Positions 1-64,000 of a DNA stretch of 64,000 bases are shown here, in pieces. A model generated the notes under the pieces. The model was given only the letters and a program-made list of their open reading frames with translations. It did not search any database and was not told the DNA's origin. The first letter of the stretch is position 1, and the number at the start of each line of letters is the position of its first letter. This DNA comes from an uncultured bacterium (lineage in GTDB: Bacteria > Patescibacteriota > JABMPQ01 > CAVVCK01). Location of the stretch: contig CAVVCK010000001.1 of NCBI GenBank assembly GCA_963746775.1, positions 418,435 through 482,434 of the forward strand. Direction: 5' to 3'. A program made the position numbers and the translations under genes.

Positions 1-459
1 CCTTTAATTTTTAAAGGTGGATAACCTTTTTTTTCTAAATATTCTATATTAGCACCCAATTCCATTAGAGCTTCAACTAATTCTTTAATGGGTCTCTCAC
101 GCATTCTCTCCGATCCATTTAAAATAATCTCTTCTGGTACTAAACAACAGAGAGACGCTGAAAATCGCATAGTAGTACCCGCCGCTCCTACATCTATTTT
201 TCCATCAAATTGAATAAATTTACCTCCATTGCCATAAACTATTATTTCTTTTTTATTCTTCTCAATTTTTATACTTAATTTATTTAAAGCTTCAATTAAA
301 ACTTTACTATCATCACTTTCCGAGTATTCTTTTATAACACTTTTTCCCCTACATAAAGCTGCCATAATCAAAGCTCGATTAGTATAGCTTTTGGAACCAG
401 GCATTACTACTTTGTTGCTATTTAATTTTTTTATTGGAATTATTTCTATTTTTTTCATA
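1..459 (-). CDS. aroA: 3-phosphoshikimate 1-carboxyvinyltransferase (EPSP synthase), N-terminal ~153 aa only; gene continues past window start
   Basis: Reverse translation from ATG at 459 gives MKKIEIIPIKKLNSNKVVMPGSKSYTNRALIMAAL..., the characteristic EPSP synthase N-terminus. The reading frame stays open to position 1. Confidence 0.75.
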
Positions 460-480
460 ATTCATATTTCTCTATTTTTT

Positions 481-513
481 CCGTAGGGGCAGAACAATGT
501 TCTGCCCCTACGG
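481..513. repeat. GC-rich 16-bp-stem palindrome CCGTAGGGGCAGAACA-A-TGTTCTGCCCCTACGG; second copy at 30719-30753
   Basis: Perfect inverted repeat read directly from the sequence. The same 31-bp core CGTAGGGGCAGAACAATGTTCTGCCCCTACG recurs at 30722-30752. It lies between convergently arranged minus-strand genes. Confidence 0.8.
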
Positions 514-519
514 AAAAAA

Positions 520-1836
520 TTATTTCTTTATCAAAGCAAAACTAGTCTCATTATTTTTACTATCCTGTAAATCTGAAGCTAGAATATCCAATCCAAACAA
601 TTCAGCACAAATTCTAGGTGCAATCACACCCACTGATTTTGGTAGTTTATTTTGTGATAAGAGTTTAGCTACCGTAGCTTGATCAGTTAATTTCCCCTTG
701 CCATCTTTTTTTGTAATATTGGGAAATTTTTTTCTCAAAGTATCTTTGCATTGCCGCAAGGTCTGTTCATGAGAAATTATTTTTTTGATTTCTGATAATT
801 TAACACCTCTTCTCACCATTAAATGATGAGATATTACATGATCTATAATTTTTACTACCTTACATTCATACTGAGCCAAGGCTTCCATGCTCTCTGTTAC
901 CGCTCCGCCAACAGAATTATATAAAGCCATCACACCATAGTCTGTCTTACCTTTTTCTAAATTCTTTAAAACATTATCCGAATTATATAAATATTTTATT
1001 TTATACTTTTTCAAACCAAACTCTTCACTATATTTTCTTGCTACTTCTTCATTAAAACTCCCCTTACCCCCCTGAATTCCAATAATTGGAATTTTATGTT
1101 TCTCCTTTAATAATTTGTAATTTATTTTTTTAAATGATTTTTCTATTTTCCTTCGTACTTTCTCACCATAAGGATTTTTAGTTTGCAAATCATAAAAAAG
1201 CTGTTCGCTATCATTACAAGTCTGATTAATAATTTCATTTAATTTTTTAAAACCTAGCGTATCAATCTTAGTTTCTTTTAAATTTAATTCTCCTAAAACC
1301 CGACCAATATAATGTGCTATACTTTGTGACTGGGAAGCAAGTTTGTCGTGCATATCAGCAGATAATTCTACTACTTTTAAATTTCTCCTTTTAAAATATT
1401 TTTTCCAAAAATTATAACTATCCTTTCTCTGCTTTACTTTGCATAAAGTTATTTTTAAATTCTCTACTCCTTCCTTAATACTATCAGGCCCGAACATAGG
1501 ATGAGTACCAATTATTTCACATGATTTTGGCAAATATTTTTTCATTAAATCAATTGGATATACTTTCACCGAACAAGTATCTAAAATTAGAGCTTTGTCA
1601 TTAATATTTTTTGAATTTTTCTTTAAAAATTGTTCAAAAGCCGATATGGGAATACATAAAAATATCACTTCTTTTTTCAAAGCTTCTTTTATATTCACAA
1701 AATTTACACCTTCGACTCTTTCCTTTGGCACAATTTTGCTTTTATTGGCAACATATACATTAAAATCTTTCTTTAAAAATTCCGCCCAGACTTTGCCGAA
1801 TCTTCCGTAGCCTATTATTGAGATGTTTTTTTTCAT
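520..1836 (-). CDS. bifunctional prephenate dehydrogenase (TyrA-like, N-terminal) / prephenate dehydratase (PheA PDT domain, C-terminal) fusion
   Basis: The N-terminus IIGYGRFGKVWAEFL is the Rossmann motif of prephenate/arogenate dehydrogenases. The C-terminal ~200 aa (KIPIIGIQGGKGSFNEEVA...ALYNSVGGAV...) matches the PDT domain. No ACT domain is evident. Confidence 0.6.
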   Translation of the reverse strand: MKKNISIIGYGRFGKVWAEFLKKDFNVYVANKSKIVPKERVEGVNFVNIKEALKKEVIFLCIPISAFEQFLKKNSKNINDKALILDTCSVKVYPIDLMKKYLPKSCEIIGTHPMFGPDSIKEGVENLKITLCKVKQRKDSYNFWKKYFKRRNLKVVELSADMHDKLASQSQSIAHYIGRVLGELNLKETKIDTLGFKKLNEIINQTCNDSEQLFYDLQTKNPYGEKVRRKIEKSFKKINYKLLKEKHKIPIIGIQGGKGSFNEEVARKYSEEFGLKKYKIKYLYNSDNVLKNLEKGKTDYGVMALYNSVGGAVTESMEALAQYECKVVKIIDHVISHHLMVRRGVKLSEIKKIISHEQTLRQCKDTLRKKFPNITKKDGKGKLTDQATVAKLLSQNKLPKSVGVIAPRICAELFGLDILASDLQDSKNNETSFALIKK

Positions 1837-1954
1837 ATATTTTCATGTCTCCCCTTTAATAAGGGGAGATTAAGAGGGGTTTCGTGGGAAAAATAACAGT
1901 ATTTTTATGCCCACAAAACCTCCCCTACCCCTCCTGATTACAAGAGAGGAAATT

Positions 1955-3112
1955 CTAATATTTCTTACAAAACTCATTAAACTCCCCTAACCCTTCTCTC
2001 AAATCTTTCTCCGAACTTGCAAAAGAAATCCTCACATACCCTTCCATCCCAAAGGCTATACCGGGCACCATTGCAACTTTCTTTTTATTCAATAATTTCT
2101 TACAAAATCTAGTCGAATCCTTATCTATTTTAGAAATATCTATAAAAAAATAAAAGGCACCTTTGGGTTTATTAAAACTAATTTTATTGTTATTATTTAA
2201 AATTTTCTCTACTAAATTTCTTCTCTTTTCAAAAATATTGACCATTTTATTAACAAAATCATTACCGTTTTTTAAAACATCTTCCGCTACGACCTGTGCC
2301 AAAGAACAAACATTGCCAGTTTGATGACTTTGCAATTTGCTTATTAAACTAATTATATCTTTTGAAGTTGCCACATAACCTATGCGCAAACCAGTTAGAG
2401 CATGAGATTTAGAAATGCCATTAACCACAATTACTTTATTCTTTTTCTTCTTCATAAATTGAGCAATAGTGTAAAATTTCTCACCAAAAACTAGCTTTTC
2501 ATAAACATCATCAGTAATCACATAAATATTTTCTTTTATGAAAAACTTGGATAATTCTTGTAATTTCTTTCTAGAATAAACTGCTCCTGTCGGATTATTA
2601 GGTGAATTTAGGATTACTGCTCGAGTTTTATTATTAATAGCTTTTTTTGTTTCTTCTAAATCTGGTCCAAAGTTTTTATCAGTTTTAACTATTTTTATTT
2701 TACCCCCAGCTAATTCAATTTGAGCTTGATAACTTACCCAATAAGGAGAATAAACAATCACCTCGTCTCCGGAATTTAAAATGCATTGAAAAATATTATA
2801 TAAAGCTTGCTTACAACCATTAGTTACGACAATATTTTCCGGTCTATAGGATAATCCATTGTCTTTTTTTAATTTCTTACATATTCCATTTTTCAGAGAA
2901 ACTTCTCCTGTAGTTGCTCCATACCTGGTTTTACCATCATCAAAAGCGGTAGTTAGGCTTTTTTTAATAAATTCAGGAGGCGCCAAATCAGGTTCTCCGG
3001 CTGAAAAATTATAGACCCTAAAACCGAAAGATTTAAGTCTCTTAGCTTCAGCATCTATTTCTAACGTTTTTGATGGCTCTATTTTGGTTACTTTATTGTT
3101 TATTCTTTTCAT
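1955..3112 (-). CDS. class I/II PLP-dependent aminotransferase (aspartate/aromatic/prephenate aminotransferase-like)
   Basis: Motifs NSPNNPTGAVYS and SKSHALTGLRIGY (PLP-lysine region). The 385-aa length is typical for this fold. Confidence 0.75.
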   Translation of the reverse strand: MKRINNKVTKIEPSKTLEIDAEAKRLKSFGFRVYNFSAGEPDLAPPEFIKKSLTTAFDDGKTRYGATTGEVSLKNGICKKLKKDNGLSYRPENIVVTNGCKQALYNIFQCILNSGDEVIVYSPYWVSYQAQIELAGGKIKIVKTDKNFGPDLEETKKAINNKTRAVILNSPNNPTGAVYSRKKLQELSKFFIKENIYVITDDVYEKLVFGEKFYTIAQFMKKKKNKVIVVNGISKSHALTGLRIGYVATSKDIISLISKLQSHQTGNVCSLAQVVAEDVLKNGNDFVNKMVNIFEKRRNLVEKILNNNNKISFNKPKGAFYFFIDISKIDKDSTRFCKKLLNKKKVAMVPGIAFGMEGYVRISFASSEKDLREGLGEFNEFCKKY

Positions 3113-3127
3113 TCTTTAAAAATAAAA

Positions 3128-3148
3128 TACCGGCTATATAAGCCGGTA
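3128..3148 (-). terminator. hairpin TACCGGCT-ATATA-AGCCGGTA with T-rich tract on the minus strand, downstream of the RelA/SpoT-like gene
   Basis: 8-bp GC-rich stem seen in the sequence. On the minus strand it is followed by TTTTATTTTT. Confidence 0.4.
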
Positions 3149-3264
3149 TAATAATAAATTTAAAACAAACCGGCTTAGTCGGTAAAAAAATAGAATTTAA
3201 AAATATTTGAAATTATATTTTTCATAATCTTATTATAATTTTTTATATATTAAAGTCAATTATT

Positions 3265-4611
3265 TTATCTTCCGTTTATTGGCTCATATATATATCCCTT
3301 GGGCAATAATCCTGCTTTTTCTAACCTTTTAAGTTGGTCCGTAGAACCATATCTTTTTATTGGTTTTTTGATTTTTTTATCCGGAATAATTTCACTAAGA
3401 AAATTAGTTTTAATATATTCTTTTATATCATCCTCATTTAGACCGGTCTCCTTGCTTGCCTGTTTGCAAATTAAACACAAATAATACTCTGTAAAAGAAC
3501 CAAACAATCTAGTAAAGGCTGATAATTTTTGTACCCCTTTATAAACAGAATGGTTAGCCATACCTCTTTCATTTTCATTACCGGTAATAACAACTTGTAC
3601 CTCAAAAGACCTTTGCACTCTTACATTTTTTTCTTCCCCATTTTTAGGTAGTTTAATGCGTCCTCTTAATTTTAAAGCTCTAAAATTTTTATTAGAAGTA
3701 TTATTTATTTTAGATATTATTATAGGAATATCTAATTCTTGATCTAAAAATATTTTCTCTAATTGTTTAGTCTGCTCTTCGTTCAAAAACTCTACATTCT
3801 GCACATATTCAGTCTCTGCACCATACTCATCTTTAAAATGACTACCTAAGAAACTTATAAGCTCATAAGCATCTTTTTCCGTTTCAACTTCAAATTTTAA
3901 ACCAATACCATCCCTAACAACTTCATCAGCATTTATTTCGGGATATCTGGCAAACTTAGTTATAATACTATCTCGATTCTTTCCCCTAAAACTAATATCA
4001 ACATCGTTTATCCAATTATTATCAGTCAAAATACTATATTCTTCATATTCTGCATCGGGCGATAATTTTTTGTAAAAATGAGTAACTCCATTGCTATCTT
4101 CTCTAAGTATTCTTCTAAATAAATAATCACTTTCATTGATAAAACCATTCATTTCAGCACTATTAAATTCTCTTTCCGCTAAAACTAAAAAAGATAGCGC
4201 ACAATAATAAGGTGCTAATTTTCTGGAAGAACGAGCGTTTTTCAAAAAATTAACCACCTCAATACCCTTCTTAAATCTTTCTATATTAGTTATATTATCC
4301 GGTAAGCTTAAGTTAAGATAATCAGTCAAATATTCTCTTGCTTCTCCAAAACATCTATTTATTTCATCAATCGCTTCTTCCGTATTATCTACATTGAATT
4401 TCCTTGCCACTAAGTCTGCTAAGTTTTTGTCTTTTATGTCCCCGGGTATAAAATAAGCATCCCCTTCACTAACACTTACTCCTTCTATTGCTATACCATG
4501 ACTTTGAACAACTTTTTTAACTTTTCCTTTATTAAATGCACTAGCATCACGTAACCTTTTATCTGGTTGTATTTCATTTAAAGATATTCTGCTGCTTTCT
4601 CTTTCACCCAT
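3265..4611 (-). CDS. RelA/SpoT-domain (nucleotidyltransferase, small-alarmone-synthetase-like) protein with unique N- and C-terminal extensions
   Basis: Motif order matches the RSH synthetase domain:
- ISFRGKNRDSIITKFAR
- VVRDGIGLKFEVETEKDAYELISFL (compare DLIAIRCVMETQSDVY)
- FKDEYGAETEY
- FEVQVVITGNENERGMANH (compare IEIQIRTxxMHxxAE)
No HD, TGS or ACT domains are present. Confidence 0.5.
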   Translation of the reverse strand: MGERESSRISLNEIQPDKRLRDASAFNKGKVKKVVQSHGIAIEGVSVSEGDAYFIPGDIKDKNLADLVARKFNVDNTEEAIDEINRCFGEAREYLTDYLNLSLPDNITNIERFKKGIEVVNFLKNARSSRKLAPYYCALSFLVLAEREFNSAEMNGFINESDYLFRRILREDSNGVTHFYKKLSPDAEYEEYSILTDNNWINDVDISFRGKNRDSIITKFARYPEINADEVVRDGIGLKFEVETEKDAYELISFLGSHFKDEYGAETEYVQNVEFLNEEQTKQLEKIFLDQELDIPIIISKINNTSNKNFRALKLRGRIKLPKNGEEKNVRVQRSFEVQVVITGNENERGMANHSVYKGVQKLSAFTRLFGSFTEYYLCLICKQASKETGLNEDDIKEYIKTNFLSEIIPDKKIKKPIKRYGSTDQLKRLEKAGLLPKGYIYEPINGR

Positions 4612-4615
4612 ATAT

Positions 4616-4993
4616 TTAATTTATAAAAGCTACCGCTTCAATTTCTACTCTGGCTTCTTTAGGTAAGGCTGCTACTTGCACAGTTGCTCTTGCTGGCGGT
4701 TCATTTTCAAAATATGATCCATAAATTTCATTCACTTTTTCGAAATCAACAAGGTCGGTTAAATAAATAGTAGTTTTAACTATTGATCGCATTTTTGTGT
4801 CCGTAGTCTCTAATATTGCTTTTATATTCTCCATTACTTGACGAGTTTGATTTTCTATAGATCCTTCCACCATATTTCCATCTGGTTTCAAAGGAATTTG
4901 ACCTGATACAAATACTAAATCTCCTCCTAAAACAGATTGTGAGTAAGGACCTATAGCTTGTGGCGCCTTATCAGTTGTAAATACTCTTTTCAT
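4616..4993 (-). CDS. ridA: RidA/YjgF family reactive-intermediate deaminase
   Basis: 125 aa. MKRVFTTDKAPQAIGPYSQSV... and the conserved C-terminal RATVQVAALPKEARVEIEAVA are typical of this family. Confidence 0.85.
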   Translation of the reverse strand: MKRVFTTDKAPQAIGPYSQSVLGGDLVFVSGQIPLKPDGNMVEGSIENQTRQVMENIKAILETTDTKMRSIVKTTIYLTDLVDFEKVNEIYGSYFENEPPARATVQVAALPKEARVEIEAVAFIN

Positions 4994-5011
4994 TTGTTTT
5001 AAATTATTTTT

Positions 5012-5815
5012 TTATACCGCAATATCCCTCTTATTAAACCAAACAGCCCCCACAACAGTACAAACCACAGCTACTCCAATAAATACATAAATAGACAAAT
5101 TATCTATATTATTTTCAATTAAAGCGCTATTTGTATTGTAGTAATAGAAAAATGAGGTATATTTTAAATTTTCCAAATTTTCCTTCAAAGAAGCTGCTAA
5201 ATTTAAAACATACATTAAAATTAATAACCCTCCCGCTAAAGCATAAGCTCTACTTTTTTCTGAAAACATGCCAGAGAACATATAGGATACAGAAAATACT
5301 GCCCAGCCTAACAATAAATTTAAAATAAAAATCTTTACATGATGATCGAAAACATAATCAACCTTGAAAATTTCTGCCAAAGGAATTACTGAAAATACAG
5401 ACATAAAATCAAATACCAATAATATGGCCAAACCTGCTATATACTTTGAAAAATATATTTTTAAACGAGAAATAGGCTTAGCTAATAAAATTTCCGCTGT
5501 GCCTTTTTCAATTTCCCTAGCAATACCGAAACCTGCTAACGATACCATCATAAATATAGCCATCAATGGCCAAACTATACTATAATTTTCTAAAGCTAGA
5601 AAATTTTCAATTTTATCAAAAGAAATAGTTTGGATATTAAAAGCTTTAAAAAATTCCTGAGGATAACTTTCTAATAATTGATTAAATTCAACTGCCTTGT
5701 CTCGAATCGAAGGATACATACTAACATACATCAGCATCATTAAAATTGCGAATAAACAATAGAATATTATAAATACTTTTTTGTCTTTAATTGTCCGCCA
5801 GAAAATAGTGAACAT
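5012..5815 (-). CDS. ABC-2 family transporter permease (6 TM)
   Basis: Hydrophobic multi-span protein. The likely start is MFTIFWRTIKDKK, since the upstream part of the ORF (to 5875) overlaps higA. Partner ATPase at 7076-7951. Confidence 0.55.
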   Translation of the reverse strand: MFTIFWRTIKDKKVFIIFYCLFAILMMLMYVSMYPSIRDKAVEFNQLLESYPQEFFKAFNIQTISFDKIENFLALENYSIVWPLMAIFMMVSLAGFGIAREIEKGTAEILLAKPISRLKIYFSKYIAGLAILLVFDFMSVFSVIPLAEIFKVDYVFDHHVKIFILNLLLGWAVFSVSYMFSGMFSEKSRAYALAGGLLILMYVLNLAASLKENLENLKYTSFFYYYNTNSALIENNIDNLSIYVFIGVAVVCTVVGAVWFNKRDIAV

Positions 5816-5831
5816 AATTTTATTAAAACTA

Positions 5832-6104
5832 TTATGAAAAAGAAATATGTAAATCCGTGCCAAGCGCCTTAGCAAGATGACGTAAAAAAGCTACTGTAGG
5901 ATTATAAGTACCTCTCTCTAAACGTGAAATAGCTGATTGTTTTGTGCCAATTTTTTTAGCCAATTCTGCCTGAGTATAGCCTTTTTCAATCCTTTTTTCT
6001 ATAATCATTTCAATTAATTCAAACTCTGGGCCTAATTCATTATAGGCTTTTTCTATTTTTCTATTTTTGAGTAATTGATCTTTTAATGTTTTATATGATT
6101 TCAT
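5832..6104 (-). CDS. higA: HigA-type antitoxin / XRE-family HTH transcriptional regulator
   Basis: HTH motif GYTQAELAKKIGTKQSAISRLERG. 90 aa. Sits immediately downstream of a decayed HigB/Gp49-like toxin ORF. Confidence 0.7.
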   Translation of the reverse strand: MKSYKTLKDQLLKNRKIEKAYNELGPEFELIEMIIEKRIEKGYTQAELAKKIGTKQSAISRLERGTYNPTVAFLRHLAKALGTDLHISFS

Positions 6105-6181
6105 AGATTTTATTATTATTAACCTCTACAATAGTATAACGTATATGTTATATTTAGTCAATAATATTTTTAGGCATAAGA

Positions 6182-6464
6182 CTACTCTACATTTTTTTTC
6201 AAAGCCTGCTTTAACTCTTTTGAAGGTGTTTTTTGTGATTTTTTAATAAACCCGTGAAGAAGAACTATTTCTCCCTTCTTGAAAATATAAAAAATCCTCA
6301 CCTCTTACTTCCCTCGAATACGAAGTTCAAAAAGTCCTGTTCTAATTTTTTTACTATGAGGTAAACCTAATTTATTGCTAAATTGTTCGTAAAACTTTAG
6401 CAATAGTTTTCTCTTCAAGCTTGGTAATAAATTTTTCAACACTACTTTCAATTTTTATCCTCAT
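6182..6464 (-). pseudogene. higB: HigB/RelE-ParE (Gp49-like) toxin pseudogene: one frameshift plus one in-frame TAA
   Basis: Manual translation of the minus strand gives three pieces:
- MRIKIESSVEKFITKLEEKTIAKVLRTI, then a frameshift.
- QFSNKLGLPHSKKIRTGLFELRIRGK, then TAA.
- EVRIFYIFKKGEIVLLHGFIKKSQKTPSKELKQALKKNVE*
Together they reconstitute a full HigB-like toxin. Confidence 0.65.
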
Positions 6465-6495
6465 AAAAGTATCTGTGTTAGCTAAACTCTACGCT

Positions 6496-6954
6496 CTATT
6501 TATAAATTACAATGACTTCCTTTACTAAAAGATTATTCCTAGAGGCTGGACCAATAAAATCAAACCACCTGTCCTCAAACCAATTAATTTTATACTTTTT
6601 TATTTCTCCAAAATGCGGATCTGCTAAAATTATTTTATCTTTTTCAAATCCCACTATTACAGAATAATGGCTACCTTCTTCGGGAGAAAACCAATTAACA
6701 ATTACAGGTATCTTCTTTTTTACTAACTGTTCTATTTCTTTTATTGAGGAATTTTGTTTCACATAACCCTTTAATCCAAGTTTTTCGGAAGCTTCAACTA
6801 TATTCTTTTCATAACACCCTTTCGTCCTACTCGTTTTAGTTAGTTTTGCTAAATATTTTTCTGACTTATTAATTCCATAACTAGATAAAACCATTTTCAA
6901 TGATGCTGGACCACAACATCCTTTCGATTGTTTAAATAATTTTAATTTTATCAT
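6496..6954 (-). CDS. standalone C39-like papain-fold cysteine peptidase domain protein
   Basis: Catalytic Cys motif KGCCGPASLKMVLSSYG (compare DCGxAxLxMilxyyG) and His motif GSHYSVIVGF, 152 aa. Lies between the ABC ATPase and permease. Confidence 0.55.
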   Translation of the reverse strand: MIKLKLFKQSKGCCGPASLKMVLSSYGINKSEKYLAKLTKTSRTKGCYEKNIVEASEKLGLKGYVKQNSSIKEIEQLVKKKIPVIVNWFSPEEGSHYSVIVGFEKDKIILADPHFGEIKKYKINWFEDRWFDFIGPASRNNLLVKEVIVIYK

Positions 6955-7075
6955 ATATGTCAGTCATTATTAATTATCCGCCAAATTCGCTCTATCCGCA
7001 TATCCGCAATAAATGCATCCAGATAAATCAGTCATTAATCTTACAAATTCAAACTAAAAAAGTAAAAACGTGAAT

Positions 7076-7951
7076 TCAATTCTCATAAAATTCTAAAAAT
7101 ATATCCTCTAAACTAGCCCTCTCGATATTTAAATCCCTCAATTTATACTGACTTAACTTTTGAATTACAGGATTAATATCACCTTTTGCTTTTAAAATTA
7201 AACAACTAGGTAATTCTTGAGCTACTTCTAAACCATTCTTCTTTAGCTCTTCCAAATCAACTTTTTCTTCAAAACAAACCTTAATATCATATAACTTTTT
7301 ATCTTTTAATTTTAAAATATCCTCTTCGGCTACCATTTTACCCTTTTTTATAATGCCTACCTTACTACAAACTCGTTCTATTTCCGGTAAATTATGAGAA
7401 GACATAAAAACAGTTGCCCCTTTCTTAACTTGCTCTTCTATTAATTCATAAACTTCATTCTGTAATAGTGGATCAAGGGCATTGGTCGGCTCATCAAATA
7501 TTAATAACTTTGGTTCGAACATAAAAGCTAGGATAATACCCAATTTCTGACGATTTCCTGATGATAAATTCTTAGCCTTCACCTTTGGATTAAAATCAAA
7601 ACGATTTATTAATTCTTTGGCGATATTATGCTTTCCATTTAACTTCTTAAAATAGTCAATATGCATTTGTCCTGTCCATTTATCATATACTTTCACGCTT
7701 CCTGATAAATAGCCTATGTCTTTCTTTAATTCCACTGAATCTTTTTGTGCATCTTTCCCTAATATTTTAATATTTCCTTCATTAGGTCTCAAGAAATCCA
7801 TTAGACATCTTATAGTAGTAGTCTTCCCAGCTCCATTAGGCCCTAAGAAACCAAAAACTTCCCCTTCTTCTACTGAAAAAGAAACATCATCAATGGCCTT
7901 TGTCTTACCAAAGTATTTCTTTAAATTTTTTACTTCAATTACTTTATCCAT
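7076..7951 (-). CDS. ABC transporter ATP-binding protein
   Basis: Walker A LGPNGAGKTTT, signature LSSGNRQKLGIILA, Walker B LLIFDEPTNALD. Confidence 0.9.
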   Translation of the reverse strand: MDKVIEVKNLKKYFGKTKAIDDVSFSVEEGEVFGFLGPNGAGKTTTIRCLMDFLRPNEGNIKILGKDAQKDSVELKKDIGYLSGSVKVYDKWTGQMHIDYFKKLNGKHNIAKELINRFDFNPKVKAKNLSSGNRQKLGIILAFMFEPKLLIFDEPTNALDPLLQNEVYELIEEQVKKGATVFMSSHNLPEIERVCSKVGIIKKGKMVAEEDILKLKDKKLYDIKVCFEEKVDLEELKKNGLEVAQELPSCLILKAKGDINPVIQKLSQYKLRDLNIERASLEDIFLEFYEN

Positions 7952-8034
7952 AGATTACATTATAGCAAAAATCTTTATTATTTAAAAAGCGATATTTAAA
8001 ATACCGTTTTTTATAATTTTATATTTTTAGTTTT

Positions 8035-9087
8035 TTATTTCTTTAAATTCTCCGGCCTTAACTCTCTCACTTTTTTCCCAGCCTGCCACATTTCCGATTC
8101 TTTTATTTCTTTCAATTCTTCTTCCAATTTTTCCCTATATTTTGGATCGGAATTGGCTTCAAGAGTTATTCTAGTTTCTGTGCCATTTTTAACACTTTCG
8201 TATAAATCCTCAAAAACAGGTTCGACTGCCTCTCGAAATTTTCCCTTCCAATCAAGCGCTCCTCGCTGCGCCGTAGTTGAACAATTAGCATACATCCAAT
8301 CCATACCATTTTCAGCAATCAAAGGAATTAAACTTTGAGTTGCTTCTTCTACTGTTTCGTTAAATGCTTCTGATGGGCTATGACCATTTTTTCGAAGCAA
8401 ATTATATTGCGCTTCCATTATGCCTGCCATCGCCCCCATTAATACTCCTCTCTCACCAGTTAAATCAGACCACACTTCTTTCTCAAAGGTTGTAGAAAAT
8501 AAAAACCCAGAGCCGATAACAATACCCATCGCCTTTACTCTATCTTGCGCCCTACCAGTAGCATCTTGAAAAACAGCATAACTGGAATTAATACCACTAC
8601 CCTTTAAAAAATTTTGCCTAACTGACCTACCAGATCCTTTTGGTGCTACTAATATAACATCAATATCTTTAGGTGGAATAACCTTAGTTTGATCTTTATA
8701 AACGATTGAGAAACCATGAGAAAAACATAGAGCTTTACCGGCTGTTAAATATTTCTTAACATTTTCCCATTGATCCTTTTGTCCTGCATCAGATAATAAA
8801 TAACAAATAATTGATCCTCTCAAACATGCTTCTTCTATTTCAAATAACGTTTCTCCCTCAACCCAACCATCCTTGATAGCTTTATCCCAAGATTTTCCAC
8901 CTTTTCTCTGTCCTACAATTACATTTATTCCATTATCTTTCATATTATTGGCTTGTCCTGGACCTTGTACGCCATAGCCGATTACCGCTACAGTTTCATT
9001 TTTTAATACTTCTTTTGCTTTTTCCAAAGAAAATTCTTTCCTGGTAACAACTTCTTCTTCTGTACCACCGAAATTCATTTTTGACAT
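8035..9087 (-). CDS. ilvC: ketol-acid reductoisomerase (class I KARI)
   Basis: AVIGYGVQGPGQANNMKDNG Rossmann motif, SHGFSIVY, GERG. 350 aa. Confidence 0.8.
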   Translation of the reverse strand: MSKMNFGGTEEEVVTRKEFSLEKAKEVLKNETVAVIGYGVQGPGQANNMKDNGINVIVGQRKGGKSWDKAIKDGWVEGETLFEIEEACLRGSIICYLLSDAGQKDQWENVKKYLTAGKALCFSHGFSIVYKDQTKVIPPKDIDVILVAPKGSGRSVRQNFLKGSGINSSYAVFQDATGRAQDRVKAMGIVIGSGFLFSTTFEKEVWSDLTGERGVLMGAMAGIMEAQYNLLRKNGHSPSEAFNETVEEATQSLIPLIAENGMDWMYANCSTTAQRGALDWKGKFREAVEPVFEDLYESVKNGTETRITLEANSDPKYREKLEEELKEIKESEMWQAGKKVRELRPENLKK

Positions 9088-9129
9088 AGGTTTTAAATTT
9101 ATAATTTATATAGTATTTTACTTTCTACA

Positions 9130-10173
9130 TTATACCTTCTTATTATAGCCTTTAGTTAAACTCCGATATGACCAAAATCCTATGGGCATAGGCAGCCACA
9201 ATGCTAAAAACCTAAAAATTAAAACAGCCAATATAGCTAATTCCAGAGGAACTCCAAAACCAGAATAAATAAGAGCTAAGGATGCTTCAAATATTATAAA
9301 TCCCGAAGGAACAAGAGAAACAAAAGAAAAAACATCCGCTAAAACAAACCCGATAATTAATATTGCTATGGAAATTTCATAATTTAGGGCTTTAAAAATA
9401 AAAAATACAGTCAAAATATCAAAGACATGGACTAAAATAGCATAAAGTAACGATTTAAACATTTGTTTCTTCCTGCCTTTTACCTCTCTCCAGCCACGAT
9501 AGAATTCTTCTATCATCATAAATATTTCTTCTTCCTCTAGCAACTCTCTTTTTATCAATCTTCTAGAAATTCTATTTAATTTAGAAAGGATGAAACGCAA
9601 AACTTTTTCGAAAAGAGTGCGCTTGCGAAAAAATAGGTACACCCCCACAGTTAATATTACCGTTACTAAAAATCCAAGGCCAGAAGCAATAAATTCTTCT
9701 ACATTAATTTCATTCCTGGCTACCAAATAAATTATTACTCCGATAAGGAAAAAATAAAAACTTAAATTATTAAATAAATAATATAAGACAACTACTACAG
9801 CGCTAATACCTTTCTTTATCTTTTCCTTGCTAAAAAAATAGAATAAAAAAGAAGTCCCGGATAACCCACCAGAAGGAAAAGCAACATTTAAAAAATTTAT
9901 AGAAAGTACAGCTTTAAAAGACTTAAAAAATTTTATTTTTGTATGCTGTATTAAGAGCAAATTATTAATAAAAAGTACGACAGAAATATAAGTTAAAATT
10001 TGAGTAAATAATGCTAAAACTATAAAAATTATTTTTGCTTCTTTTACAGCTTCAACAACTTTTTGAAAATCAGAAAACTTTAGAAAAATTAAAATAATAA
10101 CGGAAAAAATAGCAGCAATCAGTATCACCTGCGACCAATGAAATTTTTTAATATTATTTCTCTTCTCTAACAA
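9130..10173 (-). CDS. polytopic integral membrane protein (flippase-like / UPF0104-like)
   Basis: About 8 predicted TM helices with Lys/Arg-rich loops. No catalytic motif recognised. Confidence 0.3.
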   Translation of the reverse strand: MLEKRNNIKKFHWSQVILIAAIFSVIILIFLKFSDFQKVVEAVKEAKIIFIVLALFTQILTYISVVLFINNLLLIQHTKIKFFKSFKAVLSINFLNVAFPSGGLSGTSFLFYFFSKEKIKKGISAVVVVLYYLFNNLSFYFFLIGVIIYLVARNEINVEEFIASGLGFLVTVILTVGVYLFFRKRTLFEKVLRFILSKLNRISRRLIKRELLEEEEIFMMIEEFYRGWREVKGRKKQMFKSLLYAILVHVFDILTVFFIFKALNYEISIAILIIGFVLADVFSFVSLVPSGFIIFEASLALIYSGFGVPLELAILAVLIFRFLALWLPMPIGFWSYRSLTKGYNKKV

Positions 10174-10247
10174 GGGTTTATTTTATATAATAAGATAAGC
10201 TAAGATAAACTTATTACATCTTACCTCAATTTTAACATTTTTCAATA

Positions 10248-12776
10248 ATGATCTTCTCTCGATATACAAAATTAGACACTGCTAATGCCCTAAAAGATTT
10301 AAAAGCCAGGCAAACAGGACTTTCCTCATCTGAAGCCAAAAAAAGACTCAATCAATTTGGTTTAAATGAAATAGCTGCCAAGGAAACAAAAATCTGGCAA
10401 ATCTTTCTCAGACAATTCAAAACTTCTTTTATTTATCTTTTACTCTTTGCAGTTATTGTTTCATTCTTATTAAACGAAACAATGAATGGAATTGTTATTT
10501 TAATTTTTGTTTTAGTCAATGCTGCTTTGGGCTTTATACAAGAATACCGTTCACATCGGACACTTAGCATTTTAAAAAAATATTTAAAAAAAGAGGCTCT
10601 TGTTTTACGTAACGATAAAGAGCTTACAATTAACAAAAAAAATCTAGTCCCCGGCGATATTGTTATTTTAAACCCAGGCGATATTATCCCGGCTGATTTA
10701 AGAATGATTTATGAACATAATTTAATTGTTAACGAGGAAACCTTAACTGGTGAATCAAAAGCAGTTAATAAAGTTACTGCTTCATTAAAAAATGAAGCTA
10801 AAGAAATTTATCAAGCTAAAAATATTCTTTTTTCTGGAACAGAAGTAATTTCCGGCCAAGCTCGCGGTCTTGTTATAACTACCAGAAATGATACTGCTTT
10901 CGGAAAAATTGCCAAATTGACTACAGAAACAGAGAGAGAAAGCCCTTTTGAAAAAGAACTGCTGCAATTTAGCCGATTTATATTAAAAGTAGTCATTATT
11001 ACTTTAGTTTTAGTCTTTTTGGCAAATCTAGTTATAAAGGGAAAACCAGAACAAGCTGGCGATTTTTTACTTTTTTCCATTGCCTTAGCTGTTAGCATTA
11101 TTCCAGAAGTTTTACCAACAATTACTAGCATTTCCCTGTCCAGAGGAGCTCTAAAATTAGCTCGAAAAAAAATTGTTATAAAAAGACTGGCTTCAATCCA
11201 TGATTTAGGCAGTATTGAAATATTATGCACAGACAAAACCGGAACTATTACAGAAAATAAATTAAAAGTTGCCAATATCAATTCCTTTGACAAAGAAAAA
11301 TGCCTCCTGAATTCAATTTTAGCTTACGAGCAAAATAATACACAGAAAAATTCTTTTGACGAAGCCTTACTAGCAGAACAAGATAAAAAAATTATAGAAA
11401 AAACAAAAGAATTTAAAAAAATTGATGAGATTCCTTTTGATTCCGAAAGAAGGAAAAATAGCGTTTTGGTATCTAATGAAAAAGATACCTTTATTATTGC
11501 CCGTGGTGCACCGGAAAATATTTTAAAAATCTGCCGTAAGATATTTATCGATCATCAAGAAGAAAACTTAACTCCCCTCGTAGAAAATATAAAAAAACAA
11601 ATTAAAGAAGAGGGACTCTTGGGCAGAAGAGTAATAGCCTTAGCTATAAAAAAATTTAACCGTCAAACTTATATCGAAAAAGATGAAAACGAAATGACTT
11701 TCCTAGGCTTTATTTCTTTTACCGATCCTCTCAAGCCAACCTCTATGAAAGCTATTAAATTAGCCAAAAAATTAGGAGTAAAGGTTAAAATATTAACTGG
11801 TGACAGTCCAAGCGTTGCTTTCGCTGTAGGCAAAGAAATCGGATTAGTTAATAGCCCACAAGAGGTTATGACTGGGAATGAGCTCGATGTCTTGAAAAAT
11901 CATGAATTCAGTAAGGCAGCAGAAAAATTTGATATTTTTGCTAGAATTTCACCAGAACAAAAATATAAAATAATTAAAAGCTTGCAAGAAAAAAAAGAAG
12001 TTGGCTTCTTGGGAGAAGGAGTAAATGATGCCCCCGCTTTAAAAATAGCTAATACAGCTTTAGTCGTTCCCTCAGCAGCTGATATTGCTAAAGACGCCGC
12101 CGATATACTCTTACTTCAGAAAAGCTTGTTAGTAATAATTGATGGTATAAAAGAAGGACGCAATATTTTCACTAATATTATTAAATATATAAAAATAACT
12201 TTAGTTTCTAACTTTGGAAATTTCTATTCCTTAGCCATAATTTCTTTAATGCTGAATTTCTTACCTATGCTGCCAATCCAAATTCTTTTAATCAACTTGA
12301 TTTCCGATGCGCCAATGATTGCTATATCAGCTGATAGCGTAGATGTAGCTGAATTAAAAAAACCAAAACATTACAAAATAAAAACCATTGTTGTGCTGAT
12401 TTTTATTTTGGGATTTGTCAGTTCTATTTTTGATTTTATTTTTTTTGGTATTTTTGGAAAAATGCCAGAGGAAACCTTACAAACACTTTGGTTTATCGAA
12501 AGCATTTTAACGGAAATTATCTTAATCTTTTCTCTAAGAACTAACCTCTTTTCATTAAAAGCAAAAATGCCTTCCAAAATTTTATCCTTACTTTCTTTGA
12601 GCGCCTTCCTTGTTACTATCGGCTTACCTTATACTTCTTTTGGACAAAATATCTTTCATTTTTCTGCGCCCCTACCTTGGATGATTATAACTATTATTAT
12701 AATAGTTACTTTCTATTTTATCACTAATGAAGCAATAAAACTTATTTATTATAGGATGCAGAAAAAAACAGATTAA
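10248..12776 (+). CDS. cation-transporting P-type ATPase (MgtA/Ca-ATPase-like)
   Basis: Phosphorylation motif ICTDKTGTITENK. TGDSPSVA. Hinge GEGVNDAPALK. N-terminal GLSSSEAKKRLNQFGLNE. 842 aa. Confidence 0.85.
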   Translation: MIFSRYTKLDTANALKDLKARQTGLSSSEAKKRLNQFGLNEIAAKETKIWQIFLRQFKTSFIYLLLFAVIVSFLLNETMNGIVILIFVLVNAALGFIQEYRSHRTLSILKKYLKKEALVLRNDKELTINKKNLVPGDIVILNPGDIIPADLRMIYEHNLIVNEETLTGESKAVNKVTASLKNEAKEIYQAKNILFSGTEVISGQARGLVITTRNDTAFGKIAKLTTETERESPFEKELLQFSRFILKVVIITLVLVFLANLVIKGKPEQAGDFLLFSIALAVSIIPEVLPTITSISLSRGALKLARKKIVIKRLASIHDLGSIEILCTDKTGTITENKLKVANINSFDKEKCLLNSILAYEQNNTQKNSFDEALLAEQDKKIIEKTKEFKKIDEIPFDSERRKNSVLVSNEKDTFIIARGAPENILKICRKIFIDHQEENLTPLVENIKKQIKEEGLLGRRVIALAIKKFNRQTYIEKDENEMTFLGFISFTDPLKPTSMKAIKLAKKLGVKVKILTGDSPSVAFAVGKEIGLVNSPQEVMTGNELDVLKNHEFSKAAEKFDIFARISPEQKYKIIKSLQEKKEVGFLGEGVNDAPALKIANTALVVPSAADIAKDAADILLLQKSLLVIIDGIKEGRNIFTNIIKYIKITLVSNFGNFYSLAIISLMLNFLPMLPIQILLINLISDAPMIAISADSVDVAELKKPKHYKIKTIVVLIFILGFVSSIFDFIFFGIFGKMPEETLQTLWFIESILTEIILIFSLRTNLFSLKAKMPSKILSLLSLSAFLVTIGLPYTSFGQNIFHFSAPLPWMIITIIIIVTFYFITNEAIKLIYYRMQKKTD

Positions 12777-12792
12777 AATAAATCTTAGAATT

Positions 12793-13272
12793 TTAGATAT
12801 TTTTTTTAACTGTAGTAAGTCCTGTTCTCACTAATTCCAAAATGTTTTTATTTTTAATTTTGGATATAATCTTATCGACATTAATATGAGTAGTGGTTAT
12901 TTCTAAAACAATTTCTTTTTTATTTTTTTCTAAAATATTCAAATTACCTCTTTTTTCTATATATTGAGCTAAAACCTTATTGAATCCCTTACTTAAAATT
13001 CTTAAAATTAGCAGCTCTCTTACGTTTACTTTTCTTAAATCAACCTGCTCTATCTTCACGACTTCAATTAATTTATTAATCTGGTTAATAACTTGATCCA
13101 TGCGAGTTCCCCTAACAACTAAAGTAATTAAAGTTCGATCTTTGATGTGAGTTTTCCCAGCTGTAATAGTTTCAATATTAAAATTGCGTCTTCTACAAAT
13201 TGAAGAAATTTTACCTAACACCCCCGGCCTATTTTCCACCCAAATATTAATTATTTCTTTTTTTTGTTTCAT
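12793..13272 (-). CDS. ilvN: acetolactate synthase small (regulatory) subunit
   Basis: ACT domain start IINIWVENRPGVLGKISSICRRRNFNIETI. 4-bp overlap with ilvB. Confidence 0.8.
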   Translation of the reverse strand: MKQKKEIINIWVENRPGVLGKISSICRRRNFNIETITAGKTHIKDRTLITLVVRGTRMDQVINQINKLIEVVKIEQVDLRKVNVRELLILRILSKGFNKVLAQYIEKRGNLNILEKNKKEIVLEITTTHINVDKIISKIKNKNILELVRTGLTTVKKNI

Positions 13273-14942
13273 ACCATTGTTTCATTTAATGAAGCACCAG
13301 GTGAAACCATAGGAAAAACGTTATCTTCACTTTTAATCACAAATTCATTTATAATCGGACCTTTTCTATTTCTTGATTTTCTAATATTTTCACAAGCTTC
13401 TTTCAAATTTTTTGATTTGTAAAATGGGATTTTATAACCTTGAGCAATTTTTCCAAAATCAGGATTCAGGAGCTTAGTTCCTGAATAATTTTTATTATAA
13501 AACATTTCTTGCCACTGGCGCACCATGCCTAAATAGCCATTATTGAAAACAGCTATTTTTACATCTAGATTTTCCTGCATTATGGTTCCCAACTCTTGGA
13601 TATTCATTTGAAATCCGCCATCACCCATTAAAGCCCATACTTCTGATCGAGGCTTAGCAAATTTAGCTCCGACTGAAGCCGGCAGACTATAGCCCATACA
13701 ACCAAGACCGCCAGAAGATAATAACTTTGGCTTGGAAAATTGATAATGTTGAGCAGTCCACATTTGATTTTGACCAACATCAGAAACAACTAAAGCTTCT
13801 CCTATGGTTTGTTTATAAATTTCATTAATAACATGCTTAGCCCGCATCTGACCTTTTTTATCTTCTCTGTCGTCAAAAGCTTTAATTGGATTTTTCTTTT
13901 GCCAATCCTTTATTTTCTTAAACCAATCAGCATTTTTATTTGATTTAACTTCCTTATTAATTTCTCTTAATGCTCGCTTGGCATCACATAAAATTGGTAC
14001 ATCAACTACAGTATTTTTACCAATTTCAGCAGCATCGATATCTATATGAATTACTTTGGCATCCTTGGCAAATTCTTCTAGTCTTCCGGTAATTCTGTCA
14101 TCAAATCGCAAGCCAATTCCCATAATAAGATCGGCGTTATGAACAGCAAAATTAGCATAAGCCATGCCATGCATGCCTAGCATACCAAAATTTAATTTAT
14201 GGCTGTCGGGAAAAGCTCCCATACCAAGTAAAGTAGTAATTACTGGAATATTAGCCTTTTCAGCTAAATTTTTTAATTTCTTTTCAGCCCCAGATATAAC
14301 TACTCCATGCCCAGTTAATATAATGGGGCGTTTTGATTGGTTAATTAATTTAGCAGTTTTATTAATTATGTCTTTAGTTATTACATGGCAAGGATTATAG
14401 CCTGGTAAATTTATATTTTTGGGATATAAAAATGATTTTACTTCTTCCTTAGAAACATCAACTGGAATATCAATTAAAACTGGTCCAGGCCTGCCCGAAT
14501 TCGCAATATAGAAAGCCTCTTTGATAACGCGGGGTAGGTCACGAACTGAGTCAACATAATAATTATGTTTAGTGATAGGCTGAGTAATACCAGTTATATC
14601 TACTTCTTGAAAAGCATCAGTACCACCAACAGAAGTTGCCACCTGGCCGGTAATAGCTACCATAGGCACAGAGTCCAAATAAGCATTAGCAATACCCGAT
14701 ACTAAATTAGTAGCTCCGGGACCAGAGGTAGATAGGCATACTCCAACTTTTTTTGATGCCCGAGCATATCCATCAGCCGCCATAGCAGCACCTTGCTCAT
14801 TTCTAACTAAAACATGCTTTATTTTCTTAGCATATTTAGGCAAAACATCATAAATAGGAATAACTACTCCGCCTGGATAGCCAAAAATAACCTCCACTCC
14901 TTCTTTGATTAATGATTTTAATAATATATCTGCGCCGATCAT
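13269..14942 (-). CDS. ilvB: acetolactate synthase large subunit (ThDP-dependent)
   Basis: MIGADILLKSLIKEGVEVIFGYPGG N-terminus. ThDP motif GLGCMGYSLPASVGA...GDGGFQMN. 557 aa. Confidence 0.85.
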   Translation of the reverse strand: MIGADILLKSLIKEGVEVIFGYPGGVVIPIYDVLPKYAKKIKHVLVRNEQGAAMAADGYARASKKVGVCLSTSGPGATNLVSGIANAYLDSVPMVAITGQVATSVGGTDAFQEVDITGITQPITKHNYYVDSVRDLPRVIKEAFYIANSGRPGPVLIDIPVDVSKEEVKSFLYPKNINLPGYNPCHVITKDIINKTAKLINQSKRPIILTGHGVVISGAEKKLKNLAEKANIPVITTLLGMGAFPDSHKLNFGMLGMHGMAYANFAVHNADLIMGIGLRFDDRITGRLEEFAKDAKVIHIDIDAAEIGKNTVVDVPILCDAKRALREINKEVKSNKNADWFKKIKDWQKKNPIKAFDDREDKKGQMRAKHVINEIYKQTIGEALVVSDVGQNQMWTAQHYQFSKPKLLSSGGLGCMGYSLPASVGAKFAKPRSEVWALMGDGGFQMNIQELGTIMQENLDVKIAVFNNGYLGMVRQWQEMFYNKNYSGTKLLNPDFGKIAQGYKIPFYKSKNLKEACENIRKSRNRKGPIINEFVIKSEDNVFPMVSPGASLNETMV

Positions 14943-14986
14943 GAGTTAGTTATTAGTTTATAGTTTTTATAATTAGTTAATATTTT

Positions 14987-15172
14987 CTATTCCTCCCCTC
15001 CTCAGCTGAGGAGGGGTGTCTCAAGGGCTAATGCCCGAAGAGACGGAGTGGTGTTAAACGTGTTAGTTTAAATAAGACTTTATTATTTACCACTATCCAC
15101 GAACAACACCCCTATGTCTCCACACTTTTATTAAAAAGTGGGAGACATCTCCCCTCAGCTGAGGGGAGAAGG
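14987..15172 (-). promoter_or_regulatory. structured intergenic leader between ilvD and ilvB: two CAGCTG-centred GC palindromes plus two further hairpins
   Basis: Read from the sequence:
- 14995-15016 CCCCTCCTCAGCTGAGGAGGGG.
- 15148-15169 TCTCCCCTCAGCTGAGGGGAGA.
- 15027-15038 GGGC-TAAT-GCCC.
- An imperfect hairpin ATGTCTCCACAC...GTGGGAGACAT.
All lie within an otherwise ~25% GC spacer. Confidence 0.5.
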
Positions 15173-15184
15173 AATATATAAATA

Positions 15185-16799
15185 TTATTTTGTATAATTC
15201 TTCCTAAATTTCTCCATAAAAGGAGTTGTCTCTCTCTTTGGCACTTTCATTTTCTTCAATCTTTTCTCAATTTCAGCCTGTGATAATTTAACATTCAATC
15301 TTCTTTTAGATATATTAATTTCAATCACATCACCATTTTTTATAATTCCAATTACTCCACTATTATATCCTTCAGGCTCAATGTGACCAATACAAGCTCC
15401 TCTAGTTCCACCGGAAAAACGGCCATCTGTAAGCAAAGCTACTTTGAGACCTGCACCAGAAATCACTGAGGTAGGTGTCAACATCTCCGGCATACCAGGA
15501 GCACCAGCCGGCCCCATAAAATTAACTACTACTACATCACCATTTTTAATATTTTTATTTTCTACCGCCTTCATTACTGCTTCTTCAGTATTGAATACCT
15601 TGGCTGGTCCGCTAAATTCTAGCATATCTTTCTCTACTGCTGTTTGTTTTATAACCGATGAATTGCAAATATTTCCTTTCAAAACGGCAATACCTCCTTC
15701 TTTGTAATAAGGATTATTCAATGGTCGAATTACATCATTATTTTTAATTTTACCCTTTTGAGCTATTTCTTTTATATTTTTTCCATTTACAGTCTCTGAT
15801 GATTTTAAATATTTTTTTAATCTATTTAAAACTGCTGGAATTCCTCCTGCCTTATCCAAATCTTCCATTACATGCTCACCTGCTGGTCTTATTTTACAAA
15901 TATTGAGCGTAGTTTTAGATATTTTATCAAATAATTCCAATGGCAAATCAATATTCATCTCATTTGCTATAGCAGGTAAATGTAGAGCGGTGTTAGTTGA
16001 CCCCCCAATAGCCATATCAACTCTGATTGCGTTTTCAAAAGCAGCTTTAGTCATAATCTTCCGGGGGTAAATATTTTTCTTTACTAACTGCACAATTTTC
16101 TTGCCGGTCTGATAAGCTTGTTTTTTCTTTTTAGGATCTAGGGCTAGAGTTGTGGCACAACCAGTCAGGGACATACCCAAAACTTCTGTCATACAAGCCA
16201 TAGAATTAGCAGTAAATAATCCTGCGCAAGAACCAGCCCCAGGACAAGCCCGGCATTCTATTTTATAGGCTTCTTTCAAATCCATTTTACCAGCCTTAAC
16301 TTTTCCAACAGCTTCAAAAGCGCCAGATACTAAATCTATGCCTTTCCCGTCAATGCTCCCTTCTTTCATTGCTCCGCCAGTAAGAATTATAGCTGGTAAA
16401 TTTAACCTGCCAGCTGCCATAAGCATACCCGGTGTAATTTTATCGCAATTAGTTACCCCCCACCCAACCGTCCAAAGAATGAGATAACATCATAATTTCT
16501 ATATTATCAGCAATATGATCACGAGAGGGCAGTGACAATCTCATTTCCACATGCATAGCGATACCGTCACACACACCCGGCACTCCCCATTCAAATGGCA
16601 CTCCTCCTCCATCTACAATCCCTCTTTTAACTTCCTTAGTTAATTCATTTAAATGAATATGGCCTGGAATTATATCGTTATAGGAATTGGCAATACCAAT
16701 AAAAGGTTTTTTGAAATCATTATCTCTTAAACCTGTGGCACGAAGTAAGGATCTATGAGGCATTGTTTCAATGCCCTTTTTTAGTTTTTCACTTCTCAT
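15185..16799 (-). CDS. ilvD: dihydroxy-acid dehydratase, split into two ORFs by a +1 frameshift in a C6 (G6 on the coding strand) homopolymer at 16455-16460
   Basis: ORF 16449-16799 encodes the IlvD N-terminus ([23 protein letters not shown]...GIAMHVEM...[10 protein letters not shown]). ORF 15185-16426 continues it ([13 protein letters not shown]...). Removing one G restores [21 protein letters not shown], the conserved [12 protein letters not shown] motif. Confidence 0.8.
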
Positions 16800-17699
16800 T
16801 TAATTAACAAAAGTTAGCCATTTATAATATTTTTTATTTTTTCCATTAATAATCTGACTAAATTCTTCTTTTAGTTTTCTAGTAACAATTCCTAAATCAT
16901 TTTTTAATTTCTTCCCATTAATTTGCCCCACTGGTGATACTTCAGCCGCCGTACCAGTTAGGAAACATTCATCCGCTTCCTGTATATTTTTTAATTTTAA
17001 TTTCTTTTCTAATATTTTATAACCTAAATCTCGAGCTAGTTGCATAATAGACTCTCTGGTAATACCAGCCAAAATAGTGCCCAAAGGCGGAGTATAAATT
17101 ATATTATTTTTAACAATAAAAATATTCTCAGCTGACCCTTCGGCTACATAACCTTTATAATCAAGCATAATGGCCTCAGTATAACCTGCCTTCGTTGCTT
17201 CCATTACAGCTAACATAGCATTAACATAGTGCCCTGTTATTTTAGCATCAGCGAAGGTAGACTCCGGATGAATACGCACAAACCGCGATACTTTTAACCG
17301 AGCTGATTCTTCGCCAAGATATGAACCCCAAGACCAACAAGCAATAGCCACATCAACAGGTAAGCCTGTAGGATTTACGCGCAAAGGACCGTGACCATAA
17401 TAAGCAATAGGTCTAATATAGCCGGATTTAATTTTGTTCTTTTTAATTAAATTAACAATTGCCTCTTTCAGTTCTTTCTTGTTATAAGGCATTTTCATAT
17501 GTATGCACTTAGCCGAATAAAGCCATCTATTGATATGCTTGTCTAATTGAAAAATTGCCTGACCCTGTTTAGTATTATAAAATCGTATACCTTCAAAAGC
17601 ACCGGTTCCATAGTGCATGGTATGATTTAAAACATGGACTTGAGCTTTGTTCCAATCAACCAGTTTGCCATTAAACCAAATTTTTGATGTTTTTTGCAT
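16800..17699 (-). CDS. ilvE: branched-chain amino acid aminotransferase (fold type IV)
   Basis: MQKTSKIWFNGKLVDWNKAQVHVLNHTMHYGTGAFEGIRFY. 299 aa. Confidence 0.85.
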   Translation of the reverse strand: MQKTSKIWFNGKLVDWNKAQVHVLNHTMHYGTGAFEGIRFYNTKQGQAIFQLDKHINRWLYSAKCIHMKMPYNKKELKEAIVNLIKKNKIKSGYIRPIAYYGHGPLRVNPTGLPVDVAIACWSWGSYLGEESARLKVSRFVRIHPESTFADAKITGHYVNAMLAVMEATKAGYTEAIMLDYKGYVAEGSAENIFIVKNNIIYTPPLGTILAGITRESIMQLARDLGYKILEKKLKLKNIQEADECFLTGTAAEVSPVGQINGKKLKNDLGIVTRKLKEEFSQIINGKNKKYYKWLTFVN

Positions 17700-17700
17700 T

Positions 17701-18288
17701 TTATTCCAAATTAGTATGCTTTCCTTTCATATACTTTTCCGAAATACCAAACTCGCTCATTAGAATGGGAATTATAGAATCAAAATAAATCATAGTGCTC
17801 AATTCAAATAATGTCCCCATGGGCATAATCTTTTTATTCTTTTCAACTAATTGTCTAGCCAAATAATTTTCTGTATCTGATTCTTCTACTTTAGTTTTTA
17901 ATTTAATTTTCACATCAGAAATCTTTCCTATAGAGGAATTTTCATTACTAGTTATAGTTATTATTTTTGATTTTTGGCTTTTGGCCGCTTGAGCTACATG
18001 TAAAACAGAGCTAGTTTCACCAGAACCACTGACAACTAATAAAACATCATTTCGTGAAATAGCCGGCGTAATAGTATCACCCACAAAATATACTTCCTTA
18101 CCTAAATGAACTAAGCGCATAGCAAATGATTTAGCTACCAATCCAGATCGACCTGCTCCAAAAACAAAAACTTTTTGTGAATTTTCAATTATTTCTACAG
18201 CAGCTTTAGTATCTCTCTTAGAAGATTTTGATATAATTGTCTCAATGTTCTTGGTAATTTTCTTGGCATTTTTTATAAAATCCGGCAT
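17701..18288 (-). CDS. hxlB: 6-phospho-3-hexuloisomerase (SIS domain)
   Basis: VFVFGAGRSGLVAKSFAMRLVHLG and SGSGETSS SIS motifs. 195 aa. Adjacent to the HPS gene. Confidence 0.7.
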   Translation of the reverse strand: MPDFIKNAKKITKNIETIISKSSKRDTKAAVEIIENSQKVFVFGAGRSGLVAKSFAMRLVHLGKEVYFVGDTITPAISRNDVLLVVSGSGETSSVLHVAQAAKSQKSKIITITSNENSSIGKISDVKIKLKTKVEESDTENYLARQLVEKNKKIMPMGTLFELSTMIYFDSIIPILMSEFGISEKYMKGKHTNLE

Positions 18289-18306
18289 TTGTTATGAATT
18301 TATAAT

Positions 18307-18963
18307 TTATAATGTAAAATTTTGAATTGATTCTTTAATACTTTTTGCAGCCTCGACTGGATCATCTACCCCTGTAATCCCTCCACCAACTATCACTATA
18401 TCTATATTTTTAATTCCTTCTAACTGGCTTATATTTTCTTGTTTAATTCCTCCGGCAACCACCAATTTCCCACCTAAACCTGATATAGCCTCTGATATTT
18501 CTCTGGTTTTAGAAAAAGTTGTTTTACCCTGTCTTTGCTCACTTATGCCACAATGCACTCCTAATAATTTCACTCCCATCTTAATTAATTCTTTAGACCT
18601 TTCAATATAGTCCCTAACACCAATTAAATCAACTACCGCAATTAAACCATTCTTATTAGCAAATTTTAAGCCATCCTCAATATTCTCTATAGGGGATGCC
18701 CCAAGCATAGTTACATAAGTCGCTCCACATTCCATAGCTACTTGAAATTCAATGTCAGCTACATCAGCTGCTTTTAAATCGGCTACTAAGGGCTTTTTTG
18801 TTTTTTCACTAAACGCTTTTAAAACATCTCTCATCCCACAAGCCTTAAGCAAGGGTGTACCAGCTTCGATAAGATCTACTTCAGATTCTACTTTTTCTAT
18901 CATCTTCAGCGGATCTTCTAAGCTTACATAGTCGAGTGCTAATTGTAATTTTGGTTTTTCCAT
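18307..18963 (-). CDS. hxlA: 3-hexulose-6-phosphate synthase (OMP decarboxylase fold)
   Basis: LQLALDYVSLEDPLKMIEKV...DLIEAGTPL. 218 aa. Confidence 0.7.
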   Translation of the reverse strand: MEKPKLQLALDYVSLEDPLKMIEKVESEVDLIEAGTPLLKACGMRDVLKAFSEKTKKPLVADLKAADVADIEFQVAMECGATYVTMLGASPIENIEDGLKFANKNGLIAVVDLIGVRDYIERSKELIKMGVKLLGVHCGISEQRQGKTTFSKTREISEAISGLGGKLVVAGGIKQENISQLEGIKNIDIVIVGGGITGVDDPVEAAKSIKESIQNFTL

Positions 18964-19403
18964 TATTTATAATTATTTATTTTATTAACTCTATCCTTGT
19001 GTCTTCCACCTTCAAATTCACTTCCCAAAAATCTATCAACTATTTTAGTCGCTAAATCATAATCAATAATTCTTGCACCTAAACATAAAACATTAGCATT
19101 ATTATGTTTTCTTGTCATTTCTGCTTCTTTTTCTATATTACAATGCGCTGCCCTAATGCCTTTTACTTTATTAGCCGCTATACACATTCCAATCCCTGTC
19201 CCACAAATTAAAATTCCTAAACTATTTTCTTCACTTGCTACTTTTTTCCCTAATTTAAAAGCGTAATCAGGATAATCAACTGAATCAATGTTATTTGTCC
19301 CTAAATCTTCAATTTCAATATTTTTATCTTTTAAATAATTTTTTACTTTTTCTTTTAGTTCAAATCCGGCATGATCTGAAGCTATATATATTTTTTTAGA
19401 CAT
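18963..19403 (-). CDS. rpiB: ribose-5-phosphate isomerase B
   Basis: MSKKIYIASDHAGFELKEKV...CGTGIGMCIAANK. 146 aa. Confidence 0.85.
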   Translation of the reverse strand: MSKKIYIASDHAGFELKEKVKNYLKDKNIEIEDLGTNNIDSVDYPDYAFKLGKKVASEENSLGILICGTGIGMCIAANKVKGIRAAHCNIEKEAEMTRKHNNANVLCLGARIIDYDLATKIVDRFLGSEFEGGRHKDRVNKINNYK

Positions 19404-19774
19404 AATTAAATAAATTATTTATAAAATATCAACTTTGTTAGGTTTAATCTTTGGTTTCTCAGTCCCATAAACAGATGGTGGCATATTACTTACTATTCCT
19501 TTAAAAGTACCAAATGATAAGGAAATAATCAAATCGATATTATTTCATAACATTTTACCGTTTTGTTTTCCCTGGTAATAACAATCAAAATAATCAATAA
19601 AATTTAAATGATGTAAATAAAATATATCTTTTTTTGCTGATGTTGGATATTCGGAAAAACAGATAGAAACTATTTTACCAATTCCTAATTGTTTTTTATA
19701 GATTGTATTCATGATTTATATTATTTCAAAAATTGTCTAAATCTGTTAATATTTATCTACATTAATAAATTATT

Positions 19775-22348
19775 ATGGAAAATACCTCTGGTCTCTCTCA
19801 AAAAAGAGCTGAAATGCTCCTAAAAAATAATGGTTATAATGAATTACCTTCACAAAAAAATAAAAATAGTTTTTTAATTTTACTAAAGGTAATTTCCGAA
19901 CCGATGCTGCTTCTTTTAATTATAAGTGGTCTTATTTACTTTTTTTTGGGTGAAATACAAGATTCTTTAATGCTTCTAAGTTTCGTCTTAGTGGTTATAG
20001 GCATTACTTTTTATCAAGAAAGAAAAACAGAAAAAACCTTAATTGCCTTAAAAGAACTATCCAGCCCTAGAGTTTTAGTAATTAGAGATAATGAGCAGAA
20101 GATAGTTCCAGGGCGTGAAATAGTAAAAAATGACATTATTATTCTTCACGAAGGCAATAGAGTACCAGCCGATGCCGTTATTTTAGATTGTGAAAATTTA
20201 GCCATCGATGAATCCCTACTTACCGGAGAATCCATTCCTGTTAGAAAAACAAAATGGGATATGAAACTGAAAATACAAAGACCAGGAGGTAATGATTTAC
20301 CATTTATTTATTCTGGATCAATGGTAGTAAGCGGACAAGGAATAGCTAGAATTATTGCTACTGGTTCTAACACAGAGATAGGAAAAATTGGCAGAAGTAT
20401 TGAAGCAATCAAAGAAGAAGATACTCTCTTACACAAAGAAACAGCTAAAATAGTTCGTTTAATAGTTATTTTTGGCGCCCTACTTTGTTTATTAGTACTC
20501 TTAATTTATATTTTTATAAAAGACAATATTGTTCAGGGTTTATTAGCAAGCTTAACACTAGGCATGGCTATTCTTCCGGAAGAGTTTCCTGTCGTTTTGA
20601 TTATTTTCTTAACATTAGGAGCTTGGCGCATTTCAAAAAACAAAGTACTTACCAGACATCCGGCAGCCATAGAAACATTAGGAGCTACTACCATACTTTG
20701 TACTGATAAAACCGGTACTCTAACACTGAATAAAATGAGATTAATTAGTTTATATTCTCAAAACTCATTTTGTGGAATTAAAAATTATTCTACAGCTTAT
20801 AATTTGCCTGAAAAATTTCATAGCCTTTTAGAATATGGCATTTTAGCTAGTCAAAAAGATCCCTTTGACCCAATTGAAAAAGAACTAAATAAAACAGGTA
20901 ATTTATTTCTTAAAAATACTAAACATTTACATCAAAGTTGGTCTCTGAAGAAAGAATATCCTTTATCTAAAAACTTATTAGCAATATCACGTGTTTGGCA
21001 ATCTCCTGACCAGAAAAATTTCATCATTGCTTCCAAAGGAGCACCAGAAGCAATTTTTAATCTTTGCCATTTTAACTCTGCTCAAAAAAAAGAAGTGCTT
21101 CAAGAAGTAATAAAAATGTCTAATCAAGGTTTACGAATTTTAGGAGTGGCTAGAGCAAAATTTTCTCAAGATAGTCTTCCTAAAAATCAGCATGATTTCT
21201 CTTTTCAATTTATAGGTTTACTGGGTTTTATAGATCCAGCTCGTACCACTGCCCCCCAGGCAATAAAAGAAGCCTACAATGCTGGTATACGCGTTATTAT
21301 GATTACGGGTGATTATCCAGGAACTGCTCAATTCATAGCCAAAAAAATAGGCATTAATAATCCAGAACTATATATTACCGGCGAAGAATTAGAAAAAATG
21401 AATCATCTTGAATTAAGAAAAAGAATTAAGAAAACTAATATTTTTGCCCGAGTCATCCCTGAACAAAAGTTATTGATTGTTAACGCCCTAAAAGCAAATA
21501 ATGAAATAGTAACCATGACCGGCGATGGTGTTAATGATGCTCCAGCCCTAAAATCTGCTCATGTCGGCATTGCTATGGGAGAGCGTGGAACAGATGTTGC
21601 CCGCGAAGCATCCTCGCTAGTTCTTTTAAATGATGATTTTTCTTCAATTATAACCGCCGTAAGGTTAGGAAGAAGAATCTTTGATAATATTAAAAGAGCT
21701 ATGGGCTATATCTTAGCTGTTCACATACCTATCGCTGGCATTTCAATTCTTCCTCTTTTTTTTGACCTACCGATTATTTTGCTGCCAGCTCATATTGCTT
21801 TTTTAGAATTAATTATAGATCCAGCCTGCTCGGTTGTTTTTGAATCAGCTAAAGAAGATAAACAAATAATGAATAGGCCGCCCCGCAATCTTCACCATTC
21901 AATATTTAATTTTAAAACAGTTTCTATTAATATTTTACAAGGATTGGGTATATTACTGGCAATTTTTCTCTTGTTTCTCTTTACAATAAAATCAGGTATG
22001 GGAGAATACGAAGCTCGTTCTTTTGCTTTTACATCCTTAGTTTTGGCTAATATAGCACTTATTATAACTAATCTTTCTTGGGAAAAAAATATTTACCAAA
22101 TACTACGATCAGCTAATAAAACTTTATTTATAATTATTGGTAGTGCACTTATCTGTCTGCTTGGAATATTATACATACCCTTTTTAAATAATATTTTCCA
22201 TTTGGTTCCTCTTCATTTAAATGATCTTGCTCTTGTTGGTTTGATTGTTTTTGTTAGTTTAGCTTGGTTCGAAATATTTAAATACTACAAATATAAATTA
22301 AATCTTAATAATTATTTATCAAATAAAATTAAGAACTTAAACATTTAA
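19775..22348 (+). CDS. calcium/cation-translocating P-type ATPase (P2-type)
   Basis: ILCTDKTGTLTLNKM, TGDYPGTA, GDGVNDAPALKSAHVGIAMG. N-terminal GLSQKRAEMLLKNNGYNEL. 857 aa. Confidence 0.85.
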   Translation: MENTSGLSQKRAEMLLKNNGYNELPSQKNKNSFLILLKVISEPMLLLLIISGLIYFFLGEIQDSLMLLSFVLVVIGITFYQERKTEKTLIALKELSSPRVLVIRDNEQKIVPGREIVKNDIIILHEGNRVPADAVILDCENLAIDESLLTGESIPVRKTKWDMKLKIQRPGGNDLPFIYSGSMVVSGQGIARIIATGSNTEIGKIGRSIEAIKEEDTLLHKETAKIVRLIVIFGALLCLLVLLIYIFIKDNIVQGLLASLTLGMAILPEEFPVVLIIFLTLGAWRISKNKVLTRHPAAIETLGATTILCTDKTGTLTLNKMRLISLYSQNSFCGIKNYSTAYNLPEKFHSLLEYGILASQKDPFDPIEKELNKTGNLFLKNTKHLHQSWSLKKEYPLSKNLLAISRVWQSPDQKNFIIASKGAPEAIFNLCHFNSAQKKEVLQEVIKMSNQGLRILGVARAKFSQDSLPKNQHDFSFQFIGLLGFIDPARTTAPQAIKEAYNAGIRVIMITGDYPGTAQFIAKKIGINNPELYITGEELEKMNHLELRKRIKKTNIFARVIPEQKLLIVNALKANNEIVTMTGDGVNDAPALKSAHVGIAMGERGTDVAREASSLVLLNDDFSSIITAVRLGRRIFDNIKRAMGYILAVHIPIAGISILPLFFDLPIILLPAHIAFLELIIDPACSVVFESAKEDKQIMNRPPRNLHHSIFNFKTVSINILQGLGILLAIFLLFLFTIKSGMGEYEARSFAFTSLVLANIALIITNLSWEKNIYQILRSANKTLFIIIGSALICLLGILYIPFLNNIFHLVPLHLNDLALVGLIVFVSLAWFEIFKYYKYKLNLNNYLSNKIKNLNI

Positions 22349-22383
22349 TATTTGTAACTTATCTCTAGCCTATATTATAAATT

Positions 22384-24234
22384 CTATTTTCCATTTCTCT
22401 TATTATAAAGTATATTGTATCCCCTCTCAAAAGCCTCAATCGAGGCTACTATTACATCTGGAGAAGTAGCGGTCGCAATAACTCTGTTGTCCTTATCATC
22501 TTTCAAACTCATGGAAACTTCCACCGTCGCATCAGTTCCTTTCTGATCAATTTTTACATCAAAATCTGTTAACCAATATTTCATTAACTTTTCTTTTTTA
22601 ATAACTGCCCGAACTGCTCTCATTATAGCATCAACCGGGCCTACACCTTTAGCTTTGTCCGTACTTACACATTTATTTTTTATACAAACTTTAACTTCTG
22701 CTACTGCCTTATCATTTTTAGAAGTAGATACTTCAAAATCTTCTATCTTAATTAATTTCTTTGAATCCGGTACAGTTTTTAGAACATCTTCTATAATATG
22801 TTGCAAATCTGACCCTACCATTTCTTTTCCTTTCTTGAAAAAACTCTCTATTTCATTATATGTGGCACTTAAATACTCTTTATTTAAATCCAGGCCAAAA
22901 TCTTTATTTATTACTCTCTTTAATTGTCCCAAACTAGGTTTCTTAGACCAAAGTTCTTTTACTTTATCTTTTTCTACCGTTCCTTTAATATTATATAATT
23001 TCATTTTCAAATAGCTATCTACTTCAGACATCTTTGGTTCAATCGAGGGTGGAGAAGGCAAAATTTTCAACATAGTTAAAGGATCTTTTAATCCATTGCC
23101 AGTACAAACACAAACAACCACGTCATCTTTTTTAATTTTCTTTTGTTTCACCATTTTATGTAGTGCAGCTAGAGGCAACGCTGCCGAAGGTTCAACAAAA
23201 ATTGATTCTTTCTCCGCTAATTCTTTTTCAGCATTTAGCGTATCTTCATCTGTTACTTCAATTGCCTCACCACGAGTTCCATAAATAGCCTTTAATAACT
23301 TTAAGCCATCCAGGGGCATACTAACCGCTACTGCCGATGACACGGTACTAGGTTTTTCTATAGCTTTCATTGTTTTAGATTTTCTCTTAAATGCCTCAAC
23401 TACTACATTGGCACCCTCAGGTTGCACACCAACAACTTTGGGCAACTTATCAATAAATCCTAATTCATACATTTCTCTAAATCCTTTATAGATAGCTGAC
23501 AAATTTGTACCACAACCAACCGGAGCTATCACCCAATCAGGAGACTTCCAGTAAAGCTGTTCGGCTATTTCATAGCCTTGCGATTTCTGTCCTTCTCCGC
23601 GAAAAACATAATCTCCAGCTAAATAAAATCCATATTTATGAGCAATTTCTTCAGTTAATTTAGCACACTCAGTATAAGTTCCCCTCACCTGAATTACTCT
23701 GGCACCATAAGCTAGAGTTTGAGCTAGTTTTCCCAAGGGAGTTCCTTCAGGTACTACAATATAAGCGGGAATTCCTGCTTGAGCGGCATAAGCAGCCACA
23801 GATGCTGCCATATTCCCAGTTGAGGCGGTAATAATAGCTTCTGCCCCCATTTCCATAGCCTTAGTCATTTCTACCATCGTTCCTCTATCTTTAAAGCCCC
23901 CTGTAGGATTAGAAGTTTCATCTTTAAAATATAATTTATTTAAACCAAGTTTCTTACCTATTTGTTTGCTTCTTTTTAAGGGCGTTCCTCCTTCATTAAG
24001 GCTGACTAATTTATTTAAATCCATAATAGGATAAAAACTCATATATTTAGCCGATGAAAGTGGTGTATTTTTTAGTGAATAAAAATTAAGCCTGCTCTTT
24101 ATATATTCATAATCATATTCAACATCCAAGGGTCCGCCACACTTCAGACAATGAGAAGTTGTTTCCTCTTCTTTAAAATATTTTCCACAGTTTGCACACT
24201 TTAATTTATAAAATTTTTCTTGTTTGGTTGTCAT
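22384..24234 (-). CDS. thrC: threonine synthase with N-terminal Zn-ribbon and a C-terminal LeuA-dimerisation/regulatory-like domain (unusual fusion)
   Basis: PLP-lysine motif NPTGGFKDRGTMV and Cys4 N-terminus (CANCG...CLKCGG). The C-terminal ~150 aa (KAKGVGPVDAIMRAVRAV...TDFDVKI...GTDATVEVSMSL...SPDVIVASIEAFERGYN) resemble the LeuA_dimer allosteric domain. Confidence 0.7.
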   Translation of the reverse strand: MTTKQEKFYKLKCANCGKYFKEEETTSHCLKCGGPLDVEYDYEYIKSRLNFYSLKNTPLSSAKYMSFYPIMDLNKLVSLNEGGTPLKRSKQIGKKLGLNKLYFKDETSNPTGGFKDRGTMVEMTKAMEMGAEAIITASTGNMAASVAAYAAQAGIPAYIVVPEGTPLGKLAQTLAYGARVIQVRGTYTECAKLTEEIAHKYGFYLAGDYVFRGEGQKSQGYEIAEQLYWKSPDWVIAPVGCGTNLSAIYKGFREMYELGFIDKLPKVVGVQPEGANVVVEAFKRKSKTMKAIEKPSTVSSAVAVSMPLDGLKLLKAIYGTRGEAIEVTDEDTLNAEKELAEKESIFVEPSAALPLAALHKMVKQKKIKKDDVVVCVCTGNGLKDPLTMLKILPSPPSIEPKMSEVDSYLKMKLYNIKGTVEKDKVKELWSKKPSLGQLKRVINKDFGLDLNKEYLSATYNEIESFFKKGKEMVGSDLQHIIEDVLKTVPDSKKLIKIEDFEVSTSKNDKAVAEVKVCIKNKCVSTDKAKGVGPVDAIMRAVRAVIKKEKLMKYWLTDFDVKIDQKGTDATVEVSMSLKDDKDNRVIATATSPDVIVASIEAFERGYNILYNKRNGK

Positions 24235-24599
24235 AATTTTTTTAGTAGTTGAAATTGGTTATTTGGAAGATAGATATTAGTAATAGAAATTAGATAACAG
24301 AAAATGGTAAACAAATTTCCAATCTCTATTTTCTATTACCATTTTCTAATTTTTAAACAGCAATTTACTTGTATATTTATTAATATTATTCATATTAATT
24401 AGCATATTGGCATTGTGTTATTAGTATATAAAAATGCCACCTATTACGGTGGCTTATACTAAACAAAAAATTCCAGGTAAGCCACCTAGGCAGCAATAAT
24501 AATTAAATTTATAATCCAAAATATTCTTTTCAACTTTTTTCTAATATTTCATTATCTTCTTCTATACCTTACACATTATTTTATCCATCGTCAAGAAAT

Positions 24600-24628
24600 A
24601 TTGAAACTAGCACTAATATATGCTATAA
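24600..24628 (+). promoter_or_regulatory. sigma70-type promoter TTGAAA-17-TGcTATAAT (extended -10) upstream of the M23 peptidase gene
   Basis: TTGAAA at 24600-24605. TATAAT at 24623-24628, preceded by TG. The start codon is 83 bp downstream. Confidence 0.55.
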
Positions 24629-24710
24629 TATTAATAAGTAATATGCTTCCAGTACTTAACAAAATTTTTAAGTACAAATATGCCCTTACAGGGTATAAAA
24701 CAAAAATAAA

Positions 24711-26243
24711 ATGAAATTTAATTTTTTATCTAAATTAAGCTTTAAATCGGTTGTATTTTTATTGTTTTCTTTGTCTTTTTTCCCTTTAATAACTATTAAA
24801 GCCAGTGATCTTCCCTCTAATATGGCTTATCCAGTTGATAATTGGAGAATTGTCCAAGATGGAGGAGAATTTGGTTATGAGAGAGAAGATAAAACATTCC
24901 ATTTGGGCGCAGATTGTCCTAAATCTGCCGGAGAAGCGGTATATGCTTTTATGGATGGTGTAGTAAAACACGTTGGAATTCATAGCCGTTTTGGTACTGT
25001 AATTTTAATAGAACACACTCTAAACGAAGAAAAAATAGTTTCCCTTTATGGCCATTTACGTGGAATTGACGTTGAAGTAACTGAAGGCCAGAAAGTAACC
25101 AAAGGTCAATTAATCGGACATATTGGCGCTTCAGGTCCTGAAAATGGCTATTGGTCGGAACATTTACATTTTGGAATTAGAAAAGGTGAATATGTTAATG
25201 TTAAATCACAGTGGGTTTATTGGGGCTTAGGGAGTGAAGAAGAGTTAGCTAATTGGTATAATCCTGCTATATTTTTAGGAGAAGGTTATAAAAATTTAAT
25301 AGACATTAAACAGACAAGTAGAATTGTTACCATTCCAGGGCTTGGAGGTAATACTCAAGCTAAATTATTTGATAAATATGGTAATAAAATAGAAAATTCT
25401 GATATTTATGCCTCTAGCCATAATTTTGATGGAGGAGGAGATGCTGTCTTCGGTAAAACTGACGGTAATGATAATGTTGAAGAAATTATTATTGGAGCTG
25501 GTGTAGGAGACAAGCCTTATGTTAAAATATATGATAAAAGTACTAAAGAACTCATTAGAAAATTTTTAGCCTATAATGAGAGTTTTATGGGTGGTGTTAG
25601 AGTAGCTTCTGGTGATTTAGATGGAGATGGAATAGATGAAATTATTACCGGAGCTGGTCCTGGCGGAGCACCTCATGTTAGAGTTTTTGATAATTTAGGA
25701 AATGTTATTTATGGAAAATTATTTCCTTTTGGTGAAAATCTAAAAACTGGTGCTGATGTTGCTACAGGAGATATAGATGGTGACGGTCGAGATGAAATTG
25801 TTGCCTCTCAAGGTCCAGGTAATGAACCAAAAGTAGCCATCATTAACGAAAATGGAAAAACTGAAAATGAATTCCTAGCTTATAATAAAAATTTCAAGGG
25901 CGGAGTAAGAGTAGCTACTGGTGATATTGACCGTGATAGCGAAGATGAAATTATAACTGGTGCTGGTCCCGGCGGCGGACCTCACGTGAGAATTTTTGAG
26001 GCTGATGGTAAACCGAGAGGTATAGATTTTTTCCCTTTTTCCCCTAGCTTCAGAGGTGGTGTAGATGTAAGTTCTATTGATTATGATCAAGACGGTAAAG
26101 ATGAAATAATTATGACACAAGCATCAGGAGGACAAGCTTGGGTCAAAATATATAGATATAATGATGAGAAAACTGTTTACGCAAATTTTTTAGCCTACCC
26201 GGAATATTTTGAAGGCGGAACTTATGTTTCAGGTTTAGAATAA
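24711..26243 (+). CDS. secreted M23 (LytM-type) metallopeptidase with C-terminal FG-GAP repeat beta-propeller
   Basis: Signal peptide. M23 motifs HLGADCP...YGHL...GHIGASG...HLHFGI. At least five repeats of the form GDxDGDGxDEIITGAGPGGxPHVRxF (FG-GAP). Confidence 0.75.
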   Translation: MKFNFLSKLSFKSVVFLLFSLSFFPLITIKASDLPSNMAYPVDNWRIVQDGGEFGYEREDKTFHLGADCPKSAGEAVYAFMDGVVKHVGIHSRFGTVILIEHTLNEEKIVSLYGHLRGIDVEVTEGQKVTKGQLIGHIGASGPENGYWSEHLHFGIRKGEYVNVKSQWVYWGLGSEEELANWYNPAIFLGEGYKNLIDIKQTSRIVTIPGLGGNTQAKLFDKYGNKIENSDIYASSHNFDGGGDAVFGKTDGNDNVEEIIIGAGVGDKPYVKIYDKSTKELIRKFLAYNESFMGGVRVASGDLDGDGIDEIITGAGPGGAPHVRVFDNLGNVIYGKLFPFGENLKTGADVATGDIDGDGRDEIVASQGPGNEPKVAIINENGKTENEFLAYNKNFKGGVRVATGDIDRDSEDEIITGAGPGGGPHVRIFEADGKPRGIDFFPFSPSFRGGVDVSSIDYDQDGKDEIIMTQASGGQAWVKIYRYNDEKTVYANFLAYPEYFEGGTYVSGLE

Positions 26244-26289
26244 TTCTTCTAAAAATTATTCTATAAAATAAAAATAAAAATCCATAAAA

Positions 26290-27537
26290 ATGAAAATAAA
26301 AATCTCTTTATTCCTACTTCTAAACTTACTAGCCATATTTACTTTAATAAATTTGACTTCAGCTTCAACCATTGATCAATTACAGCCTGCCGCTTATACA
26401 ATCAATGAAGATTTAACAGTAAATGGAACTGGTATCTTTAATTCCATTAAAATAGGTAAACAAAACGAAGGAGGTGTAACTTTCTTTAATGGTTCTATTG
26501 TTAACGCTACAACTACTGACGGAATCGATAATCCTATAGCTTTTGCCGATAATATAAGGATAGATGGCATTTTATTCAGAACAGAAGAAGGTGGTAATAA
26601 CCCTTTAAAAATAGGTGATACTCTGAAACCTAATAGTGATAATAGTTATGATATAGGACAAACAGACTCTCAGTGGAGAAATGCTTACTTCACCGGCACT
26701 GTTAGTGTTGGCAATTTACAAGGATCAAAAATAATTCATCCAGACAATCTAGCTACTTCTAATTCTGCTTCCTCAGGACAAGTTTTGTCATATAATTCCG
26801 AGGGTAATCTAGAATGGATTCCAGTCGCAGGAAATAGCGGTGATATAACTGCAGTTAGCGCCGGTTCTGGTTTATCGGGCGGTGGAACATCAGGTGATGT
26901 ATCTTTAAGCGTCTCTAGCACTGGCATAACTAATACTATGCTAGCAAACAATGCGGTAACTTCAGCTAAAATACAGGATGGCACCATAGCAGGAGCCGAT
27001 CTTACTTCTAGTTATCAATCAGGTTCTGCCTATGATAGTCGATTCGTAACCCAATCTTCTCCTTCCTGGAGTTCTAGAACTGGTTATGTAAGTGTGGCTC
27101 CCGGCGCCTTCACCCCTAAAAAGAACTATTATGATACTGATCCAGGAGGAAGTACTGATTATAATTATACACATCTAGGATATAAGTTAACTGGTACAAA
27201 TGTTGCCGCTGAAAAATATTATGCCCAAGTTGATCTCCCTCATGGATCTACTATAGCAAGATTAGATTTTTATTACGATGATGACGATGCTTCTAAACAA
27301 GCTAGGTTAGACTTATTAGCACATAGCAGAGTAGCTGCTGCACCTAGTTATTTAGCTACTGTACAATCACCAACAGGAACTGATAGTGATGGTAGCAGTT
27401 ATGACGATACTATTTTAGATGTTTTGAAAACTATTGATAATAGTAGTTATAGTTATTATTTAGAATTAGGATTATCCTCTACAAACCTAAGTTATTATGG
27501 TGCTACTATAACTTATACTTATACAGAACCTTATTAA
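26290..27537 (+). CDS. secreted fibre/adhesin-like protein, paralog 1 of 3
   Basis: Signal peptide. Conserved N-module (DLTVNGT...GGVTFFNG...RIDG...W..AYF.G.V.VGNL.G). Tail-fibre-like ITNTMLANNAVTSAKIQDGTIAGADL repeats. C-terminal ITYTYTEPY. Confidence 0.6.
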   Translation: MKIKISLFLLLNLLAIFTLINLTSASTIDQLQPAAYTINEDLTVNGTGIFNSIKIGKQNEGGVTFFNGSIVNATTTDGIDNPIAFADNIRIDGILFRTEEGGNNPLKIGDTLKPNSDNSYDIGQTDSQWRNAYFTGTVSVGNLQGSKIIHPDNLATSNSASSGQVLSYNSEGNLEWIPVAGNSGDITAVSAGSGLSGGGTSGDVSLSVSSTGITNTMLANNAVTSAKIQDGTIAGADLTSSYQSGSAYDSRFVTQSSPSWSSRTGYVSVAPGAFTPKKNYYDTDPGGSTDYNYTHLGYKLTGTNVAAEKYYAQVDLPHGSTIARLDFYYDDDDASKQARLDLLAHSRVAAAPSYLATVQSPTGTDSDGSSYDDTILDVLKTIDNSSYSYYLELGLSSTNLSYYGATITYTYTEPY

Positions 27538-27616
27538 TAAAATGATTTTTAAAATTATAAAATTTTTGTTATAATAAATAATAATTTAAAAAGACTCTGC
27601 CAGATAAAAAAACAAA

Positions 27617-28690
27617 ATGAAAAAACTATTGCCTTTCCTAACAATTTTAGGCATCTTCGCTTTGGTGGATCTAGCCTCTGCTTCCCCCGCTACCGATCTT
27701 CAACCAGCTCAAACTATTACCTACAACGAGGATCTAACAGTTAATGGTACTGCCAGGTTTGATTCTGCTTACATTGGTAAAACTACCGGCGAAGGCGGAG
27801 TAACTTTTTTCAATGGTACCATGATTAATAATTCAGCAGGTAGTGTTCCTCTGACTATGGGTGATGACTTAAGAGTAGATGGTATGATTTGGAGAGGGCC
27901 TTCTAAAGGAACAGCTGATGATATGCCTTTAAAGATAGCCGATACGCTAATGCCTGCTCTAAATAATGTTAACGATATAGGGACGGAAGATAATCAGTGG
28001 AAAGATGCCTATTTTGCTGGTGAGGTAACTGTAGGTAATTTGTTAGGAACAGGAGTAATTCATACTAATAACCTAGCTACTACTAATGCTGCTTCAACTA
28101 ATCAAGTACTATCCTATAACGGAGAGGCTTTAGAATGGGTAAATGGAGGTGATATTACCGGAATTACTGCTGGAACAGGATTATCTGGCGGAGGAACAAG
28201 TGGAGAGGTGACGTTGAGGGTGGATGATGATTATGTTGTAACCCAGTCTTCACCTGAATGGGATGCTAGAACAGGAGAAGTAAATGTTGCACCAGCCGAT
28301 TGCACAGGAGGAAGTAATTCATCTAATTTTACTCTAGATGCCACACGTTTCTATGCAGGATCTGTAGCATTTTTCTACTGCCCAGTACATTTACCTAACG
28401 GGGCTAATATTACTAGTTTTACCGCTAATGTGGAAGACACACACGCATCAAATTTGACAATAACATTACAAAGAAATCAATTGACAGATGGTTCTCCTGT
28501 TACTCAAAATCTCGCTTCTGTAAATTCAAGTTCTAGCTCTGGAAAAGTATTGTTAACAGATTCTACTATTGATAATGCCACAGTTGATAATGATTATACT
28601 TATACGATTTGGTTAAACTTCGGTGCTGCTTCTTCATTATTATCCTTTGATGGAGCAAAAATCACTTATACCTATACAGAACCTTATTAA
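27617..28690 (+). CDS. secreted fibre/adhesin-like protein, paralog 2 of 3
   Basis: Same N-module and C-terminal KITYTYTEPY as paralog 1, with a divergent middle region. The signal-peptide coding sequence is near-identical to that of paralog 3. Confidence 0.6.
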   Translation: MKKLLPFLTILGIFALVDLASASPATDLQPAQTITYNEDLTVNGTARFDSAYIGKTTGEGGVTFFNGTMINNSAGSVPLTMGDDLRVDGMIWRGPSKGTADDMPLKIADTLMPALNNVNDIGTEDNQWKDAYFAGEVTVGNLLGTGVIHTNNLATTNAASTNQVLSYNGEALEWVNGGDITGITAGTGLSGGGTSGEVTLRVDDDYVVTQSSPEWDARTGEVNVAPADCTGGSNSSNFTLDATRFYAGSVAFFYCPVHLPNGANITSFTANVEDTHASNLTITLQRNQLTDGSPVTQNLASVNSSSSSGKVLLTDSTIDNATVDNDYTYTIWLNFGAASSLLSFDGAKITYTYTEPY

Positions 28691-28720
28691 TAAAAATATA
28701 AAATAATATAAAAAAACAAA

Positions 28721-29602
28721 ATGAAAAAACTATTGCCTTTCCTAACAATTTTGGGCATCTTTGTCTTAGCTGGTTTTGCTTCTGCCTCTACCGCTAATGA
28801 ATTACAACCTGCCTCATCACTTGTTGTTGATAAAGAACTACGAGTGCTTGGTACCGCTAGAGCCTATTCAATTCGTATCGGTGCTCAGGGATATGGTGGT
28901 GTAACTTTTTTTAATGGAACAATTATCAACGAAACCACGGATACAGATACAGGAACAGAAATGCCAGTAACTTTTGGTGATGATGTCAGAATAGATGGAC
29001 GTATTTGGAGAGGAGAAAATGCCGGACCAGGATTAAATGATGATCGTGAGCTTATTGTTAATGATGATATGGAGATAACTGGTGATTTAACTGTTAACAA
29101 TTTAGTTGGTACAGGAGTAGTAAATAGTAATAATATATTAGATGGGACAATAACTACTGCTGATTTGGCTGATAGTTCAATTACTAGTGCTAAACTTACT
29201 GATGGAACTATAATGGGTAGTGATATTTCAAGTTCTGCTGATTTAAGTGTAGCTACTGGTACTTTTTCGGGAGATATAACTGCCCACGGAGATATTATTC
29301 AGGATTTAGCTGACCATGGAGCAGCGAAAGCGTTAACTGTTATACATGAGGATGGAACATGCCCAACTCAATGGACATATAATGATAGTACTATAACTTG
29401 TGCAAGCATTGGTGCTGGAAATTATACTGCAACATTCACTTTTAATGTTTATAATAGATATAACCAGTTAACTGGATTACAATCTGATCCGCATTTCCTT
29501 AATTATAATGTAAACCTAGCTACACCAAAAGTTCTCTATATACGTAGCTACGATATTGCAGGAAATCCAGAAAATTCTAATGTTGTAATTTCTGTTTTCT
29601 AA
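28721..29602 (+). CDS. secreted fibre/adhesin-like protein, paralog 3 of 3 (shorter, divergent C-terminus)
   Basis: MKKLLPFLTILGIFVLAGFASAS signal peptide. Conserved GGVTFFNGTIINE...RIDGRIWRG module. ILDGTITTADLADSSITSAKLTDGTIMGSDI repeats. Confidence 0.6.
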   Translation: MKKLLPFLTILGIFVLAGFASASTANELQPASSLVVDKELRVLGTARAYSIRIGAQGYGGVTFFNGTIINETTDTDTGTEMPVTFGDDVRIDGRIWRGENAGPGLNDDRELIVNDDMEITGDLTVNNLVGTGVVNSNNILDGTITTADLADSSITSAKLTDGTIMGSDISSSADLSVATGTFSGDITAHGDIIQDLADHGAAKALTVIHEDGTCPTQWTYNDSTITCASIGAGNYTATFTFNVYNRYNQLTGLQSDPHFLNYNVNLATPKVLYIRSYDIAGNPENSNVVISVF

Positions 29603-29620
29603 ATAACTCACAAAAATATA

Positions 29621-29647
29621 AACCGTCTTCTTTAGACGGTTTTTTAT
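29621..29647 (+). terminator. rho-independent terminator ACCGTC-TTCTTTA-GACGGT + TTTTTATTT
   Basis: 6-bp GC stem plus T-run immediately after the third fibre-like gene. Confidence 0.8.
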
Positions 29648-29698
29648 TTCCAAATATAAAAATATAGTTATAATATAAGCATAAACTAAATAAAATTT

Positions 29699-30712
29699 AT
29701 GCTTATTTTAGCTATAGAAACGTTTTGCGATGAAACTTCAATTGCAATATTAAAAGACGGCAAGAAATTATTGTCTAATATTGTTTATTCTCAAGAAAAA
29801 ATGCACGCAAAGTTCGGTGGAATAGTACCAGAAATCGCTGCCCGTAAACATATTGAAACTGTAATTCCCACTATTGATAAAGCCTTAACTAAAGCTAATG
29901 TTAAGTTAAATAAGATGGACTATATTGCCGTAACTAATGGTCCAGGATTAATTACATCACTAATGATTGGCATAGACACAGCCAAATCTCTATCCTTTGC
30001 TCTAAAAATTCCCATAATACCTATCCATCACACAGAATCTCATATTTATTCTAATTTCATTGAAAATAGTGAAATTGAATTCCCTGCTCTAGCTTTAGTT
30101 GTCTCTGGTGGACATACTAATCTTATTTTAATAAAAGATCATGGCCAATACCAAGAAATAGGCTCAACCAGAGATGATGCCGCTGGCGAGGCTTTCGATA
30201 AAGTCGCTAAATTGTTAAATATTGGTTATCCCGGGGGCCCTGTTATTTCAGAAAAAGCTGACATGGGAAATTCCCGAGCTTATTCCTTCCCTAGACCTAT
30301 GATCAATAGTAATAATTTTGATTTTTCTTTTTCCGGACTTAAAACAGAGGTGCTATATTTAGTCCAGAAAAAACATAATAAATTTTCTCCCCAAGAAATA
30401 AATAATATCTGCGCTTCTTTCCAGATAGCTGTCGTGGATGTACTAGTCTCTAAAACTATTAAAGCAGCGACTAAATATAACGTAAAATCAGTTCTACTCG
30501 CTGGCGGTGTATCAGCTAATAAATTATTAAGAAGAAAATTAAAAACAGCTGTCAATCAAGAATTAGAAAAAACTGAATTTTATTATCCAGACTTCCAATA
30601 TTGCACTGATAATGCCGCTATGGTAGCTCAAGCTGCTTATTACCATGTTTTAAATAAAAATTATACGACCTGGGATAAGGTTATAGTTGATCCGAATTTG
30701 AAATTGAACTAA
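29699..30712 (+). CDS. tsaD: tRNA N6-adenosine threonylcarbamoyltransferase
   Basis: MLILAIETFCDETSIAILKDGKKLLSNIVYSQ...HIETV. Kae1/TsaD ASKHA fold, 337 aa. Confidence 0.85.
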   Translation: MLILAIETFCDETSIAILKDGKKLLSNIVYSQEKMHAKFGGIVPEIAARKHIETVIPTIDKALTKANVKLNKMDYIAVTNGPGLITSLMIGIDTAKSLSFALKIPIIPIHHTESHIYSNFIENSEIEFPALALVVSGGHTNLILIKDHGQYQEIGSTRDDAAGEAFDKVAKLLNIGYPGGPVISEKADMGNSRAYSFPRPMINSNNFDFSFSGLKTEVLYLVQKKHNKFSPQEINNICASFQIAVVDVLVSKTIKAATKYNVKSVLLAGGVSANKLLRRKLKTAVNQELEKTEFYYPDFQYCTDNAAMVAQAAYYHVLNKNYTTWDKVIVDPNLKLN

Positions 30713-30718
30713 AAAATT

Positions 30719-30753
30719 ACGTAGGGGCAGAACAATGTTCTGCCCCTACGTAA
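30719..30753. repeat. second copy of the 31-bp GC palindrome (TTACGTAGGGGCAGAACAATGTTCTGCCCCTACGTAA)
   Basis: Core identical to 481-513. Lies between tsaD and valS. Confidence 0.8.
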
Positions 30754-30817
30754 TCAATCTTTACACTCCCTCCTTTATCCGCAATAATAACTTTATAATT
30801 TAAAATAAAATATATTT

Positions 30818-33229
30818 ATGAAACTAGATAAAAAATACAATCACCTCGAATCAGAGAAAAAATGGCATAAATTCTGGGAAGAAGAAAAAATTTACCAATT
30901 TGATGAAAAATCTGACAAGCCTATTTATTCAGTAGATACTCCACCTCCCTATGTATCCGCTGATCACCTTCATCAAGGCCATATTATGAGCTACTCTCAG
31001 GCAGAATTTATTGTGCGCTATAAAAGAATGAAAGGCTTTAATGTCTATTACCCTATGGGTTTTGATGATAATGGTTTGCCGACTGAAAGATTTGTAGAAA
31101 AAAAATATAAAGTAAATAAAAAAAATATTTCTCGGCCGGAATTTATAGACCTTTGCCTTAAAGAAACCAAAAAAGGAGCGGAGACTTATAGAAAACTTTG
31201 GACAGATTTAGGAATTTCCGTTGATTGGTCTAAAACTTATAGTACTATCAATCCCCTTTGTCAGAGCCGATCTCAATGGAGTTTTTTGGATTTATATAAT
31301 AAAGGCAAAATTTATAGAGCGAATAAACCAATTCTTTGGTGTACGACTTGCCAGACTGCTATCGCTCAAGCAGATTTGGAACCTGAAGAAAGAAAGACTA
31401 AATTAGTTCATATAAAAGTTAAAATAAAAGACACGGGTGAAAACTTAGTATTTGCTACCACTAGACCAGAACTTCTACCCGCTTGTATGGGAATATCAGT
31501 CAATCCTACTGATAAGCGCTACAAAAACTTAATCGGCAAAACCGTTATTATGCCTCTAACTGGAGCTGAAGTAGAACTAACAGCCGATAACGAAGGTGTA
31601 GATCCTAGATATGGCTCAGGCGTTGTCTATTTCTGCTCCTATGGCGGTGGCGAGTGTATTGAATGGCTTTCCAGACACAAGGAAGCCAAGCCTATTCATA
31701 TTCTAAATCCAGACGGCAAATTCAATGATAAGGCCGGAAATTACCAAGGCCTAAGCATTGGTGAAGCCCGTAAAAAAATTATAGAAGACTTAAATAAAGC
31801 AGGCGCTATTGAAAAAATAGAAAAACTAAACAATGTTACTCACGTTCATGAACGCTGCGGTACTGATGTCGAATACATTCCCACTAAACAATGGTTTATA
31901 AGACTCCTAGATGATAAAGAAGCTTTCCTAGAATATGGCAAGAAATTAAATTGGTACCCTGAATCCATGCATAAAAAATACATTGACTGGGTGGAGAGCC
32001 TTAAGTGGGATTGGTGTATCTCCAGACAGCGATATTATGGCGTCCCCTTCCCTCTTTGGTATTGTGCTGATTGTGGTGAAGTAATTCTACCCGAAGAAAA
32101 AGATTTGCCCATTGATCCATCTGTAAATAAACCAAATAAACCTTGCCCTAAATGTGGATCAACTAATACAAAACCTGAATTAGATGTTATGGATACCTGG
32201 ATGACTTCATCTATGACCCCCTATATCGTTCGAGATTTAATTGGAAATGATAAGGTATTCCCTACTTCACTCCGCCCCCAAGCCTTTGAAATTATTCGCA
32301 CTTGGCTATTTTATAGCGTAGTTAAAGCTTATTTTCATAATCAATCTATTCCATTCCAAGACGTTATGATTTCTGGACATGGGCTAGATCAACACGGCAG
32401 AAAAATATCTAAAAGATTAGGTAATTATGTTGATCCTAATATTATAATTGAACAATACGGAGCTGACTCTATGCGCTATTGGAGCTGCGGTGCAAACTTA
32501 GGAAGCAATTTAAGATTCCAAGAAGAAGAAGTAAAAGAAGGAAAGAAACTATTAAATAAGCTATTCAATGTTGCCAAATTTTCCTTAATGCACCTCGAAG
32601 AATCAGGAATTAAGAATCAGGAATCAGGAGAATTAAAACCTATAGATAAATGGATATTAACCAAATTGCAAAATACAATTAAAGAATGCACCAAAGCCTT
32701 TGATACTTACGAGTATTCTCGGGTAAAAAAGATTGTTTATGATTTCTTTTGGAAAGATTTGGCTGATAATTATTTAGAAATGGTTAAATACAGGCTCTAC
32801 CAAGAAGATGAAAAAGATCAGGCTGCACTCTACACACTCTATACTTGTCTATTGAATATTGTAAAATTATGGGCTCCCCTTCTTCCTCATATTACAGAAG
32901 AAATCTGGCAAGCTTACTTCAAAGATACCGAGAGTGACAAAAGTGTTCATATAAGCAAATGGCCAGAAGTAAATAAAGATTTAATTGATAAAGAAAATGA
33001 AAAATTAGGCGACTTAGCTATCTTAATCTTATCTCACGTCCGCAAAGAAAAATCTGATAATAATATTTCTTTGGCTAAGGAAATTAAAGAAGTAATAATT
33101 GATTCCAAAGAAAAAGGATTAGAGAATTTTTTTGAGGATTTGAAGGAGACTAGTAAGGCTGGGAGGGTTGAATTTGGGGAGGGCGGAATGGAAGTTGTGA
33201 AGGATGTAAAAATTAAGGTTGGATTATAG
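30818..33229 (+). CDS. valS: class I aminoacyl-tRNA synthetase of the Val/Ile/Leu subfamily, most consistent with valyl-tRNA synthetase (compact, 803 aa)
   Basis: TPPPYVSADHLHQGH (PPP-x-HxGH). ATTRPELLP (ValRS ATTRPETLLGD). WCISRQRYYGVPFP. KMSKS-like GRKISKRLGNYVDP. Assignment to Val rather than Ile/Leu is by motif resemblance only. Confidence 0.55.
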   Translation: MKLDKKYNHLESEKKWHKFWEEEKIYQFDEKSDKPIYSVDTPPPYVSADHLHQGHIMSYSQAEFIVRYKRMKGFNVYYPMGFDDNGLPTERFVEKKYKVNKKNISRPEFIDLCLKETKKGAETYRKLWTDLGISVDWSKTYSTINPLCQSRSQWSFLDLYNKGKIYRANKPILWCTTCQTAIAQADLEPEERKTKLVHIKVKIKDTGENLVFATTRPELLPACMGISVNPTDKRYKNLIGKTVIMPLTGAEVELTADNEGVDPRYGSGVVYFCSYGGGECIEWLSRHKEAKPIHILNPDGKFNDKAGNYQGLSIGEARKKIIEDLNKAGAIEKIEKLNNVTHVHERCGTDVEYIPTKQWFIRLLDDKEAFLEYGKKLNWYPESMHKKYIDWVESLKWDWCISRQRYYGVPFPLWYCADCGEVILPEEKDLPIDPSVNKPNKPCPKCGSTNTKPELDVMDTWMTSSMTPYIVRDLIGNDKVFPTSLRPQAFEIIRTWLFYSVVKAYFHNQSIPFQDVMISGHGLDQHGRKISKRLGNYVDPNIIIEQYGADSMRYWSCGANLGSNLRFQEEEVKEGKKLLNKLFNVAKFSLMHLEESGIKNQESGELKPIDKWILTKLQNTIKECTKAFDTYEYSRVKKIVYDFFWKDLADNYLEMVKYRLYQEDEKDQAALYTLYTCLLNIVKLWAPLLPHITEEIWQAYFKDTESDKSVHISKWPEVNKDLIDKENEKLGDLAILILSHVRKEKSDNNISLAKEIKEVIIDSKEKGLENFFEDLKETSKAGRVEFGEGGMEVVKDVKIKVGL

Positions 33230-33260
33230 TTTTTATATCATTAAGTATCAAAATTAATAA

Positions 33261-33290
33261 AAAAATTGCTTAAAATAGCAATTTTTTTTA
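33261..33290 (+). terminator. rho-independent terminator ATTGCT-TAAAAT-AGCAAT + TTTTTTT
   Basis: Hairpin plus T7 run, 32 bp after the valS stop. Confidence 0.7.
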
Positions 33291-33420
33291 TTAAAAAAGC
33301 TACCATTTTGTAATTATTGCCTATAATCAGCTATTTCAAAAAGTTAAATAGTAACTTAATCTCTTGACAACAACAAACAGACGTGATAGGCTAGAATAAT
33401 GTTAATAATCTTAATAAAAT

Positions 33421-33657
33421 ATGGATACTCAAGACAAAACTAAATTCTTAAATCAACGTACAGACATTATAATATCATTATTAATCCACATATTAGAATC
33501 TAAGTCGAAAGAATTCAAAACTCTTAGAAGTAAAATCACCTTTCTCTACTCTTTTGGCCTCAAATCCAAAGAAATAGGACAAATATTAAATAAAAAAGAT
33601 AGTCATATTCGCAAAGAAATTGCTATCGTTCGTAAACTAAATAATAAAAATAACTAA
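33421..33657 (+). CDS. small HTH protein (sigma-70 region-4-like / LuxR-like), paralog 1 of 3
   Basis: 78 aa. Helix-turn-helix-like LYSFGLKSKEIGQILNKKDSHIRKEIAIV. Confidence 0.4.
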   Translation: MDTQDKTKFLNQRTDIIISLLIHILESKSKEFKTLRSKITFLYSFGLKSKEIGQILNKKDSHIRKEIAIVRKLNNKNN

Positions 33658-33663
33658 AATCAT

Positions 33664-33876
33664 ATGGAAACTGAAAAACTATTAGCAGACATATCCAACA
33701 AATTAAGTGTTTTAATTTCTATGTCTCTAGAAAGGGGAAATAAACAGGCAACAAATAAAGACAAAATTAAGTTTTTAAATAGATTTAGCCTTACAAATAA
33801 GCAAATAGCCGAAATCATTGGAACTTCTAAAAACTCAATAGAAGTAACGTTAAGTAAGTTAAAAAATAAATCTTAA
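33664..33876 (+). CDS. small HTH protein, paralog 2 of 3
   Basis: 70 aa. FLNRFSLTNKQIAEIIGTSKNSIEVTLSKL. Confidence 0.4.
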   Translation: METEKLLADISNKLSVLISMSLERGNKQATNKDKIKFLNRFSLTNKQIAEIIGTSKNSIEVTLSKLKNKS

Positions 33877-33887
33877 TATTAAAATAT

Positions 33888-34061
33888 ATGCCGAAAAAGG
33901 AAAATACAAATAGTTCAACAGAGCTCTTAGAACTGCTTCTTATAGTAGAATTACTGAAACTAGGAACTACTCAACTTGATATTCGTAAATTAATTGGTTG
34001 CGATATATATAAAATAAATAAACTAGCAAAATTAATAAAAAAAGGTAAGAAGAATAATTAA
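33888..34061 (+). CDS. small HTH protein, paralog 3 of 3 (57 aa, below ORF-track cutoff)
   Basis: Manual translation MPKKENTNSSTELLELLLIVELLKLGTTQLDIRKLIGCDIYKINKLAKLIKKGKKNN. Same L..xLG.....I....G architecture as its neighbours. Confidence 0.35.
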   Translation: MPKKENTNSSTELLELLLIVELLKLGTTQLDIRKLIGCDIYKINKLAKLIKKGKKNN

Positions 34062-34062
34062 A

Positions 34063-34758
34063 ATGAAAAAGCTAAATCAGGAAATAGTTGAAAAACTAGC
34101 AAATGAACTTAATATTTCAGAAAGAACAGTTAAAAAAAATATTTATAATTTAGTTAAAGATTACTCAGGACTAACAAAAAATGCAGTAGCCCAAATATAT
34201 GCAAGACAAAACGGTAAGACAGTCTTCCGAAAACTAGATAACGAAGATAAGGCAACACTACCCTCTATGGAAGTAATTCCTGAAAAAATTAAAATAAAAA
34301 GTATAAAAACTAGCAAAACAAAGAAACAAATTCTTTTTAATTACGAAACAGATGATTATTTTAAAAAGGAACACATAGATGAACTTCATAGAGCATATAA
34401 TAATAACTGTTACACAGCTGTCTTTATTTTAGCTCGTAAAATTATTGAAAATCTTATTATTGATATATTAAGAAAAAAATATCCTGAAAAAAAGAAAGAA
34501 AATAAAGAACTTTATTTTGATATAAATAAAAGACGTTTCAAAGATTTTGGTATTATACTCGACAATTTATATAAAAAAAGAAATGATTTTGGCACAGAAA
34601 ACAGAGCAGTTGAAAGATTATACACTCTGGCTAAAAAGTTAAAAGACAATTCAAATCATAAAACACATTCATGGTATCATCTTGTTAAACGTAAGATAGA
34701 AATAGAGGATCTAGATATTAATCAAATAATTAATATTATAAAAAAACTAGAAAAATAA
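34063..34758 (+). CDS. hypothetical protein with N-terminal HTH and uncharacterised C-terminal helical domain
   Basis: 231 aa. EKLANELNISERTVKKNIYNL HTH-like start. No catalytic motif recognised. Confidence 0.4.
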   Translation: MKKLNQEIVEKLANELNISERTVKKNIYNLVKDYSGLTKNAVAQIYARQNGKTVFRKLDNEDKATLPSMEVIPEKIKIKSIKTSKTKKQILFNYETDDYFKKEHIDELHRAYNNNCYTAVFILARKIIENLIIDILRKKYPEKKKENKELYFDINKRRFKDFGIILDNLYKKRNDFGTENRAVERLYTLAKKLKDNSNHKTHSWYHLVKRKIEIEDLDINQIINIIKKLEK

Positions 34759-34809
34759 CACTAGCAGTAAATTTAATTAAGTAAAACATAAAATTACCAA
34801 TCTATGTAC

Positions 34810-35080
34810 ACATTTAAATTTAACTGCTGCCACATGAACGGCAGTCAATATTAATTAACATTACAACATGTTAATAGAAAAATTGACTGTTGCACGTCTG
34901 TGAAGTATTAATATCTTTAACCGAGGATTTATAAGACCTGGCTTAAATTACAGTTAATATATTAGCTTACACGGAGTAGGAAGAAAAAAGTTTCTTCTGA
35001 TAGATGCGCACTCATTTGTAAACTAACCAGGTATTAGTAAATGAACACGTAATTCCGTGTGGCAGCAATTAGATCTAAGA
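34810..35080. other. structured noncoding segment with nested inverted repeats, bounded by an imperfect ~15-bp inverted repeat (AACTGCTGCCACATG / CGTGTGGCAGCAATT)
   Basis: Read from the sequence:
- CTGCCACATGAACGGCAG hairpin.
- CAGTCAAT...ATTGACTG.
- TTAACAT-TACAAC-ATGTTAA.
- The terminal inverted copies lie about 235 bp apart. Confidence 0.4.
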
Positions 35081-35105
35081 TTAATAATATTTAATTTATA
35101 TTACT

Positions 35106-35315
35106 ATGAATATTGTCGGTTATATATTAATTATCTTCGGAGGATTTTGGATCTTAAGCCGCCTATTAAACCAGCCCGTTATGTTTCGTTTAGTACGAGA
35201 TCAAATACAAGCTGGCGGATTTTTATATGGTATTTGGTGTTATATTAGAGGAGAAATATTCGGACTTGGACTAGGTATGTCACTAATAATATTAGGTATT
35301 TATCTTATAAAGTAG
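35106..35315 (+). CDS. small membrane protein (2 TM, 69 aa)
   Basis: Two hydrophobic helices. Preferred over the overlapping ORF 35057-35248 because of its clean TM architecture. Confidence 0.35.
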   Translation: MNIVGYILIIFGGFWILSRLLNQPVMFRLVRDQIQAGGFLYGIWCYIRGEIFGLGLGMSLIILGIYLIK

Positions 35316-35378
35316 ATTAGATTTGATAGCTACAAATATTCATCTATAGCGAAATAAATTATTTTTTAACCAAAAAAT

Positions 35379-35582
35379 ATGATTAATTTATCAGACTTAC
35401 CAAAAACATTATTTTCTCCGTTTAAAACACTCTTCATTGGTTATATTTTACTTATCGCTATCGGTAAAATTACTATTGCAGGATTCTGGGAATTTTTTGG
35501 AATTTCTATTATTATTATAATTTTTGAAATTTTTCACAATGATTTTCTTAGAATAATACTCAATAAACAAGCAAATAAGTAA
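35379..35582 (+). CDS. small membrane protein (2 TM, 67 aa)
   Basis: Hydrophobic helices LFIGYILLIAIGKITIAGFW and ISIIIIIFEIF. Confidence 0.35.
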   Translation: MINLSDLPKTLFSPFKTLFIGYILLIAIGKITIAGFWEFFGISIIIIIFEIFHNDFLRIILNKQANK

Positions 35583-35594
35583 AAATAAATATTC

Positions 35595-35626
35595 CGATCG
35601 CTACAGATATTAATCTGTAGCGATCG
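35595..35626. promoter_or_regulatory. perfect 14-bp-stem palindrome CGATCGCTACAGAT-ATTA-ATCTGTAGCGATCG; half-site ATCTATAGCGA also at ~35342
   Basis: Seen directly. Lies between the small membrane protein genes and could be an operator or a terminator hairpin. Confidence 0.45.
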
Positions 35627-35646
35627 TTAATAATTAAAACAAAAAA

Positions 35647-36030
35647 ATGCCCGAAAAAAAGAAAAAAACAATCCTAAATACCCTTCTCTGGGGATTTTTA
35701 CTCTGGTTATTCGGCTACATCCTAGGAATAATCTTCTTTGCTTTCATTCCCGAAAATCTCCTGGGTTGGGTTATTGCCCCCTTCGGCTGGCTAGTTACAA
35801 TTTTAATTTTATTCAAAAAGGTCAAAAGAGATTCTCTTGGTTGTTACCTAGTCGTCGGTATAATCTGGACAATAATAGCTATAATTTTAGATTATGCCTT
35901 TATAGTCAAACTCTTTGGCTCAAATAATTATTATAAACTTGATGTCTATTTCTATTATTTCTCTACTATAATATTGCCAGTAGCAATTGGTTGGTACAAG
36001 CTTAAGAAAGATAAAAATATTGCAAAATAG
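35647..36030 (+). CDS. membrane protein (4 TM, 127 aa)
   Basis: Four hydrophobic segments. Lys-rich N-terminus. Confidence 0.4.
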   Translation: MPEKKKKTILNTLLWGFLLWLFGYILGIIFFAFIPENLLGWVIAPFGWLVTILILFKKVKRDSLGCYLVVGIIWTIIAIILDYAFIVKLFGSNNYYKLDVYFYYFSTIILPVAIGWYKLKKDKNIAK

Positions 36031-36031
36031 A

Positions 36032-37483
36032 TTATAAAATTCCCAAATCCAATTCCTCATCAAATTTTATTTGCTCTACAAAATCAGGCATATGGCTAAC
36101 CATTATCAGCGCGCCTTTGTAATCATTAATTGCTTTAGCGATTATGGGTAAATGACGAAAATTAATATGATTAGTTGGCTCATCTAGGATCAAAACTCCC
36201 GGCTGCATTAAAGTCAAGCGCGCAAAATTCAATAATCCTTTCTGCCCTTCCGATAAATCAGCCACTTTATGGCTCATCAAATCTCCATTAATCAAAAATC
36301 CTGAGGCAACCGAACGCAGCTCTTGCTCACCTAATCCGCTAGCCAAAATACTTGAAAGAGAGTCATAAACAGTTTGATCAAAATCCAAATTAGAAAAATC
36401 CTGACTATAATAACCAACTCGCACATCTTCTAAAATTTTAGCATTTTCATCTTTATTATTTACCAGCGTCCGCAATAATGTGCTTTTGCCTATCCCATTT
36501 GGTCCAATAATTAAAAGATGCATTCTCTTGCGAATAATTATTTCAACTTTTTTAATAATTGGCTCATGATTTTTAATAACTTTGACCGCGCTAATTTTAA
36601 CAATCTCTCCGGTAATATCTTGCACTGGGATATTAAATTCTCTAATCGTCTTGTCCTCTTTCCGAACATTAACCATATTTTCTTCCATCTCCGCTGCTTC
36701 TAATTTCAATTTTTTGGCTAGTTGCCTCATCTTACCGCCTTTATTGGCAAAAAAATTAACTTTTTCCTTACGATCAGCAATTGATTTTTTAAGCTGAGCA
36801 TTTTTTCTTTGCTCGCGTTCTACTCTATTTTTAATCTCTTCCACCACAGAATAATAATCACCAACATAAGTCTCAGTTTTATGAGTAAAAACATCTAAAT
36901 AAATAACGCCTTCAGTAAAACAATTCAAAAAATCCGCATCATGTGAAATTACAATTACGGTTTTGTCATACATAATAAGAAATTCGATTAGATGATCTAT
37001 GCCAGCCTGATCAAGGTTATTGGTCGGTTCATCAAGTAAAAGAATATCAGAATTTTGAATCAAGGCATACGCCAATAAAAGTCTCGCTTGCTGTCCGCCA
37101 GAGAGATCTCCAACTTTTCTGTCAGTTGGTACATCTAAATTTACCACTTGTAAAACTTTAAAAATTCGACTAGCCAAATTAGCTGGAGGAATCTCAAAAG
37201 CTTTTTCAAAATATTCCGTAATCGACAAAACAAAATCTTCGCGCTTTATCACTTGGCGGGCTGTAGCAATGCTAGCTTTATTAGAAATATTTACCTTACC
37301 AGATTTTGGCTGTAATTCACCCATGATTAAAGAAAATAAAGAGCTCTTGCCAGCGCCATTTTGTCCCATTAGAGTTATTTTTGCACCTTTGTGGACGCTA
37401 AAACTAGCCTCGTCTAAAATAGGCTTATGATAATCATATTCAAAATTTACTTGATCAAATCTTAAGATTACATCTTCTGCCAT
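36032..37483 (-). CDS. ABC-F family ATPase (tandem ABC domains, no TM domain)
   Basis: Two Walker A motifs (LMGQNGAGKSSLFS; IIGPNGIGKSTLLR). Two signatures (LSGGQQARL; LSEGQKGLL). Charged linker between the domains. Confidence 0.8.
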   Translation of the reverse strand: MAEDVILRFDQVNFEYDYHKPILDEASFSVHKGAKITLMGQNGAGKSSLFSLIMGELQPKSGKVNISNKASIATARQVIKREDFVLSITEYFEKAFEIPPANLASRIFKVLQVVNLDVPTDRKVGDLSGGQQARLLLAYALIQNSDILLLDEPTNNLDQAGIDHLIEFLIMYDKTVIVISHDADFLNCFTEGVIYLDVFTHKTETYVGDYYSVVEEIKNRVEREQRKNAQLKKSIADRKEKVNFFANKGGKMRQLAKKLKLEAAEMEENMVNVRKEDKTIREFNIPVQDITGEIVKISAVKVIKNHEPIIKKVEIIIRKRMHLLIIGPNGIGKSTLLRTLVNNKDENAKILEDVRVGYYSQDFSNLDFDQTVYDSLSSILASGLGEQELRSVASGFLINGDLMSHKVADLSEGQKGLLNFARLTLMQPGVLILDEPTNHINFRHLPIIAKAINDYKGALIMVSHMPDFVEQIKFDEELDLGIL

Positions 37484-37506
37484 AATATAAATACTATAAA
37501 ATAAAA

Positions 37507-37531
37507 AAGGCGCGAATCACGCCATTGCTGT
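37507..37531 (-). terminator. candidate intrinsic terminator on the minus strand (GGCGT-GATTC-GCGCC + TTTTTTATTTT)
   Basis: Short GC stem followed by a T-run when read on the minus strand. Downstream of tRNA-Leu and upstream of the ABC-F gene. Confidence 0.35.
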
Positions 37532-38045
37532 TAATATAACATATTATTTAAAAAAATCCAGGCCATTTGGTAATATCCACACACATATGGCGGTTTCTAC
37601 AGGATAGTATTATCCTGTTAGATGAGTACATATATCAAAAATAATTAAGTAGAAAAATAAGGTAGGTTTCTATTAAGTACTCTAAACCCAACAATTAATA
37701 AAAAAAATGCCTGAAAATTTAAATCAAAACGAAATAGAAGCCAACAAACAAGAAAAAATTGAAATATTAAAAGAAGCTCTAAAAAAACATTTACCGAAGG
37801 CCTAGAAGCTAGAACTGCTAATTTAGACGAAACTGCAGCTTATCTATACAATACCAACACACTTTATAATGAACAGCCTGATAAAGTATTCCAAAAAATT
37901 TTTCATTGGAGTTGCTAACAGATAAAGAATATTCAGCAATTGTTTGGGAACATAAAAATGAAGCGCCTGATGATCCTAGGAAAAAACATGTTACTGTTTT
38001 TGATAAATACACTAGAAAATATGATCAAAAATAAAGTGTTTTAAA

Positions 38046-38128
38046 ATGGGCACGGAGAGATTCGAACTCTCAAGAGATAAACCCATACGCTCCTGAAACG
38101 TACGCGTATACCAGTTCCGCCACGTGCC
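38046..38128 (-). tRNA. tRNA-Leu(CAG), class II with long variable arm, CCA not encoded
   Basis: Reverse complement GGGCACGTGGCGGAACTGGTATACGCGTACGTTTCAGGAGCGTA...GAGAGTTCGAATCTCTCCGTGCCCA. 7-bp acceptor, anticodon loop TTCAGGA, T-loop TTCGAAT. Aligns with E. coli tRNA-Leu(CAG). Confidence 0.85.
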
Positions 38129-38262
38129 CAAAATTATAGATATAATTTATAAATTAATAAAAAAAACGTCAATTGAATTCCTAAATATACATTTTAAATT
38201 ATAATATATTTATCTGGTCAAATTTAGTAAGAATGCTATAAGCTACAAAAACAAAATCTCTA

Positions 38263-38478
38263 TCAAACATTCAAAAGCCAACCATCAAAAATAAGCAAGA
38301 AAAAATCAGAATTATTAACTTTATAAAAATAAATTTGATTAGCTTCCCCATTTTTGAAAAAAACCATAATCCCTAGAGATTTCCATCTAGCTGAAATAAT
38401 TTTCTCAACTATTATTTCCTCCTCTGATTTCCTCAAAAAAATAAATACTATTTTCCTTGGCACCCAAAACAATTTCAC
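38263..38478 (-). CDS. hypothetical small protein (71 aa)
   Basis: ORF only. No recognisable motif. Confidence 0.2.
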   Translation of the reverse strand: MKLFWVPRKIVFIFLRKSEEEIIVEKIISARWKSLGIMVFFKNGEANQIYFYKVNNSDFFLLIFDGWLLNV

Positions 38479-38646
38479 TCCAACCTTTTTCTGGAACTAT
38501 TTTTTATTTAATATTTGACACCTGTCTTGAATTTAAAAAACATAAAAGACTAGTTTTTGCTTAAAAACATAATCAATTAAACTATTTACATAAATAGTTT
38601 AGTTAATACAGACAATATTATTAATAAACTATAATCTTCTATTAAT

Positions 38647-39201
38647 TTATATATCTCTTTCAGGATCAATTGCTACTTTCATTTTGTCCTTAGGATCAAT
38701 TTTAATAGCAAGCATATTGCCCGGTTGGAATTTAGGAACATCAAGTCTACCGATAATAGTTTTTATTTCTGTCTGATAAGGAGAGTTGCTACCATCATAG
38801 ACCTCTAATTTTAAAGAAACAAAAGGTTGATTATTAATAGTTACTACTCCTCGTCCACTTTCTCCCAATTCGATAATTTTAGCCTTAGCTAAACGACCAT
38901 TAGCTAAAATTTTTTTTCTATCATTGCTGTTGGTAACATATTTAAATAAACTCCTAAAAGAAAATGCAGTAATAACAACGGTTAACAAAGAAATAAGAGT
39001 AATAATAATTATATTACTGGAAGAATCTTCTGTTTCTTCTGTAGTCATATTTTCAACATTACTATTTTGTTCAGAAGATAAAGAAAAGTCTGAATTATTC
39101 TGGTCTTGAGAACTGCCAGAATTAAAATAAAACACAAATAACAAAATACCTCCCGTAATAATTAAATCTGCTATAATAAACCAGATTAATTTTTTATTCA
39201 T
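38647..39201 (-). CDS. DUF3592-like membrane-anchored protein (1 TM + beta domain)
   Basis: TM helix, then GRLAKAKIIELGESGRGVVTINNQPFVSLKLEVYDGSNSPYQTEIKTIIGRLDVPKFQPGNMLAIKIDP. The same module is duplicated in the neighbouring gene. Confidence 0.4.
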   Translation of the reverse strand: MNKKLIWFIIADLIITGGILLFVFYFNSGSSQDQNNSDFSLSSEQNSNVENMTTEETEDSSSNIIIITLISLLTVVITAFSFRSLFKYVTNSNDRKKILANGRLAKAKIIELGESGRGVVTINNQPFVSLKLEVYDGSNSPYQTEIKTIIGRLDVPKFQPGNMLAIKIDPKDKMKVAIDPERDI

Positions 39202-39219
39202 TTTTTTTATAATAATTTA

Positions 39220-40329
39220 TTATTTTTTTATTTTTATTTTCTTTAAAATCTCTTTACTAGAATCAAAAACAATTTTCAACTTATTATTTGGATCAATTTT
39301 AACACAAAATTTTTTACCAGGCTGAAATTTTGGTAAATCTAATCTCCTAATAATAGTCTCCAGTTCTGTTTTATATTTTTCTGCCCCATCATCAACCTCC
39401 ATTTCCAATGCTACTAAGGGTTGTCCATTAATAGTAACTATTCCTTCAGCACTTTCTTTAATGTTTAATATAGTAGCTAAGGCAGGCTTGCCTGTTTTTA
39501 AAATTCGCTTATCATCCTTCCCTAAAAACAGATGCTTAAATAATCCCTTAAAAGAACTAAACATGCTAGTAATTAAAGCCGTAATGGCAAAAATTGCTAT
39601 TATACTTCCATAAACATCTTTATTGAATGGAATTGCCTCAGGATAATAATTTTCTAAAGCTACGAGAATACCTAAAATTGGCAATATAAACCATATATAA
39701 AATAATTTTTTAGCTTTTTTGTTTTTTGTTTGGGAATTATTTGAACTGGCAATACTGTTTTTAGATGGATTAATGGAAAAACTCGTTTGATCTATAACCA
39801 CTTCATTTGGATCATTAGGACTGATTCTAACCTTTAAATACTTTCCTTCTTGAAATTGAGGTACATACAATCTTGAAATTATAGTCTTTAAATCAACTTG
39901 GTATGGCTTTTTATTACCATCATAAATTTCTAAAGTTAGAGAAACAAAAGGTTGATCATTAACTGTAACTACTGATTCATCATTTTCGTTTAGTTTAATT
40001 ATTTTAGCACGAGCTAATCTACCTTCTTTTAAAATTTTATCGTTCTTCCCACTATTCTTAAAACTTGATATTACATCTGAAAACATATAGCCTGTAAAAA
40101 ATAAAGTTCCAATAATTATTACAGCAGAAAAAACATAAACTATCCCATCATGACTTAAGGGAATAATATTGGGATCTACTTCATCTTCAATATAAATTAG
40201 AAAAATTAAAATACCAGACAAAATAAAAACCATTATCATATAAAAGAAAAATATTGTCCATTTTTTTATTTTAATCATTTTGTTGTTTGTTTTATATTTT
40301 TTTACTTTTATAATTCTAAATTTATACAC
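39220..40329 (-). CDS. DUF3592-like membrane protein with two tandem TM + beta-domain modules
   Basis: Two repeats of (TM)-GRLARAKII...VTVNDQPFVSLTLEIYDG...PQFQEGK...V.I.PND, paralogous to 38647-39201. Confidence 0.4.
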   Translation of the reverse strand: MYKFRIIKVKKYKTNNKMIKIKKWTIFFFYMIMVFILSGILIFLIYIEDEVDPNIIPLSHDGIVYVFSAVIIIGTLFFTGYMFSDVISSFKNSGKNDKILKEGRLARAKIIKLNENDESVVTVNDQPFVSLTLEIYDGNKKPYQVDLKTIISRLYVPQFQEGKYLKVRISPNDPNEVVIDQTSFSINPSKNSIASSNNSQTKNKKAKKLFYIWFILPILGILVALENYYPEAIPFNKDVYGSIIAIFAITALITSMFSSFKGLFKHLFLGKDDKRILKTGKPALATILNIKESAEGIVTINGQPLVALEMEVDDGAEKYKTELETIIRRLDLPKFQPGKKFCVKIDPNNKLKIVFDSSKEILKKIKIKK

Positions 40330-40500
40330 TGTCTGAATTTAACCTAAACATAAATAATAGTTTATCTTTTTATTATCAACCTACTTAAAACAATATTAGA
40401 TTTTTCTTCTTTTATTAAGTATAAATATCAAAATTTATATTCTTTTACATATTTATTATAGCATATTTTTCAATTCTAGTAAAGCAATGCTTTAAAAAAT

Positions 40501-40537
40501 AAAAAGGATCCTGATATTAGAATCCTTTTTATTTTTT
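40501..40537 (-). terminator. bidirectional intrinsic terminator AAAAAGGAT-(loop)-ATCCTTTTT flanked by an A-run and a T-run
   Basis: 9-bp stem. Both strands read hairpin plus a T-tract. Immediately after the pilB stop. Confidence 0.7.
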
Positions 40538-40549
40538 AAAATATAATTC

Positions 40550-42217
40550 TTAATCTACTACTCTTCTAACTTCATCCAAGTCAGTAACTCCCTCAATAAT
40601 TTTTAAAAGTCCATCTTGTTCCATAGTCATCATACCTTGTTCAACAGCGGCATGAAATATATCCTGAGAAGATGCCCTCTGATTAATTAAAGCTTCTATT
40701 TTTTCATCAACTTGAAATATTTCATAGATGCCCATTCGACCAGAGTAACCTGTTTCATGGCAATCATGGCATCCCTTCTCCTTGGCTTTGTATATTTCTT
40801 TTAAGCCTTCTTGGGGATAAAATTTACCTAGTTTATTTTTTAATTCTTCAATTAATTTTTCTTCTGGCTTATATGATTCTCTACATTTTTTACATAATTT
40901 TCTAACTAATCTCTGGCCTATTACCACAGATAAAGCTGGTCCTATAGTATAAGGCCTAACTCCCATATTTACCAAACGCGGAATAGCCCCGGCAGCATCA
41001 TTAGTATGTAGGGTTGAAAATACTATATGCCCAGTTAGAGCTGCTTGAGCAGCAATATCAGCTGTCTCATAATCACGAATTTCACCTACCATTATTATAT
41101 CTGGGTCTTGCCTTAGAATAGACCGTAAACCGTTGGCAAAAGTCATATCTTTTTCCTCATCAATTTGTGTCTGCACTATTCCCTCAAGTCTATATTCTAT
41201 AGGATTTTCTAGGGTTATAATTTTAATTTCTGAAGATTTAACTTCATTTAAACAAGAGTATAGAGTAGTGGTTTTACCAGAACCAGTAGGACCTGTAGTT
41301 AAAATCAATCCTGTAGGTTTAGCTATTTCTTTTTTTAATAGTTTTAATTCTCTCTCTCTGAATCCTAAGTCATCTAACTTTAATTTCATCGCCCCTACCC
41401 CCAAAAGACGCATTACTATTGATTCACCATATCCAGAAGGTAGAACTGAAACCCTAATATCTATTTCAAGATCACCTGAAGTTATAGTAAATCTGCCATC
41501 TTGCGGAATATCGGATACATTTAACTTTAATCTTGCTAAATATTTGATTCTAGATAATATTTTTGGATAAGCTTCCTGGGCAATCTTAGTTATTTCTTGC
41601 AAAACACCGTCAATACGATAACGCAAAACAATATCTTCTTCTGCTGGCTCAACATGTATATCTGAAGAATTAGTTAAAAGCGCCCCAGCAAAAATAATAT
41701 CAATAACTTCTGTAGTTGATACTTTTCTAATTAAAGATCTTAAATCAGATACATTTTTTACCATTTTTCTAGCTTCTTCAAGCTCCTTTTCGCTTATTTC
41801 AACTTTCTCGATAGTTTTTTTAGAAACTAATACCTGACTATAAAAATTATAAGCATATTTAAAACTGACTTCGGATATTAGAAAAATGGTAATTTCATAT
41901 TTTTTTTCTTTTAAATCTACTATAACCTTTTCTGCTTTTTTATTATTAACATCGACTATACCAATTTTGAGAATATTATCTTTTTCATAAAAAGGTATAA
42001 TTTTAGCCAATATAGCATCTTTTTTGGAAACCAAAAGCAGAGCCTCTTTATCAATAGGAAAGCCTTTTAAATTAATATAAGGTATCCCTAGTGTCTGGGA
42101 TTTTTCAATAGTCAGTCTTTCTAGAGCATCTTCATTTAAATTGGTTAACTTTTCTTTTAATCTTTTTTCTCTTTCTTCTTCTAATTCTTCATTGGTAACT
42201 ATTTTTGTTTTTACCAT
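40550..42217 (-). CDS. pilB: type IV pilus / type II secretion assembly ATPase (GspE/PilB family)
   Basis: Walker A ILTTGPTGSGKTTT. Asp/His boxes VGEIRD...TGHIVFSTLHTNDAAGAI. C-terminal tetracysteine CKKC...CHDCHETG. Confidence 0.85.
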   Translation of the reverse strand: MVKTKIVTNEELEEEREKRLKEKLTNLNEDALERLTIEKSQTLGIPYINLKGFPIDKEALLLVSKKDAILAKIIPFYEKDNILKIGIVDVNNKKAEKVIVDLKEKKYEITIFLISEVSFKYAYNFYSQVLVSKKTIEKVEISEKELEEARKMVKNVSDLRSLIRKVSTTEVIDIIFAGALLTNSSDIHVEPAEEDIVLRYRIDGVLQEITKIAQEAYPKILSRIKYLARLKLNVSDIPQDGRFTITSGDLEIDIRVSVLPSGYGESIVMRLLGVGAMKLKLDDLGFRERELKLLKKEIAKPTGLILTTGPTGSGKTTTLYSCLNEVKSSEIKIITLENPIEYRLEGIVQTQIDEEKDMTFANGLRSILRQDPDIIMVGEIRDYETADIAAQAALTGHIVFSTLHTNDAAGAIPRLVNMGVRPYTIGPALSVVIGQRLVRKLCKKCRESYKPEEKLIEELKNKLGKFYPQEGLKEIYKAKEKGCHDCHETGYSGRMGIYEIFQVDEKIEALINQRASSQDIFHAAVEQGMMTMEQDGLLKIIEGVTDLDEVRRVVD

Positions 42218-42240
42218 ATTTTTTAGCCGAGCTATAATTT

Positions 42241-42435
42241 TTATTCTTCTATGCTAATGCATTGTACTGGACAAGAATCTGCTGCCTGTTTATTACAGCC
42301 CAATTCTTCTACTTCAGTTTTTTTTGGATAAGCCTTGCCATTATCTTTCATTTCCCAATTGGAAGGACATAGGCTAACGCAAGTACCACAGCCTATGCAT
42401 TTTTCCATATCTTGTTTTATTTTATATTTCGCCAT
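42241..42435 (-). CDS. 4Fe-4S ferredoxin
   Basis: CIGCGTCVSLCP and CNKQAADSCPVQC cysteine clusters. 64 aa. Confidence 0.75.
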   Translation of the reverse strand: MAKYKIKQDMEKCIGCGTCVSLCPSNWEMKDNGKAYPKKTEVEELGCNKQAADSCPVQCISIEE

Positions 42436-42528
42436 TTTTTTAACTTGTTTATAAATATTTTATATTCTATCAAAAATAAAACAAAAATAAAACATTATCT
42501 TGAATTATGCTTAATCTTATACAAAATA

Positions 42529-43662
42529 CTATGATATTTTTGTTTTTATTTTTTCAAACACAAGCTGCTCTACTTCGAATAGTGTTTTATCTTTAAAACT
42601 AATATGTATTAAATCATTTTGAGCAGAAACATTAAAACGCTTTGATAAAATCTCCAAATTTGATTTCTTTAAAGTTTTAATTAATCCACTTATTTCATTT
42701 TCTTTTTCATACAAAATAATAATGATTTCGGCTTCGGTTATAGAAGCTGCTAACTCATCTTCTATACCCACTAAATCTTTTTCACTAGAATTAGTTTTTT
42801 TAAAATCATCACGAGTTATTAATGTCCAAACAATTTTATAATCATTATCAAATTTTATTCTGGCTAATGCCCTTCCCCATAGCTTTAAACTATCTAAAGA
42901 TTTATTTTTATACAGGCTTTGAATAATTTTTTGTTGATCAGCCCCTAGTGATATTAATTCAGAAGCCAGGTTAAATGCTTGAGGAGTAGTATTAGCTGCC
43001 TGAAAGCTTCTGGTTGAAAATATGATACTAGATAAAATGCAGGTAGCAATCTTAGAATCTATAGCATTTTTATCAAAAAACTCCAAAAATGGATACAAAA
43101 CTTCTGCCGTAGATGAAGCCTTTAAATCAACAATATTAACTTCCCCAAAGAGTTCATTAGCTGACTGATTATCAATATTAATAATAGGAGTTTCATAAAA
43201 AAGTTCGGTATTTTGATTATACACAGTTCCTATTGATTCTAAATCCAAGCTACCTATGCAAATTATTAAATCATATTGCGAACCAACTTTCTTGGTAGTA
43301 ATATGTTTTGAATCATAATCACCATTTTTAGGAGTGATGTAGATATTTAATTTATTACCATCATTATCAAAATCATAGCTGAATTGACCAATTTTTGTTT
43401 CGGAAGTATCCAGCGTAATTACAAAATTTTTATTATTCTTTAAATTATCTCTTACCTTGTCAAAATAAGGTAAAAATGAAAAAGCGGGATCTAATTTTCC
43501 ATTTGCCACCATATCAACTTCCTTATCTATTTTTTCCAAAGCAATTCCTAGGGCTAAAAGACTACCAATAGAATCAGCTTCTGGATTTTCTTTAGTTACT
43601 AATAAAATTTTTTTACTTTTTTGGATTAATTCAAATCCTTGCTGTTTTGGAGATAATTCCAT
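42529..43662 (-). CDS. DHH-family phosphoesterase-like protein (NrnA-like) with substituted catalytic motifs
   Basis: Motif I region PEADSIGS. Motif II LDTSE. Motif III reads IDNQ instead of DHH. Confidence 0.5.
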   Translation of the reverse strand: MELSPKQQGFELIQKSKKILLVTKENPEADSIGSLLALGIALEKIDKEVDMVANGKLDPAFSFLPYFDKVRDNLKNNKNFVITLDTSETKIGQFSYDFDNDGNKLNIYITPKNGDYDSKHITTKKVGSQYDLIICIGSLDLESIGTVYNQNTELFYETPIINIDNQSANELFGEVNIVDLKASSTAEVLYPFLEFFDKNAIDSKIATCILSSIIFSTRSFQAANTTPQAFNLASELISLGADQQKIIQSLYKNKSLDSLKLWGRALARIKFDNDYKIVWTLITRDDFKKTNSSEKDLVGIEDELAASITEAEIIIILYEKENEISGLIKTLKKSNLEILSKRFNVSAQNDLIHISFKDKTLFEVEQLVFEKIKTKIS

Positions 43663-43744
43663 GTAATTTGTTTAAGCTATAACCTACAGTATTTTTAAAC
43701 TGAATATTGTATTTTATATTAACCAAAAAAGTGTGTCAACATAG

Positions 43745-43847
43745 ATCACGTACGAAATTCCGTGGTTATTAAAAAAATTATATAAGTTAATAAGTATTTA
43801 TTTACCCCAAAAAACATTTCTTTTAACTTTAGAATTTCGTACGTGAT
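43745..43847. promoter_or_regulatory. pair of perfectly inverted 16-bp sites ATCACGTACGAAATTC / GAATTTCGTACGTGAT flanking a 71-bp AT-rich spacer; third copy (ACTTTCGTACGTAGT) at 44475-44489
   Basis: Exact inverted repeat read from the sequence. Motif WTTTCGTACGTRRT occurs three times in about 750 bp, upstream of tsaE and trxA. Confidence 0.5.
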
Positions 43848-43922
43848 GGATAAAATATAGTTTTGTGTTAATATAATATTAAGAAAAATGTAGCTTTTAT
43901 ATTTTCAATATATTTAATTATT

Positions 43923-44417
43923 TTGGTAATTTTTTTAAATACTTTATATTTTTATAGACAAATGAACTTAAAAATCTTATCTAAAGACAGAAAACAAACT
44001 CAAAATATTGCTATAAATTTAGCTAAAAGTTTGGATTACGGCTTAACTATAGCCTTCGAAGGTAATTTAGGCTCAGGTAAAACTACCTTTATCCAAGGAT
44101 TGGCTCTTGGTTTGAATATTAAGGAAAAAATATCAAGCCCAACTTTTGTAATTTTTAAAAAATACAAGGTTTTAAATCATAAAAAAATAAATTGGCTTTA
44201 TCATTTTGATTTATACAGAATTAAAAATATTGAAGAAATAATTGATTTAGATTTTGAAGAAATTATCAGTGATAGAAATTCAGTCGTAGCTATTGAATGG
44301 GCCGAAAAAATTCATAAATTACTACCGAAAAATACTTTAAAAATAAAGATAACCCATGTAAATAAAAACTCTAGAAAAATTATTTTTAGTGAACAGCATA
44401 CAAAAAAATATCTCTAG
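43923..44417 (+). CDS. tsaE: tRNA threonylcarbamoyladenosine biosynthesis ATPase TsaE
   Basis: P-loop AFEGNLGSGKTTFIQGL, SPTFVIFKKY, HFDLYR. The likely true start is MNLKILSK at 43962. Confidence 0.8.
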   Translation: MVIFLNTLYFYRQMNLKILSKDRKQTQNIAINLAKSLDYGLTIAFEGNLGSGKTTFIQGLALGLNIKEKISSPTFVIFKKYKVLNHKKINWLYHFDLYRIKNIEEIIDLDFEEIISDRNSVVAIEWAEKIHKLLPKNTLKIKITHVNKNSRKIIFSEQHTKKYL

Positions 44418-44563
44418 TAGATAGTTTGAACCATCTAATAGAATAAATATCTTAAATCTCTAATTATGTTAAAAACTTTCGTACGTAGTAAATAAATATA
44501 CGTTTGACCATAATTATTTAGTAAATTATAATAAAATAATATTATAATAATTAATTCAAAATT

Positions 44564-44890
44564 ATGTCTATTGTAAAATTGTCCGGTGAAAATTTTCAAG
44601 AAGAAGTTATGAATTCTGATTTACCAGTCCTAGTAGATTTCTACGCAGAATGGTGTGGTCCATGTAAAATGATTTCTCCTATTATCGATGAAATAGCCGA
44701 ATCTTATAGCGGAAAAATTAAAGTAGGAAAATTAGATATAGATCAAGCTCAAGATATCGCTTCAAGCCAAGGTGTTATGAGTATTCCCACTCTAATATTC
44801 TTTAAAAATGGACAAAAAGTAGAAGAGAATACGGGCGCCCTAGATAAGGGACAATTAGAAGAATTAATTCAAAAAGTAATTGAAGCATAG
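44564..44890 (+). CDS. trxA: thioredoxin
   Basis: WCGPCK active site. 108 aa. Confidence 0.9.
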   Translation: MSIVKLSGENFQEEVMNSDLPVLVDFYAEWCGPCKMISPIIDEIAESYSGKIKVGKLDIDQAQDIASSQGVMSIPTLIFFKNGQKVEENTGALDKGQLEELIQKVIEA

Positions 44891-44940
44891 CTTGATTTGA
44901 AATATTATAACTCAAAAAATAAAAATAAATTAAAAATATT

Positions 44941-45387
44941 ATGTCTGATTATTATACACTCATTCCAAATTTTAAAGATGAAATTAATGCTTTCTTAAAT
45001 CAATCAAAAAATATTGCTTTTATTGGAATTAATAAAGATCCTAAATCACTCAGTTATAAGATATTTGAAAATTTAAAAAATGATTTAAATGTACTACCGA
45101 TTAGTGAAGAAATAGAAATTTTAAATAAAAAGTGTTATGCCAATCTTTCCGAAATTAAATGTAAATTAGATGCAGCTATAATAGTAACAACTACCCAAAA
45201 AACACTTAAAGCCTGCCAGGAATGTTTTGAAAATAAAATTTTAAATGTCTGGATAGAAATTGGTAGTGAAAGTAAGGAGGCACTTGATTATTGTAAAGAT
45301 AAAAATATGAATGTTGTTTATTTACACTCTATCTTAAAAGAAAGAATAAATCCTTCTTCGAAGTATAAATCCAAAAAAGAAAGTTAA
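44941..45387 (+). CDS. CoA-binding domain protein (YccU-like)
   Basis: NIAFIGINKDPKSLSYKIF...AAIIVTTTQ...VWIEIGSES pattern. 148 aa. Confidence 0.5.
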   Translation: MSDYYTLIPNFKDEINAFLNQSKNIAFIGINKDPKSLSYKIFENLKNDLNVLPISEEIEILNKKCYANLSEIKCKLDAAIIVTTTQKTLKACQECFENKILNVWIEIGSESKEALDYCKDKNMNVVYLHSILKERINPSSKYKSKKES

Positions 45388-45399
45388 ATTAACAATTTA

Positions 45400-46107
45400 A
45401 TGACATTTTTAACCGTTATTTGGTATATAATTATTGCCCTAATCCCTGGGATATTTTGGATTTGGTTTTATCGAAGAAAAGATAAAAATCCTGAACCTAG
45501 AAAATTAATTATAAAGATATTTTTAGCTGGTATGGCTATAACCTTGCCAGCTATAGTTTTTGAATATGCCGCTGAATTTTTTTTCCCTTTTATTGATGCG
45601 GAAAATCTCTTAACTATTATTTTTGCTTCTTTATTTATAGTAGCTCCAATAGAAGAATATTTAAAATATTACGTAGTAAAAAAAGTAGCCTTTAAAAATA
45701 AAGCTTTTGATGAACCAATAGATGGGATAATCTATGGTGTAGTGGCTGGTTTGGGCTTTGCTTCTTTGGAAAATTTAATAGTAATATCAGCTGAAGGTCA
45801 GGGTATAATTGTCCTGCGCTTTGCCACCGCCACCCTAATGCATGCCATTACTACTGGTATGGTTGGCTACTACTTAAGCATAAATAAATTTTCTACTCAA
45901 GATGATAAAAAGAAAAATCCTATTTGGAAAGGTCTTATAATAGCAATTGCTATACATGGTATTTATAATTCTATTGTCTCTACTCAAACTATTCTAACTT
46001 TGTTTATTTTAATTGCCTTTTTAATTAGCATGTATATAATACTAGCATTTAGAATAAAAAAATTAAAAGATATGGATCATTTTTCAAAAAAAGTTACCAT
46101 TGCTTAA
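45400..46107 (+). CDS. PrsW-family intramembrane metalloprotease
   Basis: Polytopic. EEYLK (EExxK), ATATLMHAITTG (FxxxH-like), AIAIHGIYN (HxxxN). Confidence 0.6.
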   Translation: MTFLTVIWYIIIALIPGIFWIWFYRRKDKNPEPRKLIIKIFLAGMAITLPAIVFEYAAEFFFPFIDAENLLTIIFASLFIVAPIEEYLKYYVVKKVAFKNKAFDEPIDGIIYGVVAGLGFASLENLIVISAEGQGIIVLRFATATLMHAITTGMVGYYLSINKFSTQDDKKKNPIWKGLIIAIAIHGIYNSIVSTQTILTLFILIAFLISMYIILAFRIKKLKDMDHFSKKVTIA

Positions 46108-46159
46108 AATTAATTTTATTTTATAATAAAAGTATTAACTATCTATAATTTTAAAAAAT

Positions 46160-46642
46160 ATGTCAGAAAAAAACAAAAAATCTTTTTTTAGTAAATTACT
46201 TAAAAATAAAAATACTGAGGAAAAATTAGAAGATACTCAGTTTAATAATACTAAAAATATTCAAACAAAAACTAAACAAGATCAAGAAGAATGGGCAGCA
46301 GATTATGAGGGACAATTGACTATTGATGTTTATCAAACAGATGAAGATATTATCATTAAGTCTACTATTGCTGGAGTAACTCCAGAAGATATCGATATTA
46401 CTATCGATAATGATATGGTTATCATAAAAGGTGAAAGAAAAAATTGTACTACTGCCCGCGAAGAAGATTATTATTATCAAGAATGTTATTGGGGATCTTT
46501 TTCAAGATCAGTAATTCTACCTTGCGATATTGAAGCAGATAAAATACAAGCAGAATTAAAAAATGGCATCCTAACTGTTACACTACCAAAAGCACATAAA
46601 TCAAAATCAAAAAAAATATCTGTTAAATCCCTAGAAGAATAA
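46160..46642 (+). CDS. Hsp20/alpha-crystallin family small heat-shock protein
   Basis: Alpha-crystallin domain LTIDVYQTDEDIIIKSTIAGV...GSFSRSVILPCDIEADKIQAELKNGILTVTLPK. Confidence 0.8.
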   Translation: MSEKNKKSFFSKLLKNKNTEEKLEDTQFNNTKNIQTKTKQDQEEWAADYEGQLTIDVYQTDEDIIIKSTIAGVTPEDIDITIDNDMVIIKGERKNCTTAREEDYYYQECYWGSFSRSVILPCDIEADKIQAELKNGILTVTLPKAHKSKSKKISVKSLEE

Positions 46643-46670
46643 GCTAAAAAATAAATTAATAAATAATATA

Positions 46671-46703
46671 AAAAAATTCCAACAAATAGTTGGAATTTTT
46701 TAT
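46671..46703. terminator. bidirectional intrinsic terminator AATTCCAAC-AAATA-GTTGGAATT with flanking A6 and T5
   Basis: 9-bp stem between convergent genes hsp20 (+) and the first pilin-like gene (-). Confidence 0.75.
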
Positions 46704-46726
46704 TGTATACAATATAACAGTAATAA

Positions 46727-47143
46727 TTAGGCAACAAATAAAGCCTGAATTACATAACGACTGATAGCAAAGGCAATAGCGATAATAACTACACCAATAA
46801 TCGCATATAACATGATTTTCTTACCTGTTTCTATTCTCTCCTCATTACCTATTGAAGTTGCATAAACAACACCACCATAAACAAATAAAGCAACTAAAAC
46901 AACACCTAATATTCCTACTACCCAACTAATAATTCTAGCAACAAAATCTGGAAGATTTACATCTTGTGCTAAACCCGTATCTTGTACATCATCTAAAGTA
47001 GCTGCTGGATCACCTGCTGTTACGCCAGCACCATCACCAGGAGCAGCCAATACTGGAGTAAAAAGAGTAAACATTAAAGTTAAAGCAAATAAAAAACTGC
47101 CTATAACCATGTATAATTTAGCCATTTTTTTCATTCCATTCAC
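46727..47143 (-). CDS. VirB2/TrbC-like (T4SS-type) pilin-like protein, paralog 1 of 6
   Basis: Signal peptide. Conserved C-terminal module IISWVVGILGVVLVALFVYGGVVYATSIGNEERIETGKKIMLYAIIGVVIIAIAF (helix-loop-helix). Confidence 0.55.
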   Translation of the reverse strand: MNGMKKMAKLYMVIGSFLFALTLMFTLFTPVLAAPGDGAGVTAGDPAATLDDVQDTGLAQDVNLPDFVARIISWVVGILGVVLVALFVYGGVVYATSIGNEERIETGKKIMLYAIIGVVIIAIAFAISRYVIQALFVA

Positions 47144-47251
47144 CTCCTTTCAATATATTTTTATCATTTAATAAAATAAATGCCTTATTTTGTAAGTATA
47201 GCACAATTTATCATATAAATACAGACTTTCTCTAAATTATTCAGGTAAAAT

Positions 47252-47683
47252 TTATCTGCTGCCACTACTACCACTACTGCCACCACCATTATTTTGTGAC
47301 CAGTCACTTTGGTCAGTAAACAAGCCTTCAATAACATAATTAGTAATTGCAAAAGATAGGGCGACTACAACAATTCCTATAATAGCATAAGTTAAAACTT
47401 TTTTAGCCTTATCTATTTGCTCACCACCAGCTGAAGTAGCATATAACACACCTCCGTAAATTAATAAAACTAGAAATATAATCCCTATAATACCTACTAT
47501 TATATTTATTATCCTAATTATCGTTCCTGACAAACTTTGATTAGCTGAAAAAAAAGAATTATCTGAACTATTGTCAAAATTTTCTAATCCAAATTGAGCC
47601 AGTACTTGATTAGAAATTAATAAAAAACATGCTAAAAAAAACATAAAAATTAGACAAAATAAAACTGCTTTTTTTAACATCAA
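47252..47683 (-). CDS. VirB2/TrbC-like pilin-like protein, paralog 2 of 6, with Gly/Ser-rich C-terminal tail
   Basis: IYGGVLYATSAGGEQIDKAKKVLTYAIIGIVVVALSF module followed by NGGGSSGSSGSR. Confidence 0.55.
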   Translation of the reverse strand: MMLKKAVLFCLIFMFFLACFLLISNQVLAQFGLENFDNSSDNSFFSANQSLSGTIIRIINIIVGIIGIIFLVLLIYGGVLYATSAGGEQIDKAKKVLTYAIIGIVVVALSFAITNYVIEGLFTDQSDWSQNNGGGSSGSSGSR

Positions 47684-47708
47684 TTTTTAAATAATTTATA
47701 TTTACAAT

Positions 47709-48560
47709 TTAGGATCCTGAAGAGCCACTTCCAAGACTACCGCCCCCGCTACCAGTAAGGGCGCTAACTATAAACTGTGTAATAGCAAACGATAAAGCTA
47801 CTATTATAATTCCTATAATAGCATAAGTTAATACTTTTTTCGCTTTTCCAGCCTGTTCTTCGTTGCCAGCTGATGTCATATACATTACTCCGCCATAAAT
47901 AAGCATTACTAAAAGAATAATTCCTACCGCACCTGTAATATAACTAATAATTCTTACTATAACTGTAGCTATGTCATCCCGAGGAAGCTCACTAGGCACA
48001 GAATCTAATCCATAATTACTAGACGAACTTGGATTATTATTATTACGATTACTGCCTCCGCAGATATTATTAATACATTCTAAACCACCTGAGCAATCCT
48101 CATTATCTGTACAAGAAGCCCCACCACCAGTCCTATTAACACATGTACCACTTATACATTCAAGACTGCCTGAACAATCATTATCATCTGTGCAGATAGA
48201 ACCGCCGCCATTAATAACATCTGCGGGATCATTACCAGTTGGGCGATCACATGTTCCACTTCTGCAAACTAAACCCTCTGTACAATCAGAATTAATATTA
48301 CACGAATCTCCAAGTTCTGCTCTTAGTCTTGCTTCTTCGTCACTAGGTCCCTCACATATACCTGTAGTTGGGGGATCAACATCATCATTTGCTCCTACAC
48401 ATGTTTCTCTATTAGCTCTTTCACAATCTGAATCATAAGCACATTCATCACCTACTCTAGCATTTACGTCTCTAGTATTAAAATAAAAGACCAATCCCCA
48501 CGCAAGAATTACTCCAAAAAATAAAGGTAAAATTTTAAAAATTTGTTTTAAATTTTTCAT
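47709..48560 (-). CDS. VirB2/TrbC-like pilin-like protein, paralog 3 of 6, with large Cys-rich repeat ectodomain and Gly/Ser tail
   Basis: Repeats of C..D.DCSG.LEC..G.C. Then IYGGVMYMTSAGNEEQAGKAKKVLTYAIIGIIIVALSF. Ends GSGGGSLGSGSSGS. Confidence 0.55.
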   Translation of the reverse strand: MKNLKQIFKILPLFFGVILAWGLVFYFNTRDVNARVGDECAYDSDCERANRETCVGANDDVDPPTTGICEGPSDEEARLRAELGDSCNINSDCTEGLVCRSGTCDRPTGNDPADVINGGGSICTDDNDCSGSLECISGTCVNRTGGGASCTDNEDCSGGLECINNICGGSNRNNNNPSSSSNYGLDSVPSELPRDDIATVIVRIISYITGAVGIILLVMLIYGGVMYMTSAGNEEQAGKAKKVLTYAIIGIIIVALSFAITQFIVSALTGSGGGSLGSGSSGS

Positions 48561-48586
48561 TTTTTTATAATTTTATGTTTTCATAA

Positions 48587-48958
48587 TTATCCACTGATAA
48601 TATTAATAACCGTATTTACAATCACATAAGATAAAATAGAAACTATTAATCCCATAACAGAATACCCTAAAACTTTTTTTGCTTTATTTGATTGTTCTTC
48701 ATTGCCCGCTGAAGTCAAATATAATATTCCACCATAAACAAAGGAAGCAACTGCCAAAATTCCAATTAAACCTATAACAGCGCTTAGTACTTTGGCAACT
48801 AGTTCTGGAATTGTATTAACACCAGTTAAAGGATTAGTAATTCCCGTTCCGCCGCTACTAGCCTGTACCATATTGATTGTAAAAAAAATAAAAATACCAC
48901 TAATTAAAAATAGTATCTTAATACAAATAAGTTTAGACTTATAAATTGAAAATTTCAT
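48587..48958 (-). CDS. VirB2/TrbC-like pilin-like protein, paralog 4 of 6
   Basis: VYGGILYLTSAGNEEQSNKAKKVLGYSVMGLIVSILSY. Confidence 0.55.
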   Translation of the reverse strand: MKFSIYKSKLICIKILFLISGIFIFFTINMVQASSGGTGITNPLTGVNTIPELVAKVLSAVIGLIGILAVASFVYGGILYLTSAGNEEQSNKAKKVLGYSVMGLIVSILSYVIVNTVINIISG

Positions 48959-48961
48959 TTA

Positions 48962-49342
48962 TTATCCTCCAATAGCATTGATTAATGTATTAATAATTAC
49001 ATAAGATAAAATAGTAACTGCTAAACCTATTAGAGCATAAGTCATAGTTTTCTTGGCCTTACCAGCTTGTTCTTCGTTGCCTCCTGAAGTAAAATATAAA
49101 ATTCCAGCATAAACCATAGCCGCCACAGCCGCTAATCCAACAATAGCCGTAATAAAACGTACAACAGCTGCCGCTAATTCTGTTGGACTACTTATATTAA
49201 TAGGGCTTTGCAAACTGACTACATCCCCTGAACCTCCAGAAGAAGCCTGAACATTATTTATTTCAAATATTAAAAAAAACATTAAACATATATTCAAAAC
49301 CATAAAAACAGCTAAATATTTTGATAACATATTCATATTCAA
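48962..49342 (-). CDS. VirB2/TrbC-like pilin-like protein, paralog 5 of 6
   Basis: VYAGILYFTSGGNEEQAGKAKKTMTYALIGLAVTILSY. Confidence 0.55.
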   Translation of the reverse strand: MNMNMLSKYLAVFMVLNICLMFFLIFEINNVQASSGGSGDVVSLQSPINISSPTELAAAVVRFITAIVGLAAVAAMVYAGILYFTSGGNEEQAGKAKKTMTYALIGLAVTILSYVIINTLINAIGG

Positions 49343-49362
49343 TAAATATTAGTACATAGAAA

Positions 49363-50256
49363 TTAACAACTAGGATTCCACCAAGATCCACCCCCAGCAT
49401 TAAATCCGGTTATATTAAGAATAGTATTAATAATTACCCAAGCAGCAAAAACAACTACAGTACCCAGTACTGCAGCTGTTATTATCTTCTTGGCGGCTGC
49501 TATCGTTTCTTCAGACCCTCCAGACCTGACATAAGTAAATCCACCCAGAGTTATCACTGCTACCGCTACAATGCCTACTATTTCAAAAGCAAATCTAAAA
49601 ACGTTACCAATAACTTTTAAAATATCACAGGTATTACATTTACCAAAAGCCATGCATTCAGTAGTAAGTCCTTCTGTAAAAATCCCTCGCTCAGCTGAAT
49701 TAGCCGCATCTATCTGTCTTTGCTCCCAAGCACTATAATCTATACCGCCGCCGCTTCTTCCTGTAGATGGCACGGTATCATCAGGTGTGATTGTAACATC
49801 ACTTGGTAAAACGCATCTTCCATTTTGACATAATTTTCCACTACCACACGAAGTATCACCAGAGCAAGGAATACAATGATGGCTAGCACATATTTCACCA
49901 TTACAATCTTCATTACTGCTACAATTGCTTGTATCTGGGGTTGGAGCTGTATGTTCTGGCTCACCAGCCAGGCAAGTTTTCCCAGATATCCCTGATCCAA
50001 TATCATGACATTGAAATCCAGAAGGACAATCTGCATCAGCATTACATAATGCTACACAAGTTCCTGCACCATTATCTCCCCCTGATGGAATACACCTTTC
50101 ATTACTACCACATGGAGTACTATCACTACATGCACTCCCAGGAGTTGCCTTTGTTATTTTAATATTATATACAAAAAATAATCCTAAAAAAATAATAATA
50201 AATATTAAAATGGGAAAAATGTATAATAAATATTTACTAATACGTTTTATAGTCAT
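49363..50256 (-). CDS. VirB2/TrbC-like pilin-like protein, paralog 6 of 6, with Cys-rich ectodomain
   Basis: N-terminal TM. About 150 aa with ~24 Cys in C..DxDC..G..C spacing. Then ITLGGFTYVRSGGSEETIAAAKKIITAAVLGTVVVFAAW. Confidence 0.5.
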   Translation of the reverse strand: MTIKRISKYLLYIFPILIFIIIFLGLFFVYNIKITKATPGSACSDSTPCGSNERCIPSGGDNGAGTCVALCNADADCPSGFQCHDIGSGISGKTCLAGEPEHTAPTPDTSNCSSNEDCNGEICASHHCIPCSGDTSCGSGKLCQNGRCVLPSDVTITPDDTVPSTGRSGGGIDYSAWEQRQIDAANSAERGIFTEGLTTECMAFGKCNTCDILKVIGNVFRFAFEIVGIVAVAVITLGGFTYVRSGGSEETIAAAKKIITAAVLGTVVVFAAWVIINTILNITGFNAGGGSWWNPSC

Positions 50257-50295
50257 TATAATAATTACTTAGGTTTTATTTAAATAATCTCACTC

Positions 50296-51663
50296 TTATT
50301 TAACTTTCATTTGAGCTGTCACTTGATCTACAGCTTCATTCAAACCTTCTTCCGGATCTTTTTCCCCCAGAGCTACGGATTCTATTAAATTAGAAAATAT
50401 TTCCTCAATTGCGTCCGAATTCGCTTGATACCAGCTCGTAGCAGTAAGCGCTTGTTTAGAAAATATTTTTAATAAGGGGTCGTTTAATTGATTATTAACA
50501 ACATCCTTACGAGAAGCTGGTCGACCTGTCATTTCTGAATAATTTTGTATATTCTCTTGTTTAGCTAAATAATTTAAAAAATTCCAGGCTTCCCGTTGAT
50601 AAGGAGAAGTTCTAGAAACTACTTCTGCCCAGTAGTTAGCATAATTCACTTCTTTAGAACTTTCTTCTATTTGTGGCATAAAAGTAATACCATAATTTAA
50701 ATTAGGCGCTTTGGATTTAATAACCTCATCCTCATAAGAATAACTAAAGGCCATAGATGCCTTTTCTTCAATAAAGGCATCAATAGAATTATGTAGAGCA
50801 GGATTCCAAGTATAAACTGATTTCTTAGGATTGGCAAAATCAGTATAAAAAATTAAAGCATCAAGTCCTGGAGTATATACTTCCCCACCGGATGTTTTGG
50901 CTTTACTATTAAACATTGCTTTTTTATAACCTTCATCAGTCATTTGTGTCCCATTTTGTAACATTAATAGATATAAAATATCAACTGCCCGAGATACATT
51001 CTTAGAGGTACCCAGAGCTCCTCCAGCTATATCTATATTACCATAACTATCAACTTTATTTAATATCTTTACATCATCTACAAATTCCGTCCAATTAGCT
51101 GGCGGCGCAGTTATCCCGGCTGTATTAAAATAGTCTTTATTATAATATAGAGCTAGGGTATCTACACTGAAAGGTATGCCATAAATGTTTCCTTCTGTAT
51201 CCTGAAAATCACGCAAGGCAGTATCTACAAAAGTTTCTCCATAGACATCCGGTGCCATAATATCAGTTGGCATAGGAGCTAATTTGTCTTTGTGTTTTGG
51301 TAGCCAAGTATTATGTATAGACCAGATATCAGGTCCTTTTCCAGCTGCTAGAGCGCTTGTTATTTCATTTTCATATTCACCATAAGTCAATTTACGATAA
51401 TTTATTTTTATATTAGGGTAAGCTTTTTCATAGGCTTTAATTTCTTCTCTAAAAACATCCTGGCTATCCCAAAGTCGCCACCAATTAATTTCTATTTTTT
51501 CACTGGCAGAAGTTGTTCCACCCGAACCATCGCTAGTGCCGTTACTACCATTATCAGTAGTTTGCTTACAACCCAAACCTCCAAAAATCAAAGTTGTAAT
51601 CAATGAAAAAATTAGAAAAACACACTTTTTATTTCTAGATTTTACTTGAAATAAATTTTTCAT
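50296..51663 (-). CDS. extracellular solute-binding lipoprotein (ABC transporter family 1, sugar-type)
   Basis: Lipobox GGLGC. EKIEINWWRLWDSQ...YPNIKINY... typical of MalE-like SBPs. 455 aa. Confidence 0.7.
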   Translation of the reverse strand: MKNLFQVKSRNKKCVFLIFSLITTLIFGGLGCKQTTDNGSNGTSDGSGGTTSASEKIEINWWRLWDSQDVFREEIKAYEKAYPNIKINYRKLTYGEYENEITSALAAGKGPDIWSIHNTWLPKHKDKLAPMPTDIMAPDVYGETFVDTALRDFQDTEGNIYGIPFSVDTLALYYNKDYFNTAGITAPPANWTEFVDDVKILNKVDSYGNIDIAGGALGTSKNVSRAVDILYLLMLQNGTQMTDEGYKKAMFNSKAKTSGGEVYTPGLDALIFYTDFANPKKSVYTWNPALHNSIDAFIEEKASMAFSYSYEDEVIKSKAPNLNYGITFMPQIEESSKEVNYANYWAEVVSRTSPYQREAWNFLNYLAKQENIQNYSEMTGRPASRKDVVNNQLNDPLLKIFSKQALTATSWYQANSDAIEEIFSNLIESVALGEKDPEEGLNEAVDQVTAQMKVK

Positions 51664-51680
51664 TTTATTTTTAATAAATT

Positions 51681-52553
51681 TTATTTTATTATTTCTTTTA
51701 AATATTTTTTTAAACCTGCATTTAACTCCTTATCTTTTAAAGCAAAATCAATATTTGCCTTTAAATATTCTAACTTATTGCCAGTATCATAATATTTAGA
51801 ATTTTTTATTTCACAGGCATAAACTGCTCTTTTTTTCATTAAAGCATTAATAGCATCAACTAGCCACAATTCATTGTCCTTGCCAATTTTAGTATTTTCC
51901 AAATAATCAAATATTTCTGGATTAAAAATATACGCTCCATGTACTGCTAAATTAGAAGGAGCTTTATTGGGATTTGGTTTTTCAATAATTTTTTTAATTT
52001 CATATACTCCCTTTTCTACTTCATTGTAATCAGCAATACCATATTTAGAAACTGCTGATTTATTAGGTATTCTAACACCAGAAATAACACAATCTTCATA
52101 TTTATCATAAACATCCATCATCTGTTTTAATCTAGGTGGTTTAGCATAAATAAATTCATCACCCCAAAGCACAGCAAAGGGCTCATTGCCAATAACAGAT
52201 TTAGCATTTAAAACAGGTGTTCCATTGCCATACGGGCCTTTTTGTCTTATATAAATAAAATTAGCCATACTAGCTACTTTTCTTATTTCTTCTAGCTGTT
52301 TAAATTTACCTGCTTCTTCTAGTCTTTTTTCCAATTCAAATGGATAATCAAAGTGATCCTCAATGCTTCGTTTATGCCAACCGGTAATAATAATTATATC
52401 TTCAATCCCTGACGCTACCGCTTCTTCAACAACATATTGAATTATCGGTTTATCAACTACTGGCAACATTTCTTTTGGTTGAGCTTTGGTAGCAGGCAGA
52501 AATCTTGTTCCCATGCCTGCTGCTGGTATTACAACTTTTTTAATCTTGGACAT
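51681..52553 (-). CDS. galU: UTP--glucose-1-phosphate uridylyltransferase
   Basis: KKVVIPAAGMGTRFLPATKAQPKEMLPVVDKPIIQYVVEEA. Confidence 0.85.
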   Translation of the reverse strand: MSKIKKVVIPAAGMGTRFLPATKAQPKEMLPVVDKPIIQYVVEEAVASGIEDIIIITGWHKRSIEDHFDYPFELEKRLEEAGKFKQLEEIRKVASMANFIYIRQKGPYGNGTPVLNAKSVIGNEPFAVLWGDEFIYAKPPRLKQMMDVYDKYEDCVISGVRIPNKSAVSKYGIADYNEVEKGVYEIKKIIEKPNPNKAPSNLAVHGAYIFNPEIFDYLENTKIGKDNELWLVDAINALMKKRAVYACEIKNSKYYDTGNKLEYLKANIDFALKDKELNAGLKKYLKEIIK

Positions 52554-52610
52554 AATATAATAATAAATTAATTACATAATAACAAAAATAAATCTTTATT
52601 ACAATTTAAA

Positions 52611-53144
52611 TTACCTTAGATATAGAAAAATAGGAGTGCTTTTTCTGTCATTATTTTTTAAAACAATTTTTTTGTCTACTATCCAGTCTAGAAAAGAAAA
52701 TGCATACGATAATACTTTGGCTCCTTTTTTTAATTCTTTGGTTAATTTACTACTCAGTTTTTTATTAATTTCAGGCATTAAATAACAAAATACGATATCA
52801 GCTTTCGACAAATCGGCCTTAAAAAAATCTTTACAAAACACTTGGGCACTACTTTTATGAAAATAAATATTTAATTTAGCAATTAAAAAAGGTATTGGGG
52901 ATAATTCAAATCCGTAAGCTTTTACTCTATATTTTCTTTCAACCAAAACTAACAAATCACCTATTCCGCAACCTAAATCATATAATACATCATTTTCTTT
53001 AATACCAGCCACTTCTAATATTTTATTTTTAATCTTTTCGGGGCTTCTAATAAAAGGTACTCTGGTTATAAAAAAAGATAATATGGTCGATAAATATAGT
53101 AAAAGCAATATAAAGACAATAAACAAAAATAAATAATATACCAT
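52611..53144 (-). CDS. membrane-anchored class I SAM-dependent methyltransferase
   Basis: N-terminal TM. Motif I VLYDLGCGIGDL. Confidence 0.6.
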   Translation of the reverse strand: MVYYLFLFIVFILLLLYLSTILSFFITRVPFIRSPEKIKNKILEVAGIKENDVLYDLGCGIGDLLVLVERKYRVKAYGFELSPIPFLIAKLNIYFHKSSAQVFCKDFFKADLSKADIVFCYLMPEINKKLSSKLTKELKKGAKVLSYAFSFLDWIVDKKIVLKNNDRKSTPIFLYLR

Positions 53145-53240
53145 ATTTATCCAATATAATTATTCTAAAAATCTTTATAATATTATCACATAAAAACAAA
53201 AAAACCAACCCTCAGGCTGGCTTATTTTAAAGCTCATTAT

Positions 53241-53355
53241 GTTGGCGACGACCTACTTTCTCCTACCATAATAGTAGGGTAGCATCGGCGCTGGTAAGTT
53301 TTACTTCTGAGTTCGAGATGAGATCAGGTAGTTCCTTACCGCAAGAGCCACCAAC
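53241..53355 (-). rRNA. rrf: 5S ribosomal RNA
   Basis: Reverse complement GTTGGTGGCTCTTGCGGTAAGGAACTACCTGATCTCATCTCGAACTCAGAAGTAAAAC...CAGCGCCGATGCTACCC matches the 5S consensus. Flanked by the processing stem GCTCATTATGTTGG / CCAACATAATGAGC. Confidence 0.85.
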
Positions 53356-53479
53356 ATAATGAGCTCTAATTATCTTTAACAATTATAAAACGCTAGCCAA
53401 TTAGTACGTTGAAATGTTGAAAATGTTGGAATCAAAATGATTTCAACGGTTTCAACGATTACAACGAATTTTAATACTA

Positions 53480-56305
<2,826 letters not shown>

Positions 56306-56549
56306 TAATTGACTAGCAATTTATAATTGCTATTACGATATTTAATTGTAAAAAGTGCTTATCTTTAAAAAATCTATCAAACAAATCTTTGTCCGCCAAA
56401 GGCTTTGGCGTGGATGAAAGGTACTAAAAAAACCGCCCATCAAGCGGCTCATTCTGGCTAGTCTATAAAAACATCCACTACTTGTGCCGCTTTTTAAACA
56501 ATTCTTTTAAGTTGTCTTTTTGGTTTAAAATCATATATTGTTGATCACT

Positions 56550-56578
56550 CTTACCATATTACTTTTATTAAAAATCTT
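56550..56578 (-). promoter_or_regulatory. sigma70 consensus promoter TTGACA-16-TAATAT for the 23S-5S operon
   Basis: Minus strand reads CTTGACAAGATTTTTAATAAAAGTAATATGG, about 240 nt upstream of the mature 23S 5' end. Confidence 0.55.
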
Positions 56579-56622
56579 GTCAAGGATTAAATCTAGATAA
56601 TAAGTGGATTAAATGTTTATAA

Positions 56623-57699
56623 CTATTTAATCTTATTTAGATACTTGCCCCACTCTTTTTTTTCCCTATTTTTCCAATATCCTTGGTGATAAACATAGCT
56701 AGCTATAAGAGGTAAGACAGTCGTTGCTTCCGCATAAACCATTTGCTCATAAGTTGTCTCCACTTTCCCCCAAGATGAGGCCTCTTTTAGGGTTGAACTA
56801 GAACAAGCTCCGTCTCTAACATCCGCTACCGTTATTTGTATGGCATATTTATGCATAGGCACTTCTTTTCCTAAAACTTCTGCACAAACAACAATATCTT
56901 GAGCAAAATTTTTAGGAGTTCCGCCGCCTATCATTAATAAACCTGATGTTTTAGCTTTCATTTTAATCTGAGTTAATTCCATAAAATCCTTTACAGAATC
57001 TATAGAAACATGGCTTTTTTTATTTTCCCATTGATGTAGAACCAAACCGAAACCAGCACTAGAATCAGAAAAAGCTGGGCAAAAAATTGGTACGTTATTT
57101 TCATAAGCAGCCTGTACTAAAGAATTTTTCTTTTTGGAATTCTTTTTTAAATATTTACCCATTTCCCAAATAAATTCTCGAGAGGAATAAGGTCTATGCT
57201 CTAGACCATCTGCAATTTTTTTTATTATTTCATCACAAACCTGCAATTCTTTCTCATCAATAAAAGTATCATAAATTCTATCCACATAAAGCTCCCTTAA
57301 CTTTGCATCATCTATAAATTGAGTTCCTTTGTAATGTTTAAACCCTAGGGCTTCGAAAAAATCCATATCAACAATAGAAGCGCCAGTGGCCACAATCACA
57401 TCTACCATTTTGTTTTTCACCATATCTACATAAAGTTGCATACAACCTCCGGCACTAGTACTACCTGCCAAGGTTAAAATTACTGTGCATTTTTTATCTT
57501 TAATCATTTTATTAAAAATATCAGCCGCATTAGCTGTATCACGACTGGTAAAAGACATGTCGCGCATAGCATTGATTATTTTAGTTGAATCAAATGATTT
57601 GATATCAATGTGTTTTATAGTTTTCTTTAATAAATCTTTTTTATTCATTTTATTAGCATTATTAGTATAAATTAGTATATTAGCATCGGTTTTTCCCAA
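56623..57699 (-). CDS. deoxyhypusine synthase-like protein (DHS family NAD-dependent aminobutyl transferase)
   Basis: ILTLAGSTSAGGCMQ...VIVATGASIVDMDFF...GGGTPKNF motifs of the DHS fold. 358 aa. Its 5' end overlaps the agmatinase gene. Confidence 0.65.
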   Translation of the reverse strand: MGKTDANILIYTNNANKMNKKDLLKKTIKHIDIKSFDSTKIINAMRDMSFTSRDTANAADIFNKMIKDKKCTVILTLAGSTSAGGCMQLYVDMVKNKMVDVIVATGASIVDMDFFEALGFKHYKGTQFIDDAKLRELYVDRIYDTFIDEKELQVCDEIIKKIADGLEHRPYSSREFIWEMGKYLKKNSKKKNSLVQAAYENNVPIFCPAFSDSSAGFGLVLHQWENKKSHVSIDSVKDFMELTQIKMKAKTSGLLMIGGGTPKNFAQDIVVCAEVLGKEVPMHKYAIQITVADVRDGACSSSTLKEASSWGKVETTYEQMVYAEATTVLPLIASYVYHQGYWKNREKKEWGKYLNKIK

Positions 57700-58549
57700 A
57701 TTTATAACTTAATATTTTATAAATAAGCTTTGAGGCTAGAAAATCTGGAGCTTTATTATTTTTATTTGGACAAAGTTCAACAACATCAAATCCAACTAGT
57801 TCTTTTTTTTCTACAACCTTTTTTAATAAATCTAAAATTTCATACCAATATAGCCCCCCTGGCTCAGGTGTGCCAGTTGAAGGCATAATTGAGGGATCAA
57901 AAACATCAAGATCGAGGGTTAAATATACTCTTGAAGATAGGCTATCAATTACTTTATTTATCCAGTTTTTATCATTTTTAATTTGTTCGGCAAAAAATAT
58001 TGTTTTTTTGTTTATAGATTTTTTCTCGGCTATGTCTATGCTTCTTATACCCACTTGAACAACAGGACAACACTCTTTTGCTCTAGCCATTACACAAGCA
58101 TGATTATATTTTGAACCATCATAAGAATCTCTTAAATCAGAATGGGCATCGAGCTGCAAAATACATAGATCATTAAAATTTTTAGCATGAGCTTTAATCG
58201 ATCCAATGCTAATCGAATGCTCACCACCAATTAAAACTGTAAACTTGTCTTTTTTTATAAAATTATTTACTTTTTTTTCTACCGCCTTAACCATTTTCTC
58301 CGGAGAGGATTTTTCAGTTATAGGTCTGTCAGTATAAATCCCTTTTTTATAAACTTCGCTATCAGTCTCAATATCATAAAGCTCCATGTTAGCTGAGGCC
58401 TCTATGATAGCCAAAGGACCCTTATCTGCCCCCTTAATCCATGTACTTGTTTTATCATAAGGTACTGGAACTATAACTATTTTTGAATTTTTCTCACTGC
58501 TATATCTGGATGGAATATCTCCATAGTTTAACTTTTTCTTTCTAGTCAT
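57680..58549 (-). CDS. speB: agmatinase (ureohydrolase/arginase family)
   Basis: GGEHSISIG, LQLDAHSDLRD, DLDVFDPSIMPSTGTPEPGG (Mn-binding motifs). Confidence 0.8.
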   Translation of the reverse strand: MTRKKKLNYGDIPSRYSSEKNSKIVIVPVPYDKTSTWIKGADKGPLAIIEASANMELYDIETDSEVYKKGIYTDRPITEKSSPEKMVKAVEKKVNNFIKKDKFTVLIGGEHSISIGSIKAHAKNFNDLCILQLDAHSDLRDSYDGSKYNHACVMARAKECCPVVQVGIRSIDIAEKKSINKKTIFFAEQIKNDKNWINKVIDSLSSRVYLTLDLDVFDPSIMPSTGTPEPGGLYWYEILDLLKKVVEKKELVGFDVVELCPNKNNKAPDFLASKLIYKILSYKFGKNRC

Positions 58550-58550
58550 A

Positions 58551-59105
58551 TTATTTAAACTCCGGATAAATATAATTTATAAAACAAATAGCAACTAAAG
58601 CTGTGCCATATTTTTTTTTGGATACAAAACTCTCCAAAGTTATTTTTATATCCTGGAGAAAATATTTTTCTGAATAGCCATTAGTATAAAGTTCGTTTAA
58701 ACTTTGCTTAAGTTGATCTTCTGCTTCTCCCTTGGATAGCGAACCATTATATTCACAAACTAACCCGCCATACTTTTTATTATTTTTCTTACTATAAAGC
58801 CAACCGAAAATAATCCCAGCAGTACAAATTTCTCCTTTCTTTTTATTAGCTACAGCCATGATTGTTTCCATAACCGAACCATGAACAAATTCTCCAGGAA
58901 TGCTAACTTCTTTGGCTATCCCTGGCAGAATAGAAGAATAAGTAATTATATTGCACTGATGTATATTATCAGCATTTTTCAGAGCCAAATGATATGAACC
59001 AGCGTGAATGGTTATATCACTTTCACCCTTCCCTTTAGTTATAAAAAAATCTCTAGGTACTCTATTTCCATAAAGAACATTATTGCTTTGAGCTATATTG
59101 TTCAT
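58551..59105 (-). CDS. pdaD: pyruvoyl-dependent arginine decarboxylase
   Basis: VPRDFFITKGKGESD...NIITYSSILPG with SS self-cleavage site. 184 aa. Confidence 0.7.
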   Translation of the reverse strand: MNNIAQSNNVLYGNRVPRDFFITKGKGESDITIHAGSYHLALKNADNIHQCNIITYSSILPGIAKEVSIPGEFVHGSVMETIMAVANKKKGEICTAGIIFGWLYSKKNNKKYGGLVCEYNGSLSKGEAEDQLKQSLNELYTNGYSEKYFLQDIKITLESFVSKKKYGTALVAICFINYIYPEFK

Positions 59106-59109
59106 TTTA

Positions 59110-59160
59110 TTTTAAGTAAAATAAAAATCTATAATCTTTTTATTAGATTATAGAGTTTTT
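59110..59160. terminator. hairpin TCTATAATC-TTTTTATTA-GATTATAGA with T-runs on both strands
   Basis: Inverted repeat read from the sequence, between the pdaD start and the upstream minus-strand genes. Confidence 0.4.
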
Positions 59161-59394
59161 TTATTTCAAATTAAATAAATTTTATCCACTTTTTTTATTG
59201 CCATGCTAGAGATGGCTTTAGGTGATATTCTATAAAAATATTACCAGTAAATTTTGATTTAAAATTTTCTAAATTCACAGATAATAATTTCTTACTATTA
59301 CTTTTATCAATAATAATTTTTTTGTAAAGCTTATTATTCTTCGGCATGTTGATAACTTTTCTCCAAGAAATAATATTTGGATTTGCAATTACTA

Positions 59395-60078
59395 TCATAC
59401 GCTTCCTTTATTCTTCCACTTAGCAGCTATATACAAAAAAGGAGTATCACAAGCTGCTACAATCATCTTTATTATGAAAGTAGAAATAAATATTTGCCAA
59501 AAAATATTACTCTCAAAAACTCCCCAAAAAGCTATGCTAGAAAAAATTACACTATCAATTAACTGACTAGTCATAGTTGATAAATTATTCCTAATCCAGA
59601 TATTCCTAAAGCTGGGGAATTTTCGGCGCCAGAAATTATACGCCCAAATATCATGCATATTAGAAACTAAATAAGCAATAAGACTTGCAGCCGCAATCCT
59701 GGGCATTATAGAAAATATTGTTTCTAAGCTGCTTTGCGCAAAATCGCTCTCGTGAGGAATAAACCAAAGACAAATGGTCATTATAATTACAGTGGATATT
59801 AAACTGAAAAAACCTATCCAAACTCCTTTTTGTGCTTCTTCTTTATTATAATTCTCAGTTAATATATCCGTACAAAGAAACGACGTACCGTAAATTATAT
59901 TACCTAAAGTGGCTACCATGCCAAATAACTCTACTGTTTTTAGAACTTGAATATTAGCTAAAATAGCTGCTATCGCCATCCAGGAATAAAGACCGGCTTT
60001 ACCGAATAGGCGATAAGCAATTAAAATTAGCCCGAAATTTATAATTAACAATAAAATCCAGAGTAAAATGTTGGTCAT
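59395..60078 (-). CDS. queuosine-precursor transporter-like membrane protein (YhhQ/DUF165 family)
   Basis: 6 TM. AILANIQVLKTVELFG...GTSFLCTDILTENYNKEEAQKGVWIGF pattern typical of YhhQ. Confidence 0.45.
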   Translation of the reverse strand: MTNILLWILLLIINFGLILIAYRLFGKAGLYSWMAIAAILANIQVLKTVELFGMVATLGNIIYGTSFLCTDILTENYNKEEAQKGVWIGFFSLISTVIIMTICLWFIPHESDFAQSSLETIFSIMPRIAAASLIAYLVSNMHDIWAYNFWRRKFPSFRNIWIRNNLSTMTSQLIDSVIFSSIAFWGVFESNIFWQIFISTFIIKMIVAACDTPFLYIAAKWKNKGSV

Positions 60079-60085
60079 AAAAATA

Positions 60086-60715
60086 TTAAAATAAATTAGC
60101 TTTAATAATCAATCTCTTCCAACTCGTCCCCACCGGCCAGCAAGTAACTAAATTCAAAATTGATTTATCTTCTTCCTTAAATATTTCTTGATTTGCTTCT
60201 TTTAAACTCAAAACTTTATTTTCAAATATCGTATAATCATACCTTCTATTTTTAAAATAAACAAATATTTGATCTCCATTTTTTAGTTCAGATAAATTGG
60301 CAAAGATAGAATTATAATCCCCTTTTTCCCAAAAATAATTAGAACTGTGGCCGGATATTAAAATATTACCTGCTTCTCCTGGCATTGGAGTATTCGGATA
60401 ATGAGAAACACCTGACCGTAAATCTTCTTTTATATTTTCTTCTTTTTCAGAAAAAATAATTGGTGCCTTTATATTCAATTTTGGAATTATTAAAGTGTCT
60501 TCTATTTTAATTTCTGCTTGATTATTTTCTGCAATTAATTCTTTCTCAATTGATTCTATGCCTTTTTCTTTTGGTTTAGAAAATTTATATTTTGTAATTA
60601 ATGAAATGCTGGAATAATTAAATACCAAATACATTATGCAAAATATTATAATAAATAAGGCAATGAATTCAGAAATAATTTTTAATGTTTTTTTAAATTG
60701 CTGATTCATTGCCAT
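60086..60715 (-). CDS. sortase-family transpeptidase
   Basis: N-terminal TM anchor. Catalytic His ILISGHSS. TLxTC-type Cys LNLVTCWP. Downstream Arg WKRLIIKA. Confidence 0.6.
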   Translation of the reverse strand: MAMNQQFKKTLKIISEFIALFIIIFCIMYLVFNYSSISLITKYKFSKPKEKGIESIEKELIAENNQAEIKIEDTLIIPKLNIKAPIIFSEKEENIKEDLRSGVSHYPNTPMPGEAGNILISGHSSNYFWEKGDYNSIFANLSELKNGDQIFVYFKNRRYDYTIFENKVLSLKEANQEIFKEEDKSILNLVTCWPVGTSWKRLIIKANLF

Positions 60716-60717
60716 AT

Positions 60718-61347
60718 TTACATATATAAATTCCCCTTATTATTCCTGTCCCTCTGCCATTTGATGGGATTATTAATAATATACCTTCTGATATTATTTA
60801 AGGCAAATTCATTGCGAATAATATGGTCATAAAAACGCGGTTGCCATAATGGTATGCCCGGTGTATTTTGTAATTCATTTATCCTGCGCGCCGTAAATGT
60901 TTTAAATCCACGTATTATTTCGGACAATGAATAATATTTTGTATGTTGTTTATTGATTTGATTATGTTTGATGCGTTGATTGATATTCGTAGAGACAGGT
61001 TTGAAACCTATCTCTACGGGCGTACCATTCACGCCATACATATTATTAACATCATCACATTTTACACCCTTTATCCCATTATCAATAAATATCACCCCAT
61101 GAACATGATTGGGCATCACAATAAATTTATCCAAAACACAATTTGGATAATGATTGGGCAAATCAAACCAACATTTTTCAACAATTTGTGTTTGTTTTAT
61201 ATTGGATAATTTACCATTTATAATTTTACCAAAAAAATGTTGCTTATTTTTGGTGCAAATGGTAATAAAATACGCTCCGTCCGATGAATAATCATAATTG
61301 GGAAGACGCGTGGATTCTATTCGATATTTATTTTTAAATAAGGTCAT
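60718..61347 (-). mobile_element. REP-associated tyrosine transposase (RAYT, IS200/IS605-like Y1 HUH transposase)
   Basis: HUH motif MPNHVHGVIF and catalytic Tyr region WQPRFYDHIIRNEFALNNIRRYIINNP. Flanked by REP hairpins. Confidence 0.8.
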
Positions 61348-61359
61348 TATATATTTAAA

Positions 61360-61453
61360 GGCAGGTTTGACCCTGCCCCTCCTTCAAATTTTGTTGTACA
61401 GACAGGTTTTAAACCTGTCTTCTCGATTAGACAGGTTTTAAACCTGTCTGTAC
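61360..61453. repeat. REP-like palindromes adjacent to RAYT: GGCAGGTTTGACCCTGCC and two copies of GACAGGTTTTAAACCTGTC arranged as a larger palindrome
   Basis: Inverted repeats at 61360-61377, 61398-61420 and 61429-61453. A related palindrome, AGAGACAGGTTTGAAACCTATCTCT, lies inside the RAYT ORF at 60988-61018. Confidence 0.75.
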
Positions 61454-61463
61454 TACCTAAAAA

Positions 61464-64000
61464 TTAATCATGATATCGCACCGTCATCGTATAAGCAAAA
61501 CCAGCCCGGTCATCTGCTCCATTACTGGCCTGCACCGCTAATAAATTTTCTCCTCCCTGCATAAAAGTGGCCAAACCAAAGGTATGGGGATTATCACCTG
61601 ATCCCGCCTCCGGCACTTCACCGAAATAATGGCCATTAACATAGCCAATAAATCCCCAGGCTTCATTATCGGCTGACATTCGAATGGCTGCATCTGTTAT
61701 AATCACCCCAGATGGTATAGAAAATCTTTTCCTAAATAATGTGGTCTCATTAGGATCAACATGGCTGTCGCCCCAGAGCCATTCACAATTAGAACAAGGT
61801 CTTGAAATCGAATCGGGTGGCAGATTAGCATTATAAACTGCTCCATTCCAGGTACTATCGTTAAAGCTAGGATCCCACCAATTAGGCATAGGAATCTGAC
61901 CTCTGGTATATGGCCAATCTGGCACAATTGAAGTTCTATAAGTAGAATCTATTTGACTATGGAAGAAACTCGCCAATTGAACACTTAGAGACCAATTTTG
62001 TGTAGCCACATTACCAGCCATATCATAAATCGTCAGTTGAATATTATAAGTATGATTATCGCCACCCGGCGCTATCATCGCTTCTGCCGGAACTCATTCC
62101 TGGACCTCCCTCTCCTCTAATTCTATATTCTACTCGGCCATCAGTTATAGTTGCCAGCCGCGTCAAGCCATCAACTCGCAATGATACTCGGCTAGCATCA
62201 ATACCAGAACCTGCATCTTCATAATTAGCCCAAATAAGTTCCTCTTCATGATATATAGTGCCGGTTGGTCCAAAGCCGGTAATAATTGGACTCTGCGTAT
62301 CAATATTTATTGAAGTTTCATTTGAATAACTGGAAGTATTTGAAGCCGCATCGCGCGCTCTTGCTCTGTAAGACCACCCTCCATCTGCTAATCCCGATCC
62401 AAATTGATAAGAAAATGCACCACTATCATTAGTGTTAGTATAATAATGATACCCCCAAGCGCCTCCTCCTTGTTTTTTCTCTATTAAAACCCTTGAATTT
62501 CTTTCCGCTGTACCAGAAATAATCGGCCTATTATTGTTAGTTATTGAACCGTCCGAAGGTGAATTAATATGAGGAGCAGCCGGCGTAGTAATATCATTAA
62601 AAGTTACCTGCACATTGCCCGCAGCTGTCCCTAAAACGCTTTGCGCAGTAAGATGAGCTAAAGTTTGCGCCTCCCCGTAGCCGTTCCAGACAGATGATTT
62701 TAATTGAAATTCAATAAGCCCATTTTGGGTTAAAAGTTGGATGCCGGCTCTAGCCGCATTTTGGTCCGGCGTAATTATTGTTCCTAAATCAGTGCTAATG
62801 GTAATTTCCTGATTATTAGCCACAATATTGCCTGTTCTATCATAAATCACACCAGAATTAATTGTTGAAGTATAACTGCCATTAGCATCTAAGCTAATGG
62901 GCACAGCTGTCAAATTAATGGCACCCGCTGGATTGCCAGGTATCAAATTAATATTTCGAGAAACATTTTTAACAGACGCGCAATCTAAATCTGTGGCGGT
63001 AATTTCTATTTGCCCATCGCCAATTTTAGTAGCTGGTGTATAGACGGCCGTATATACACCATTGCCATGATCGGCCACGGCTGAAAGGCTGCCTGTCTCT
63101 CCTTCTATGCCATTATTATCAGTCATAGCAATTATTACCGGCTCACCAGCTAATTTAACACCAGTATTTCCTTCATGATCCAGCACCCTCGCTTCTAAAT
63201 TAACCATCTCTATCCCTTCAGCCGAAACTGTATCAGAAGAAGCTGTGAGAGTAATAGTATTAGCGGAAGTAGGTGTATAACCATTTACAATATTAGAAAT
63301 ACTAGACCAATTAGACACTTCATCAGAGGTTTTAATAGCTACATAATATGTTTCTTTTGGCTCTAAATTATCTAAAACAAGAGCTTGATGCGTCCCGGCT
63401 GCCTCAGGTAGAGGAGAATCAATTACTTGGGTAGCACTGTTAAAATTTTCTTCTGTAATAGCTGTTTTGGCATAGCGAATATCATAATCCTTGACCGTGC
63501 CAATATTCTCATCATCACCCACTGTGGTCCATTCTAAATTTAGAGAATGATAAGTTATTTCAGTAATAGCTAAATCAGAAATAGATAATGGCGCGATAGT
63601 ATCTAGGAAATATTTATAACTACCTGAGGTATTAGAATTGCCAGCGGCATCAAAAGCTTCTGCTTCTATAATATTTTCACCCTCCATTAAATTAATATTA
63701 GCTATCGCCCATTTGCCTTCAAGATCTGCCTGCCCGGCATAGTTTTTATGAATATCTTTTATATTAGTTAAAATAATTCTGCTCTCTGCTTCAGCTGTGC
63801 CACTAAAAGTTGCTTGCACACCTTCTAATTCTTCATTTTCATCAAAAGAAGCGTTAAAACTGACATTCCGCTCTGGAACCAAAATTACTGGTGGATCAGG
63901 AGCGGTAATATCAACTGTCGTTTGCGTATCCGACTCATCCGAATACTCTTCTAAATTTTCTGCCAAATCTTTGACTCTTGATCTAAAATAATAAGTAAGA
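61464..64000 (-). CDS. large secreted surface protein with Ig-like/fibronectin type III domains; 5' end beyond window; internal frameshift near 62056-62100
   Basis: FN3 segment SISDLAITEITYHSLNLEWTT...YDIRYAKT...ETYYVAIKTSD and Ig-like segments. The frame is open to the window end. ORFs 62056-63966 and 61464-62078 are consecutive parts in different frames. Confidence 0.6.

Follow-up and report, generated by a model that had tools for sequence, protein, structure and literature searches.

A 31-bp palindrome behind two stop codons reads as a GTAG-tagged double-foot REP in a small, AT-rich Patescibacteria-like genome

Two palindromic sites at gene 3' ends

The window, i.e., the whole 64-kb stretch of DNA that was analysed, carries a 31-bp palindrome, CGTAGGGGCAGAACAATGTTCTGCCCCTACG, in two exact copies at positions 482-512 and 30720-30750, each of them inside a pair of co-oriented genes. 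At site 1, the upstream gene encodes a fusion of prephenate dehydrogenase and prephenate dehydratase (PDH_N+PDT, tyrA/pheA; ORF 520-1836, minus strand, stop codon at 522-520), and the next gene on the minus strand is aroA (EPSP synthase), whose start codon lies at 458-456. At site 2, the palindrome is located between tsaD (29699-30712, plus strand) and valS (30818-33229, plus strand), 8 nt downstream of the tsaD stop codon and 67 nt upstream of the valS start. The spacers measure 61 nt at site 1 and 105 nt at site 2. A first-pass annotation had already reported an identical 31-bp palindrome at two sites, after tyrA-pheA and between tsaD and valS. The identity is exact at the positions given here, the earlier coordinates being 1-3 nt wider, and the gene placement was upheld by domain calls. 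The comparison with gene ends that the same annotation had proposed placed both copies 0-8 nt past a stop codon.

The 31-mer is built of two 15-nt arms flanking one central base, and its reverse strand is identical except for that base. Copy 1 (482-512) can be written CGTAG-GGGCAGAACA-A-TGTTCTGCCC-CTACG, and copy 2 (30720-30750) is the identical 31-mer; both are exact matches, to which no strand was assigned. The 31-mer had no match in 100 dinucleotide-preserving shuffles of the window. At both sites, the perfect palindrome is wider than the sequence that the copies share. Around copy 1 it extends to 474-520, with 23-nt arms (474-496 and 498-520) that are 100% complementary, the flanks outside the 31-mer (ATTTTTTC and GAAAAAAT) being specific to this copy. 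This extended palindrome starts on the last base of the tyrA/pheA stop codon, and the aroA start follows 15 nt past it. Around copy 2 the palindrome extends to 30716-30754, with 19-nt arms (30716-30734 and 30736-30754) that are also 100% complementary and with flanks, ATTA and TAAT, that are specific to copy 2. When folded as single-stranded DNA and compared with shuffles, copy 1 reached -25.5 kcal/mol (z -12.5) and copy 2 reached -20.8 kcal/mol (z -9.6). Because the G+C content of the window is only 32%, both palindromes stand out as conspicuous G+C-rich islands.

These two copies were the ones seen in the window and 7 kb of extra flank. They are singletons, 30 kb apart, and the inverted doublets (BIME/REPIN) that characterise classical REP families are absent there. 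A Logan contig (k=31, ERR11571143) bearing tyrA/pheA stops within the 31-mer, as expected of a repeated 31-mer. Besides, a search of the whole window with Rfam at gathering thresholds returned the 23S and 5S rRNAs, one tRNA and nothing else, and a full-text literature search for the string GTAGGGGCAGG returned unrelated primer sequences only.

The first-pass annotation had also described the palindrome as something other than a canonical intrinsic terminator, with a T-tract before and an A-tract after the hairpin of site 1 on either strand. Both remarks stand. The core hairpin of site 1 has this arrangement, and at neither site does the sense strand have a T-run, the sense-strand tails after the hairpin, GGAAAAAATAGAG (site 1, minus strand) and TAATCAATCTTTAC (site 2), containing no U-tract. 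When the A/T runs were counted as part of the stem, a consensus scan gave a T-rich tail on the plus strand at site 1 and on the minus strand at site 2, in both cases opposite to the sense strand of the neighbouring genes. Ordinary terminators consisting of an A-tract, a hairpin and a T-tract are present in the window at 3127-3149 and 29620-29642. A promoter-like site was returned by consensus scan downstream of copy 2 and, given this site, copy 2 could be the boundary of a transcription unit.

A REP family linked to RAYT genes

GTAG is present on both strands of both copies. The 31-mer corresponds to the GGGCAGAAC type of REP, in which the order is GTAG-GGG...CCC-CTAC and the hairpin foot consists of three G-C pairs (GGGCAG...CTGCCC). 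Judged by its sequence, it is a GTAG-tagged "double-foot" REP, i.e., GTAG, a G/C-footed hairpin and CTAC. The earlier suggestion of a REP-like element was thereby borne out, with the GTAG foot on both strands and with a palindrome family that is widespread, mostly extragenic and strongly linked to RAYT genes. The palindrome belongs to a known phenomenon and is not a new type of signal, its setting being a small, AT-rich Patescibacteria-like genome.

The extent of this family was assessed by two scans. In the first one, a single genome per species was searched for the frame GTAGGGGCAG-N5-13-CTGCCCCTAC, which yielded at least 120 stretches. Among the matches listed, the hosts were Chloroflexota, Planctomycetota, Cyanobacteria, Bacteroidota, Clostridia, Acidobacteriota, Proteobacteria and one Candidatus Dojkabacteria MAG, and the inner 5-13 nt of the frame varied by genome, yet were nearly always self-complementary. 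The inner sequence, again among the matches listed, was GTTTGAAAC in 18 cases and GTTTCAAAC in 13, followed by GTCTGAGAC, AAAATTTT, TTCATGAA, GTCGCGAC and others, while that of the window's 31-mer was encountered at one Dojkabacteria locus only (L028). In the second scan, run on metagenomes, only the core GGGCAGAACANTGTTCTGCCC was demanded, and 102 sites were obtained. Exact GTAG/CTAC was found on both sides of the core at 13 of the 102 sites, on one side at 52 and on neither side at 37, many of the latter bearing near variants, e.g., GTTA/TAAC or GTAC. Since 65 of the 102 core sites carry GTAG/CTAC, the GTAG foot is conserved even though it was not imposed by the search.

The family sites lay under an ORF of at least 150 aa in 32% of cases, compared with 83% of random positions, and only 7-12% of them were T-rich within 8 nt past the hairpin. 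At loci with a G+C content of at most 50%, co-directional and convergent placements outnumbered divergent ones (19+9 vs 6, and 26+14 vs 2). Viral contigs contained 18 double-foot sites, none of them with a RAYT, and are uninformative as to the vector of spread.

The fetched stretches were then searched for RAYT genes by tblastn, with the RAYT-like ORF of the window as query. Among the matches listed, a RAYT homologue was detected in 8 of 120 genome stretches and in 8 of 101 metagenome stretches (16/221, about 7-8%), and in all 16 the palindrome is located within the CDS or at most about 250 bp away from it. As RAYT genes are usually present in one or few copies per genome, the link between the family and these genes represents a very strong enrichment. 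When intragenic, the palindrome is in frame, right after the HuH strand and ahead of the helix that precedes the catalytic Tyr. An in-frame REP of the window's 31-mer type encodes VGAEQCSAPT or, in the opposite orientation, VGAEHCSAPT, and REPs of this type were found in frame between HuH and Tyr at L028, L137, L204 and other loci. Some RAYT genes (L026, L212, L189 and L214) even hold two to four in-gene REP copies plus flanking copies.

The window has a RAYT (TnpA-REP) gene at 60718-61347 on the minus strand, which codes for 209 aa and is subclass 2.4-like. This ORF passed the cut-off of Pfam Y1_Tnp PF01797 (26 bits, cut-off 23), and its best NCBIfam match was NF047646, REP-associated tyrosine transposase, with 59 bits against an equivalog cut-off of 80. 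Its translation contains MPNHVHG, WQ (LWQ, LWQPRFYDHIIRN), FYDHIIRN and YIINNP and fits the subclass 2.4 signature, the insert after HuH holding an in-frame double-foot REP. The latter, CGTAGAGACAGGTTTGAAACCTATCTCTACG (60988-61018, no strand assigned), encodes VEIGFKPVST; it has the same 31-bp layout as the 31-mer, with one mismatch, and both are accommodated by the frame CGTAG-R-G-R-CAG...CTG-Y-C-Y-CTACG. Upstream, an inverted REP dimer at 61393-61456 (two AGACAGGTTTTAAACCTGTCT with outer GTAC feet, no strand assigned) adjoins the RAYT start and forms a single long hairpin of -31.4 kcal/mol. Between this dimer and the RAYT start, a small hairpin, GGCAGGTTTGACCCTGCC (GGCAGG...CCTGCC; 61360-61377, no strand assigned), reads GGAG-GGGCAGG... 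on the minus strand, as a degenerate relative of the GGGCAG type. The flanks of the RAYT gene carry REPs of the AGACAGGTTT type only, and the gene and its upstream dimer read as a REPtron of their own.

The first-pass annotation had mentioned this RAYT as a protein that might bind the 31-mer. This idea was not supported by comparison with homologues, as the window RAYT carries a REP of the AGACAGGTTT type, as do 96 of its best 120 homologues. Indeed, 5174 homologues were retrieved at E<=1e-10 and, in the best 120 of these 5174, ETG[FL]KPVS (VETG[FL]KPVST) was present in 96 proteins and [TA]E[QH]CS[VA] in 0. A second clade, hereafter clade B, was retrieved with a profile of RAYTs that bear the REP type of the window's 31-mer, and is characterised by the motifs YGLLSKI(I/V)KS(F/Y)K and WQRSFYDHIIR. 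Among the best 120 clade-B proteins, [TA]E[QH]CS[VA] was present in 88 and ETG[FL]KPVS in 0, the exact GAE[QH]CSAP being found in 8. Because in these two sets neither clade has the peptide type of the other, the 31-mer is most likely a substrate of a clade-B RAYT, and the window RAYT is probably not its partner. A clade-B RAYT of 172 aa, P0129, carries VGAEHCSAPT and is 38% identical to the window RAYT; the odds that it comes from the same genome, as part of a second contig of the same MAG, are roughly even. The 31-mer copies could also be orphans.

Spread, palindromic flanks and rival readings

The tsaD-valS spacer was compared with that of five relatives whose TsaD is 84-91% identical, which were fetched with their flanks and in which tsaD-valS or tsaD with a next gene was kept. 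The REP was absent from the same tsaD spacer in all five, and its core was found in 0 copies in about 55 kb of DNA from relatives. Both ends of the spacer are recognisable, the left one by the stop codon, which in the two closest lineages (L230 and L227) is followed by ATTAC, and the right one by CTTTACACTC..., which belongs to the region upstream of valS. Four lineages contain in this spacer a MITE-like element of about 190 bp with CCCCTCAGCTGAGGGG-type palindromes at its ends, a homologue of which lies within the window at about 14985-15175, and one lineage contains a TTTCCCCTCTT...AAGAGGGGAAA hairpin. A truly empty tsaD-valS spacer was found in none of the relatives, other small palindromic elements being present there. 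As the relatives hold a MITE-like element or a hairpin in this place, the spacer seems to be a landing place for small palindromic elements. On this comparison, the REP at tsaD-valS is specific to the source lineage, as would be expected of a dispersed mobile repeat and not of a conserved regulatory site. A TTAC-type target such as that of IS608 was considered, ATTAC being found before the REP and before the MITE-like element in two relatives, and was rejected in view of site 1, which does not have this motif.

The widening of the palindrome at both window copies is part of a broader pattern. The palindrome extends beyond GTAG/CTAC by at least 3 bp at 19 of 123 double-foot sites, where about 2 were expected, and by at least 6 bp at 12 of 123, where 0.03 were expected, the added sequences being complex and different at every site. 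Flanks were compared in one set of closely related metagenome loci. Most members of this set are single-foot, with ...CAGAGAATGAT-GTAG on the left and TTCTGCTCTCTG... on the right. In L124, the right flank, CTACATCTCT, is the complement of the left flank of the same locus, and in L199 it is the left flank, CAGAGAGCAGAG, that is the complement of the right one, GTAG having been lost. In the RAYT genes L194 and L198, 13-bp complementary flanks are kept despite changes on both sides. Template switching at quasi-palindromes is known from mutation studies, and complementarity of the flanks beyond chance suggests that they are converted with the hairpin as template. Such copying of one flank onto the other would fit the pattern at these loci, and would also make a double foot from a single foot. 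That the flanks stem mainly from insertion of the element into the loop of an older terminator hairpin was considered and rejected: complementarity begins at GTAG/CTAC, without loop remnant, and the related loci show a single flank rewritten. Another origin of the double foot, namely deletion between or inside an inverted dimer, is put forward in the treatment of double-foot REPs in PMC6006769.

Extended to the whole family, the same pattern would mean that double-foot REPs and longer, site-specific palindromes are made by hairpin-templated synthesis, the REPs acting as local mutators. We regard this extension as tentative, with the odds rather against it. A single-foot REP would first undergo a nick or a stall at its foot, whereupon the 3' end could snap back on the hairpin and copy the opposite flank. 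In this way, CTAC would be added opposite GTAG, and the neighbouring host sequence would then be rewritten as its own complement.

Taken together, we consider, with a probability of about 85%, that the two palindromes are copies of a double-foot REP that is a substrate of a clade-B RAYT, forms an RNA hairpin when transcribed and acquires its flanks by hairpin-templated copying. The double-foot REP would be non-autonomous, and its hairpin in single-stranded DNA would be the substrate of a RAYT (TnpA-REP), i.e., of a HuH/Tyr single-strand endonuclease akin to IS200/IS605 transposases. By family resemblance, the RAYT would nick and rejoin such hairpins and thereby disperse copies. The partner would be a RAYT of the clade that has the same palindrome in frame (VG[AT]E[QH]CS[AV]PT), and not that at 60718-61347. 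A copy inserted past the stop codon between co-transcribed genes would then yield an RNA hairpin that is very stable and lacks a U-tract. The analogy with E. coli REPs suggests that this hairpin may slow the 3'-5' decay of the upstream message, and may interfere with the termination of translation or with its coupling to the gene that follows. The lengthening of the palindrome would result from hairpin-templated repair or replication turning one flank into the complement of the other. We know of no in vivo demonstration of dispersal by a RAYT for any REP. Mobilisation of REPs by RAYTs is likewise presented as a hypothesis where PMC3733652 and PMC6006769 deal with it.

In line with this analogy, a role of the 31-mer as RNA processing or stability signal is possible. 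A stronger version of it would be that the copies are kept by the host as RNA elements, either as obstacles to 3'-5' exonucleases, whereby the ratio between upstream and downstream gene expression would be set, or as brakes on translation termination. This would suit the position of both copies, 0-8 nt past a stop codon and between co-transcribed genes, as well as the preference of the family for gene 3' ends, and E. coli REPs that lie no more than about 15 nt from a stop codon reportedly reduce translation. RNA-level roles of E. coli REPs are reported in PMC3733652 and PMC3479197. However, the 31-mer is not conserved at the orthologous spacer of the relatives, and the identity of its copies suggests recent spread over long maintenance, which leaves upkeep by the host conceivable but rather improbable. 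We regard it as unlikely, and more so than the preceding possibility, that the 31-mer is bound or cleaved by the window RAYT (60718-61347), a single enzyme then spreading both REP types. This RAYT is the sole one found in 71 kb, its in-frame REP shares the 31-bp layout and the CGTAG-R-G-R-CAG...CTG-Y-C-Y-CTACG frame with the 31-mer, a degenerate GGAG-GGGCAGG hairpin is found upstream of the gene, and the E. coli TnpA-REP is said to rely on base-specific recognition centred on GTAG. These points are opposed by the full split of REP peptide types between the clades (best 120 each), by flanks of the AGACAGGTTT type only and by an identity of just 38% to the candidate P0129.

The two remaining possibilities would make the palindrome a signal of gene expression. 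Like Rho-independent terminators, the 31-mer is a very stable, G+C-rich hairpin immediately 3' of stop codons, and the scan gives terminator-like sites if the A/T flanks join the stem; it might be an intrinsic terminator of variant form, or serve to end antisense transcription, and have been duplicated by chance. Unlike them, it has no U-tract in the sense direction, the T-rich tail being found at either site on the antisense strand of the two neighbouring genes, and it lies within co-oriented pairs whose spacers measure 61 and 105 nt. In addition, the same core is shared across phyla and occurs within RAYT coding sequences, with a T-tract in just 7-12% of sites, and the relatives do not have the 31-mer at the same spacer, so that a terminator is highly improbable. 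Still less credence can be given to an operator for a palindrome-binding transcription factor acting on aromatic amino-acid and tRNA-related genes. The perfect dyad symmetry and the two copies beside housekeeping genes would agree with it, but the copies are positioned 3' of genes and not at promoters, and the same sequence occurs in unrelated phyla and within RAYT genes, which makes it a very far-fetched reading. The double-foot REP served by a clade-B RAYT is the reading retained in what follows.

Significance and comparison with known REP systems

With the identity of the palindrome settled, annotators need not call the 31-mer a terminator or a new regulatory signal. The assignment adds a very small, AT-rich and Patescibacteria-like genome to those known to carry the REP/RAYT subclass 2.4 system. 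Besides, the correspondence between RAYT clade and REP type would be readable from the in-frame peptide, VETGFKPVST on the one hand and VG[AT]E[QH]CS[AV]PT on the other, and this peptide could serve as a cheap predictor of enzyme-substrate pairs. If general, flank rewriting would introduce mutations at gene 3' ends to a small but real extent and, if the mutator reading were true, REPs would reshape both gene 3' ends and intergenic spacers. Among the findings, only this rewriting of flanks might be worth pursuing.

Several known systems resemble the 31-mer to various degrees. In the IS200/IS605 family (IS608, ISDra2), as outlined in PMC6006769 for subterminal hairpins, a Y1 HuH enzyme recognises a single-stranded hairpin with a tetranucleotide by its foot. 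There, the hairpins are the left and right ends of an autonomous insertion sequence, whereas the 31-mer stands alone, 31 bp long and non-coding. The REP/BIME elements of E. coli with their TnpA-REP and the REPINs of Pseudomonas have, like the 31-mer type, a GTAG foot and a hairpin, and are extragenic and non-autonomous. They are recognised as single-stranded DNA by a HuH/Tyr enzyme and transcribed as RNA hairpins, features to which the 31-mer is likened by sequence. Unlike the 31-mer, E. coli REPs are imperfect, bulged and present in hundreds of copies and in inverted doublets, and REPINs are doublets of about 100 nt. The E. coli RAYT also differs from that of the window, as it carries the motifs DHLH and YIHYNP and falls into subclass 2.2 (group 2) in the classification of PMC6006769.

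A closer likeness is found with the GTAG-tagged REP superfamily described, together with its linkage to RAYTs (REPtrons), by Di Nocera, De Gregorio & Rocco (2013; PMC3733652), in which not all families are dimeric. Like the 31-mer, its members have a terminal GTAG, a short G+C-rich stem-loop and a linkage to RAYT genes and, like the family of the 31-mer, they are mostly found 3' of genes and between unidirectional or convergent ORFs, with occasional intragenic copies (PMC3733652). In that superfamily, GTAG is unpaired and at one end, stems are mostly of 6-9 bp and the copy number is high (PMC3733652), whereas the 31-mer has GTAG paired with CTAC, 15-nt arms and two copies in 71 kb.

The nearest counterpart is TnpA-Y1 subclass 2.4, which corresponds to RAYT group 4 of Bertels et al. 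in the survey of Quentin, Siguier, Chandler & Fichant (2018, BMC Genomics 19:475; PMC6006769). Its signature, as given in Table 1 of PMC6006769, comprises NH[IFV]H, WQ, the catalytic Tyr and YIxNNP; the proteins average 194 aa, and HuH and Tyr are separated by a variable insert. According to the portions of the survey that concern this subclass, its REPs are either "long", the stem foot being made of three G-C pairs, or "double foot", the latter ending in 5' GT[AG]G and 3' C[TC]AC; they also occur in frame inside tnpA-REP genes, and the family is scattered over many phyla (PMC6006769). Patescibacteria are not named in that text of the survey (0 occurrences of the term), while the host here is Patescibacteria-like. 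The 31-mer copies further differ as singletons with palindrome-extending flanks, a feature not found among the descriptions in these portions of PMC6006769. In its ends, its G-C foot, the in-frame copies of its family and its spread over phyla, the 31-mer agrees with the double-foot REPs of subclass 2.4 as they are portrayed there (PMC6006769).

A second REP type and its RAYT gene

The region 60718-61456 of the window constitutes a complete REPtron, whose REP type differs from that of the 31-bp double-foot palindrome (31-mer) found at 482-512 and 30720-30750. Within the gene of the REP-associated tyrosine transposase (RAYT; 60718-61347, minus strand), a double-foot REP lies in frame at 60988-61018 and encodes the peptide VEIGFKPVST. 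Upstream of the gene lie the hairpin GGCAGG...CCTGCC (61360-61377) and an inverted REP dimer (61393-61456). Clades of RAYT homologues can be told apart by the peptide encoded in the in-frame REP.

Other palindromes and a MITE-like element

Two further palindromes were identified in the window. The 32-bp sequence CGATCGCTACAGATATTAATCTGTAGCGATCG (35595-35626), with a 14-bp stem, is located just upstream of the ORF 35647-36030, its CTAC/GTAG motifs facing inward and CGATCG being outermost. The 28-bp near-perfect palindrome TGGTGTATAGACGGCCGTATATACACCA (63034-63061), composed of 14-nt arms with one mismatch and no loop, lies within a large surface-protein-like ORF (62056-63966). In addition, a MITE-like element (14985-15175, about 190 bp) occurs in the spacer between the ORFs 13269-14942 and 15185-16426, with the palindrome CTCCCCTCCTCAGCTGAGGAGGGG (14993-15018) at one boundary and TCTCCCCTCAGCTGAGGGGAGA (15146-15171) at the other. 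A homologue of this element occupies the spacer between tsaD and valS, or between tsaD and the next gene, in four stretches encoding TsaD relatives (L227, L230, L232 and L233).

Repeats in metagenomic and viral sequences

In the surroundings of the REP core, metagenome loci forming a closely related group (L124, L145, L160, L168, L172, L177, L179, L199, L208-L210 and L213) displayed a second hairpin, CTCTGTTGGTG...CACCAACAGAG, after the REP; in single variants of this group, one flank is the rewritten complement of the other. A Logan short-read k=31 contig of 1393 bp carrying tyrA/pheA (L224) corresponds to positions 483-1875 of the window. One of its ends falls inside the 31-mer and the other near the hairpin TCTCCCCTTTAATAAGGGGAGA (1848-1869), which suggests that both sequences are repeated in the sample. 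Double-foot GTAGGGGCAG...CTGCCCCTAC palindromes were also found on 18 stretches of viral contigs from IMG/VR (L234-L251), three of them from one 39-kb contig, and none of the 18 stretches contained a RAYT homologue near the palindromes.

Genomic traits of the source organism

The 23S and 5S rRNA genes are located at 53240-56299. No 16S gene adjoins them, and as protein-coding ORFs lie directly upstream of the 23S gene, the rRNA genes appear to be unlinked. The source genome looks Patescibacteria-like; T4SS_pilin-type small proteins are numerous, and the relatives of RAYT and TsaD bear Parcubacteria or Patescibacteria names. The window also encodes aromatic amino-acid genes (tyrA/pheA, aroA and an aminotransferase), and the close relative L227 branched-chain ones (ilvD, Aminotran_4, a LeuA-type gene and a TPP enzyme). 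These traits refer to positions 1-5900 and 13000-19400 of the window and to L227. The amino-acid genes seem unusual for Patescibacteria.

Follow-up and report, generated by a model that had tools for sequence, protein, structure and literature searches.

A TyrA-PheA fusion protein lacking an ACT domain, its family and its putative Phe/Tyr-rich leader in an uncultured CPR bacterium

The locus and the fusion gene

The window, i.e., the whole analysed stretch of 64,000 nucleotides from an uncultured CPR bacterium, contains on its minus strand a unit of three genes, in which a tyrA-pheA fusion gene (520..1836) is placed between an aminotransferase gene and aroA. The aminotransferase gene (1955..3112, minus strand) is the first of the unit and encodes a class Ib, aspartate-aminotransferase-type protein of 385 amino acids (Aminotran_1_2, E 2e-72), while aroA, encoding EPSP synthase, is present with its 5′ part (3..458, minus strand; PF00275, E 5e-36) and runs off the window. 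Both neighbours had been named in an earlier note on this DNA, and the profile matches bear them out. The fusion gene is a single uninterrupted ORF with an ATG start, which encodes 438 amino acids followed by a stop codon. Near the fusion gene the window also carries ilv genes.

The same note had described the 438-aa protein as one chain that combines a dehydrogenase with a prephenate dehydratase (PDT) domain, and the ORF, Pfam, NCBIfam and the fold of the AlphaFold model (mean pLDDT 91.4) all agree with this description. A TyrA module (arogenate/prephenate dehydrogenase; aa 1-245, 1102..1836, minus strand) was delimited by alignment to soybean PDH1, Foldseek and invariant residues, and an ACT-less PDT catalytic module (aa 250-438, 523..1089, minus strand) by the Pfam PDT profile, PDT alignments, invariant residues and Foldseek. 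The linker between the modules is about 7 residues long and lies between helix 224-243 and strand 251-254 of the model. Pfam detects PDH_N at aa 47-132 (E 7e-17), with F420_oxidored also matched in the TyrA half, and PDT at aa 252-438 (E 9e-40, 136.8 bits against a cut-off of 25.2), the latter profile being covered almost wholly (model positions 1-178 of 181). Among NCBIfam models, those of prephenate dehydrogenase match aa 4-238 and those of prephenate dehydratase aa 253-438; the best matches are prephenate dehydrogenase equivalogs, which score far under their cut-offs. Neither ACT nor CM_2 was detected by Pfam in the 438-aa protein even at E≤1, and its C-terminus lies 5 residues past the catalytic-Thr motif N-x-T-x-F. 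The absence of ACT, already suggested in the earlier note, extends to the fused ORFs of the relatives.

The spacers of the unit are rich in secondary structure. The one between the fusion gene and aroA holds a perfect palindromic hairpin of 20-22 bp with flanking T/A runs (476..518; ΔG -37.4 kcal/mol, z -11.5), which according to the terminator scan is a bidirectional terminator-like element and which has a second copy at 30719-30751. Since the hairpin fills this 61-nt spacer, ACT could not be encoded there as a gene of its own. The spacer between the aminotransferase and fusion genes contains a GC-rich triple hairpin (1845..1953, minus strand; ΔG -54 kcal/mol, z -6.8), to which no Rfam family corresponds; the spacers of two relatives (L088 and L091) do not align with it but are likewise rich in GGGGAG-type palindromes. 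A conserved regulatory RNA in the GC-rich spacers flanking the fusion gene was considered and dropped, as there is no sequence conservation in relatives.

The dehydrogenase and dehydratase modules

The assignment of the N-terminal half to Rossmann-type dehydrogenases, made previously, is upheld by the PDH_N match, by the strand-helix pattern present in the AlphaFold model and by the dinucleotide-binding motif G9xG11xxG14, which reads G9-Y-G11-R-F-G14 and is invariant in the family. The best sequence and fold matches of this half are clade-I arogenate dehydrogenases (plant TyrAa, soybean PDH1 5T95/5T9E and Sediminispirochaeta SsTyrA). The alignment with soybean PDH1 (5T95/5T9E) reaches E 7e-29, and Foldseek matches the overall fold of plant-type TyrA, its helical C-terminal domain included (5T95: E 2e-20, TM (target) 0.90, rmsd 2.0 Å over ~250 columns). 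For the fusion family PF26213 (TYRAAT1_C) is precomputed, and the nearest stand-alone relatives of the TyrA half are Spirochaetia TyrAs of the assayed clade. Strand β2 of this half ends in N-K-S-K and has no acidic residue there, therefore the cofactor preference would lean to NADP+.

Residues S89 and H112 (HPMFGPDS) align with Ser101 and His124 of GmPDH1, which are catalytic (PMC5681985), so that the Ser/His pair shared with clade-I arogenate dehydrogenases is kept; both residues are invariant in 34/34 family members. Residue 222 was shown by mutagenesis of plant, spirochaete and archaeal enzymes to switch arogenate vs. prephenate specificity; in the clade enzymes tested Asp222 confers activity with arogenate, not with prephenate, and an Asp-to-Asn change switches the specificity (PMC5681985). 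The corresponding residue of the fusion protein is D209 (codon 1210-1212), aligned with D222 in the structure of the soybean PDH1 N222D mutant, while SsTyrA has the acidic D208 at this position (Schenck et al., 2017, PMC5681985). Asp is found there in 34/34 family members as well as in 92/92 TyrA relatives, fused and stand-alone, a set that includes the spirochaete clade assayed as arogenate-specific. Judged by its sequence, the TyrA half belongs to the plant/spirochaete clade (clade I), and the earlier note can be refined by placing the predicted dehydrogenase, which has Asp at the GmPDH1-222 position, in the arogenate-specific clade. Clade-I arogenate dehydrogenases are themselves stand-alone or internally duplicated, and in a text search of the paper that describes them none was found with a dehydratase domain (PMC5681985).

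The C-terminal half is a true PDT and not a generic binding-protein domain, as indicated by Pfam, PDT alignments and Foldseek in agreement with the earlier reading. Aligned to the PDTs 3MWB, 6VH5 and 2QMX, it carries the motifs G253xQGGxGSFNE, N307, H356xQ358...Q362C363 and N429xT431xF433 (T431 codon 544-546), and with the catalytic domains of 6VH5 and 2QMX Foldseek gives an rmsd of 2.0 Å over 188 columns. Among sequences with 42-83% overall identity, N307, H356, Q358, Q362, C363, D425, N429, T431 and F433 do not vary. In the alignments T431 falls on the Thr of the canonical TRF motif, described as critical for catalysis in PDTs. In the PDT half TRF reads TSF; Thr431 and Phe433 are invariant in the family, and the Arg position is taken by Ser, Thr, Tyr, Asn or Ala (mostly T-S/T-F), Arg being kept in only 1 of ~40 sequences (one locus). 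The ENS Asn and the S-H-x-Q-x-x-x-Q-C motif (N307, H356, Q358, Q362, C363) are likewise invariant in the family, and at the ENS Glu position the fusion protein has Tyr and most members have His or Gln. Canonical bacterial PheA and plant ADT possess a C-terminal ACT domain with GALV and ESRP motifs, a feature which the fusion protein does not have. The published determinants of arogenate vs. prephenate dehydratase lie in this ACT domain, i.e., their seat is missing from the PDT half.

Relatives, neighbouring genes and the leader region

The earlier note had presented a single protein; the architecture is, however, that of a large conserved family and not of a singular fusion. Homologues of the same architecture form at least 120 clusters of proteins and were located in about 40 genome loci, spread over many CPR phyla, Melainabacteria and others. 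The loci were recovered by a family-alignment search of genome contigs, in which a single-protein query gave no match. Fused ORFs are intact in 36 loci from many phyla, and all of them stop just after the Thr motif and are devoid of ACT. In Marinimicrobia the same two modules are encoded by adjacent separate genes as an ACT-less PDT>TyrA pair. Literature searches on the TyrA-PDT fusion family returned no paper.

The same-strand genes located upstream of the fusion across loci include CM_2 (11), chorismate synthase (10), aminotransferase (8) and dehydroquinase (5), and those downstream TyrRS (4), PheRS alpha and beta (3), EPSP synthase (2) and DAHP synthase (2), aroD and aroC being among these neighbours. 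In a 64%-identical relative the fusion gene lies in a full shikimate operon, and the order aminotransferase>fusion>aroA recurs in relatives L088, L089 and L091. Chorismate mutase adjoins the fusion in many relatives; in the 64-kb window none was detected by tblastn, by a profile HMM of 21 neighbouring CM genes or with the L089 operon proteins (best E 0.31).

The aminotransferase of the unit (1955..3112) is a candidate prephenate and/or aromatic aminotransferase. Its closest PDB matches are the enzymes of T. maritima, P. lapideum and T. thermophilus (AAT; 1O4S, 1J32, 1BKG), and it also matches the Arabidopsis prephenate aminotransferase 5WMH (E 4e-71). In 2019 Giustini and co-workers reportedly found that position 12 (T. 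thermophilus numbering) is occupied by Lys, Arg or Gln in enzymes competent as prephenate aminotransferases. In a gapless alignment with TtAAT residues 2-137, Glu12 stands opposite Lys12 of TtAAT, hence the Lys/Arg/Gln12 signature is absent from the aminotransferase of the window, and the aminotransferases of relatives have Glu or Ala at this position. In other CPR loci a different, LL-DAP-aminotransferase-like enzyme is encoded.

Upstream of the aminotransferase gene the best promoter-like site of window positions 1..5000 was found, a sigma-70-like TTGACT-16-TATAAT (3232..3259, minus strand; 11/12 matches). It is followed by a 16-codon leader ORF (3175..3225, minus strand), MKNIISNIFKFYFFTD and stop, with 5 Phe and 1 Tyr within its last 8 residues; only 8 of 783 mini-ORFs of the window (top 1%) reach such an F/Y density. 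The leader ATG comes 6 nt after the end of the -10 box, a spacing that may make the transcript leaderless. The terminator scan and RNA folding delimit a putative attenuator RNA (3117..3177, minus strand), in which either an antiterminator can arise by pairing of UAAGCCGGU (3177-3169) with ACCGGCUUA (-12.8 kcal/mol), or AUACCGGCU...AGCCGGUAU (3149-3127) can form a terminator hairpin (-15.1 kcal/mol) followed by a U-run. The two hairpins are mutually exclusive and overlap the end of the leader ORF, both folds have z of about -3 to -4, and the U-run lies 7 nt before the aminotransferase ATG. A leader peptide rich in Phe and Tyr seems to control the aminotransferase-fusion-aroA unit. No Rfam leader, T-box or riboswitch was detected around the genes of the unit at gathering threshold or at E≤1, and there is no comparable leader ahead of the ilv cluster.

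F/Y/W-rich leaders with terminators were also found in more than 15 related loci ahead of aromatic-pathway genes, which include DAHP synthase, DHQ synthase, a PDT gene, the fusion itself, CM-PDT and anthranilate synthase. In the related loci, a strict terminator follows 14/32 aromatic-rich mini-ORFs (intergenic and on the operon strand), vs. 3/316 other mini-ORFs. The nearest relatives whose upstream DNA could be read (L089, L091) have no such leader at the equivalent place; in L089 a similar peptide (…IYFSFYFTDY) precedes a CM-PDT-ACT gene. The F/Y-rich leaders point to attenuation of the classical ribosome-mediated type in CPR bacteria, for which the literature search found no report of attenuators of this kind. 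The E. coli pheL/pheA and pheM/pheST attenuators likewise combine an ORF of Phe/Tyr codons with mutually exclusive hairpins before Phe/Tyr genes, and putative tyrA attenuators are listed in Table 7 of Song et al. (2005; PMC1173090). Unlike the pheL-type leaders of E. coli, the leader of the window interleaves Phe and Tyr codons and may be translated from a leaderless transcript.

Branch-point function, its alternatives and known systems

The fusion protein is real and probably a bifunctional enzyme. We consider it likely that it acts as a cytoplasmic two-domain enzyme of the Tyr/Phe branch point, which joins an arogenate TyrA to an ACT-less dehydratase and is controlled by the attenuator. What the two halves catalyse, on which substrates and with which cofactor, the absence of inhibition by Phe and the operation of the attenuator are inferences from the observations above. 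In this model the TyrA module would oxidatively decarboxylate arogenate to tyrosine with NAD(P)+. By decarboxylation and dehydration the PDT module would turn prephenate into phenylpyruvate, arogenate into phenylalanine, or both. The class Ib aminotransferase encoded upstream would provide the arogenate, carry out the transamination of phenylpyruvate, or do both. Because the PDT module has no ACT domain, it is predicted to be constitutively active and insensitive to Phe, and because the competing branch enzymes form one polypeptide, they would be made 1:1. Control would be moved to transcription, where the antiterminator and the terminator compete behind the Phe/Tyr-codon leader and the unit would be read through only if charged tRNA-Phe or tRNA-Tyr is scarce.

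It may be asked if both halves are catalytic, since the TyrA half alone could be enzymatic and the PDT-like half could be a regulator that senses a ligand (Phe, prephenate or arogenate) and replaces ACT. TyrA-ACT fusions are known, the PDT half has a fold of the periplasmic-binding-protein type with the GqqA acylase among its PDT-fold matches, and neither the TRF Arg nor the ENS Glu is conserved. Moreover, two relatives possess a second PDT domain near the fusion, a canonical CM-PDT-DAHPS in L024 and a CM-PDT-ACT in L089, therefore the fused PDT is not always the sole candidate dehydratase. The CM-PDT-ACT of L089 has, however, degenerate catalytic motifs with the catalytic Thr and Asn lost, which makes the fused domain the plausible active dehydratase in that locus, and no other PDT lies within 8-10 kb of the fusion in most compact operons. 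Such a regulator is also at odds with the invariance of the canonical catalytic and substrate-site residues (TRF Thr, ENS Asn, SH.Q..QC), with the linkage of the fusion to pheS and pheT in 3 loci and with the free-standing PDT gene of Marinimicrobia, and we regard it as improbable. An origin of the gene as an artefact, i.e., a chimeric assembly, a frameshift-merged gene pair or a decaying pseudogene, is effectively refuted. Short-read assemblies of the same sample do end precisely at the hairpins on either side of the gene (L001, 1393 bp; L092), but a 100% identical database protein (P0001) is encoded on an independent contig, more than 120 homologous clusters have the continuous architecture with intact ORFs in 36 loci of many phyla, the catalytic residues are invariant and the two-domain model reaches pLDDT 91.

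The substrates can be argued about as well. A classical prephenate route, in which the dehydrogenase would yield 4-hydroxyphenylpyruvate, the dehydratase phenylpyruvate, and the aminotransferase would finish both without arogenate, would suit a fusion equally well through its common substrate. Database names (prephenate dehydrogenase/prephenate dehydratase), the best NCBIfam models (prephenate dehydrogenase equivalogs, though matched far below their cut-offs) and an aminotransferase without the Lys/Arg/Gln12 determinant reported for prephenate aminotransferases speak for it. This route is nevertheless unlikely, given that Asp at the 222 position is invariant and gives arogenate activity in the tested clade enzymes (PMC5681985), and that among stand-alone proteins the nearest relatives are Spirochaetia TyrAs, which belong to the assayed clade. 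In a more tentative extension of the two-domain branch-point model, possible though less likely than not, arogenate would be the substrate of both halves; one chain would serve as arogenate dehydrogenase and arogenate dehydratase, with feedback only through the F/Y leader, and loss of the TRF Arg would be an adaptation to the amino-bearing substrate. If true, the protein, a small AroQ mutase and a prephenate aminotransferase would make up a compact plant-like route to Tyr and Phe in CPR bacteria, Melainabacteria and Marinimicrobia. The 1:1 ratio of the competing active sites would fix the Tyr:Phe split, and the sole feedback would be ribosome-sensed charging of Phe/Tyr-tRNA via the interleaved F/Y leaders.

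Gene fusions of aromatic amino-acid biosynthesis normally join consecutive steps, or an enzyme and a sensor. The fusion of two branch-competing enzymes is a new variant among the known aromatic-pathway fusions and, being without a Phe sensor, poses the testable question of how flux could be divided without allostery. Genome-reduced CPR bacteria are usually regarded as amino-acid auxotrophs; the fusion family, abundant in CPR, would together with nearby ilv genes mark lineages that keep real biosynthetic capacity. The TyrA half would extend the plant-like arogenate-specific clade to CPR, Melainabacteria and Marinimicrobia, which bears on the origin of plant TyrA, and a dehydratase predicted to be feedback-insensitive within a compact Tyr and Phe module could serve metabolic engineering.

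The closest precedent, and the sole described single chain of TyrA and PheA that was found, is the four-domain TyrA-AroQ-PheA-ACT protein of Archaeoglobus fulgidus (Song, Bonner and Jensen, 2005, PMC1173090), on the characterisation of which the literature search returned nothing usable. In both proteins TyrA is N-terminal to PheA; unlike the Archaeoglobus protein, the fusion protein has neither AroQ between its halves nor a terminal ACT, and its TyrA is of the plant/spirochaete clade with Asp222. The E. coli P-protein (AroQ-PheA-ACT) and T-protein (AroQ-TyrA) are of the same catalytic families and are also fused around prephenate. They combine sequential steps, i.e., the mutase and one branch enzyme, with the P-protein regulated by Phe via ACT, whereas the fusion of the window joins the competing branch enzymes and contains no mutase and no ACT. 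The PDT>TyrA pairs of Marinimicrobia/Fidelibacterota share the modules, the motifs (QTCND; N-L-T-L-F) and the tight linkage, with overlapping genes, but they are made as two polypeptides, have PDT first and retain the ENS Glu.

Architecture and distribution of the fusion

The gene at 520..1836 (minus strand) is a single unbroken ORF with an ATG start, in which Pfam places PDH_N on residues 47-132 (E 7e-17) and a full-length PDT domain on residues 252-438 (E 9e-40, profile positions 1-178 of 181), so that the 438-aa dehydrogenase-dehydratase fusion claimed in the earlier note stands, as does the assignment of its C-terminal half. The NCBIfam models for prephenate dehydrogenase (residues 4-238) and prephenate dehydratase (253-438) also match, with scores all far under the equivalog cut-offs, hence no curated enzyme is a close orthologue of the protein. 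The same note had found the ACT domain apparently missing, and this was borne out: Pfam gave no match to ACT or chorismate mutase in the protein at E<=1, the chain ends (...NNETSFALIKK) five residues past its Thr motif, and the 61 nt before aroA are filled by a perfect hairpin, thus no ACT is concealed downstream. In an AlphaFold model built with 34 family sequences (mean pLDDT 91.4, pTM 0.71) the N-terminal half superposes on soybean prephenate dehydrogenase 1 (5T95; TM 0.90, rmsd 2.0 Å) and the C-terminal half on the Brucella and Chlorobium PDT catalytic domains (rmsd 2.0 Å, 188 columns), with a linker of ~7 residues between helix 224-243 and strand 251-254.

The closest described protein is the TyrA-AroQ-PheA-ACT fusion of Archaeoglobus fulgidus (PMC1173090); the window protein lacks both AroQ and ACT and is therefore not of that architecture. 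Unlike the enteric P- and T-proteins, which couple the mutase to one branch enzyme, it joins two competing branch enzymes. No published description or assay of the TyrA-PDT architecture was found in the literature searched.

The fusion is a large family and no singular event, with hundreds of generically named copies already in databases. Searching 5.8 billion proteins gave 997 matches, and in all of the best 120 clusters (42-100% identity) PDH_N, TYRAAT1_C and PDT occur together, full-length members among these being 426-463 aa. Among the source names are Parcubacteria, Pacebacteria, Daviesbacteria and Patescibacteria, one protein carries the JGI name "prephenate dehydrogenase/prephenate dehydratase", and the nearest named relatives among the matches listed are Parcubacteria-group MAGs (63-65% identity). 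With one genome scanned per species, full-length copies turned up across CPR (Saccharibacteria, Woesebacteria, Roizmanbacteria, Levyibacteriota, Gracilibacteria, Peribacteria, Paceibacterota, Dojkabacteria, Microgenomates) and in Obscuribacterales/Melainabacteria, one of the latter on a 2.4 Mb contig. Further MAGs with the fusion are labelled cyanobacterium, Alphaproteobacteria, Dormiibacterota, Elusimicrobium, Neomarinimicrobiota, Lentisphaeria and Micrarchaeia archaeon; binning errors may lie behind some of these labels. The Micrarchaeia (DPANN) copy, L025:7818-9308 (42% identity), results from either transfer between domains or misbinning.

Intact fused ORFs occur at 36 loci (424-496 aa), all 36 with N-x-T-x-F a few residues from the end. 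In six others the modules are unfused, as overlapping genes in reversed order, with an ACT-less PDT (~190 aa) preceding TyrA (~250 aa). Stand-alone ACT-less PDTs of this type are plentiful in Marinimicrobia/Fidelibacterota; a search gave 891 matches, the best 120 of which are all 184-220 aa and carry PF00800 only.

Predicted substrate use by the two halves

Alignment with characterised TyrA and PheA enzymes, suggested earlier as a check, brought up soybean PDH1 (E 7e-29) as the best solved relative of the TyrA half, with S89 and H112 opposite catalytic Ser101 and His124, and T206 and D209 opposite the positions changed in the M219T/N222D mutant. In published work (PMC5681985), a spirochaete TyrA with Asp208 is active as arogenate dehydrogenase and inactive as prephenate dehydrogenase, D208N gains prephenate activity, and an archaeal enzyme with the reverse change gains arogenate activity. 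D209 is unchanged throughout the 34-sequence family alignment, and all 92 TyrA modules of the loci analysed keep its equivalent, in the motif QTCND or one close to it (48 fused and 44 stand-alone, the latter mainly from Spirochaetia, Bacteroidales and Desulfobulbaceae). Since this residue is invariant and such exchanges switch specificity elsewhere, the TyrA half is assigned to clade I, among the characterised arogenate dehydrogenases, and predicted to be one itself. The residue at the end of strand β2 is Asp in 17/34 family members and Asn, followed by Lys-Ser-Lys, in the window protein; judged from this position, the cofactor leans, with uncertainty, to NADP+.

The dehydratase half looks catalytic yet non-canonical. 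In the family alignment its invariant residues include G253, Q255, G256, G259-S-F-N-E263, N307, G310, G311, E315, H356, Q358, Q362, C363, D425, N429, T431 and F433. Against the PDT structures 3MWB, 6VH5, 2QMX, 4LUB and 2QMW, N307 is the Asn of the E-N-S motif, H356...C363 is the S-H-x-Q-x-x-x-Q-C motif, and T431 and F433 match Thr and Phe in T-R-F. Two residues of these motifs are replaced: the Arg of TRF, by Ser in the window protein and by Ser, Thr, Tyr, Asn or Ala across the family, and the Glu of ENS, by Tyr here and mostly by His or Gln in other members. The half is thus a member of PF00800 that lacks ACT and keeps the TRF and ENS motifs in part only.

A non-catalytic role for the fused PDT module is less likely, and is kept in play by a second PDT domain near the fusion in two relatives, the 64%-identical L089 and the Dormiibacterota MAG L024. 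These second domains differ in state. The CM-PDT-ACT protein of L089 has lost canonical residues (R-H-P for ENS, GV..QC for SH..QC, N-H-A-D-F for N-x-T-R-F) and looks like a mutase with, possibly, a pseudo-enzyme/ACT sensor module instead of a dehydratase; hence the fused domain would be the working dehydratase in that genome. In the Dormiibacterota MAG, a 695-aa CM_2-PDT-DAHP synthase triple fusion (L024:9318-11402, minus strand) lies convergent to the TyrA-PDT gene, and its PDT is fully canonical (ENT and NFTRF), so there the fused domain is not the sole dehydratase candidate. The nearby second domains also keep alive the reading of a fused module with its own specificity, for arogenate. In plant enzymes the determinants for prephenate versus arogenate use map to the ACT domain, which the fusion lacks; its dehydratase half may use either or both. 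That both halves use arogenate, within a compact, plant-like route whose sole control is ribosome-mediated attenuation, is put forward tentatively, as the less probable outcome. CM_2-PDT-ACT proteins lie at L089:10064-11113, within the shikimate operon, and at L090:7810-8859.

Gene neighbourhood

The neighbours named in the earlier note were recovered, as a class I aminotransferase (1955..3112, minus strand; Pfam) and the 5′ part of EPSP synthase (aroA; 3..458, minus strand), and the order aminotransferase > fusion > aroA is common to the window and relatives at 83% and 63% identity. The 64% relative adds aroC, aroK, aroE, aroD, CM-PDT-ACT, transketolase, DAHP synthase and aroB. Neighbours on the same strand as the 36 intact fusions number 63 upstream, among them type II chorismate mutase (11), chorismate synthase (10), class I/II aminotransferase (8), type I dehydroquinase (5) and DAHP synthase (1), and 32 downstream, among them tyrosyl-tRNA synthetase (4, above the NCBIfam cut-off), phenylalanyl-tRNA synthetase alpha (3) and beta (3), EPSP synthase (2) and DAHP synthase (2), which ties the fusion to both Phe and Tyr. 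One 1.13 Mb contig carries the compact string chorismate mutase (89 aa) > aminotransferase > fusion > TyrRS. Searches of the 64-kb window gave no chorismate mutase, whose gene may lie beyond the left edge.

The window aminotransferase belongs to the class Ib aspartate aminotransferases, which gave rise to the prephenate aminotransferases, and has Glu at T. thermophilus position 12, where enzymes competent for prephenate reportedly carry Lys, Arg or Gln. Other CPR loci use an LL-diaminopimelate-aminotransferase-like enzyme ~25% identical to it, therefore the step is conserved as a function and not as an orthologue. Between RidA and the aminotransferase the window encodes a 448-aa protein (3265-4611, minus strand) with weak RelA/SpoT-nucleotidyltransferase and TIGR04552-family similarity, missing from this position in the relatives L089 and L091. 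In a Patescibacteria MAG, 6 kb from the fusion, a 556-aa gene call (L002:2575-4245) combines an acetolactate synthase small subunit (ACT_AHAS_ss, ALS_ss_C) with a class I/II aminotransferase domain.

Leader peptide, proposed attenuator and repeats

The isolated E. coli PDT domain is said to be active and Phe-insensitive without its regulatory domain, so an ACT-less module can be expected, by analogy, to be unregulated. It is proposed that a Phe/Tyr leader peptide regulates in place of ACT. The region's best promoter-like site (TTGACT-16-TATAAT, 3259..3232, minus strand) lies upstream of the aminotransferase and is followed after 6 nt by a leader ORF (3225..3175, minus strand; ATG AAA AAT ATA ATT TCA AAT ATT TTT AAA TTC TAT TTT TTT ACC GAC TAA) encoding MKNIISNIFKFYFFTD. 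Its stop codon lies inside UAAGCCGGU, which in folding can pair with ACCGGCUUA (9 bp, -12.8 kcal/mol); ACCGGCU is shared with the 5′ arm of a terminator hairpin, AUACCGGCU-UAUAU-AGCCGGUAU (-15.1 kcal/mol), whose U-run ends 7 nt ahead of the aminotransferase ATG. A ribosome reaching the stop codon would mask UAAGCCGGU and let the terminator form; one stalled at the Phe/Tyr codons would leave UAAGCCGGU free for the antiterminator.

Of the window's 783 mini-ORFs, only 8 reach the F/Y content of this leader. Among intergenic mini-ORFs on the operon strand of related loci, 32/348 are F/Y/W-rich, and a strictly defined terminator follows 14 of these 32 versus only 3 of the 316 others; the opposite strand gave one aromatic-rich mini-ORF with a terminator, and control residue pairs 1-3. 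Examples read ...KFYFYFD..., ...NYFWFYFFT..., ...SFYFYFFT... and ...IYFSFYFTDY, and the genes directly behind are the fusion, an unfused PDT gene, CM-PDT-ACT, DAHP synthase, DHQ synthase and a PfkB-family kinase, with a Trp-codon leader directly ahead of anthranilate synthase. Leader and terminator sites lie at 3117-3259 (minus strand) of the window, L004:5927-6120, L014:1165-1233, L044:698-1013, L008:4446-4511, L089:9903-9956 and others, in CPR, Marinimicrobia and other uncultured lineages. In the closest relatives whose upstream DNA could be read, no leader was found at the window's position, no Rfam family matched the region, and no report of such an aromatic attenuator class was found in the literature searched. 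The predicted function of the window leader as a Phe/Tyr attenuator is well supported by the comparative evidence, and Phe/Tyr(/Trp) leaders appear to make up a widespread class of ribosome-mediated attenuators.

The spacer between aminotransferase and fusion holds a GC-rich triple hairpin (1845-1953, minus strand; dG -54 kcal/mol, z -6.8) within a 30% GC genome, the third hairpin containing a Shine-Dalgarno-like GGGGAG; the spacers of the relative L088 have other GGGGAG-type palindromes. One perfect palindrome, (C/A)CGTAGGGGCAGAAC-NNN-GTTCTGCCCCTACG(G/T), bordered by runs of T and A, follows two unrelated genes (476-518 and 30719-30751), which suggests a dispersed terminator-like repeat. Two short-read (Logan) contigs of the same sample, L001 and L092, end at the spacers flanking the fusion gene.

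Elsewhere in the window, 23S and 5S rRNA genes lie at 53240-56299 (minus strand) and an Rfam gathering scan found no 16S gene in the 64 kb, so 16S and 23S are apparently unlinked. Dihydroxy-acid dehydratase (ilvD; 15185-16799, minus strand) is called as two ORFs (116 aa and 413 aa) 22 nt apart, a split that may reflect a frameshift, pseudogenisation or a sequencing error. The gene belongs to an ilvE-ilvD-ilvB-ilvN...ilvC cluster, an unusual biosynthetic capacity for a CPR-like genome.

Follow-up and report, generated by a model that had tools for sequence, protein, structure and literature searches.

The closest described relatives of the peptidase considered here are the peptidase domains of PCAT/AMS exporters (ComA, PCAT1 and LahT; MEROPS C39), in which the peptidase is fused to an ABC_membrane exporter; excised versions of the domain (ComA PEP and LahT150) are active. 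A comparable catalytic domain is found in the papain-like enzymes PeiR, PeiW and PeiP (C71), which carry N-terminal cell-wall-binding repeats and act on pseudomurein outside the cell. Free-standing proteins named 'C39 family peptidase' are also encoded in DPANN archaea and CPR bacteria; they are uncharacterised and appear in NCBI and JGI annotations only, and no published description of this family in either group was found in the literature searched. HigB/HigA type II modules, by contrast, are pairs of small genes in which a Gp49 toxin gene precedes an HTH_3 antitoxin gene. Here, we analyse a locus at which a stand-alone C39 gene and the remnant of a HigB/HigA module lie together between the two genes of an ABC-2 exporter. 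The window, which is the whole stretch of DNA analysed, comprises 64 kb of a 547-kb contig. Its host is placed among the ultra-small Patescibacteria (CPR) by a bacterial 23S rRNA and by the Patescibacteria labels attached to homologs.

All features lie on the minus strand, in the order ATPase, C39 peptidase, dead higB, higA and ABC-2 permease. The DrrA-like ABC ATPase (291 aa, 7951..7076; Pfam ABC_tran, E = 1.9e-26) is followed by a non-coding spacer of 121 nt (7075..6955) with direct repeats GCGGATA, and then by the stand-alone C39 cysteine peptidase (152 aa, 6954..6496; Peptidase_C39_2, E = 2.4e-18; Peptidase_C39, E = 1.4e-16). Next come the higB pseudogene (6464..6182; Gp49/HigB, a RelE-superfamily toxin), both fragments of which match Gp49, the intact XRE/HTH_3 antitoxin gene higA (90 aa, 6104..5832; HTH_3, E = 7.5e-17) and the ABC-2 permease gene (267 aa, 5815..5012; ABC2_membrane_2, E = 1.5e-20). 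These Pfam matches bear out the gene order and gene identities of the original prediction.

The two outer genes, a separate ABC ATPase and an ABC-2 family permease (PF12679) encoded together, form a DrrAB-like ABC-2 exporter, flanked by ilvC and ridA. The closest NCBIfam model to the ATPase is the drrA subfamily, with a score under that model's cut-off, and no NCBIfam equivalog that would name a substrate reaches its cut-off for the ATPase/permease pair. The permease start is placed at ATG 5815, not TTG 5875, because its homologs (318 at E <= 1e-10, mostly from Patescibacteria) are nearly all 267 aa in length; a metagenome scan with the permease protein as query returned just two weak, unrelated matches. 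A reading of the locus as a defence system was rejected, as PADLOC gave no match for the C39 protein or the permease and only generic ABC/AAA and HTH matches for the ATPase and HigA.

Comparison with related loci reveals four states of the site between the ATPase and permease genes. It is empty in L089, L092/L093, L094, L095 and L103, where (in L089, L092, L094, L095 and L103) the ATPase gene is directly followed by that of the permease; the synteny in L089 reads ilvB-ilvN-ilvC-ATPase-permease-ridA and a gene for a 458-aa protein. The site holds C39 only in L005/L006, intact higB and higA only in L097-L101 (five samples), and C39 with dead higB and higA in the window and L001. The ATPase is 88-90% identical at the amino acid level to those of L005, in which C39 is present at the site, and of L089, L094, L095 and L098, in which it is absent, as it is in L103. 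Because the site occurs in four states across close relatives, the exporter appears to be a conserved two-gene operon of Patescibacteria, probably with a housekeeping role, and to judge from these sequences higBA and C39 entered this single site separately, each as a facultative element, a point absent from the original prediction. Neither a mobility gene nor a clear target-site duplication accounting for re-use of the site was found at the locus.

Synonymous divergence (dS) was calculated by the Nei-Gojobori method; between the window and L098 it is 1.01 for the ATPase, 1.33 for the permease and 1.06 for ridA versus 0.22 for higA (Fisher p = 2e-8, higA versus flanks), and between the window and L005 it is 1.39 for the ATPase and 1.33 for the permease versus 0.59 for C39 (p = 4e-4), the inserts being short, with 57 and 90 synonymous sites, and the flanks near saturation. 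A block of 90-97% identity at 6291..5812 lies between flanks of 70-85%; higA itself is 95.6% identical in amino acids and 94.5% in nucleotides to its counterparts in L097/L098, against 78.8% nucleotide identity for the adjacent permease gene. Thus, higA and C39 appear to be younger than the genes around them, and as such they would have moved between related lineages through lateral transfer or recombination. In L102, a HigA-family cassette (83% identity) is found in other surroundings, which suggests that the cassette is mobile.

The spacer upstream of C39 bears on the order of events. It contains TGCGGATA at 7008..7001 and again at 7000..6993, and GCGGATAA at 6981..6974; two of the three copies of TGCGGATA in the 64 kb fall inside these 121 nt. 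Among the fetched loci, clustered copies of the repeat in the ATPase-permease spacer are confined to L001 (the window's own copy) and L097-L101, and, by alignment, the window's C39 gene is preceded by a spacer homologous to the one ahead of intact higB in L098/L099. The repeats have a predicted role as promoter or operator. A 21-aa ORF in the spacer between the ATPase and C39 genes (MTDLSGCIYCGYADRANLADN) was rejected, since the homologous spacer of L097 has stops in every frame.

Taken together, the locus is probably best explained as a two-gene exporter operon split by two lateral passengers, in which higB died later and C39 is no dedicated exporter component. The intergenic spacer between ATPase and permease would have received two unrelated units in the same orientation. 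The first would be a HigB/HigA type II cassette that brought its own 5' spacer of roughly 120 nt, an intact copy of which is kept at this site by a sister population, and the second the 152-aa C39 gene, with its closest relatives in DPANN archaea, which would have landed between the 5' spacer of the cassette and higB. This order of insertion is read from spacer homology alone; C39 and higBA may instead have arrived en bloc, with deletions to follow. Inactivation of higB would have come afterwards, through slippage-type loss of 17 nt and a CAA>TAA change, and higA may survive owing to the recency of this decay and perhaps also to its position directly upstream of the permease gene, with which it is probably co-transcribed.

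The lesions in higB were defined by comparison with the ortholog that occupies this site in L097/L098, an intact gene for 97 aa; the L098 toxin matches Gp49 at E = 1e-22. Both surviving fragments, 6451..6305 and 6301..6182, belong to the Gp49/HigB family (E = 3.6e-3 and 5e-10, respectively), and tblastn with the intact HigB recovers residues 1-28 (6464..6381) and 32-96 (6388..6194) in different frames. The reading frame is shifted by the loss of 17 nt at about 6390/6388, at a point bracketed by direct repeats of AGAACA, and the nonsense codon arose from CAA>TAA at 6307..6305; a third difference, of 1 nt beside an A-run near the 3' end, alters the last residues. Recoding of the in-frame TAA was rejected, since it is accompanied by a frameshift and the ortholog has CAA there. 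The locus retains the arrangement of a HigB/HigA module, with a toxin gene of the Gp49 type (PF05973) directly ahead of one for an XRE-HTH antitoxin (PF01381), but it differs from described modules in that the toxin is a pseudogene, leaving a remnant, and in that the cassette lies within another operon, with antitoxin and promoter directly upstream of a permease gene.

Given that the genome is metagenome-derived, that several allelic states of the site co-exist in public data and that a homopolymer run is involved in one of the three differences in higB, the arrangement or the lesions could be suspected of being an artefact of assembly or binning (a strain chimera or sequencing errors). We regard this as very improbable. 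The contig of a separate assembler (Logan, ERR11571143; L001) matches the window exactly from 1853 to 8311, a span of 6,459 bp that includes every junction and lesion, which makes mis-assembly unlikely; neither of the main lesions, one a deletion of 17 nt and the other a base substitution, is a homopolymer error, and both flanks are continuous and syntenic with L089. The claim that higB is inactivated while higA is intact is therefore upheld, both by alignment to the L097/L098 ortholog and by independent assembly.

The remaining codons of higB have a dN/dS of about 0.1 relative to the intact copy and, with only two or three lesions, its decay looks recent. An intact higA (dN 0.025, dN/dS about 0.11) is to be expected anyway after so recent a decay. 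An alternative is that the orphan HigA has been selected for a role unrelated to the transporter, either in anti-addiction against related HigB toxins or as a general XRE regulator. Its intact sequence beside a toxin gene with two disabling lesions would fit this view, as would the abundance of HigA-like proteins in Patescibacteria (510 at E <= 1e-8, many with 65-83% identity), which makes cross-reacting toxins plausible. We nevertheless consider such a role unlikely: the low dN/dS mostly pre-dates the death of the toxin, as higB itself shows about 0.1 and too little time has passed, and there is no second Gp49/HigB gene within the 64-kb window.

A candidate control element lies in the spacer between higB and higA. 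It consists of a promoter-like TTGACT-17-TATACT (6133..6161, minus strand; 10 of 12 matches in a consensus scan) overlapped by a palindrome, TATAAC-N6-GTTATA (6152..6135), and is identical base for base in L097; the AT-rich region shows no enrichment of sites with such a consensus (22 found versus 17 expected). The element would be a candidate promoter and operator of higA and could also drive the permease gene, the ATG of which lies 16 nt beyond the higA stop. Both features could be taken to favour the suggestion, made in the original prediction, that HigA was co-opted as a regulator of the transporter, but higA occupies the same place in the sister population, where higB is alive, and its position is thus that of the cassette insertion. 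Regulation of the transporter by HigA is unsupported, and it is unneeded to explain why higA is intact.

The assignment of the 152-aa protein to C39 was confirmed by profile search, with 61 bits for PF03412 (cut-off 22) and 67.5 bits for PF13529 (cut-off 24), and so was the presence of a Cys/His dyad alignable with C39 peptidases. In alignment with the ComA peptidase domain in the PDB (E = 5e-10), the catalytic residues of ComA fall opposite Cys14, His96 and Asp112, and a family alignment of 27 homologs shows no variation at Q9, C14 or H96 and next to none at D112; the catalytic set is thus Cys/His/Asp with the oxyanion-hole Gln upstream of Cys. The AlphaFold2 model has a papain-like C39 fold (pLDDT 92.2, pTM 0.88), and its top Foldseek matches include ComA, PeiR, PCAT1 and LahT150; the entries 3k8u, 5xe9, PCAT1 and 6mpz have TM 0.73-0.77. 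Fold and Gln/Cys/His/Asp are therefore shared with PCAT/AMS peptidase domains, and the excised ComA PEP and LahT150 match the protein in size and are its closest PDB matches in sequence and structure, although identity to the solved domains is 20-26%. Resemblance to the catalytic domain of the Pei enzymes is comparable (PDB 8z4h, E = 4e-6; Foldseek rank 3-4), but the protein encoded here consists of the catalytic domain only, with no secretion signal, in a bacterial host. It has neither a signal peptide nor a transmembrane segment, and it evolves under purifying selection (dN/dS about 0.1). Because the catalytic set is intact and the modelled fold agrees, the protein is predicted to be an active, cytoplasmic leader peptidase of double-glycine type that would act in trans on substrates encoded elsewhere.

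Could the ATPase, C39 and ABC-2 permease constitute a three-part system for peptide processing and export, a 'split PCAT', with orphan HigA recruited as its regulator? The genes all run in the same direction with no terminator-like site separating them on the coding strand, and the peptidase is intact and under purifying selection; ABC-2 transporters, moreover, export or give immunity to several ribosomal peptides, which was counted in favour. The locus departs from PCATs, however, in that the peptidase is free-standing, with no ABC_membrane fusion, and is encoded between the two genes of an unrelated ABC-2 type transporter (PF12679 with a separate ATPase), and the known partners of C39 are ABC exporters with ABC_membrane (PF00664) and not ABC-2 permeases, which was counted against. 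Such an exporter (PF00664) adjoins C39 only in the distant loci L016 and L022, where an ABC half-transporter overlaps the C39 start. ABC genes also adjoin distant homologs in L061 (ATPase-ABC-2 permease-C39) and L057 (a divergently oriented ABC-2 pair), and where they occur near homologs they are adjacent somewhat more often than by chance (5 of 9, p about 0.02). Yet 62 of 72 stand-alone C39 loci are without an ABC protein within about 3 kb (10 have one), the operon occurs without C39 in every relative examined other than L005, and the permease family is widespread in Patescibacteria whether or not C39 is present.

A search for substrates covered more than 70 homolog loci and the window: among all ORFs of 25-160 aa in the 64 kb and in a further 680 kb or so from homolog loci, none had a convincing double-glycine leader, the few pattern matches being scattered, unconserved and away from C39. 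The earlier remark that a 390-bp spacer held no precursor gene thus stands as regards the precursor, which is missing from the whole window; the spacer itself proved to be dead higB with short flanks, the true one being the 121 nt before C39. On balance, the three-part system is unlikely, and the hint of C39 as an integral exporter component was not sustained, given relatives with nothing between the two genes, homologs that mostly lie away from ABC transporters and the lack of a double-glycine leader ORF. The locus is probably a case of routine gene turnover and no novel machinery for exporting peptides.

In L005 the C39 gene is tightly packed in the operon, with gaps of 50 nt on its upstream and 6 nt on its downstream side, and its retention there spans a dS of about 0.6; a functional partnership would look alike, and this packing runs counter to the passenger view and was counted for the three-part system. 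A broader proposal, in our view decidedly improbable, is that stand-alone C39 (about 75% identical between DPANN and CPR) is a trait shared by two episymbiotic radiations for processing Gly-Gly substrates, coupled here to ABC-2 export as a PCAT analogue on an unrelated fold, with the spacer acting as a re-usable landing site for promoter-less cassettes.

Read as two passengers in an exporter operon, the locus is a tidy example of the gain and loss of small genes in compact CPR genomes, with one site in four states in public metagenomes and a toxin gene caught in decay beside a surviving antitoxin. It is also a caution against deducing function from adjacency, since the peptidase seems embedded in an exporter only because that is where it inserted. 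Of greater use as a lead is the C39 family, of which the window protein is a clear member: highly conserved, catalytically intact by sequence, free-standing, common in DPANN and CPR, and crossing a domain boundary. Its substrate could reveal a step of peptide maturation or protein processing specific to ultra-small symbionts. Across the surveyed homolog loci no neighbour of the gene is conserved; it lies mostly away from transporters, and a position within this operon is known only for the window lineage and L005. A conserved three-gene unit of C39 with HigBA was rejected, as HigA-like genes lie within 5 kb in 1 of ~80 C39 loci (L027) and are not adjacent, and so was a phage origin, the closest viral relatives being <=33% identical. 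The nearest proteins are those of Woesearchaeota (74-76% identity), and homologs are 148-155 aa long and share the invariant residues; the C39 tree places the proteins of the window and L005 inside a clade of Woesearchaeota/Nanoarchaeota (DPANN), while most CPR homologs are just 40-50% identical to the window protein.

The exporter locus lies on the minus strand and comprises an ABC ATPase gene (7951..7076; Pfam ABC_tran, E 1.9e-26), a gene for a stand-alone 152-aa C39 cysteine peptidase (6954..6496; Peptidase_C39_2, E 2.4e-18; Peptidase_C39, E 1.4e-16), remnants of a higB toxin gene, a 90-aa higA antitoxin gene (6104..5832; HTH_3 in the Pfam scan) and an ABC-2 permease gene ending at 5012 (ABC2_membrane_2, E 1.5e-20). 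A 121-nt spacer separates the ATPase and peptidase genes in the ORF list, and what is left of higB is read as a pair of short ORFs (6451..6305 and 6301..6182) corresponding to successive portions of the Gp49/HigB toxin profile. The gene order and identities of the original prediction are therefore correct. The permease start codon is the ATG at 5815, 16 nt past the higA stop; a longer TTG-initiated ORF was rejected because homologs are uniformly 267 aa. The ORF list also includes ilvC (9087..8035), ridA (4993..4616) and, downstream of ridA, a 448-aa ORF (4611..3265, minus strand), whose product has no Pfam match on record and only a weak, sub-threshold similarity to TIGR04552. The window is bacterial and CPR-like: its G+C content is approximately 30%, and homologs of its genes carry Parcubacteria/Patescibacteria labels. 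It contains a bacterial 23S/5S rRNA pair (53240..56299, minus strand) without a neighbouring 16S gene, the upstream 7.7 kb holding protein-coding ORFs instead; such unlinked rRNA genes are a frequent trait of CPR genomes.

Comparison with related public contigs (L numbers) reveals four states of the site between ATPase and permease. The window flanks are syntenic with those of L089, which reads ilvB-ilvN-ilvC-ATPase-permease-ridA followed by an unknown 458-aa protein, the counterpart of the 448-aa ORF. Relatives used to define the states have ATPases 88-90% and permeases 72-77% identical to those of the window, with L092/L093 and L103 more distant. The site is empty in L089, L094 and L095 (gaps of 60, 4 and 94 nt) and likewise in L092/L093 and L103 (13 and 1 nt); it holds only C39 in L005/L006 (87% amino acid identity; gaps of 50 nt upstream and 6 nt downstream), only an intact higB-higA pair in L097-L101, and both C39 and higBA in the window. 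In L101 (a JGI contig with the intact higBA state), the genes called after higA (1193-1629) encode 74 and 58 aa rather than a 267-aa permease, which may reflect a broken permease or a low-quality contig. A search with the permease finds 318 homologs at E<=1e-10, most of them from Patescibacteria. From this spread and the four site states, it follows that the exporter is an old, widespread two-gene operon in which the C39 and higBA units are facultative. The locus joins known kinds of parts, and its configuration is instructive but evolutionarily ordinary.

By Nei-Gojobori estimates, the inserts are younger than the genes that flank them. Between the window and L098, dS is 1.01 for the ATPase, 1.33 for the permease and 1.06 for ridA, compared with 0.22 for higA (dN 0.025; Fisher p 2e-8 against the flanks); between the window and L005, it is 1.39 for the ATPase and 1.33 for the permease, compared with 0.59 for C39 (p 4e-4). 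A sliding comparison delimits a block of 90-97% identity from approximately 6291 to 5812, with flanks at 70-85%, and higB and higA of one cassette differ in dS. In L102, a HigA-family cassette of 83% identity has other neighbours, and it precedes a Mur ligase gene. The low dS, the identity block and this second cassette point to movement of the inserts between related lineages, by lateral exchange or recombination, instead of divergence in step with the operon. In the window, the 121 nt preceding C39 align over their length with the spacer preceding higB in L098/L099, GCGGATA direct repeats included; L005, L095 and L089 have short spacers of different sequence. Given this match, the simplest history is one in which higBA would have arrived first, bringing its 5′ spacer, and C39 would later have been inserted between that spacer and higB. 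The GCGGATA repeats, clustered at 7008..6974 (minus strand) and at 2235-2273 of L098, within the spacer common to the window and L097-L101, are otherwise rare in the window and may serve the higBA cassette as an operator. The 1.17-kb insert lies between two copies of the 14-nt direct repeat TGGCGGA[T/C]AATTAA (6983..6970 and 5800..5787, minus strand), one in the pre-C39 spacer and one in permease codons 6-10; the repeat may be due to chance or be a recombination footprint.

By sequence, catalytic residues and fold, the 152-aa protein is a member of family C39, as originally proposed. Across 27 homologs, Q9, C14 and H96 never vary and D112 hardly does; in an alignment to the ComA peptidase domain (PDB 3k8u, E 5.7e-10), C14, H96 and D112 fall on its catalytic residues. 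An AlphaFold2 model of high confidence (pLDDT 92.2) best matches ComA, PeiR, PCAT1 and LahT150 (TM 0.73-0.77), and comparison with L005 gives a dN/dS of about 0.1. With its catalytic Gln at residue 9 and Cys at residue 14, the protein has no room for a signal peptide and is presumably cytoplasmic. The stand-alone family numbers 217 proteins at E<=1e-3, and GTDB species representatives supply at least 481 relatives. The window protein shares 74-76% identity with proteins of Woesearchaeota/Nanoarchaeota but only 40-53% with most CPR homologs, and in a neighbour-joining tree (without bootstrap) it nests with L005 inside a DPANN clade, where another Patescibacteria protein (L002) nests separately; together these suggest transfer across the domain boundary. 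Taxon labels in this tree call for caution: five contigs with CPR/DPANN-type C39 (L014, L049, L051, L068, L072) are titled as Gammaproteobacteria or Pseudomonadales MAGs and two (L018, L021) as Methanosarcinales, and are probably mis-binned or mislabelled. Viral collections yielded distant relatives only, PADLOC gave no match for the peptidase, NCBIfam holds no equivalog naming the transporter or peptidase, and literature searches returned no account of a stand-alone C39 family in CPR or DPANN.

The presence of C39 inside the operon had been taken to hint at exporter-linked peptide processing. Such a partnership is possible but unlikely: no neighbour family is conserved across 72 stand-alone C39 loci, all other relatives have a functioning operon that lacks C39, and searches of the 64-kb window and of the surroundings of homologs turned up no double-glycine-leader ORF. 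Of the 72 loci, 10 have an ABC protein no more than about 3 kb from C39, near a rough chance estimate for small genomes. In favour of a partnership, ABC genes, where present, tend to adjoin C39 directly (5/9, p ~0.02), C39 is kept tightly packed inside the operon in L005, the order ATPase-ABC-2 permease-C39 recurs in L061, a divergent ABC-2 pair is found in L057, and in L016 and L022 the stop of an ABC_membrane+ABC_tran half-transporter overlaps the C39 start, forming a split peptidase-containing ABC transporter (PCAT). These last two are DPANN archaeal contigs (844-3077 and 3196-5447; half-transporter about 600 aa), and their peptidase gene lies downstream, whereas fused PCATs carry the peptidase at the N-terminus. 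In PCATs, C39 is fused or linked to an ABC_membrane exporter, unlike the window protein. Outside the window C39 clade, which lacks this pairing, a D-Ala-D-Ala-ligase-like ATP-grasp gene accompanies C39 in two clades of distant CPR homologs (L052 5638-6744, L055 5404-6477, L069 5501-6565, L072 2643-3680; also L063, L067, L085, L086), directly downstream on the same strand at four loci and 1.3-2.4 kb upstream at four others.

The higBA remnant belongs to the standard HigBA type of module, but its toxin is dead. At exactly the same site, between orthologous ATPase and permease genes, L097 and four further samples (L098-L101) carry an undamaged Gp49 gene of 97 aa and, after it, a HigA 95.6% identical to that of the window. 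Relative to L097, the window higB has lost 17 nt between two AGAACA repeats (~6390/6388), which shifts the frame, and shows a CAA>TAA nonsense change (6307..6305) and a 1-nt difference beside an A-run close to the 3′ end. From run ERR11571143, the Logan assembly (L001) agrees with the window at all 6,459 bases of 1853..8311, so the lesions are not peculiar to one assembler, and the predicted inactivation of the toxin gene holds. The remaining higB codons have a dN/dS of about 0.1 against the intact copy, which argues that most divergence predates inactivation and that decay is probably recent. An intact higA (dN/dS ~0.11) is to be expected after recent decay and needs no special explanation; its position upstream of the permease is not evidence that it was co-opted as a transporter regulator, as had been suggested. 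The higB-higA spacer contains a candidate promoter, TTGACT-17-TATACT (6161..6133), and a palindrome, TATAAC-N6-GTTATA, that overlaps it. Consensus matches of this kind show no enrichment in the AT-rich region (22 observed, 17 expected), but the element is identical in L097, and in both populations it and higA immediately precede the permease gene. Judged from this arrangement, cassette insertion probably made permease expression partly dependent on higBA, which could favour higA retention without implying co-option.

Follow-up and report, generated by a model that had tools for sequence, protein, structure and literature searches.

In biosynthetic threonine deaminase (IlvA, EC 4.3.1.19), a PLP catalytic domain of fold type II precedes a regulatory domain at the C-terminus that binds amino acids. 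The enzyme is a product of ilv operons, which are attenuated through Ile/Val(/Leu) leader peptides, and has RidA as a partner. The same features are found in and around a fusion gene in the 64-kb stretch of DNA that we analysed (the window), whose product, as we propose below, may also resemble IlvA in its reaction and its feedback by isoleucine. Unlike IlvA, however, this protein has a catalytic domain derived from threonine synthase (ThrC), an N-terminal zinc ribbon, and a regulatory domain of the LeuA_dimer fold rather than the ACT-like Thr_dehydrat_C. Its C-terminal module is homologous in sequence and fold, including linker subdomain II, to those of Leptospira interrogans CimA (LiCMS; 3F6G/3F6H) and of LeuA (1SR9/3FIG). 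In CimA this domain mediates isoleucine feedback on an alternative route to 2-oxobutanoate. CimA and LeuA carry the module on a DRE-TIM (HMGL-like) Claisen condensing domain, whereas here it is attached to a PLP enzyme.

Class I ThrCs, such as those of T. thermophilus (1UIM), A. aeolicus (2ZSJ), B. subtilis (6CGQ) and M. tuberculosis (2D1F), share with the fusion the same fold, the FKDRG motif, the STGN loop and the Arg equivalent to R160. The fusion differs from canonical ThrC in its extra zinc ribbon, its 220-aa regulatory extension, and a genomic context of ilv and RidA genes instead of hom and thrB. Two ThrC homologues have been shown experimentally to make 2-oxobutanoate. A ThrC of a distinct lineage from Microcystis aeruginosa, which has an extra N-terminal region (residues 9-57), deaminates threonine to alpha-ketobutyrate and is inhibited by isoleucine (PMC12172450), and the murine homologue THNSL2 is described as a phospho-lyase that forms 2-oxobutanoate from O-phosphohomoserine (Donini 2006, as cited in PMC2748086). 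Unlike the fusion, both are without a LeuA-type domain and, in these accounts, are not reported in an ilv operon; no match to the Microcystis ThrC C-terminus was found among the representative sequences compared. In the enterobacterial ilvGMEDA, ilvBN and thr attenuators, regulatory codons abound in a short ORF whose stop codon lies beside an antiterminator that competes with an intrinsic terminator. The leader found here is built alike but has three segments instead of the classic four, an Ile-dominated codon bias and no Rfam family, and it occurs in Patescibacteria.

The fusion gene and its domains are as follows.

22384..24234, minus strand: whole fusion gene, 616 aa, with zinc ribbon, ThrC-like PLP domain, helical linker and LeuA-type regulatory domain
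24115..24210, minus strand: N-terminal Cys4 zinc ribbon, residues 9-40, with C13, C16, C29 and C32
23098..24006, minus strand: catalytic PLP domain (fold type II), belonging to the 'GDY' ThrC clade, residues 77-379, with K115 as the PLP lysine
22813..23052, minus strand: linker, residues 395-474, in which a connector of low model confidence leads into helices aligning with LeuA linker subdomain II
22408..22812, minus strand: LeuA/CimA-type allosteric (LeuA_dimer) domain, residues 475-609
Residues G530-V-G532-P-V534-D535-A: ligand loop of the LeuA-type domain
Residues L555, F558, I562, T567, V571, P592 and V594: pocket of the LeuA-type domain

Pfam searches of the whole protein matched PALP at residues 77-379 (E=2.5e-78) and LeuA_dimer (PF08502) at residues 475-609 (E=6e-24; 84.8 bits, gathering cutoff 24.9), and the C-terminus searched alone scored 87.4 bits against PF08502. 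No HMGL-like (DRE-TIM) domain was found in the fusion by Pfam, and the presence of LeuA_dimer on PALP in its place is the unusual feature of this protein. The homology extends into the linker, as NCBIfam aligned fusion residues 444-613 to LeuA positions 344-505, which comprise linker subdomain II and the regulatory domain, with the alignment beginning at fusion residue 444 and LeuA position 339-344. Zinc-ribbon matches in Pfam were weak at the N-terminus; C13, C16, C29 and C32, together with K115 (FKDRG), are invariant across 44 fusion homologues, and the structural model places beta-hairpins at ribbon residues 9-13 and 35-40. The full-length model has a pLDDT of 83.2, with linker helices at 402-419, 435-446, 452-466 and 474-485 and values of 54-66 across residues 385-430. 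Two modules are directly visible in this architecture: a zinc ribbon with a GDY-clade PLP domain, and then linker subdomain II with a LeuA/CimA-type regulatory domain.

A preliminary description of this DNA had quoted peptide strings, all of which are present in the 616-aa translation, and had read the protein as a ThrC-type PLP domain with a Cys4 ribbon joined to a LeuA/CimA-type C-terminal domain. Both assignments were borne out, the first by the PALP and NF006050 matches and the invariant cysteines and lysine, and the second by profile and fold matches, so that neither outcome named in the description as refuting it, a missing LeuA_dimer match or an unrelated fold, was seen. Its estimate of ~170 aa for the extension was too short, since about 220 aa (395-616) lie beyond the ThrC core. 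The fusion had also been presented as undescribed, and we likewise found no description of a ThrC-LeuA_dimer fusion in the searchable literature, in which work naming both CPR and ThrC concerns an archaeal cysH-thrC fusion only.

By score, the catalytic domain belongs with ThrC. It is 39% identical to the solved ThrCs 2zsj, 6cgq and 2d1f, and the fusion exceeds the NCBIfam cutoffs for threonine synthase models NF006050 (319.7 bits against 303 over residues 7-389, a narrow margin) and TIGR00260 (251.5 bits against 167.1). The IlvA models, in contrast, score far below their cutoffs (TIGR01124, 89 bits against 411; TIGR01127, 127 bits against 379), and Pfam found no ACT-like Thr_dehydrat_C domain in the fusion, with LeuA_dimer standing in its place. 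Cysteate synthase was considered separately and rejected (TIGR03844, 94 bits against a cutoff of 325). These scores count against reading the protein as an IlvA analogue. They favour instead a genuine threonine synthase, converting O-phosphohomoserine to threonine, whose LeuA-type domain would give feedback by Ile, Leu or Val while an IlvA encoded elsewhere deaminates; the gene would then lie in an ilv operon because threonine is the precursor of isoleucine. R212, the counterpart of R160, is retained along with the STGN loop and the PLP lysine, which points the same way, as does the name threonine synthase, given in every database source. So does the Microcystis enzyme: its extra N-terminal region is probably shared with the fusion, and it keeps ThrC activity with a low Km for O-phosphohomoserine (PMC12172450). 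We nevertheless regard a genuine threonine synthase as an unlikely, if respectable, account of the fusion, and the evidence against it begins within the active site.

K115 is invariant in 120 of 120 fusion members, and the canonical ThrC residues K61, S84, N87 and R160 are retained in the family. The contacts to the substrate phosphate in ThrC we take to be T88, N154, S155, R160 and N188 (T. thermophilus numbering, checked against alignments). The fusion has M142, G207, D208, R212 and C/V241 at these five positions, so that only the Arg is retained and four of five contacts are replaced, one of them by an invariant Asp. M142, G207, D208 and Y209 are invariant in the fusion family where canonical ThrC has T88, N154, S155 and N157, and the fixed changes relative to canonical ThrC are T88M, N154G, S155D (accompanied by a one-residue deletion), N157Y and N188C/V. 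This altered site argues against O-phosphohomoserine as the substrate of a genuine threonine synthase, although R212, which is invariant, could still bind phosphate. The STGNM and LAGDY motifs were rejected as specific to the fusion: they are common to unfused relatives and define a wider clade, the GDY clade, which is monophyletic and contains both fused and unfused members.

We examined the regulatory domain by structure prediction and comparison. The AlphaFold model (pLDDT 81.6) consists of two beta-beta-beta(-beta)-alpha units, and its top 12 PDB fold matches in Foldseek were exclusively LiCMS regulatory domains and M. tuberculosis LeuA. Superposition on 3F6G/3F6H gave TM scores of 0.80-0.87 and rmsd values of 2.1-2.9 A; matches to LeuA (1SR9/3FIG) had E about 1e-8, and the next unrelated match had E=2.5e-4. 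A family profile matched the LiCMS regulatory domain with E=1.1e-11; the profile was needed here, as a single-sequence PDB search with the fusion C-terminus gave only a marginal match (E=0.04). Within the domain, G530, G532 and L555 are kept in 120 of 120 fusion members, D535, V571 and P592 in 119, and I562 in 118. We take the LiCMS isoleucine pocket to comprise nine positions (compare Zhang et al. 2009), with their numbering cross-checked against the 3F6G chain. Among these nine positions, D431, L451, Y454 (Y or F), I458, V468 and P493 are conserved in the fusion family, and T464 corresponds to T in the query and to T or V across the family. Judged from these alignments, the effector pocket is under strong constraint. 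The remaining positions differ, with Y430 replaced by V in a LeuA-like GPVDA loop and Q495 by V or I, and because of these two changes the effector could be Ile, Leu or Val. The GPVDA loop is, in its residues, nearer to LeuA than to CimA, which counts against an IlvA analogue with isoleucine as effector. Pathway logic and the similarity of the pocket suggest that the effector is a branched-chain amino acid and probably isoleucine.

The distribution of the fusion, which the preliminary description had proposed to chart, proved to be wide. More than 120 full-length homologues, at 52-90% identity and all with PF00291 and PF08502, fall into about 15 clusters at 50% identity, and a word-indexed protein search with the C-terminal 182 aa added only 9 fragments and no new architectures. 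We surveyed 55 species-representative loci with +/-10 kb flanks, spanning Parcubacteria, Peregrinibacteria/Peribacteria, Gracilibacteria, Gottesmanbacteria and Wirthbacteria; the fusion is conserved across Patescibacteria. Genes of the ilv pathway are co-directional with it in 45 of the 55 loci, and the gene immediately downstream is ilvE in 23, RidA in 12 and ilvD in 4. The fusion is usually the first gene of an ilvE/D/B/N/C operon in Patescibacteria. In the window, the partner genes are these.

16800..17699, minus strand: ilvE, branched-chain aminotransferase, operon partner (NF005146, 385.9 bits against a cutoff of 279)
15185..16799, minus strand: ilvD, dihydroxy-acid dehydratase (Pfam ILVD_EDD in the independent assembly L001)
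13269-14942, minus strand: ilvB, acetohydroxy-acid synthase large subunit (Pfam on the L002 orthologue; tblastn synteny)
12793-13272, minus strand: ilvN, acetohydroxy-acid synthase small subunit (Pfam on the L002 orthologue; tblastn synteny)
8035..9087, minus strand: ilvC, ketol-acid reductoisomerase (KARI_N and KARI_C)
4616..4993, minus strand: RidA, enamine/imine deaminase, cluster partner (Ribonuc_L-PSP, 143 bits; TIGR00004, 170 bits against a cutoff of 106)

The window copy of ilvD carries a 1-nt indel (frameshift) relative to L001; over 12,482 bases, the alignment of the two assemblies has one gap.

No ilvA, thrB, hom, asd or Asp-kinase gene was found in the +/-10 kb flanks of the 55 loci or in the 64-kb window, and the lack of nearby hom and thrB speaks against a genuine threonine synthase. 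Genes resembling leuA/cimA, with leuB/C, are present in about 9 loci, where they could supply 2-oxobutanoate by the citramalate route; this counts against reading the fusion as an IlvA analogue. An unfused protein of the same sub-clade, P0147, is placed between ilvC and ilvD, the slot of ilvA. Its operon contains thrA and a homoserine-kinase-like gene as well, together with a canonical class-II ThrC, which counts for an IlvA analogue and against a genuine threonine synthase. The gene contexts for Thermococcus, P0205 and P0152 were uninformative.

These observations also bear on a bifunctional enzyme of the Microcystis type, which would make threonine from O-phosphohomoserine and deaminate it at higher threonine, with the regulatory domain setting the balance according to the isoleucine level. 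Such an enzyme would fit both the ThrC-model scores and the ilv/RidA context, and experiments on a non-canonical ThrC with an extra N-terminal T9-T57 region provide a precedent, since that enzyme has both activities and its deamination is sigmoidal and inhibited by Ile. However, the Microcystis enzyme may not belong to the GDY clade, the altered phosphate site and the lack of nearby hom and thrB speak against O-phosphohomoserine as the main substrate, and a separate canonical ThrC stands beside P0147. On balance, we consider bifunctionality improbable.

RidA occurs in 27 of the 55 loci, and in 15 of these it is the direct neighbour of the fusion. The pairing also occurs in the nearest unfused relatives (P0143, P0144, P0146 and P0157), and the paired proteins there are true members of the RidA subfamily. 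If the fusion released threonine, as a genuine threonine synthase would, this adjacency would be unexplained. Ten of the 55 loci have no ilv genes nearby, and in seven of these RidA is still adjacent, a pattern that might instead suggest a catabolic serine/threonine dehydratase feeding fermentation through pyruvate or 2-oxobutanoate, with the LeuA-type domain as an effector-free dimerisation or stability module. CPR bacteria are fermentative with reduced biosynthesis, which would suit such a role. But the contigs that carry these ten loci are in many cases short or truncated, the majority of the 55 loci are ilv operons preceded by an Ile/Val attenuator, and the ligand loop and pocket residues are nearly invariant (118-120 of 120), and we give a catabolic dehydratase very little credence.

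An attenuator also lies upstream of the fusion in the window, where it comprises the following elements.

24486..24533, minus strand: leader peptide ORF, LKRIFWIINLIIIAA and stop, with a TTG start and 6 Ile in 15 codons
24428..24487, minus strand: three-segment attenuator, in which 1:2 pairing forms the antiterminator and 2:3 the terminator
24477-24487, minus strand: segment 1, AGGTGGCTTAC, overlapping the leader stop codon
24448-24457, minus strand: segment 2, ATAAGCCACC
24436-24441, minus strand: segment 3, GGTGGC, followed by a U-run at 24428-24435

The RNAfold minimum-energy structure of the window leader pairs segments 1 and 2 (z=-2.4), and this duplex, at -14.8 kcal/mol, was matched by 0 of 200 shuffles. 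At least 24 other loci have an equivalent Ile/Val-rich leader peptide, placed before either the fusion or the first ilv gene, and loci with leader peptides range from 33 to 54% GC. The segment layout is the same in 24 of 24 loci, with different, compensating sequences, and in all 24 the start of segment 1 falls between -6 and +12 nt relative to the leader stop codon. In 18 of them, at most 5 of 200 shuffles pair as well, and the sequences covary between lineages. In 25 of 57 loci, a strict, RNAfold-based scan recovered an Ile/Val-rich leader peptide together with a terminator; in 20 of them the two directly precede the fusion. No Rfam family matched the leader at the gathering threshold, with only noise at E>=1.2, and a T-box or riboswitch was rejected on this basis. 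We conclude that the fusion is transcribed behind a ribosome-mediated attenuator with a leader in which Ile and Val codons abound. Taken over 26 leaders, Ile makes up 32%, Val 12% and Thr 4%; Thr codons are not enriched, which is a further point against a genuine threonine synthase.

The architecture, the ilv-operon membership and the attenuator together lead us to infer that the fusion may be the entry step of the isoleucine branch, replacing IlvA. We put at about even odds (a probability of roughly 0.5) the reading that it is an IlvA analogue that makes 2-oxobutanoate under feedback control by a branched-chain amino acid, probably isoleucine. The enzyme would convert threonine, or possibly O-phosphohomoserine, to the enamine/imine of 2-oxobutanoate; RidA would hydrolyse this intermediate, and IlvB/N, IlvC, IlvD and IlvE would carry 2-oxobutanoate onward to isoleucine. 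The Microcystis ThrC and THNSL2, introduced above, are precedents for such a reaction in ThrC homologues. The two C-terminal domains of a fusion dimer would form an interface pocket for a branched-chain amino acid, most probably isoleucine, and its binding would inhibit the PLP domain. Isoleucine would thereby exert double control on the entry step, through transcription attenuation and through allostery.

The preliminary description had proposed that branched-chain amino acids feed back on threonine synthesis. The link to branched-chain amino acids is strongly supported by the ilv operons in 45 of 55 loci, the Ile/Val-rich attenuator and the near-invariant effector pocket. Threonine synthesis, and with it Leu/Ile feedback on that step, is however a doubtful target, because hom, thrB and ilvA are not found nearby, RidA is a neighbour, four of five phosphate contacts are replaced, and P0147 has the context described above; moreover, isoleucine alone blocking threonine synthesis would also starve protein synthesis of threonine. 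The same four observations make ordinary isoleucine feedback on 2-oxobutanoate supply, built from unusual parts, the more likely wiring. More broadly, all members of the GDY clade, fused and unfused alike, may be enzymes derived from ThrC that form 2-oxobutanoate and take the place of IlvA, in Patescibacteria and in some further lineages, with the transplanted LeuA/CimA module of the fused form still conferring branched-chain amino acid feedback, an extension that we hold somewhat short of probable.

If the IlvA-analogue reading is correct, a systematic annotation would be corrected: CPR proteins that now bear the name 'threonine synthase', hundreds of them, would be reinterpreted as catalysing the entry step of isoleucine synthesis. 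The fusion would be another non-orthologous displacement of IlvA, which GapMind-type tools would otherwise score as a missing step. It would also show clearly, in a natural protein, that an allosteric domain can pass from one catalytic fold to an unrelated one, here from a TIM-barrel synthase to a PLP fold, and would help in understanding modular allostery and in engineering biosensors and feedback control. The Ile-rich attenuator, with no Rfam match, would imply coupled transcription-translation control in small-genome bacteria. Reconstructions of Patescibacteria would change accordingly, to include a regulated Ile/Val pathway and not necessarily a threonine pathway. Together with the Ile attenuator, the fusion may, as we tentatively suggest, represent a complete, convergently rebuilt isoleucine control in organisms usually deemed unable to make amino acids.

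The fusion gene (22384-24234, minus strand) encodes a 616-aa protein whose translation contains every peptide quoted in the preliminary description. A Pfam PALP domain occupies residues 77-379 (E=2.5e-78), and the NCBIfam threonine synthase (ThrC) model NF006050 covers residues 7-389 with 319.7 bits (cutoff 303). Neither the Cys4 ribbon (C13, C16, C29, and C32) nor K115, the PLP lysine, varies among 44 homologues. Towards the C-terminus, the Pfam LeuA_dimer domain spans residues 475-609 with 84.8 bits (gathering cutoff 24.9), and residues 444-613 align with positions 344-505 of the NCBIfam LeuA models, indicating that the transplanted unit consists of linker subdomain II plus the regulatory domain. 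A profile of this module matched 3F6G/3F6H, the isoleucine-binding regulatory domain of Leptospira interrogans citramalate synthase (LiCMS), with E=1.1e-11. When residues 395-616 were modeled with AlphaFold (pLDDT 81.6), the best 12 fold matches in the PDB were solely the LiCMS regulatory domain (TM 0.80-0.87, rmsd 2.1-2.9 Å) and M. tuberculosis LeuA, and the first match after these was an unrelated protein (E=2.5e-4). In the full-length model both domains are confident, with a low-confidence connector at approximately residues 385-430. The C-terminus, proposed earlier to be LeuA_dimer-like, therefore neither lacks a profile match nor is predicted to adopt an unrelated fold; Pfam, the 3F6G/3F6H profile, and the fold match agree. 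Together, these data establish the domain architecture and fold of the fusion, whose sensor is an authentic regulatory domain of LeuA/CimA type, carried by a catalytic fold foreign to it.

The fusion is widely conserved across CPR bacteria. Of the best 120 homologues (52-90% identity), 119 are full-length, and every one of these carries both domains; the nearest are named Patescibacteria or Parcubacteria group. In an exhaustive search, the fusions made up approximately 15 clusters (50% identity), after which came unfused ThrC-like proteins, about 400 aa long, with a zinc ribbon. The 55 species-representative genomes that carry the fusion, a few of them MAGs with doubtful labels, span Parcubacteria/Paceibacterota, Peregrinibacteria/Peribacteria, Gracilibacteria, Gottesmanbacteria, and Wirthbacteria. 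All database sources name the protein plainly "threonine synthase", and the searchable literature yielded no paper on the fusion. The window itself, part of a Patescibacteria (CPR) genome, has about 30% GC and bacterial 23S and 5S rRNA. In the rRNA region (53240-56299 and 56623-59105, both minus strand), deoxyhypusine synthase, agmatinase-family, and pyruvoyl-dependent arginine decarboxylase genes take the place expected for 16S, so the rRNA operon appears unlinked.

The catalytic domain is 39% identical to solved ThrCs and retains K115, S138, N141, and R212. At five further positions the fusion has invariant M142, G207, D208, and Y209 and either C or V at 241, where canonical ThrC has T88, N154, S155, N157, and N188; we take T88, N154, S155, and N188 to be contacts of the substrate/product phosphate, a numbering that agrees with our alignments. 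In an NJ tree (no bootstrap), these changes mark a monophyletic group of 36 representatives, the GDY clade, with the solved ThrCs outside; they also give the predicted active site of the fusion a distinct signature. Inside this clade the fusions fall into one sub-clade, where the unfused representatives P0143, P0144, P0146, P0147, P0151, and P0157 are interspersed among them. A true ThrC under branched-chain amino acid feedback would account for scores above the ThrC HMM cutoffs; however, the fusion departs from ThrC in both its phosphate site and its genomic context, and we regard this reading as rather unlikely. Separately, ten ThrC-like representatives of about 490-520 aa with a C-terminal extension of their own (P0164, P0165, P0206, P0215, P0219, P0241, P0243, P0244, P0255, and P0272) lack the PLP lysine, with F[I/L/V]DRG in place of FKDRG, and may be pseudo-enzymes or perform a different chemistry.

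We took the gene contexts of unfused GDY relatives as informative on the function of the catalytic domain. A RidA gene lies directly 3' of P0144, another overlaps and precedes P0143, and P0146 and P0157 each belong to a triad of an HMGL-like gene without regulatory domain, the ThrC-like gene, and RidA. The triad, whose ThrC-like member is of GDY type, recurs among the closest unfused relatives; its genes overlap (locus L071, 1526-4375, and a JGI 3300071358 contig), and the HMGL-like synthase has about 406-410 aa. LeuA/CimA-type and ThrC-like genes lying side by side in this way may have a bearing on the origin of the fusion. P0147 is flanked by ilvC and ilvD, and farther along its operon, which has a Val/Ile/Leu/Thr-rich leader, come thrA, a gene resembling homoserine kinase, and a ThrC of the canonical class-II type (Thr_synth_N, PALP, and THR4_C; TIGR00260, 282 bits). 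At L067 (1-11609, from a MAG annotated Deltaproteobacteria), the operon reads ilvB, ilvN, ilvC, GDY ThrC-like gene, ilvD, thrA, kinase-like gene, canonical ThrC. Its 210-aa kinase-like product is a partial match to NF040667, the homoserine kinase of Desulfovibrio type, and ahead of the operon lie a strong terminator and the leader peptide MLVNSLRTLVTVLVVIITSMPRCGPRL.

The Rid proteins adjoining GDY genes belong to the true RidA subfamily (TIGR00004, 138-186 bits, cutoff 106). It is well established that RidA hydrolyses enamines/imines released by PLP dehydratases such as IlvA (see PMC3565831). In Microcystis, a non-canonical ThrC converts threonine to alpha-ketobutyrate by deamination; its kinetics are sigmoidal and isoleucine inhibits it, and the T. 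thermophilus and B. subtilis ThrCs likewise deaminate threonine when it is high (PMC12172450). The murine ThrC homologue THNSL2 is a phospho-lyase (PMC2748086). A bifunctional ThrC/deaminase has such precedents on its side and the altered phosphate site of the fusion against it, and seems improbable.

The fusion belongs to ilv operons. Co-directional ilv genes occur in 45 of 55 loci; the gene immediately downstream is ilvE in 23, RidA in 12, and ilvD in 4, and coupling with RidA is frequent (27/55 loci). Relatives at about 55% identity have the fusion followed directly by ilvE-ilvB-ilvN or ilvE-ilvD-ilvC-ilvB-ilvN, and in the 88%-identity relative (L002) it is first in a co-directional series of rpiB, hxlA, hxlB, ilvE, ilvD, ilvB, ilvN, ilvC, and RidA. 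The window holds the following genes:

16800-17699: ilvE, in the ilv cluster
15185-16799 (-): ilvD, in the ilv cluster
12793-14942: ilvB/N, in the ilv cluster
8035-9087: ilvC, in the ilv cluster
4616-4993: RidA, in the ilv cluster
10248-12776 (+) and 19775-22348 (+): pair of genes for P-type cation ATPases, oriented against the cluster and breaking into it
520-1836 and 1955-3112 (-): fusion of prephenate dehydrogenase (N-terminal domain) and prephenate dehydratase, beside an archaeal-type aspartate aminotransferase-like gene

Because the ATPase genes, which are absent from these positions in L002, interrupt the cluster, the fusion in the window stands alone as a monocistronic unit, with an Ile leader of its own. 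The ±10-kb locus flanks and the 64-kb window contained no gene for ilvA, thrB, hom, asd, or aspartate kinase. Apart from the fusion, the only PALP genes there are TrpB-like.

Several further features accompany these loci. The ribulose-monophosphate pathway genes rpiB, hxlA, and hxlB (17701-19403, minus strand), occupy the place between the fusion and ilvE in this lineage only (window, L002, and L003). The N-terminal third of the window ilvD is frameshifted; compared with an independent assembly from the same strain, the window differs by one 1-nt indel in 12,482 aligned bases, within ilvD, probably an assembly error or strain-level pseudogene. A 448-aa ORF (3265-4611, minus strand) immediately follows RidA and is conserved there in L002 and L003; it has no Pfam match and resembles, weakly, the uncharacterised TIGR04552 family alone. 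At 26290-29602 (plus strand), three paralogues in tandem encode secreted proteins of 415, 357, and 293 aa that share similar signal peptides and N-termini, and two end in ITYTYTEPY. Genes resembling leuA/leuB/leuC occur in about 9 loci. At L057 (10688-13702, plus strand), a 1005-aa ORF apparently joins a LeuA-like (HMGL) protein to a large subunit of the aconitase family that is LeuC-like; this could be genuine, or read-through from an assembly error. The prephenate fusion and aminotransferase pair represents additional amino-acid biosynthesis capacity, unusual in a CPR genome.

An Ile/Val attenuator is present at fusion loci. The 476-bp region 5' of the fusion holds a short TTG-initiated ORF, LKRIFWIINLIIIAA* (24486-24533), whose stop codon overlaps segment 1, AGGTGGCTTAC. 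This segment pairs with segment 2, ATAAGCCACC, which also serves as 5' arm in a terminator (hairpin GCCACC...GGTGGC plus U-run, 24428-24453). Comparable leaders, such as MRPTITNIIIIIIIIATQVVG, VNFIRNSIIISVIIIAA, MTEKLPKILDIVVVVSLIIPT, and MKRLTQIILVVIIIIL, are present in relatives of 33-54% GC. A strict scan found leader and terminator in 25 of 57 loci, 20 of them directly 5' of the fusion; in 4, the leader precedes the first ilv gene and the fusion is internal to the operon. In these leaders, Ile accounts for 32% of residues, Val for 12%, Leu for 11.5%, and Thr for just 4%. In 24/24 loci, the best complement of the terminator 5' arm starts at -6 to +12 nt relative to the stop of the leader ORF, and in 18 of 24 the pairing was matched by ≤5 of 200 shuffles. 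Pairing sequences vary between lineages (GGTGGCTT/AAGCCACC, GTGGCAGTT/AACTGCCAC, CCAGAGAG/CTCTCTGG, and GGCGGAT/ATCCGCC) yet still pair, so the changes are compensatory. A ribosome at the leader stop codon would cover segment 1 and let the terminator form, while one stalled on Ile codons would leave segment 1 free to form the antiterminator. The element had no Rfam match.

The isoleucine pocket of LiCMS, which Zhang et al. are said to have described in 2009, reportedly comprises Y430, D431, L451, Y454, I458, T464, V468, P493, and Q495; all nine show the right residue type in 3F6G at a chain numbering offset of 389. Their counterparts in the fusion are V534, D535, L555, F558, I562, T567, V571, P592, and V594, a predicted pocket that is hydrophobic and of amino-acid size. 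The family alignment of 120 members keeps G530, G532, and L555 throughout, D535, V571, and P592 in 119, and I562 in 118; Y or F stands at position 558, V (or F) at 534, and V or I at 594. This near-invariance indicates strong purifying selection on the predicted ligand site, and the putative effector pocket is constrained. A catabolic dehydratase whose C-terminal domain has a structural role alone is difficult to square with such a pocket and is very improbable. The GPVDA loop is closer to LeuA than to LiCMS, and LeuA models outscore CimA models on the fusion. Isoleucine is favoured as effector by pathway logic and the Ile-dominated leader; leucine or valine is also possible.

The proposed way of working resembles that of IlvA in joining a PLP domain to a C-terminal amino-acid sensor, in an ilv operon and with a RidA partner. 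Unlike IlvA, the fusion fails the IlvA catalytic-domain HMM and has another type of regulatory domain. From sequence and context, we infer with a probability of about one half that the enzyme is an IlvA analogue, which would supply 2-oxobutanoate under feedback inhibition by isoleucine.
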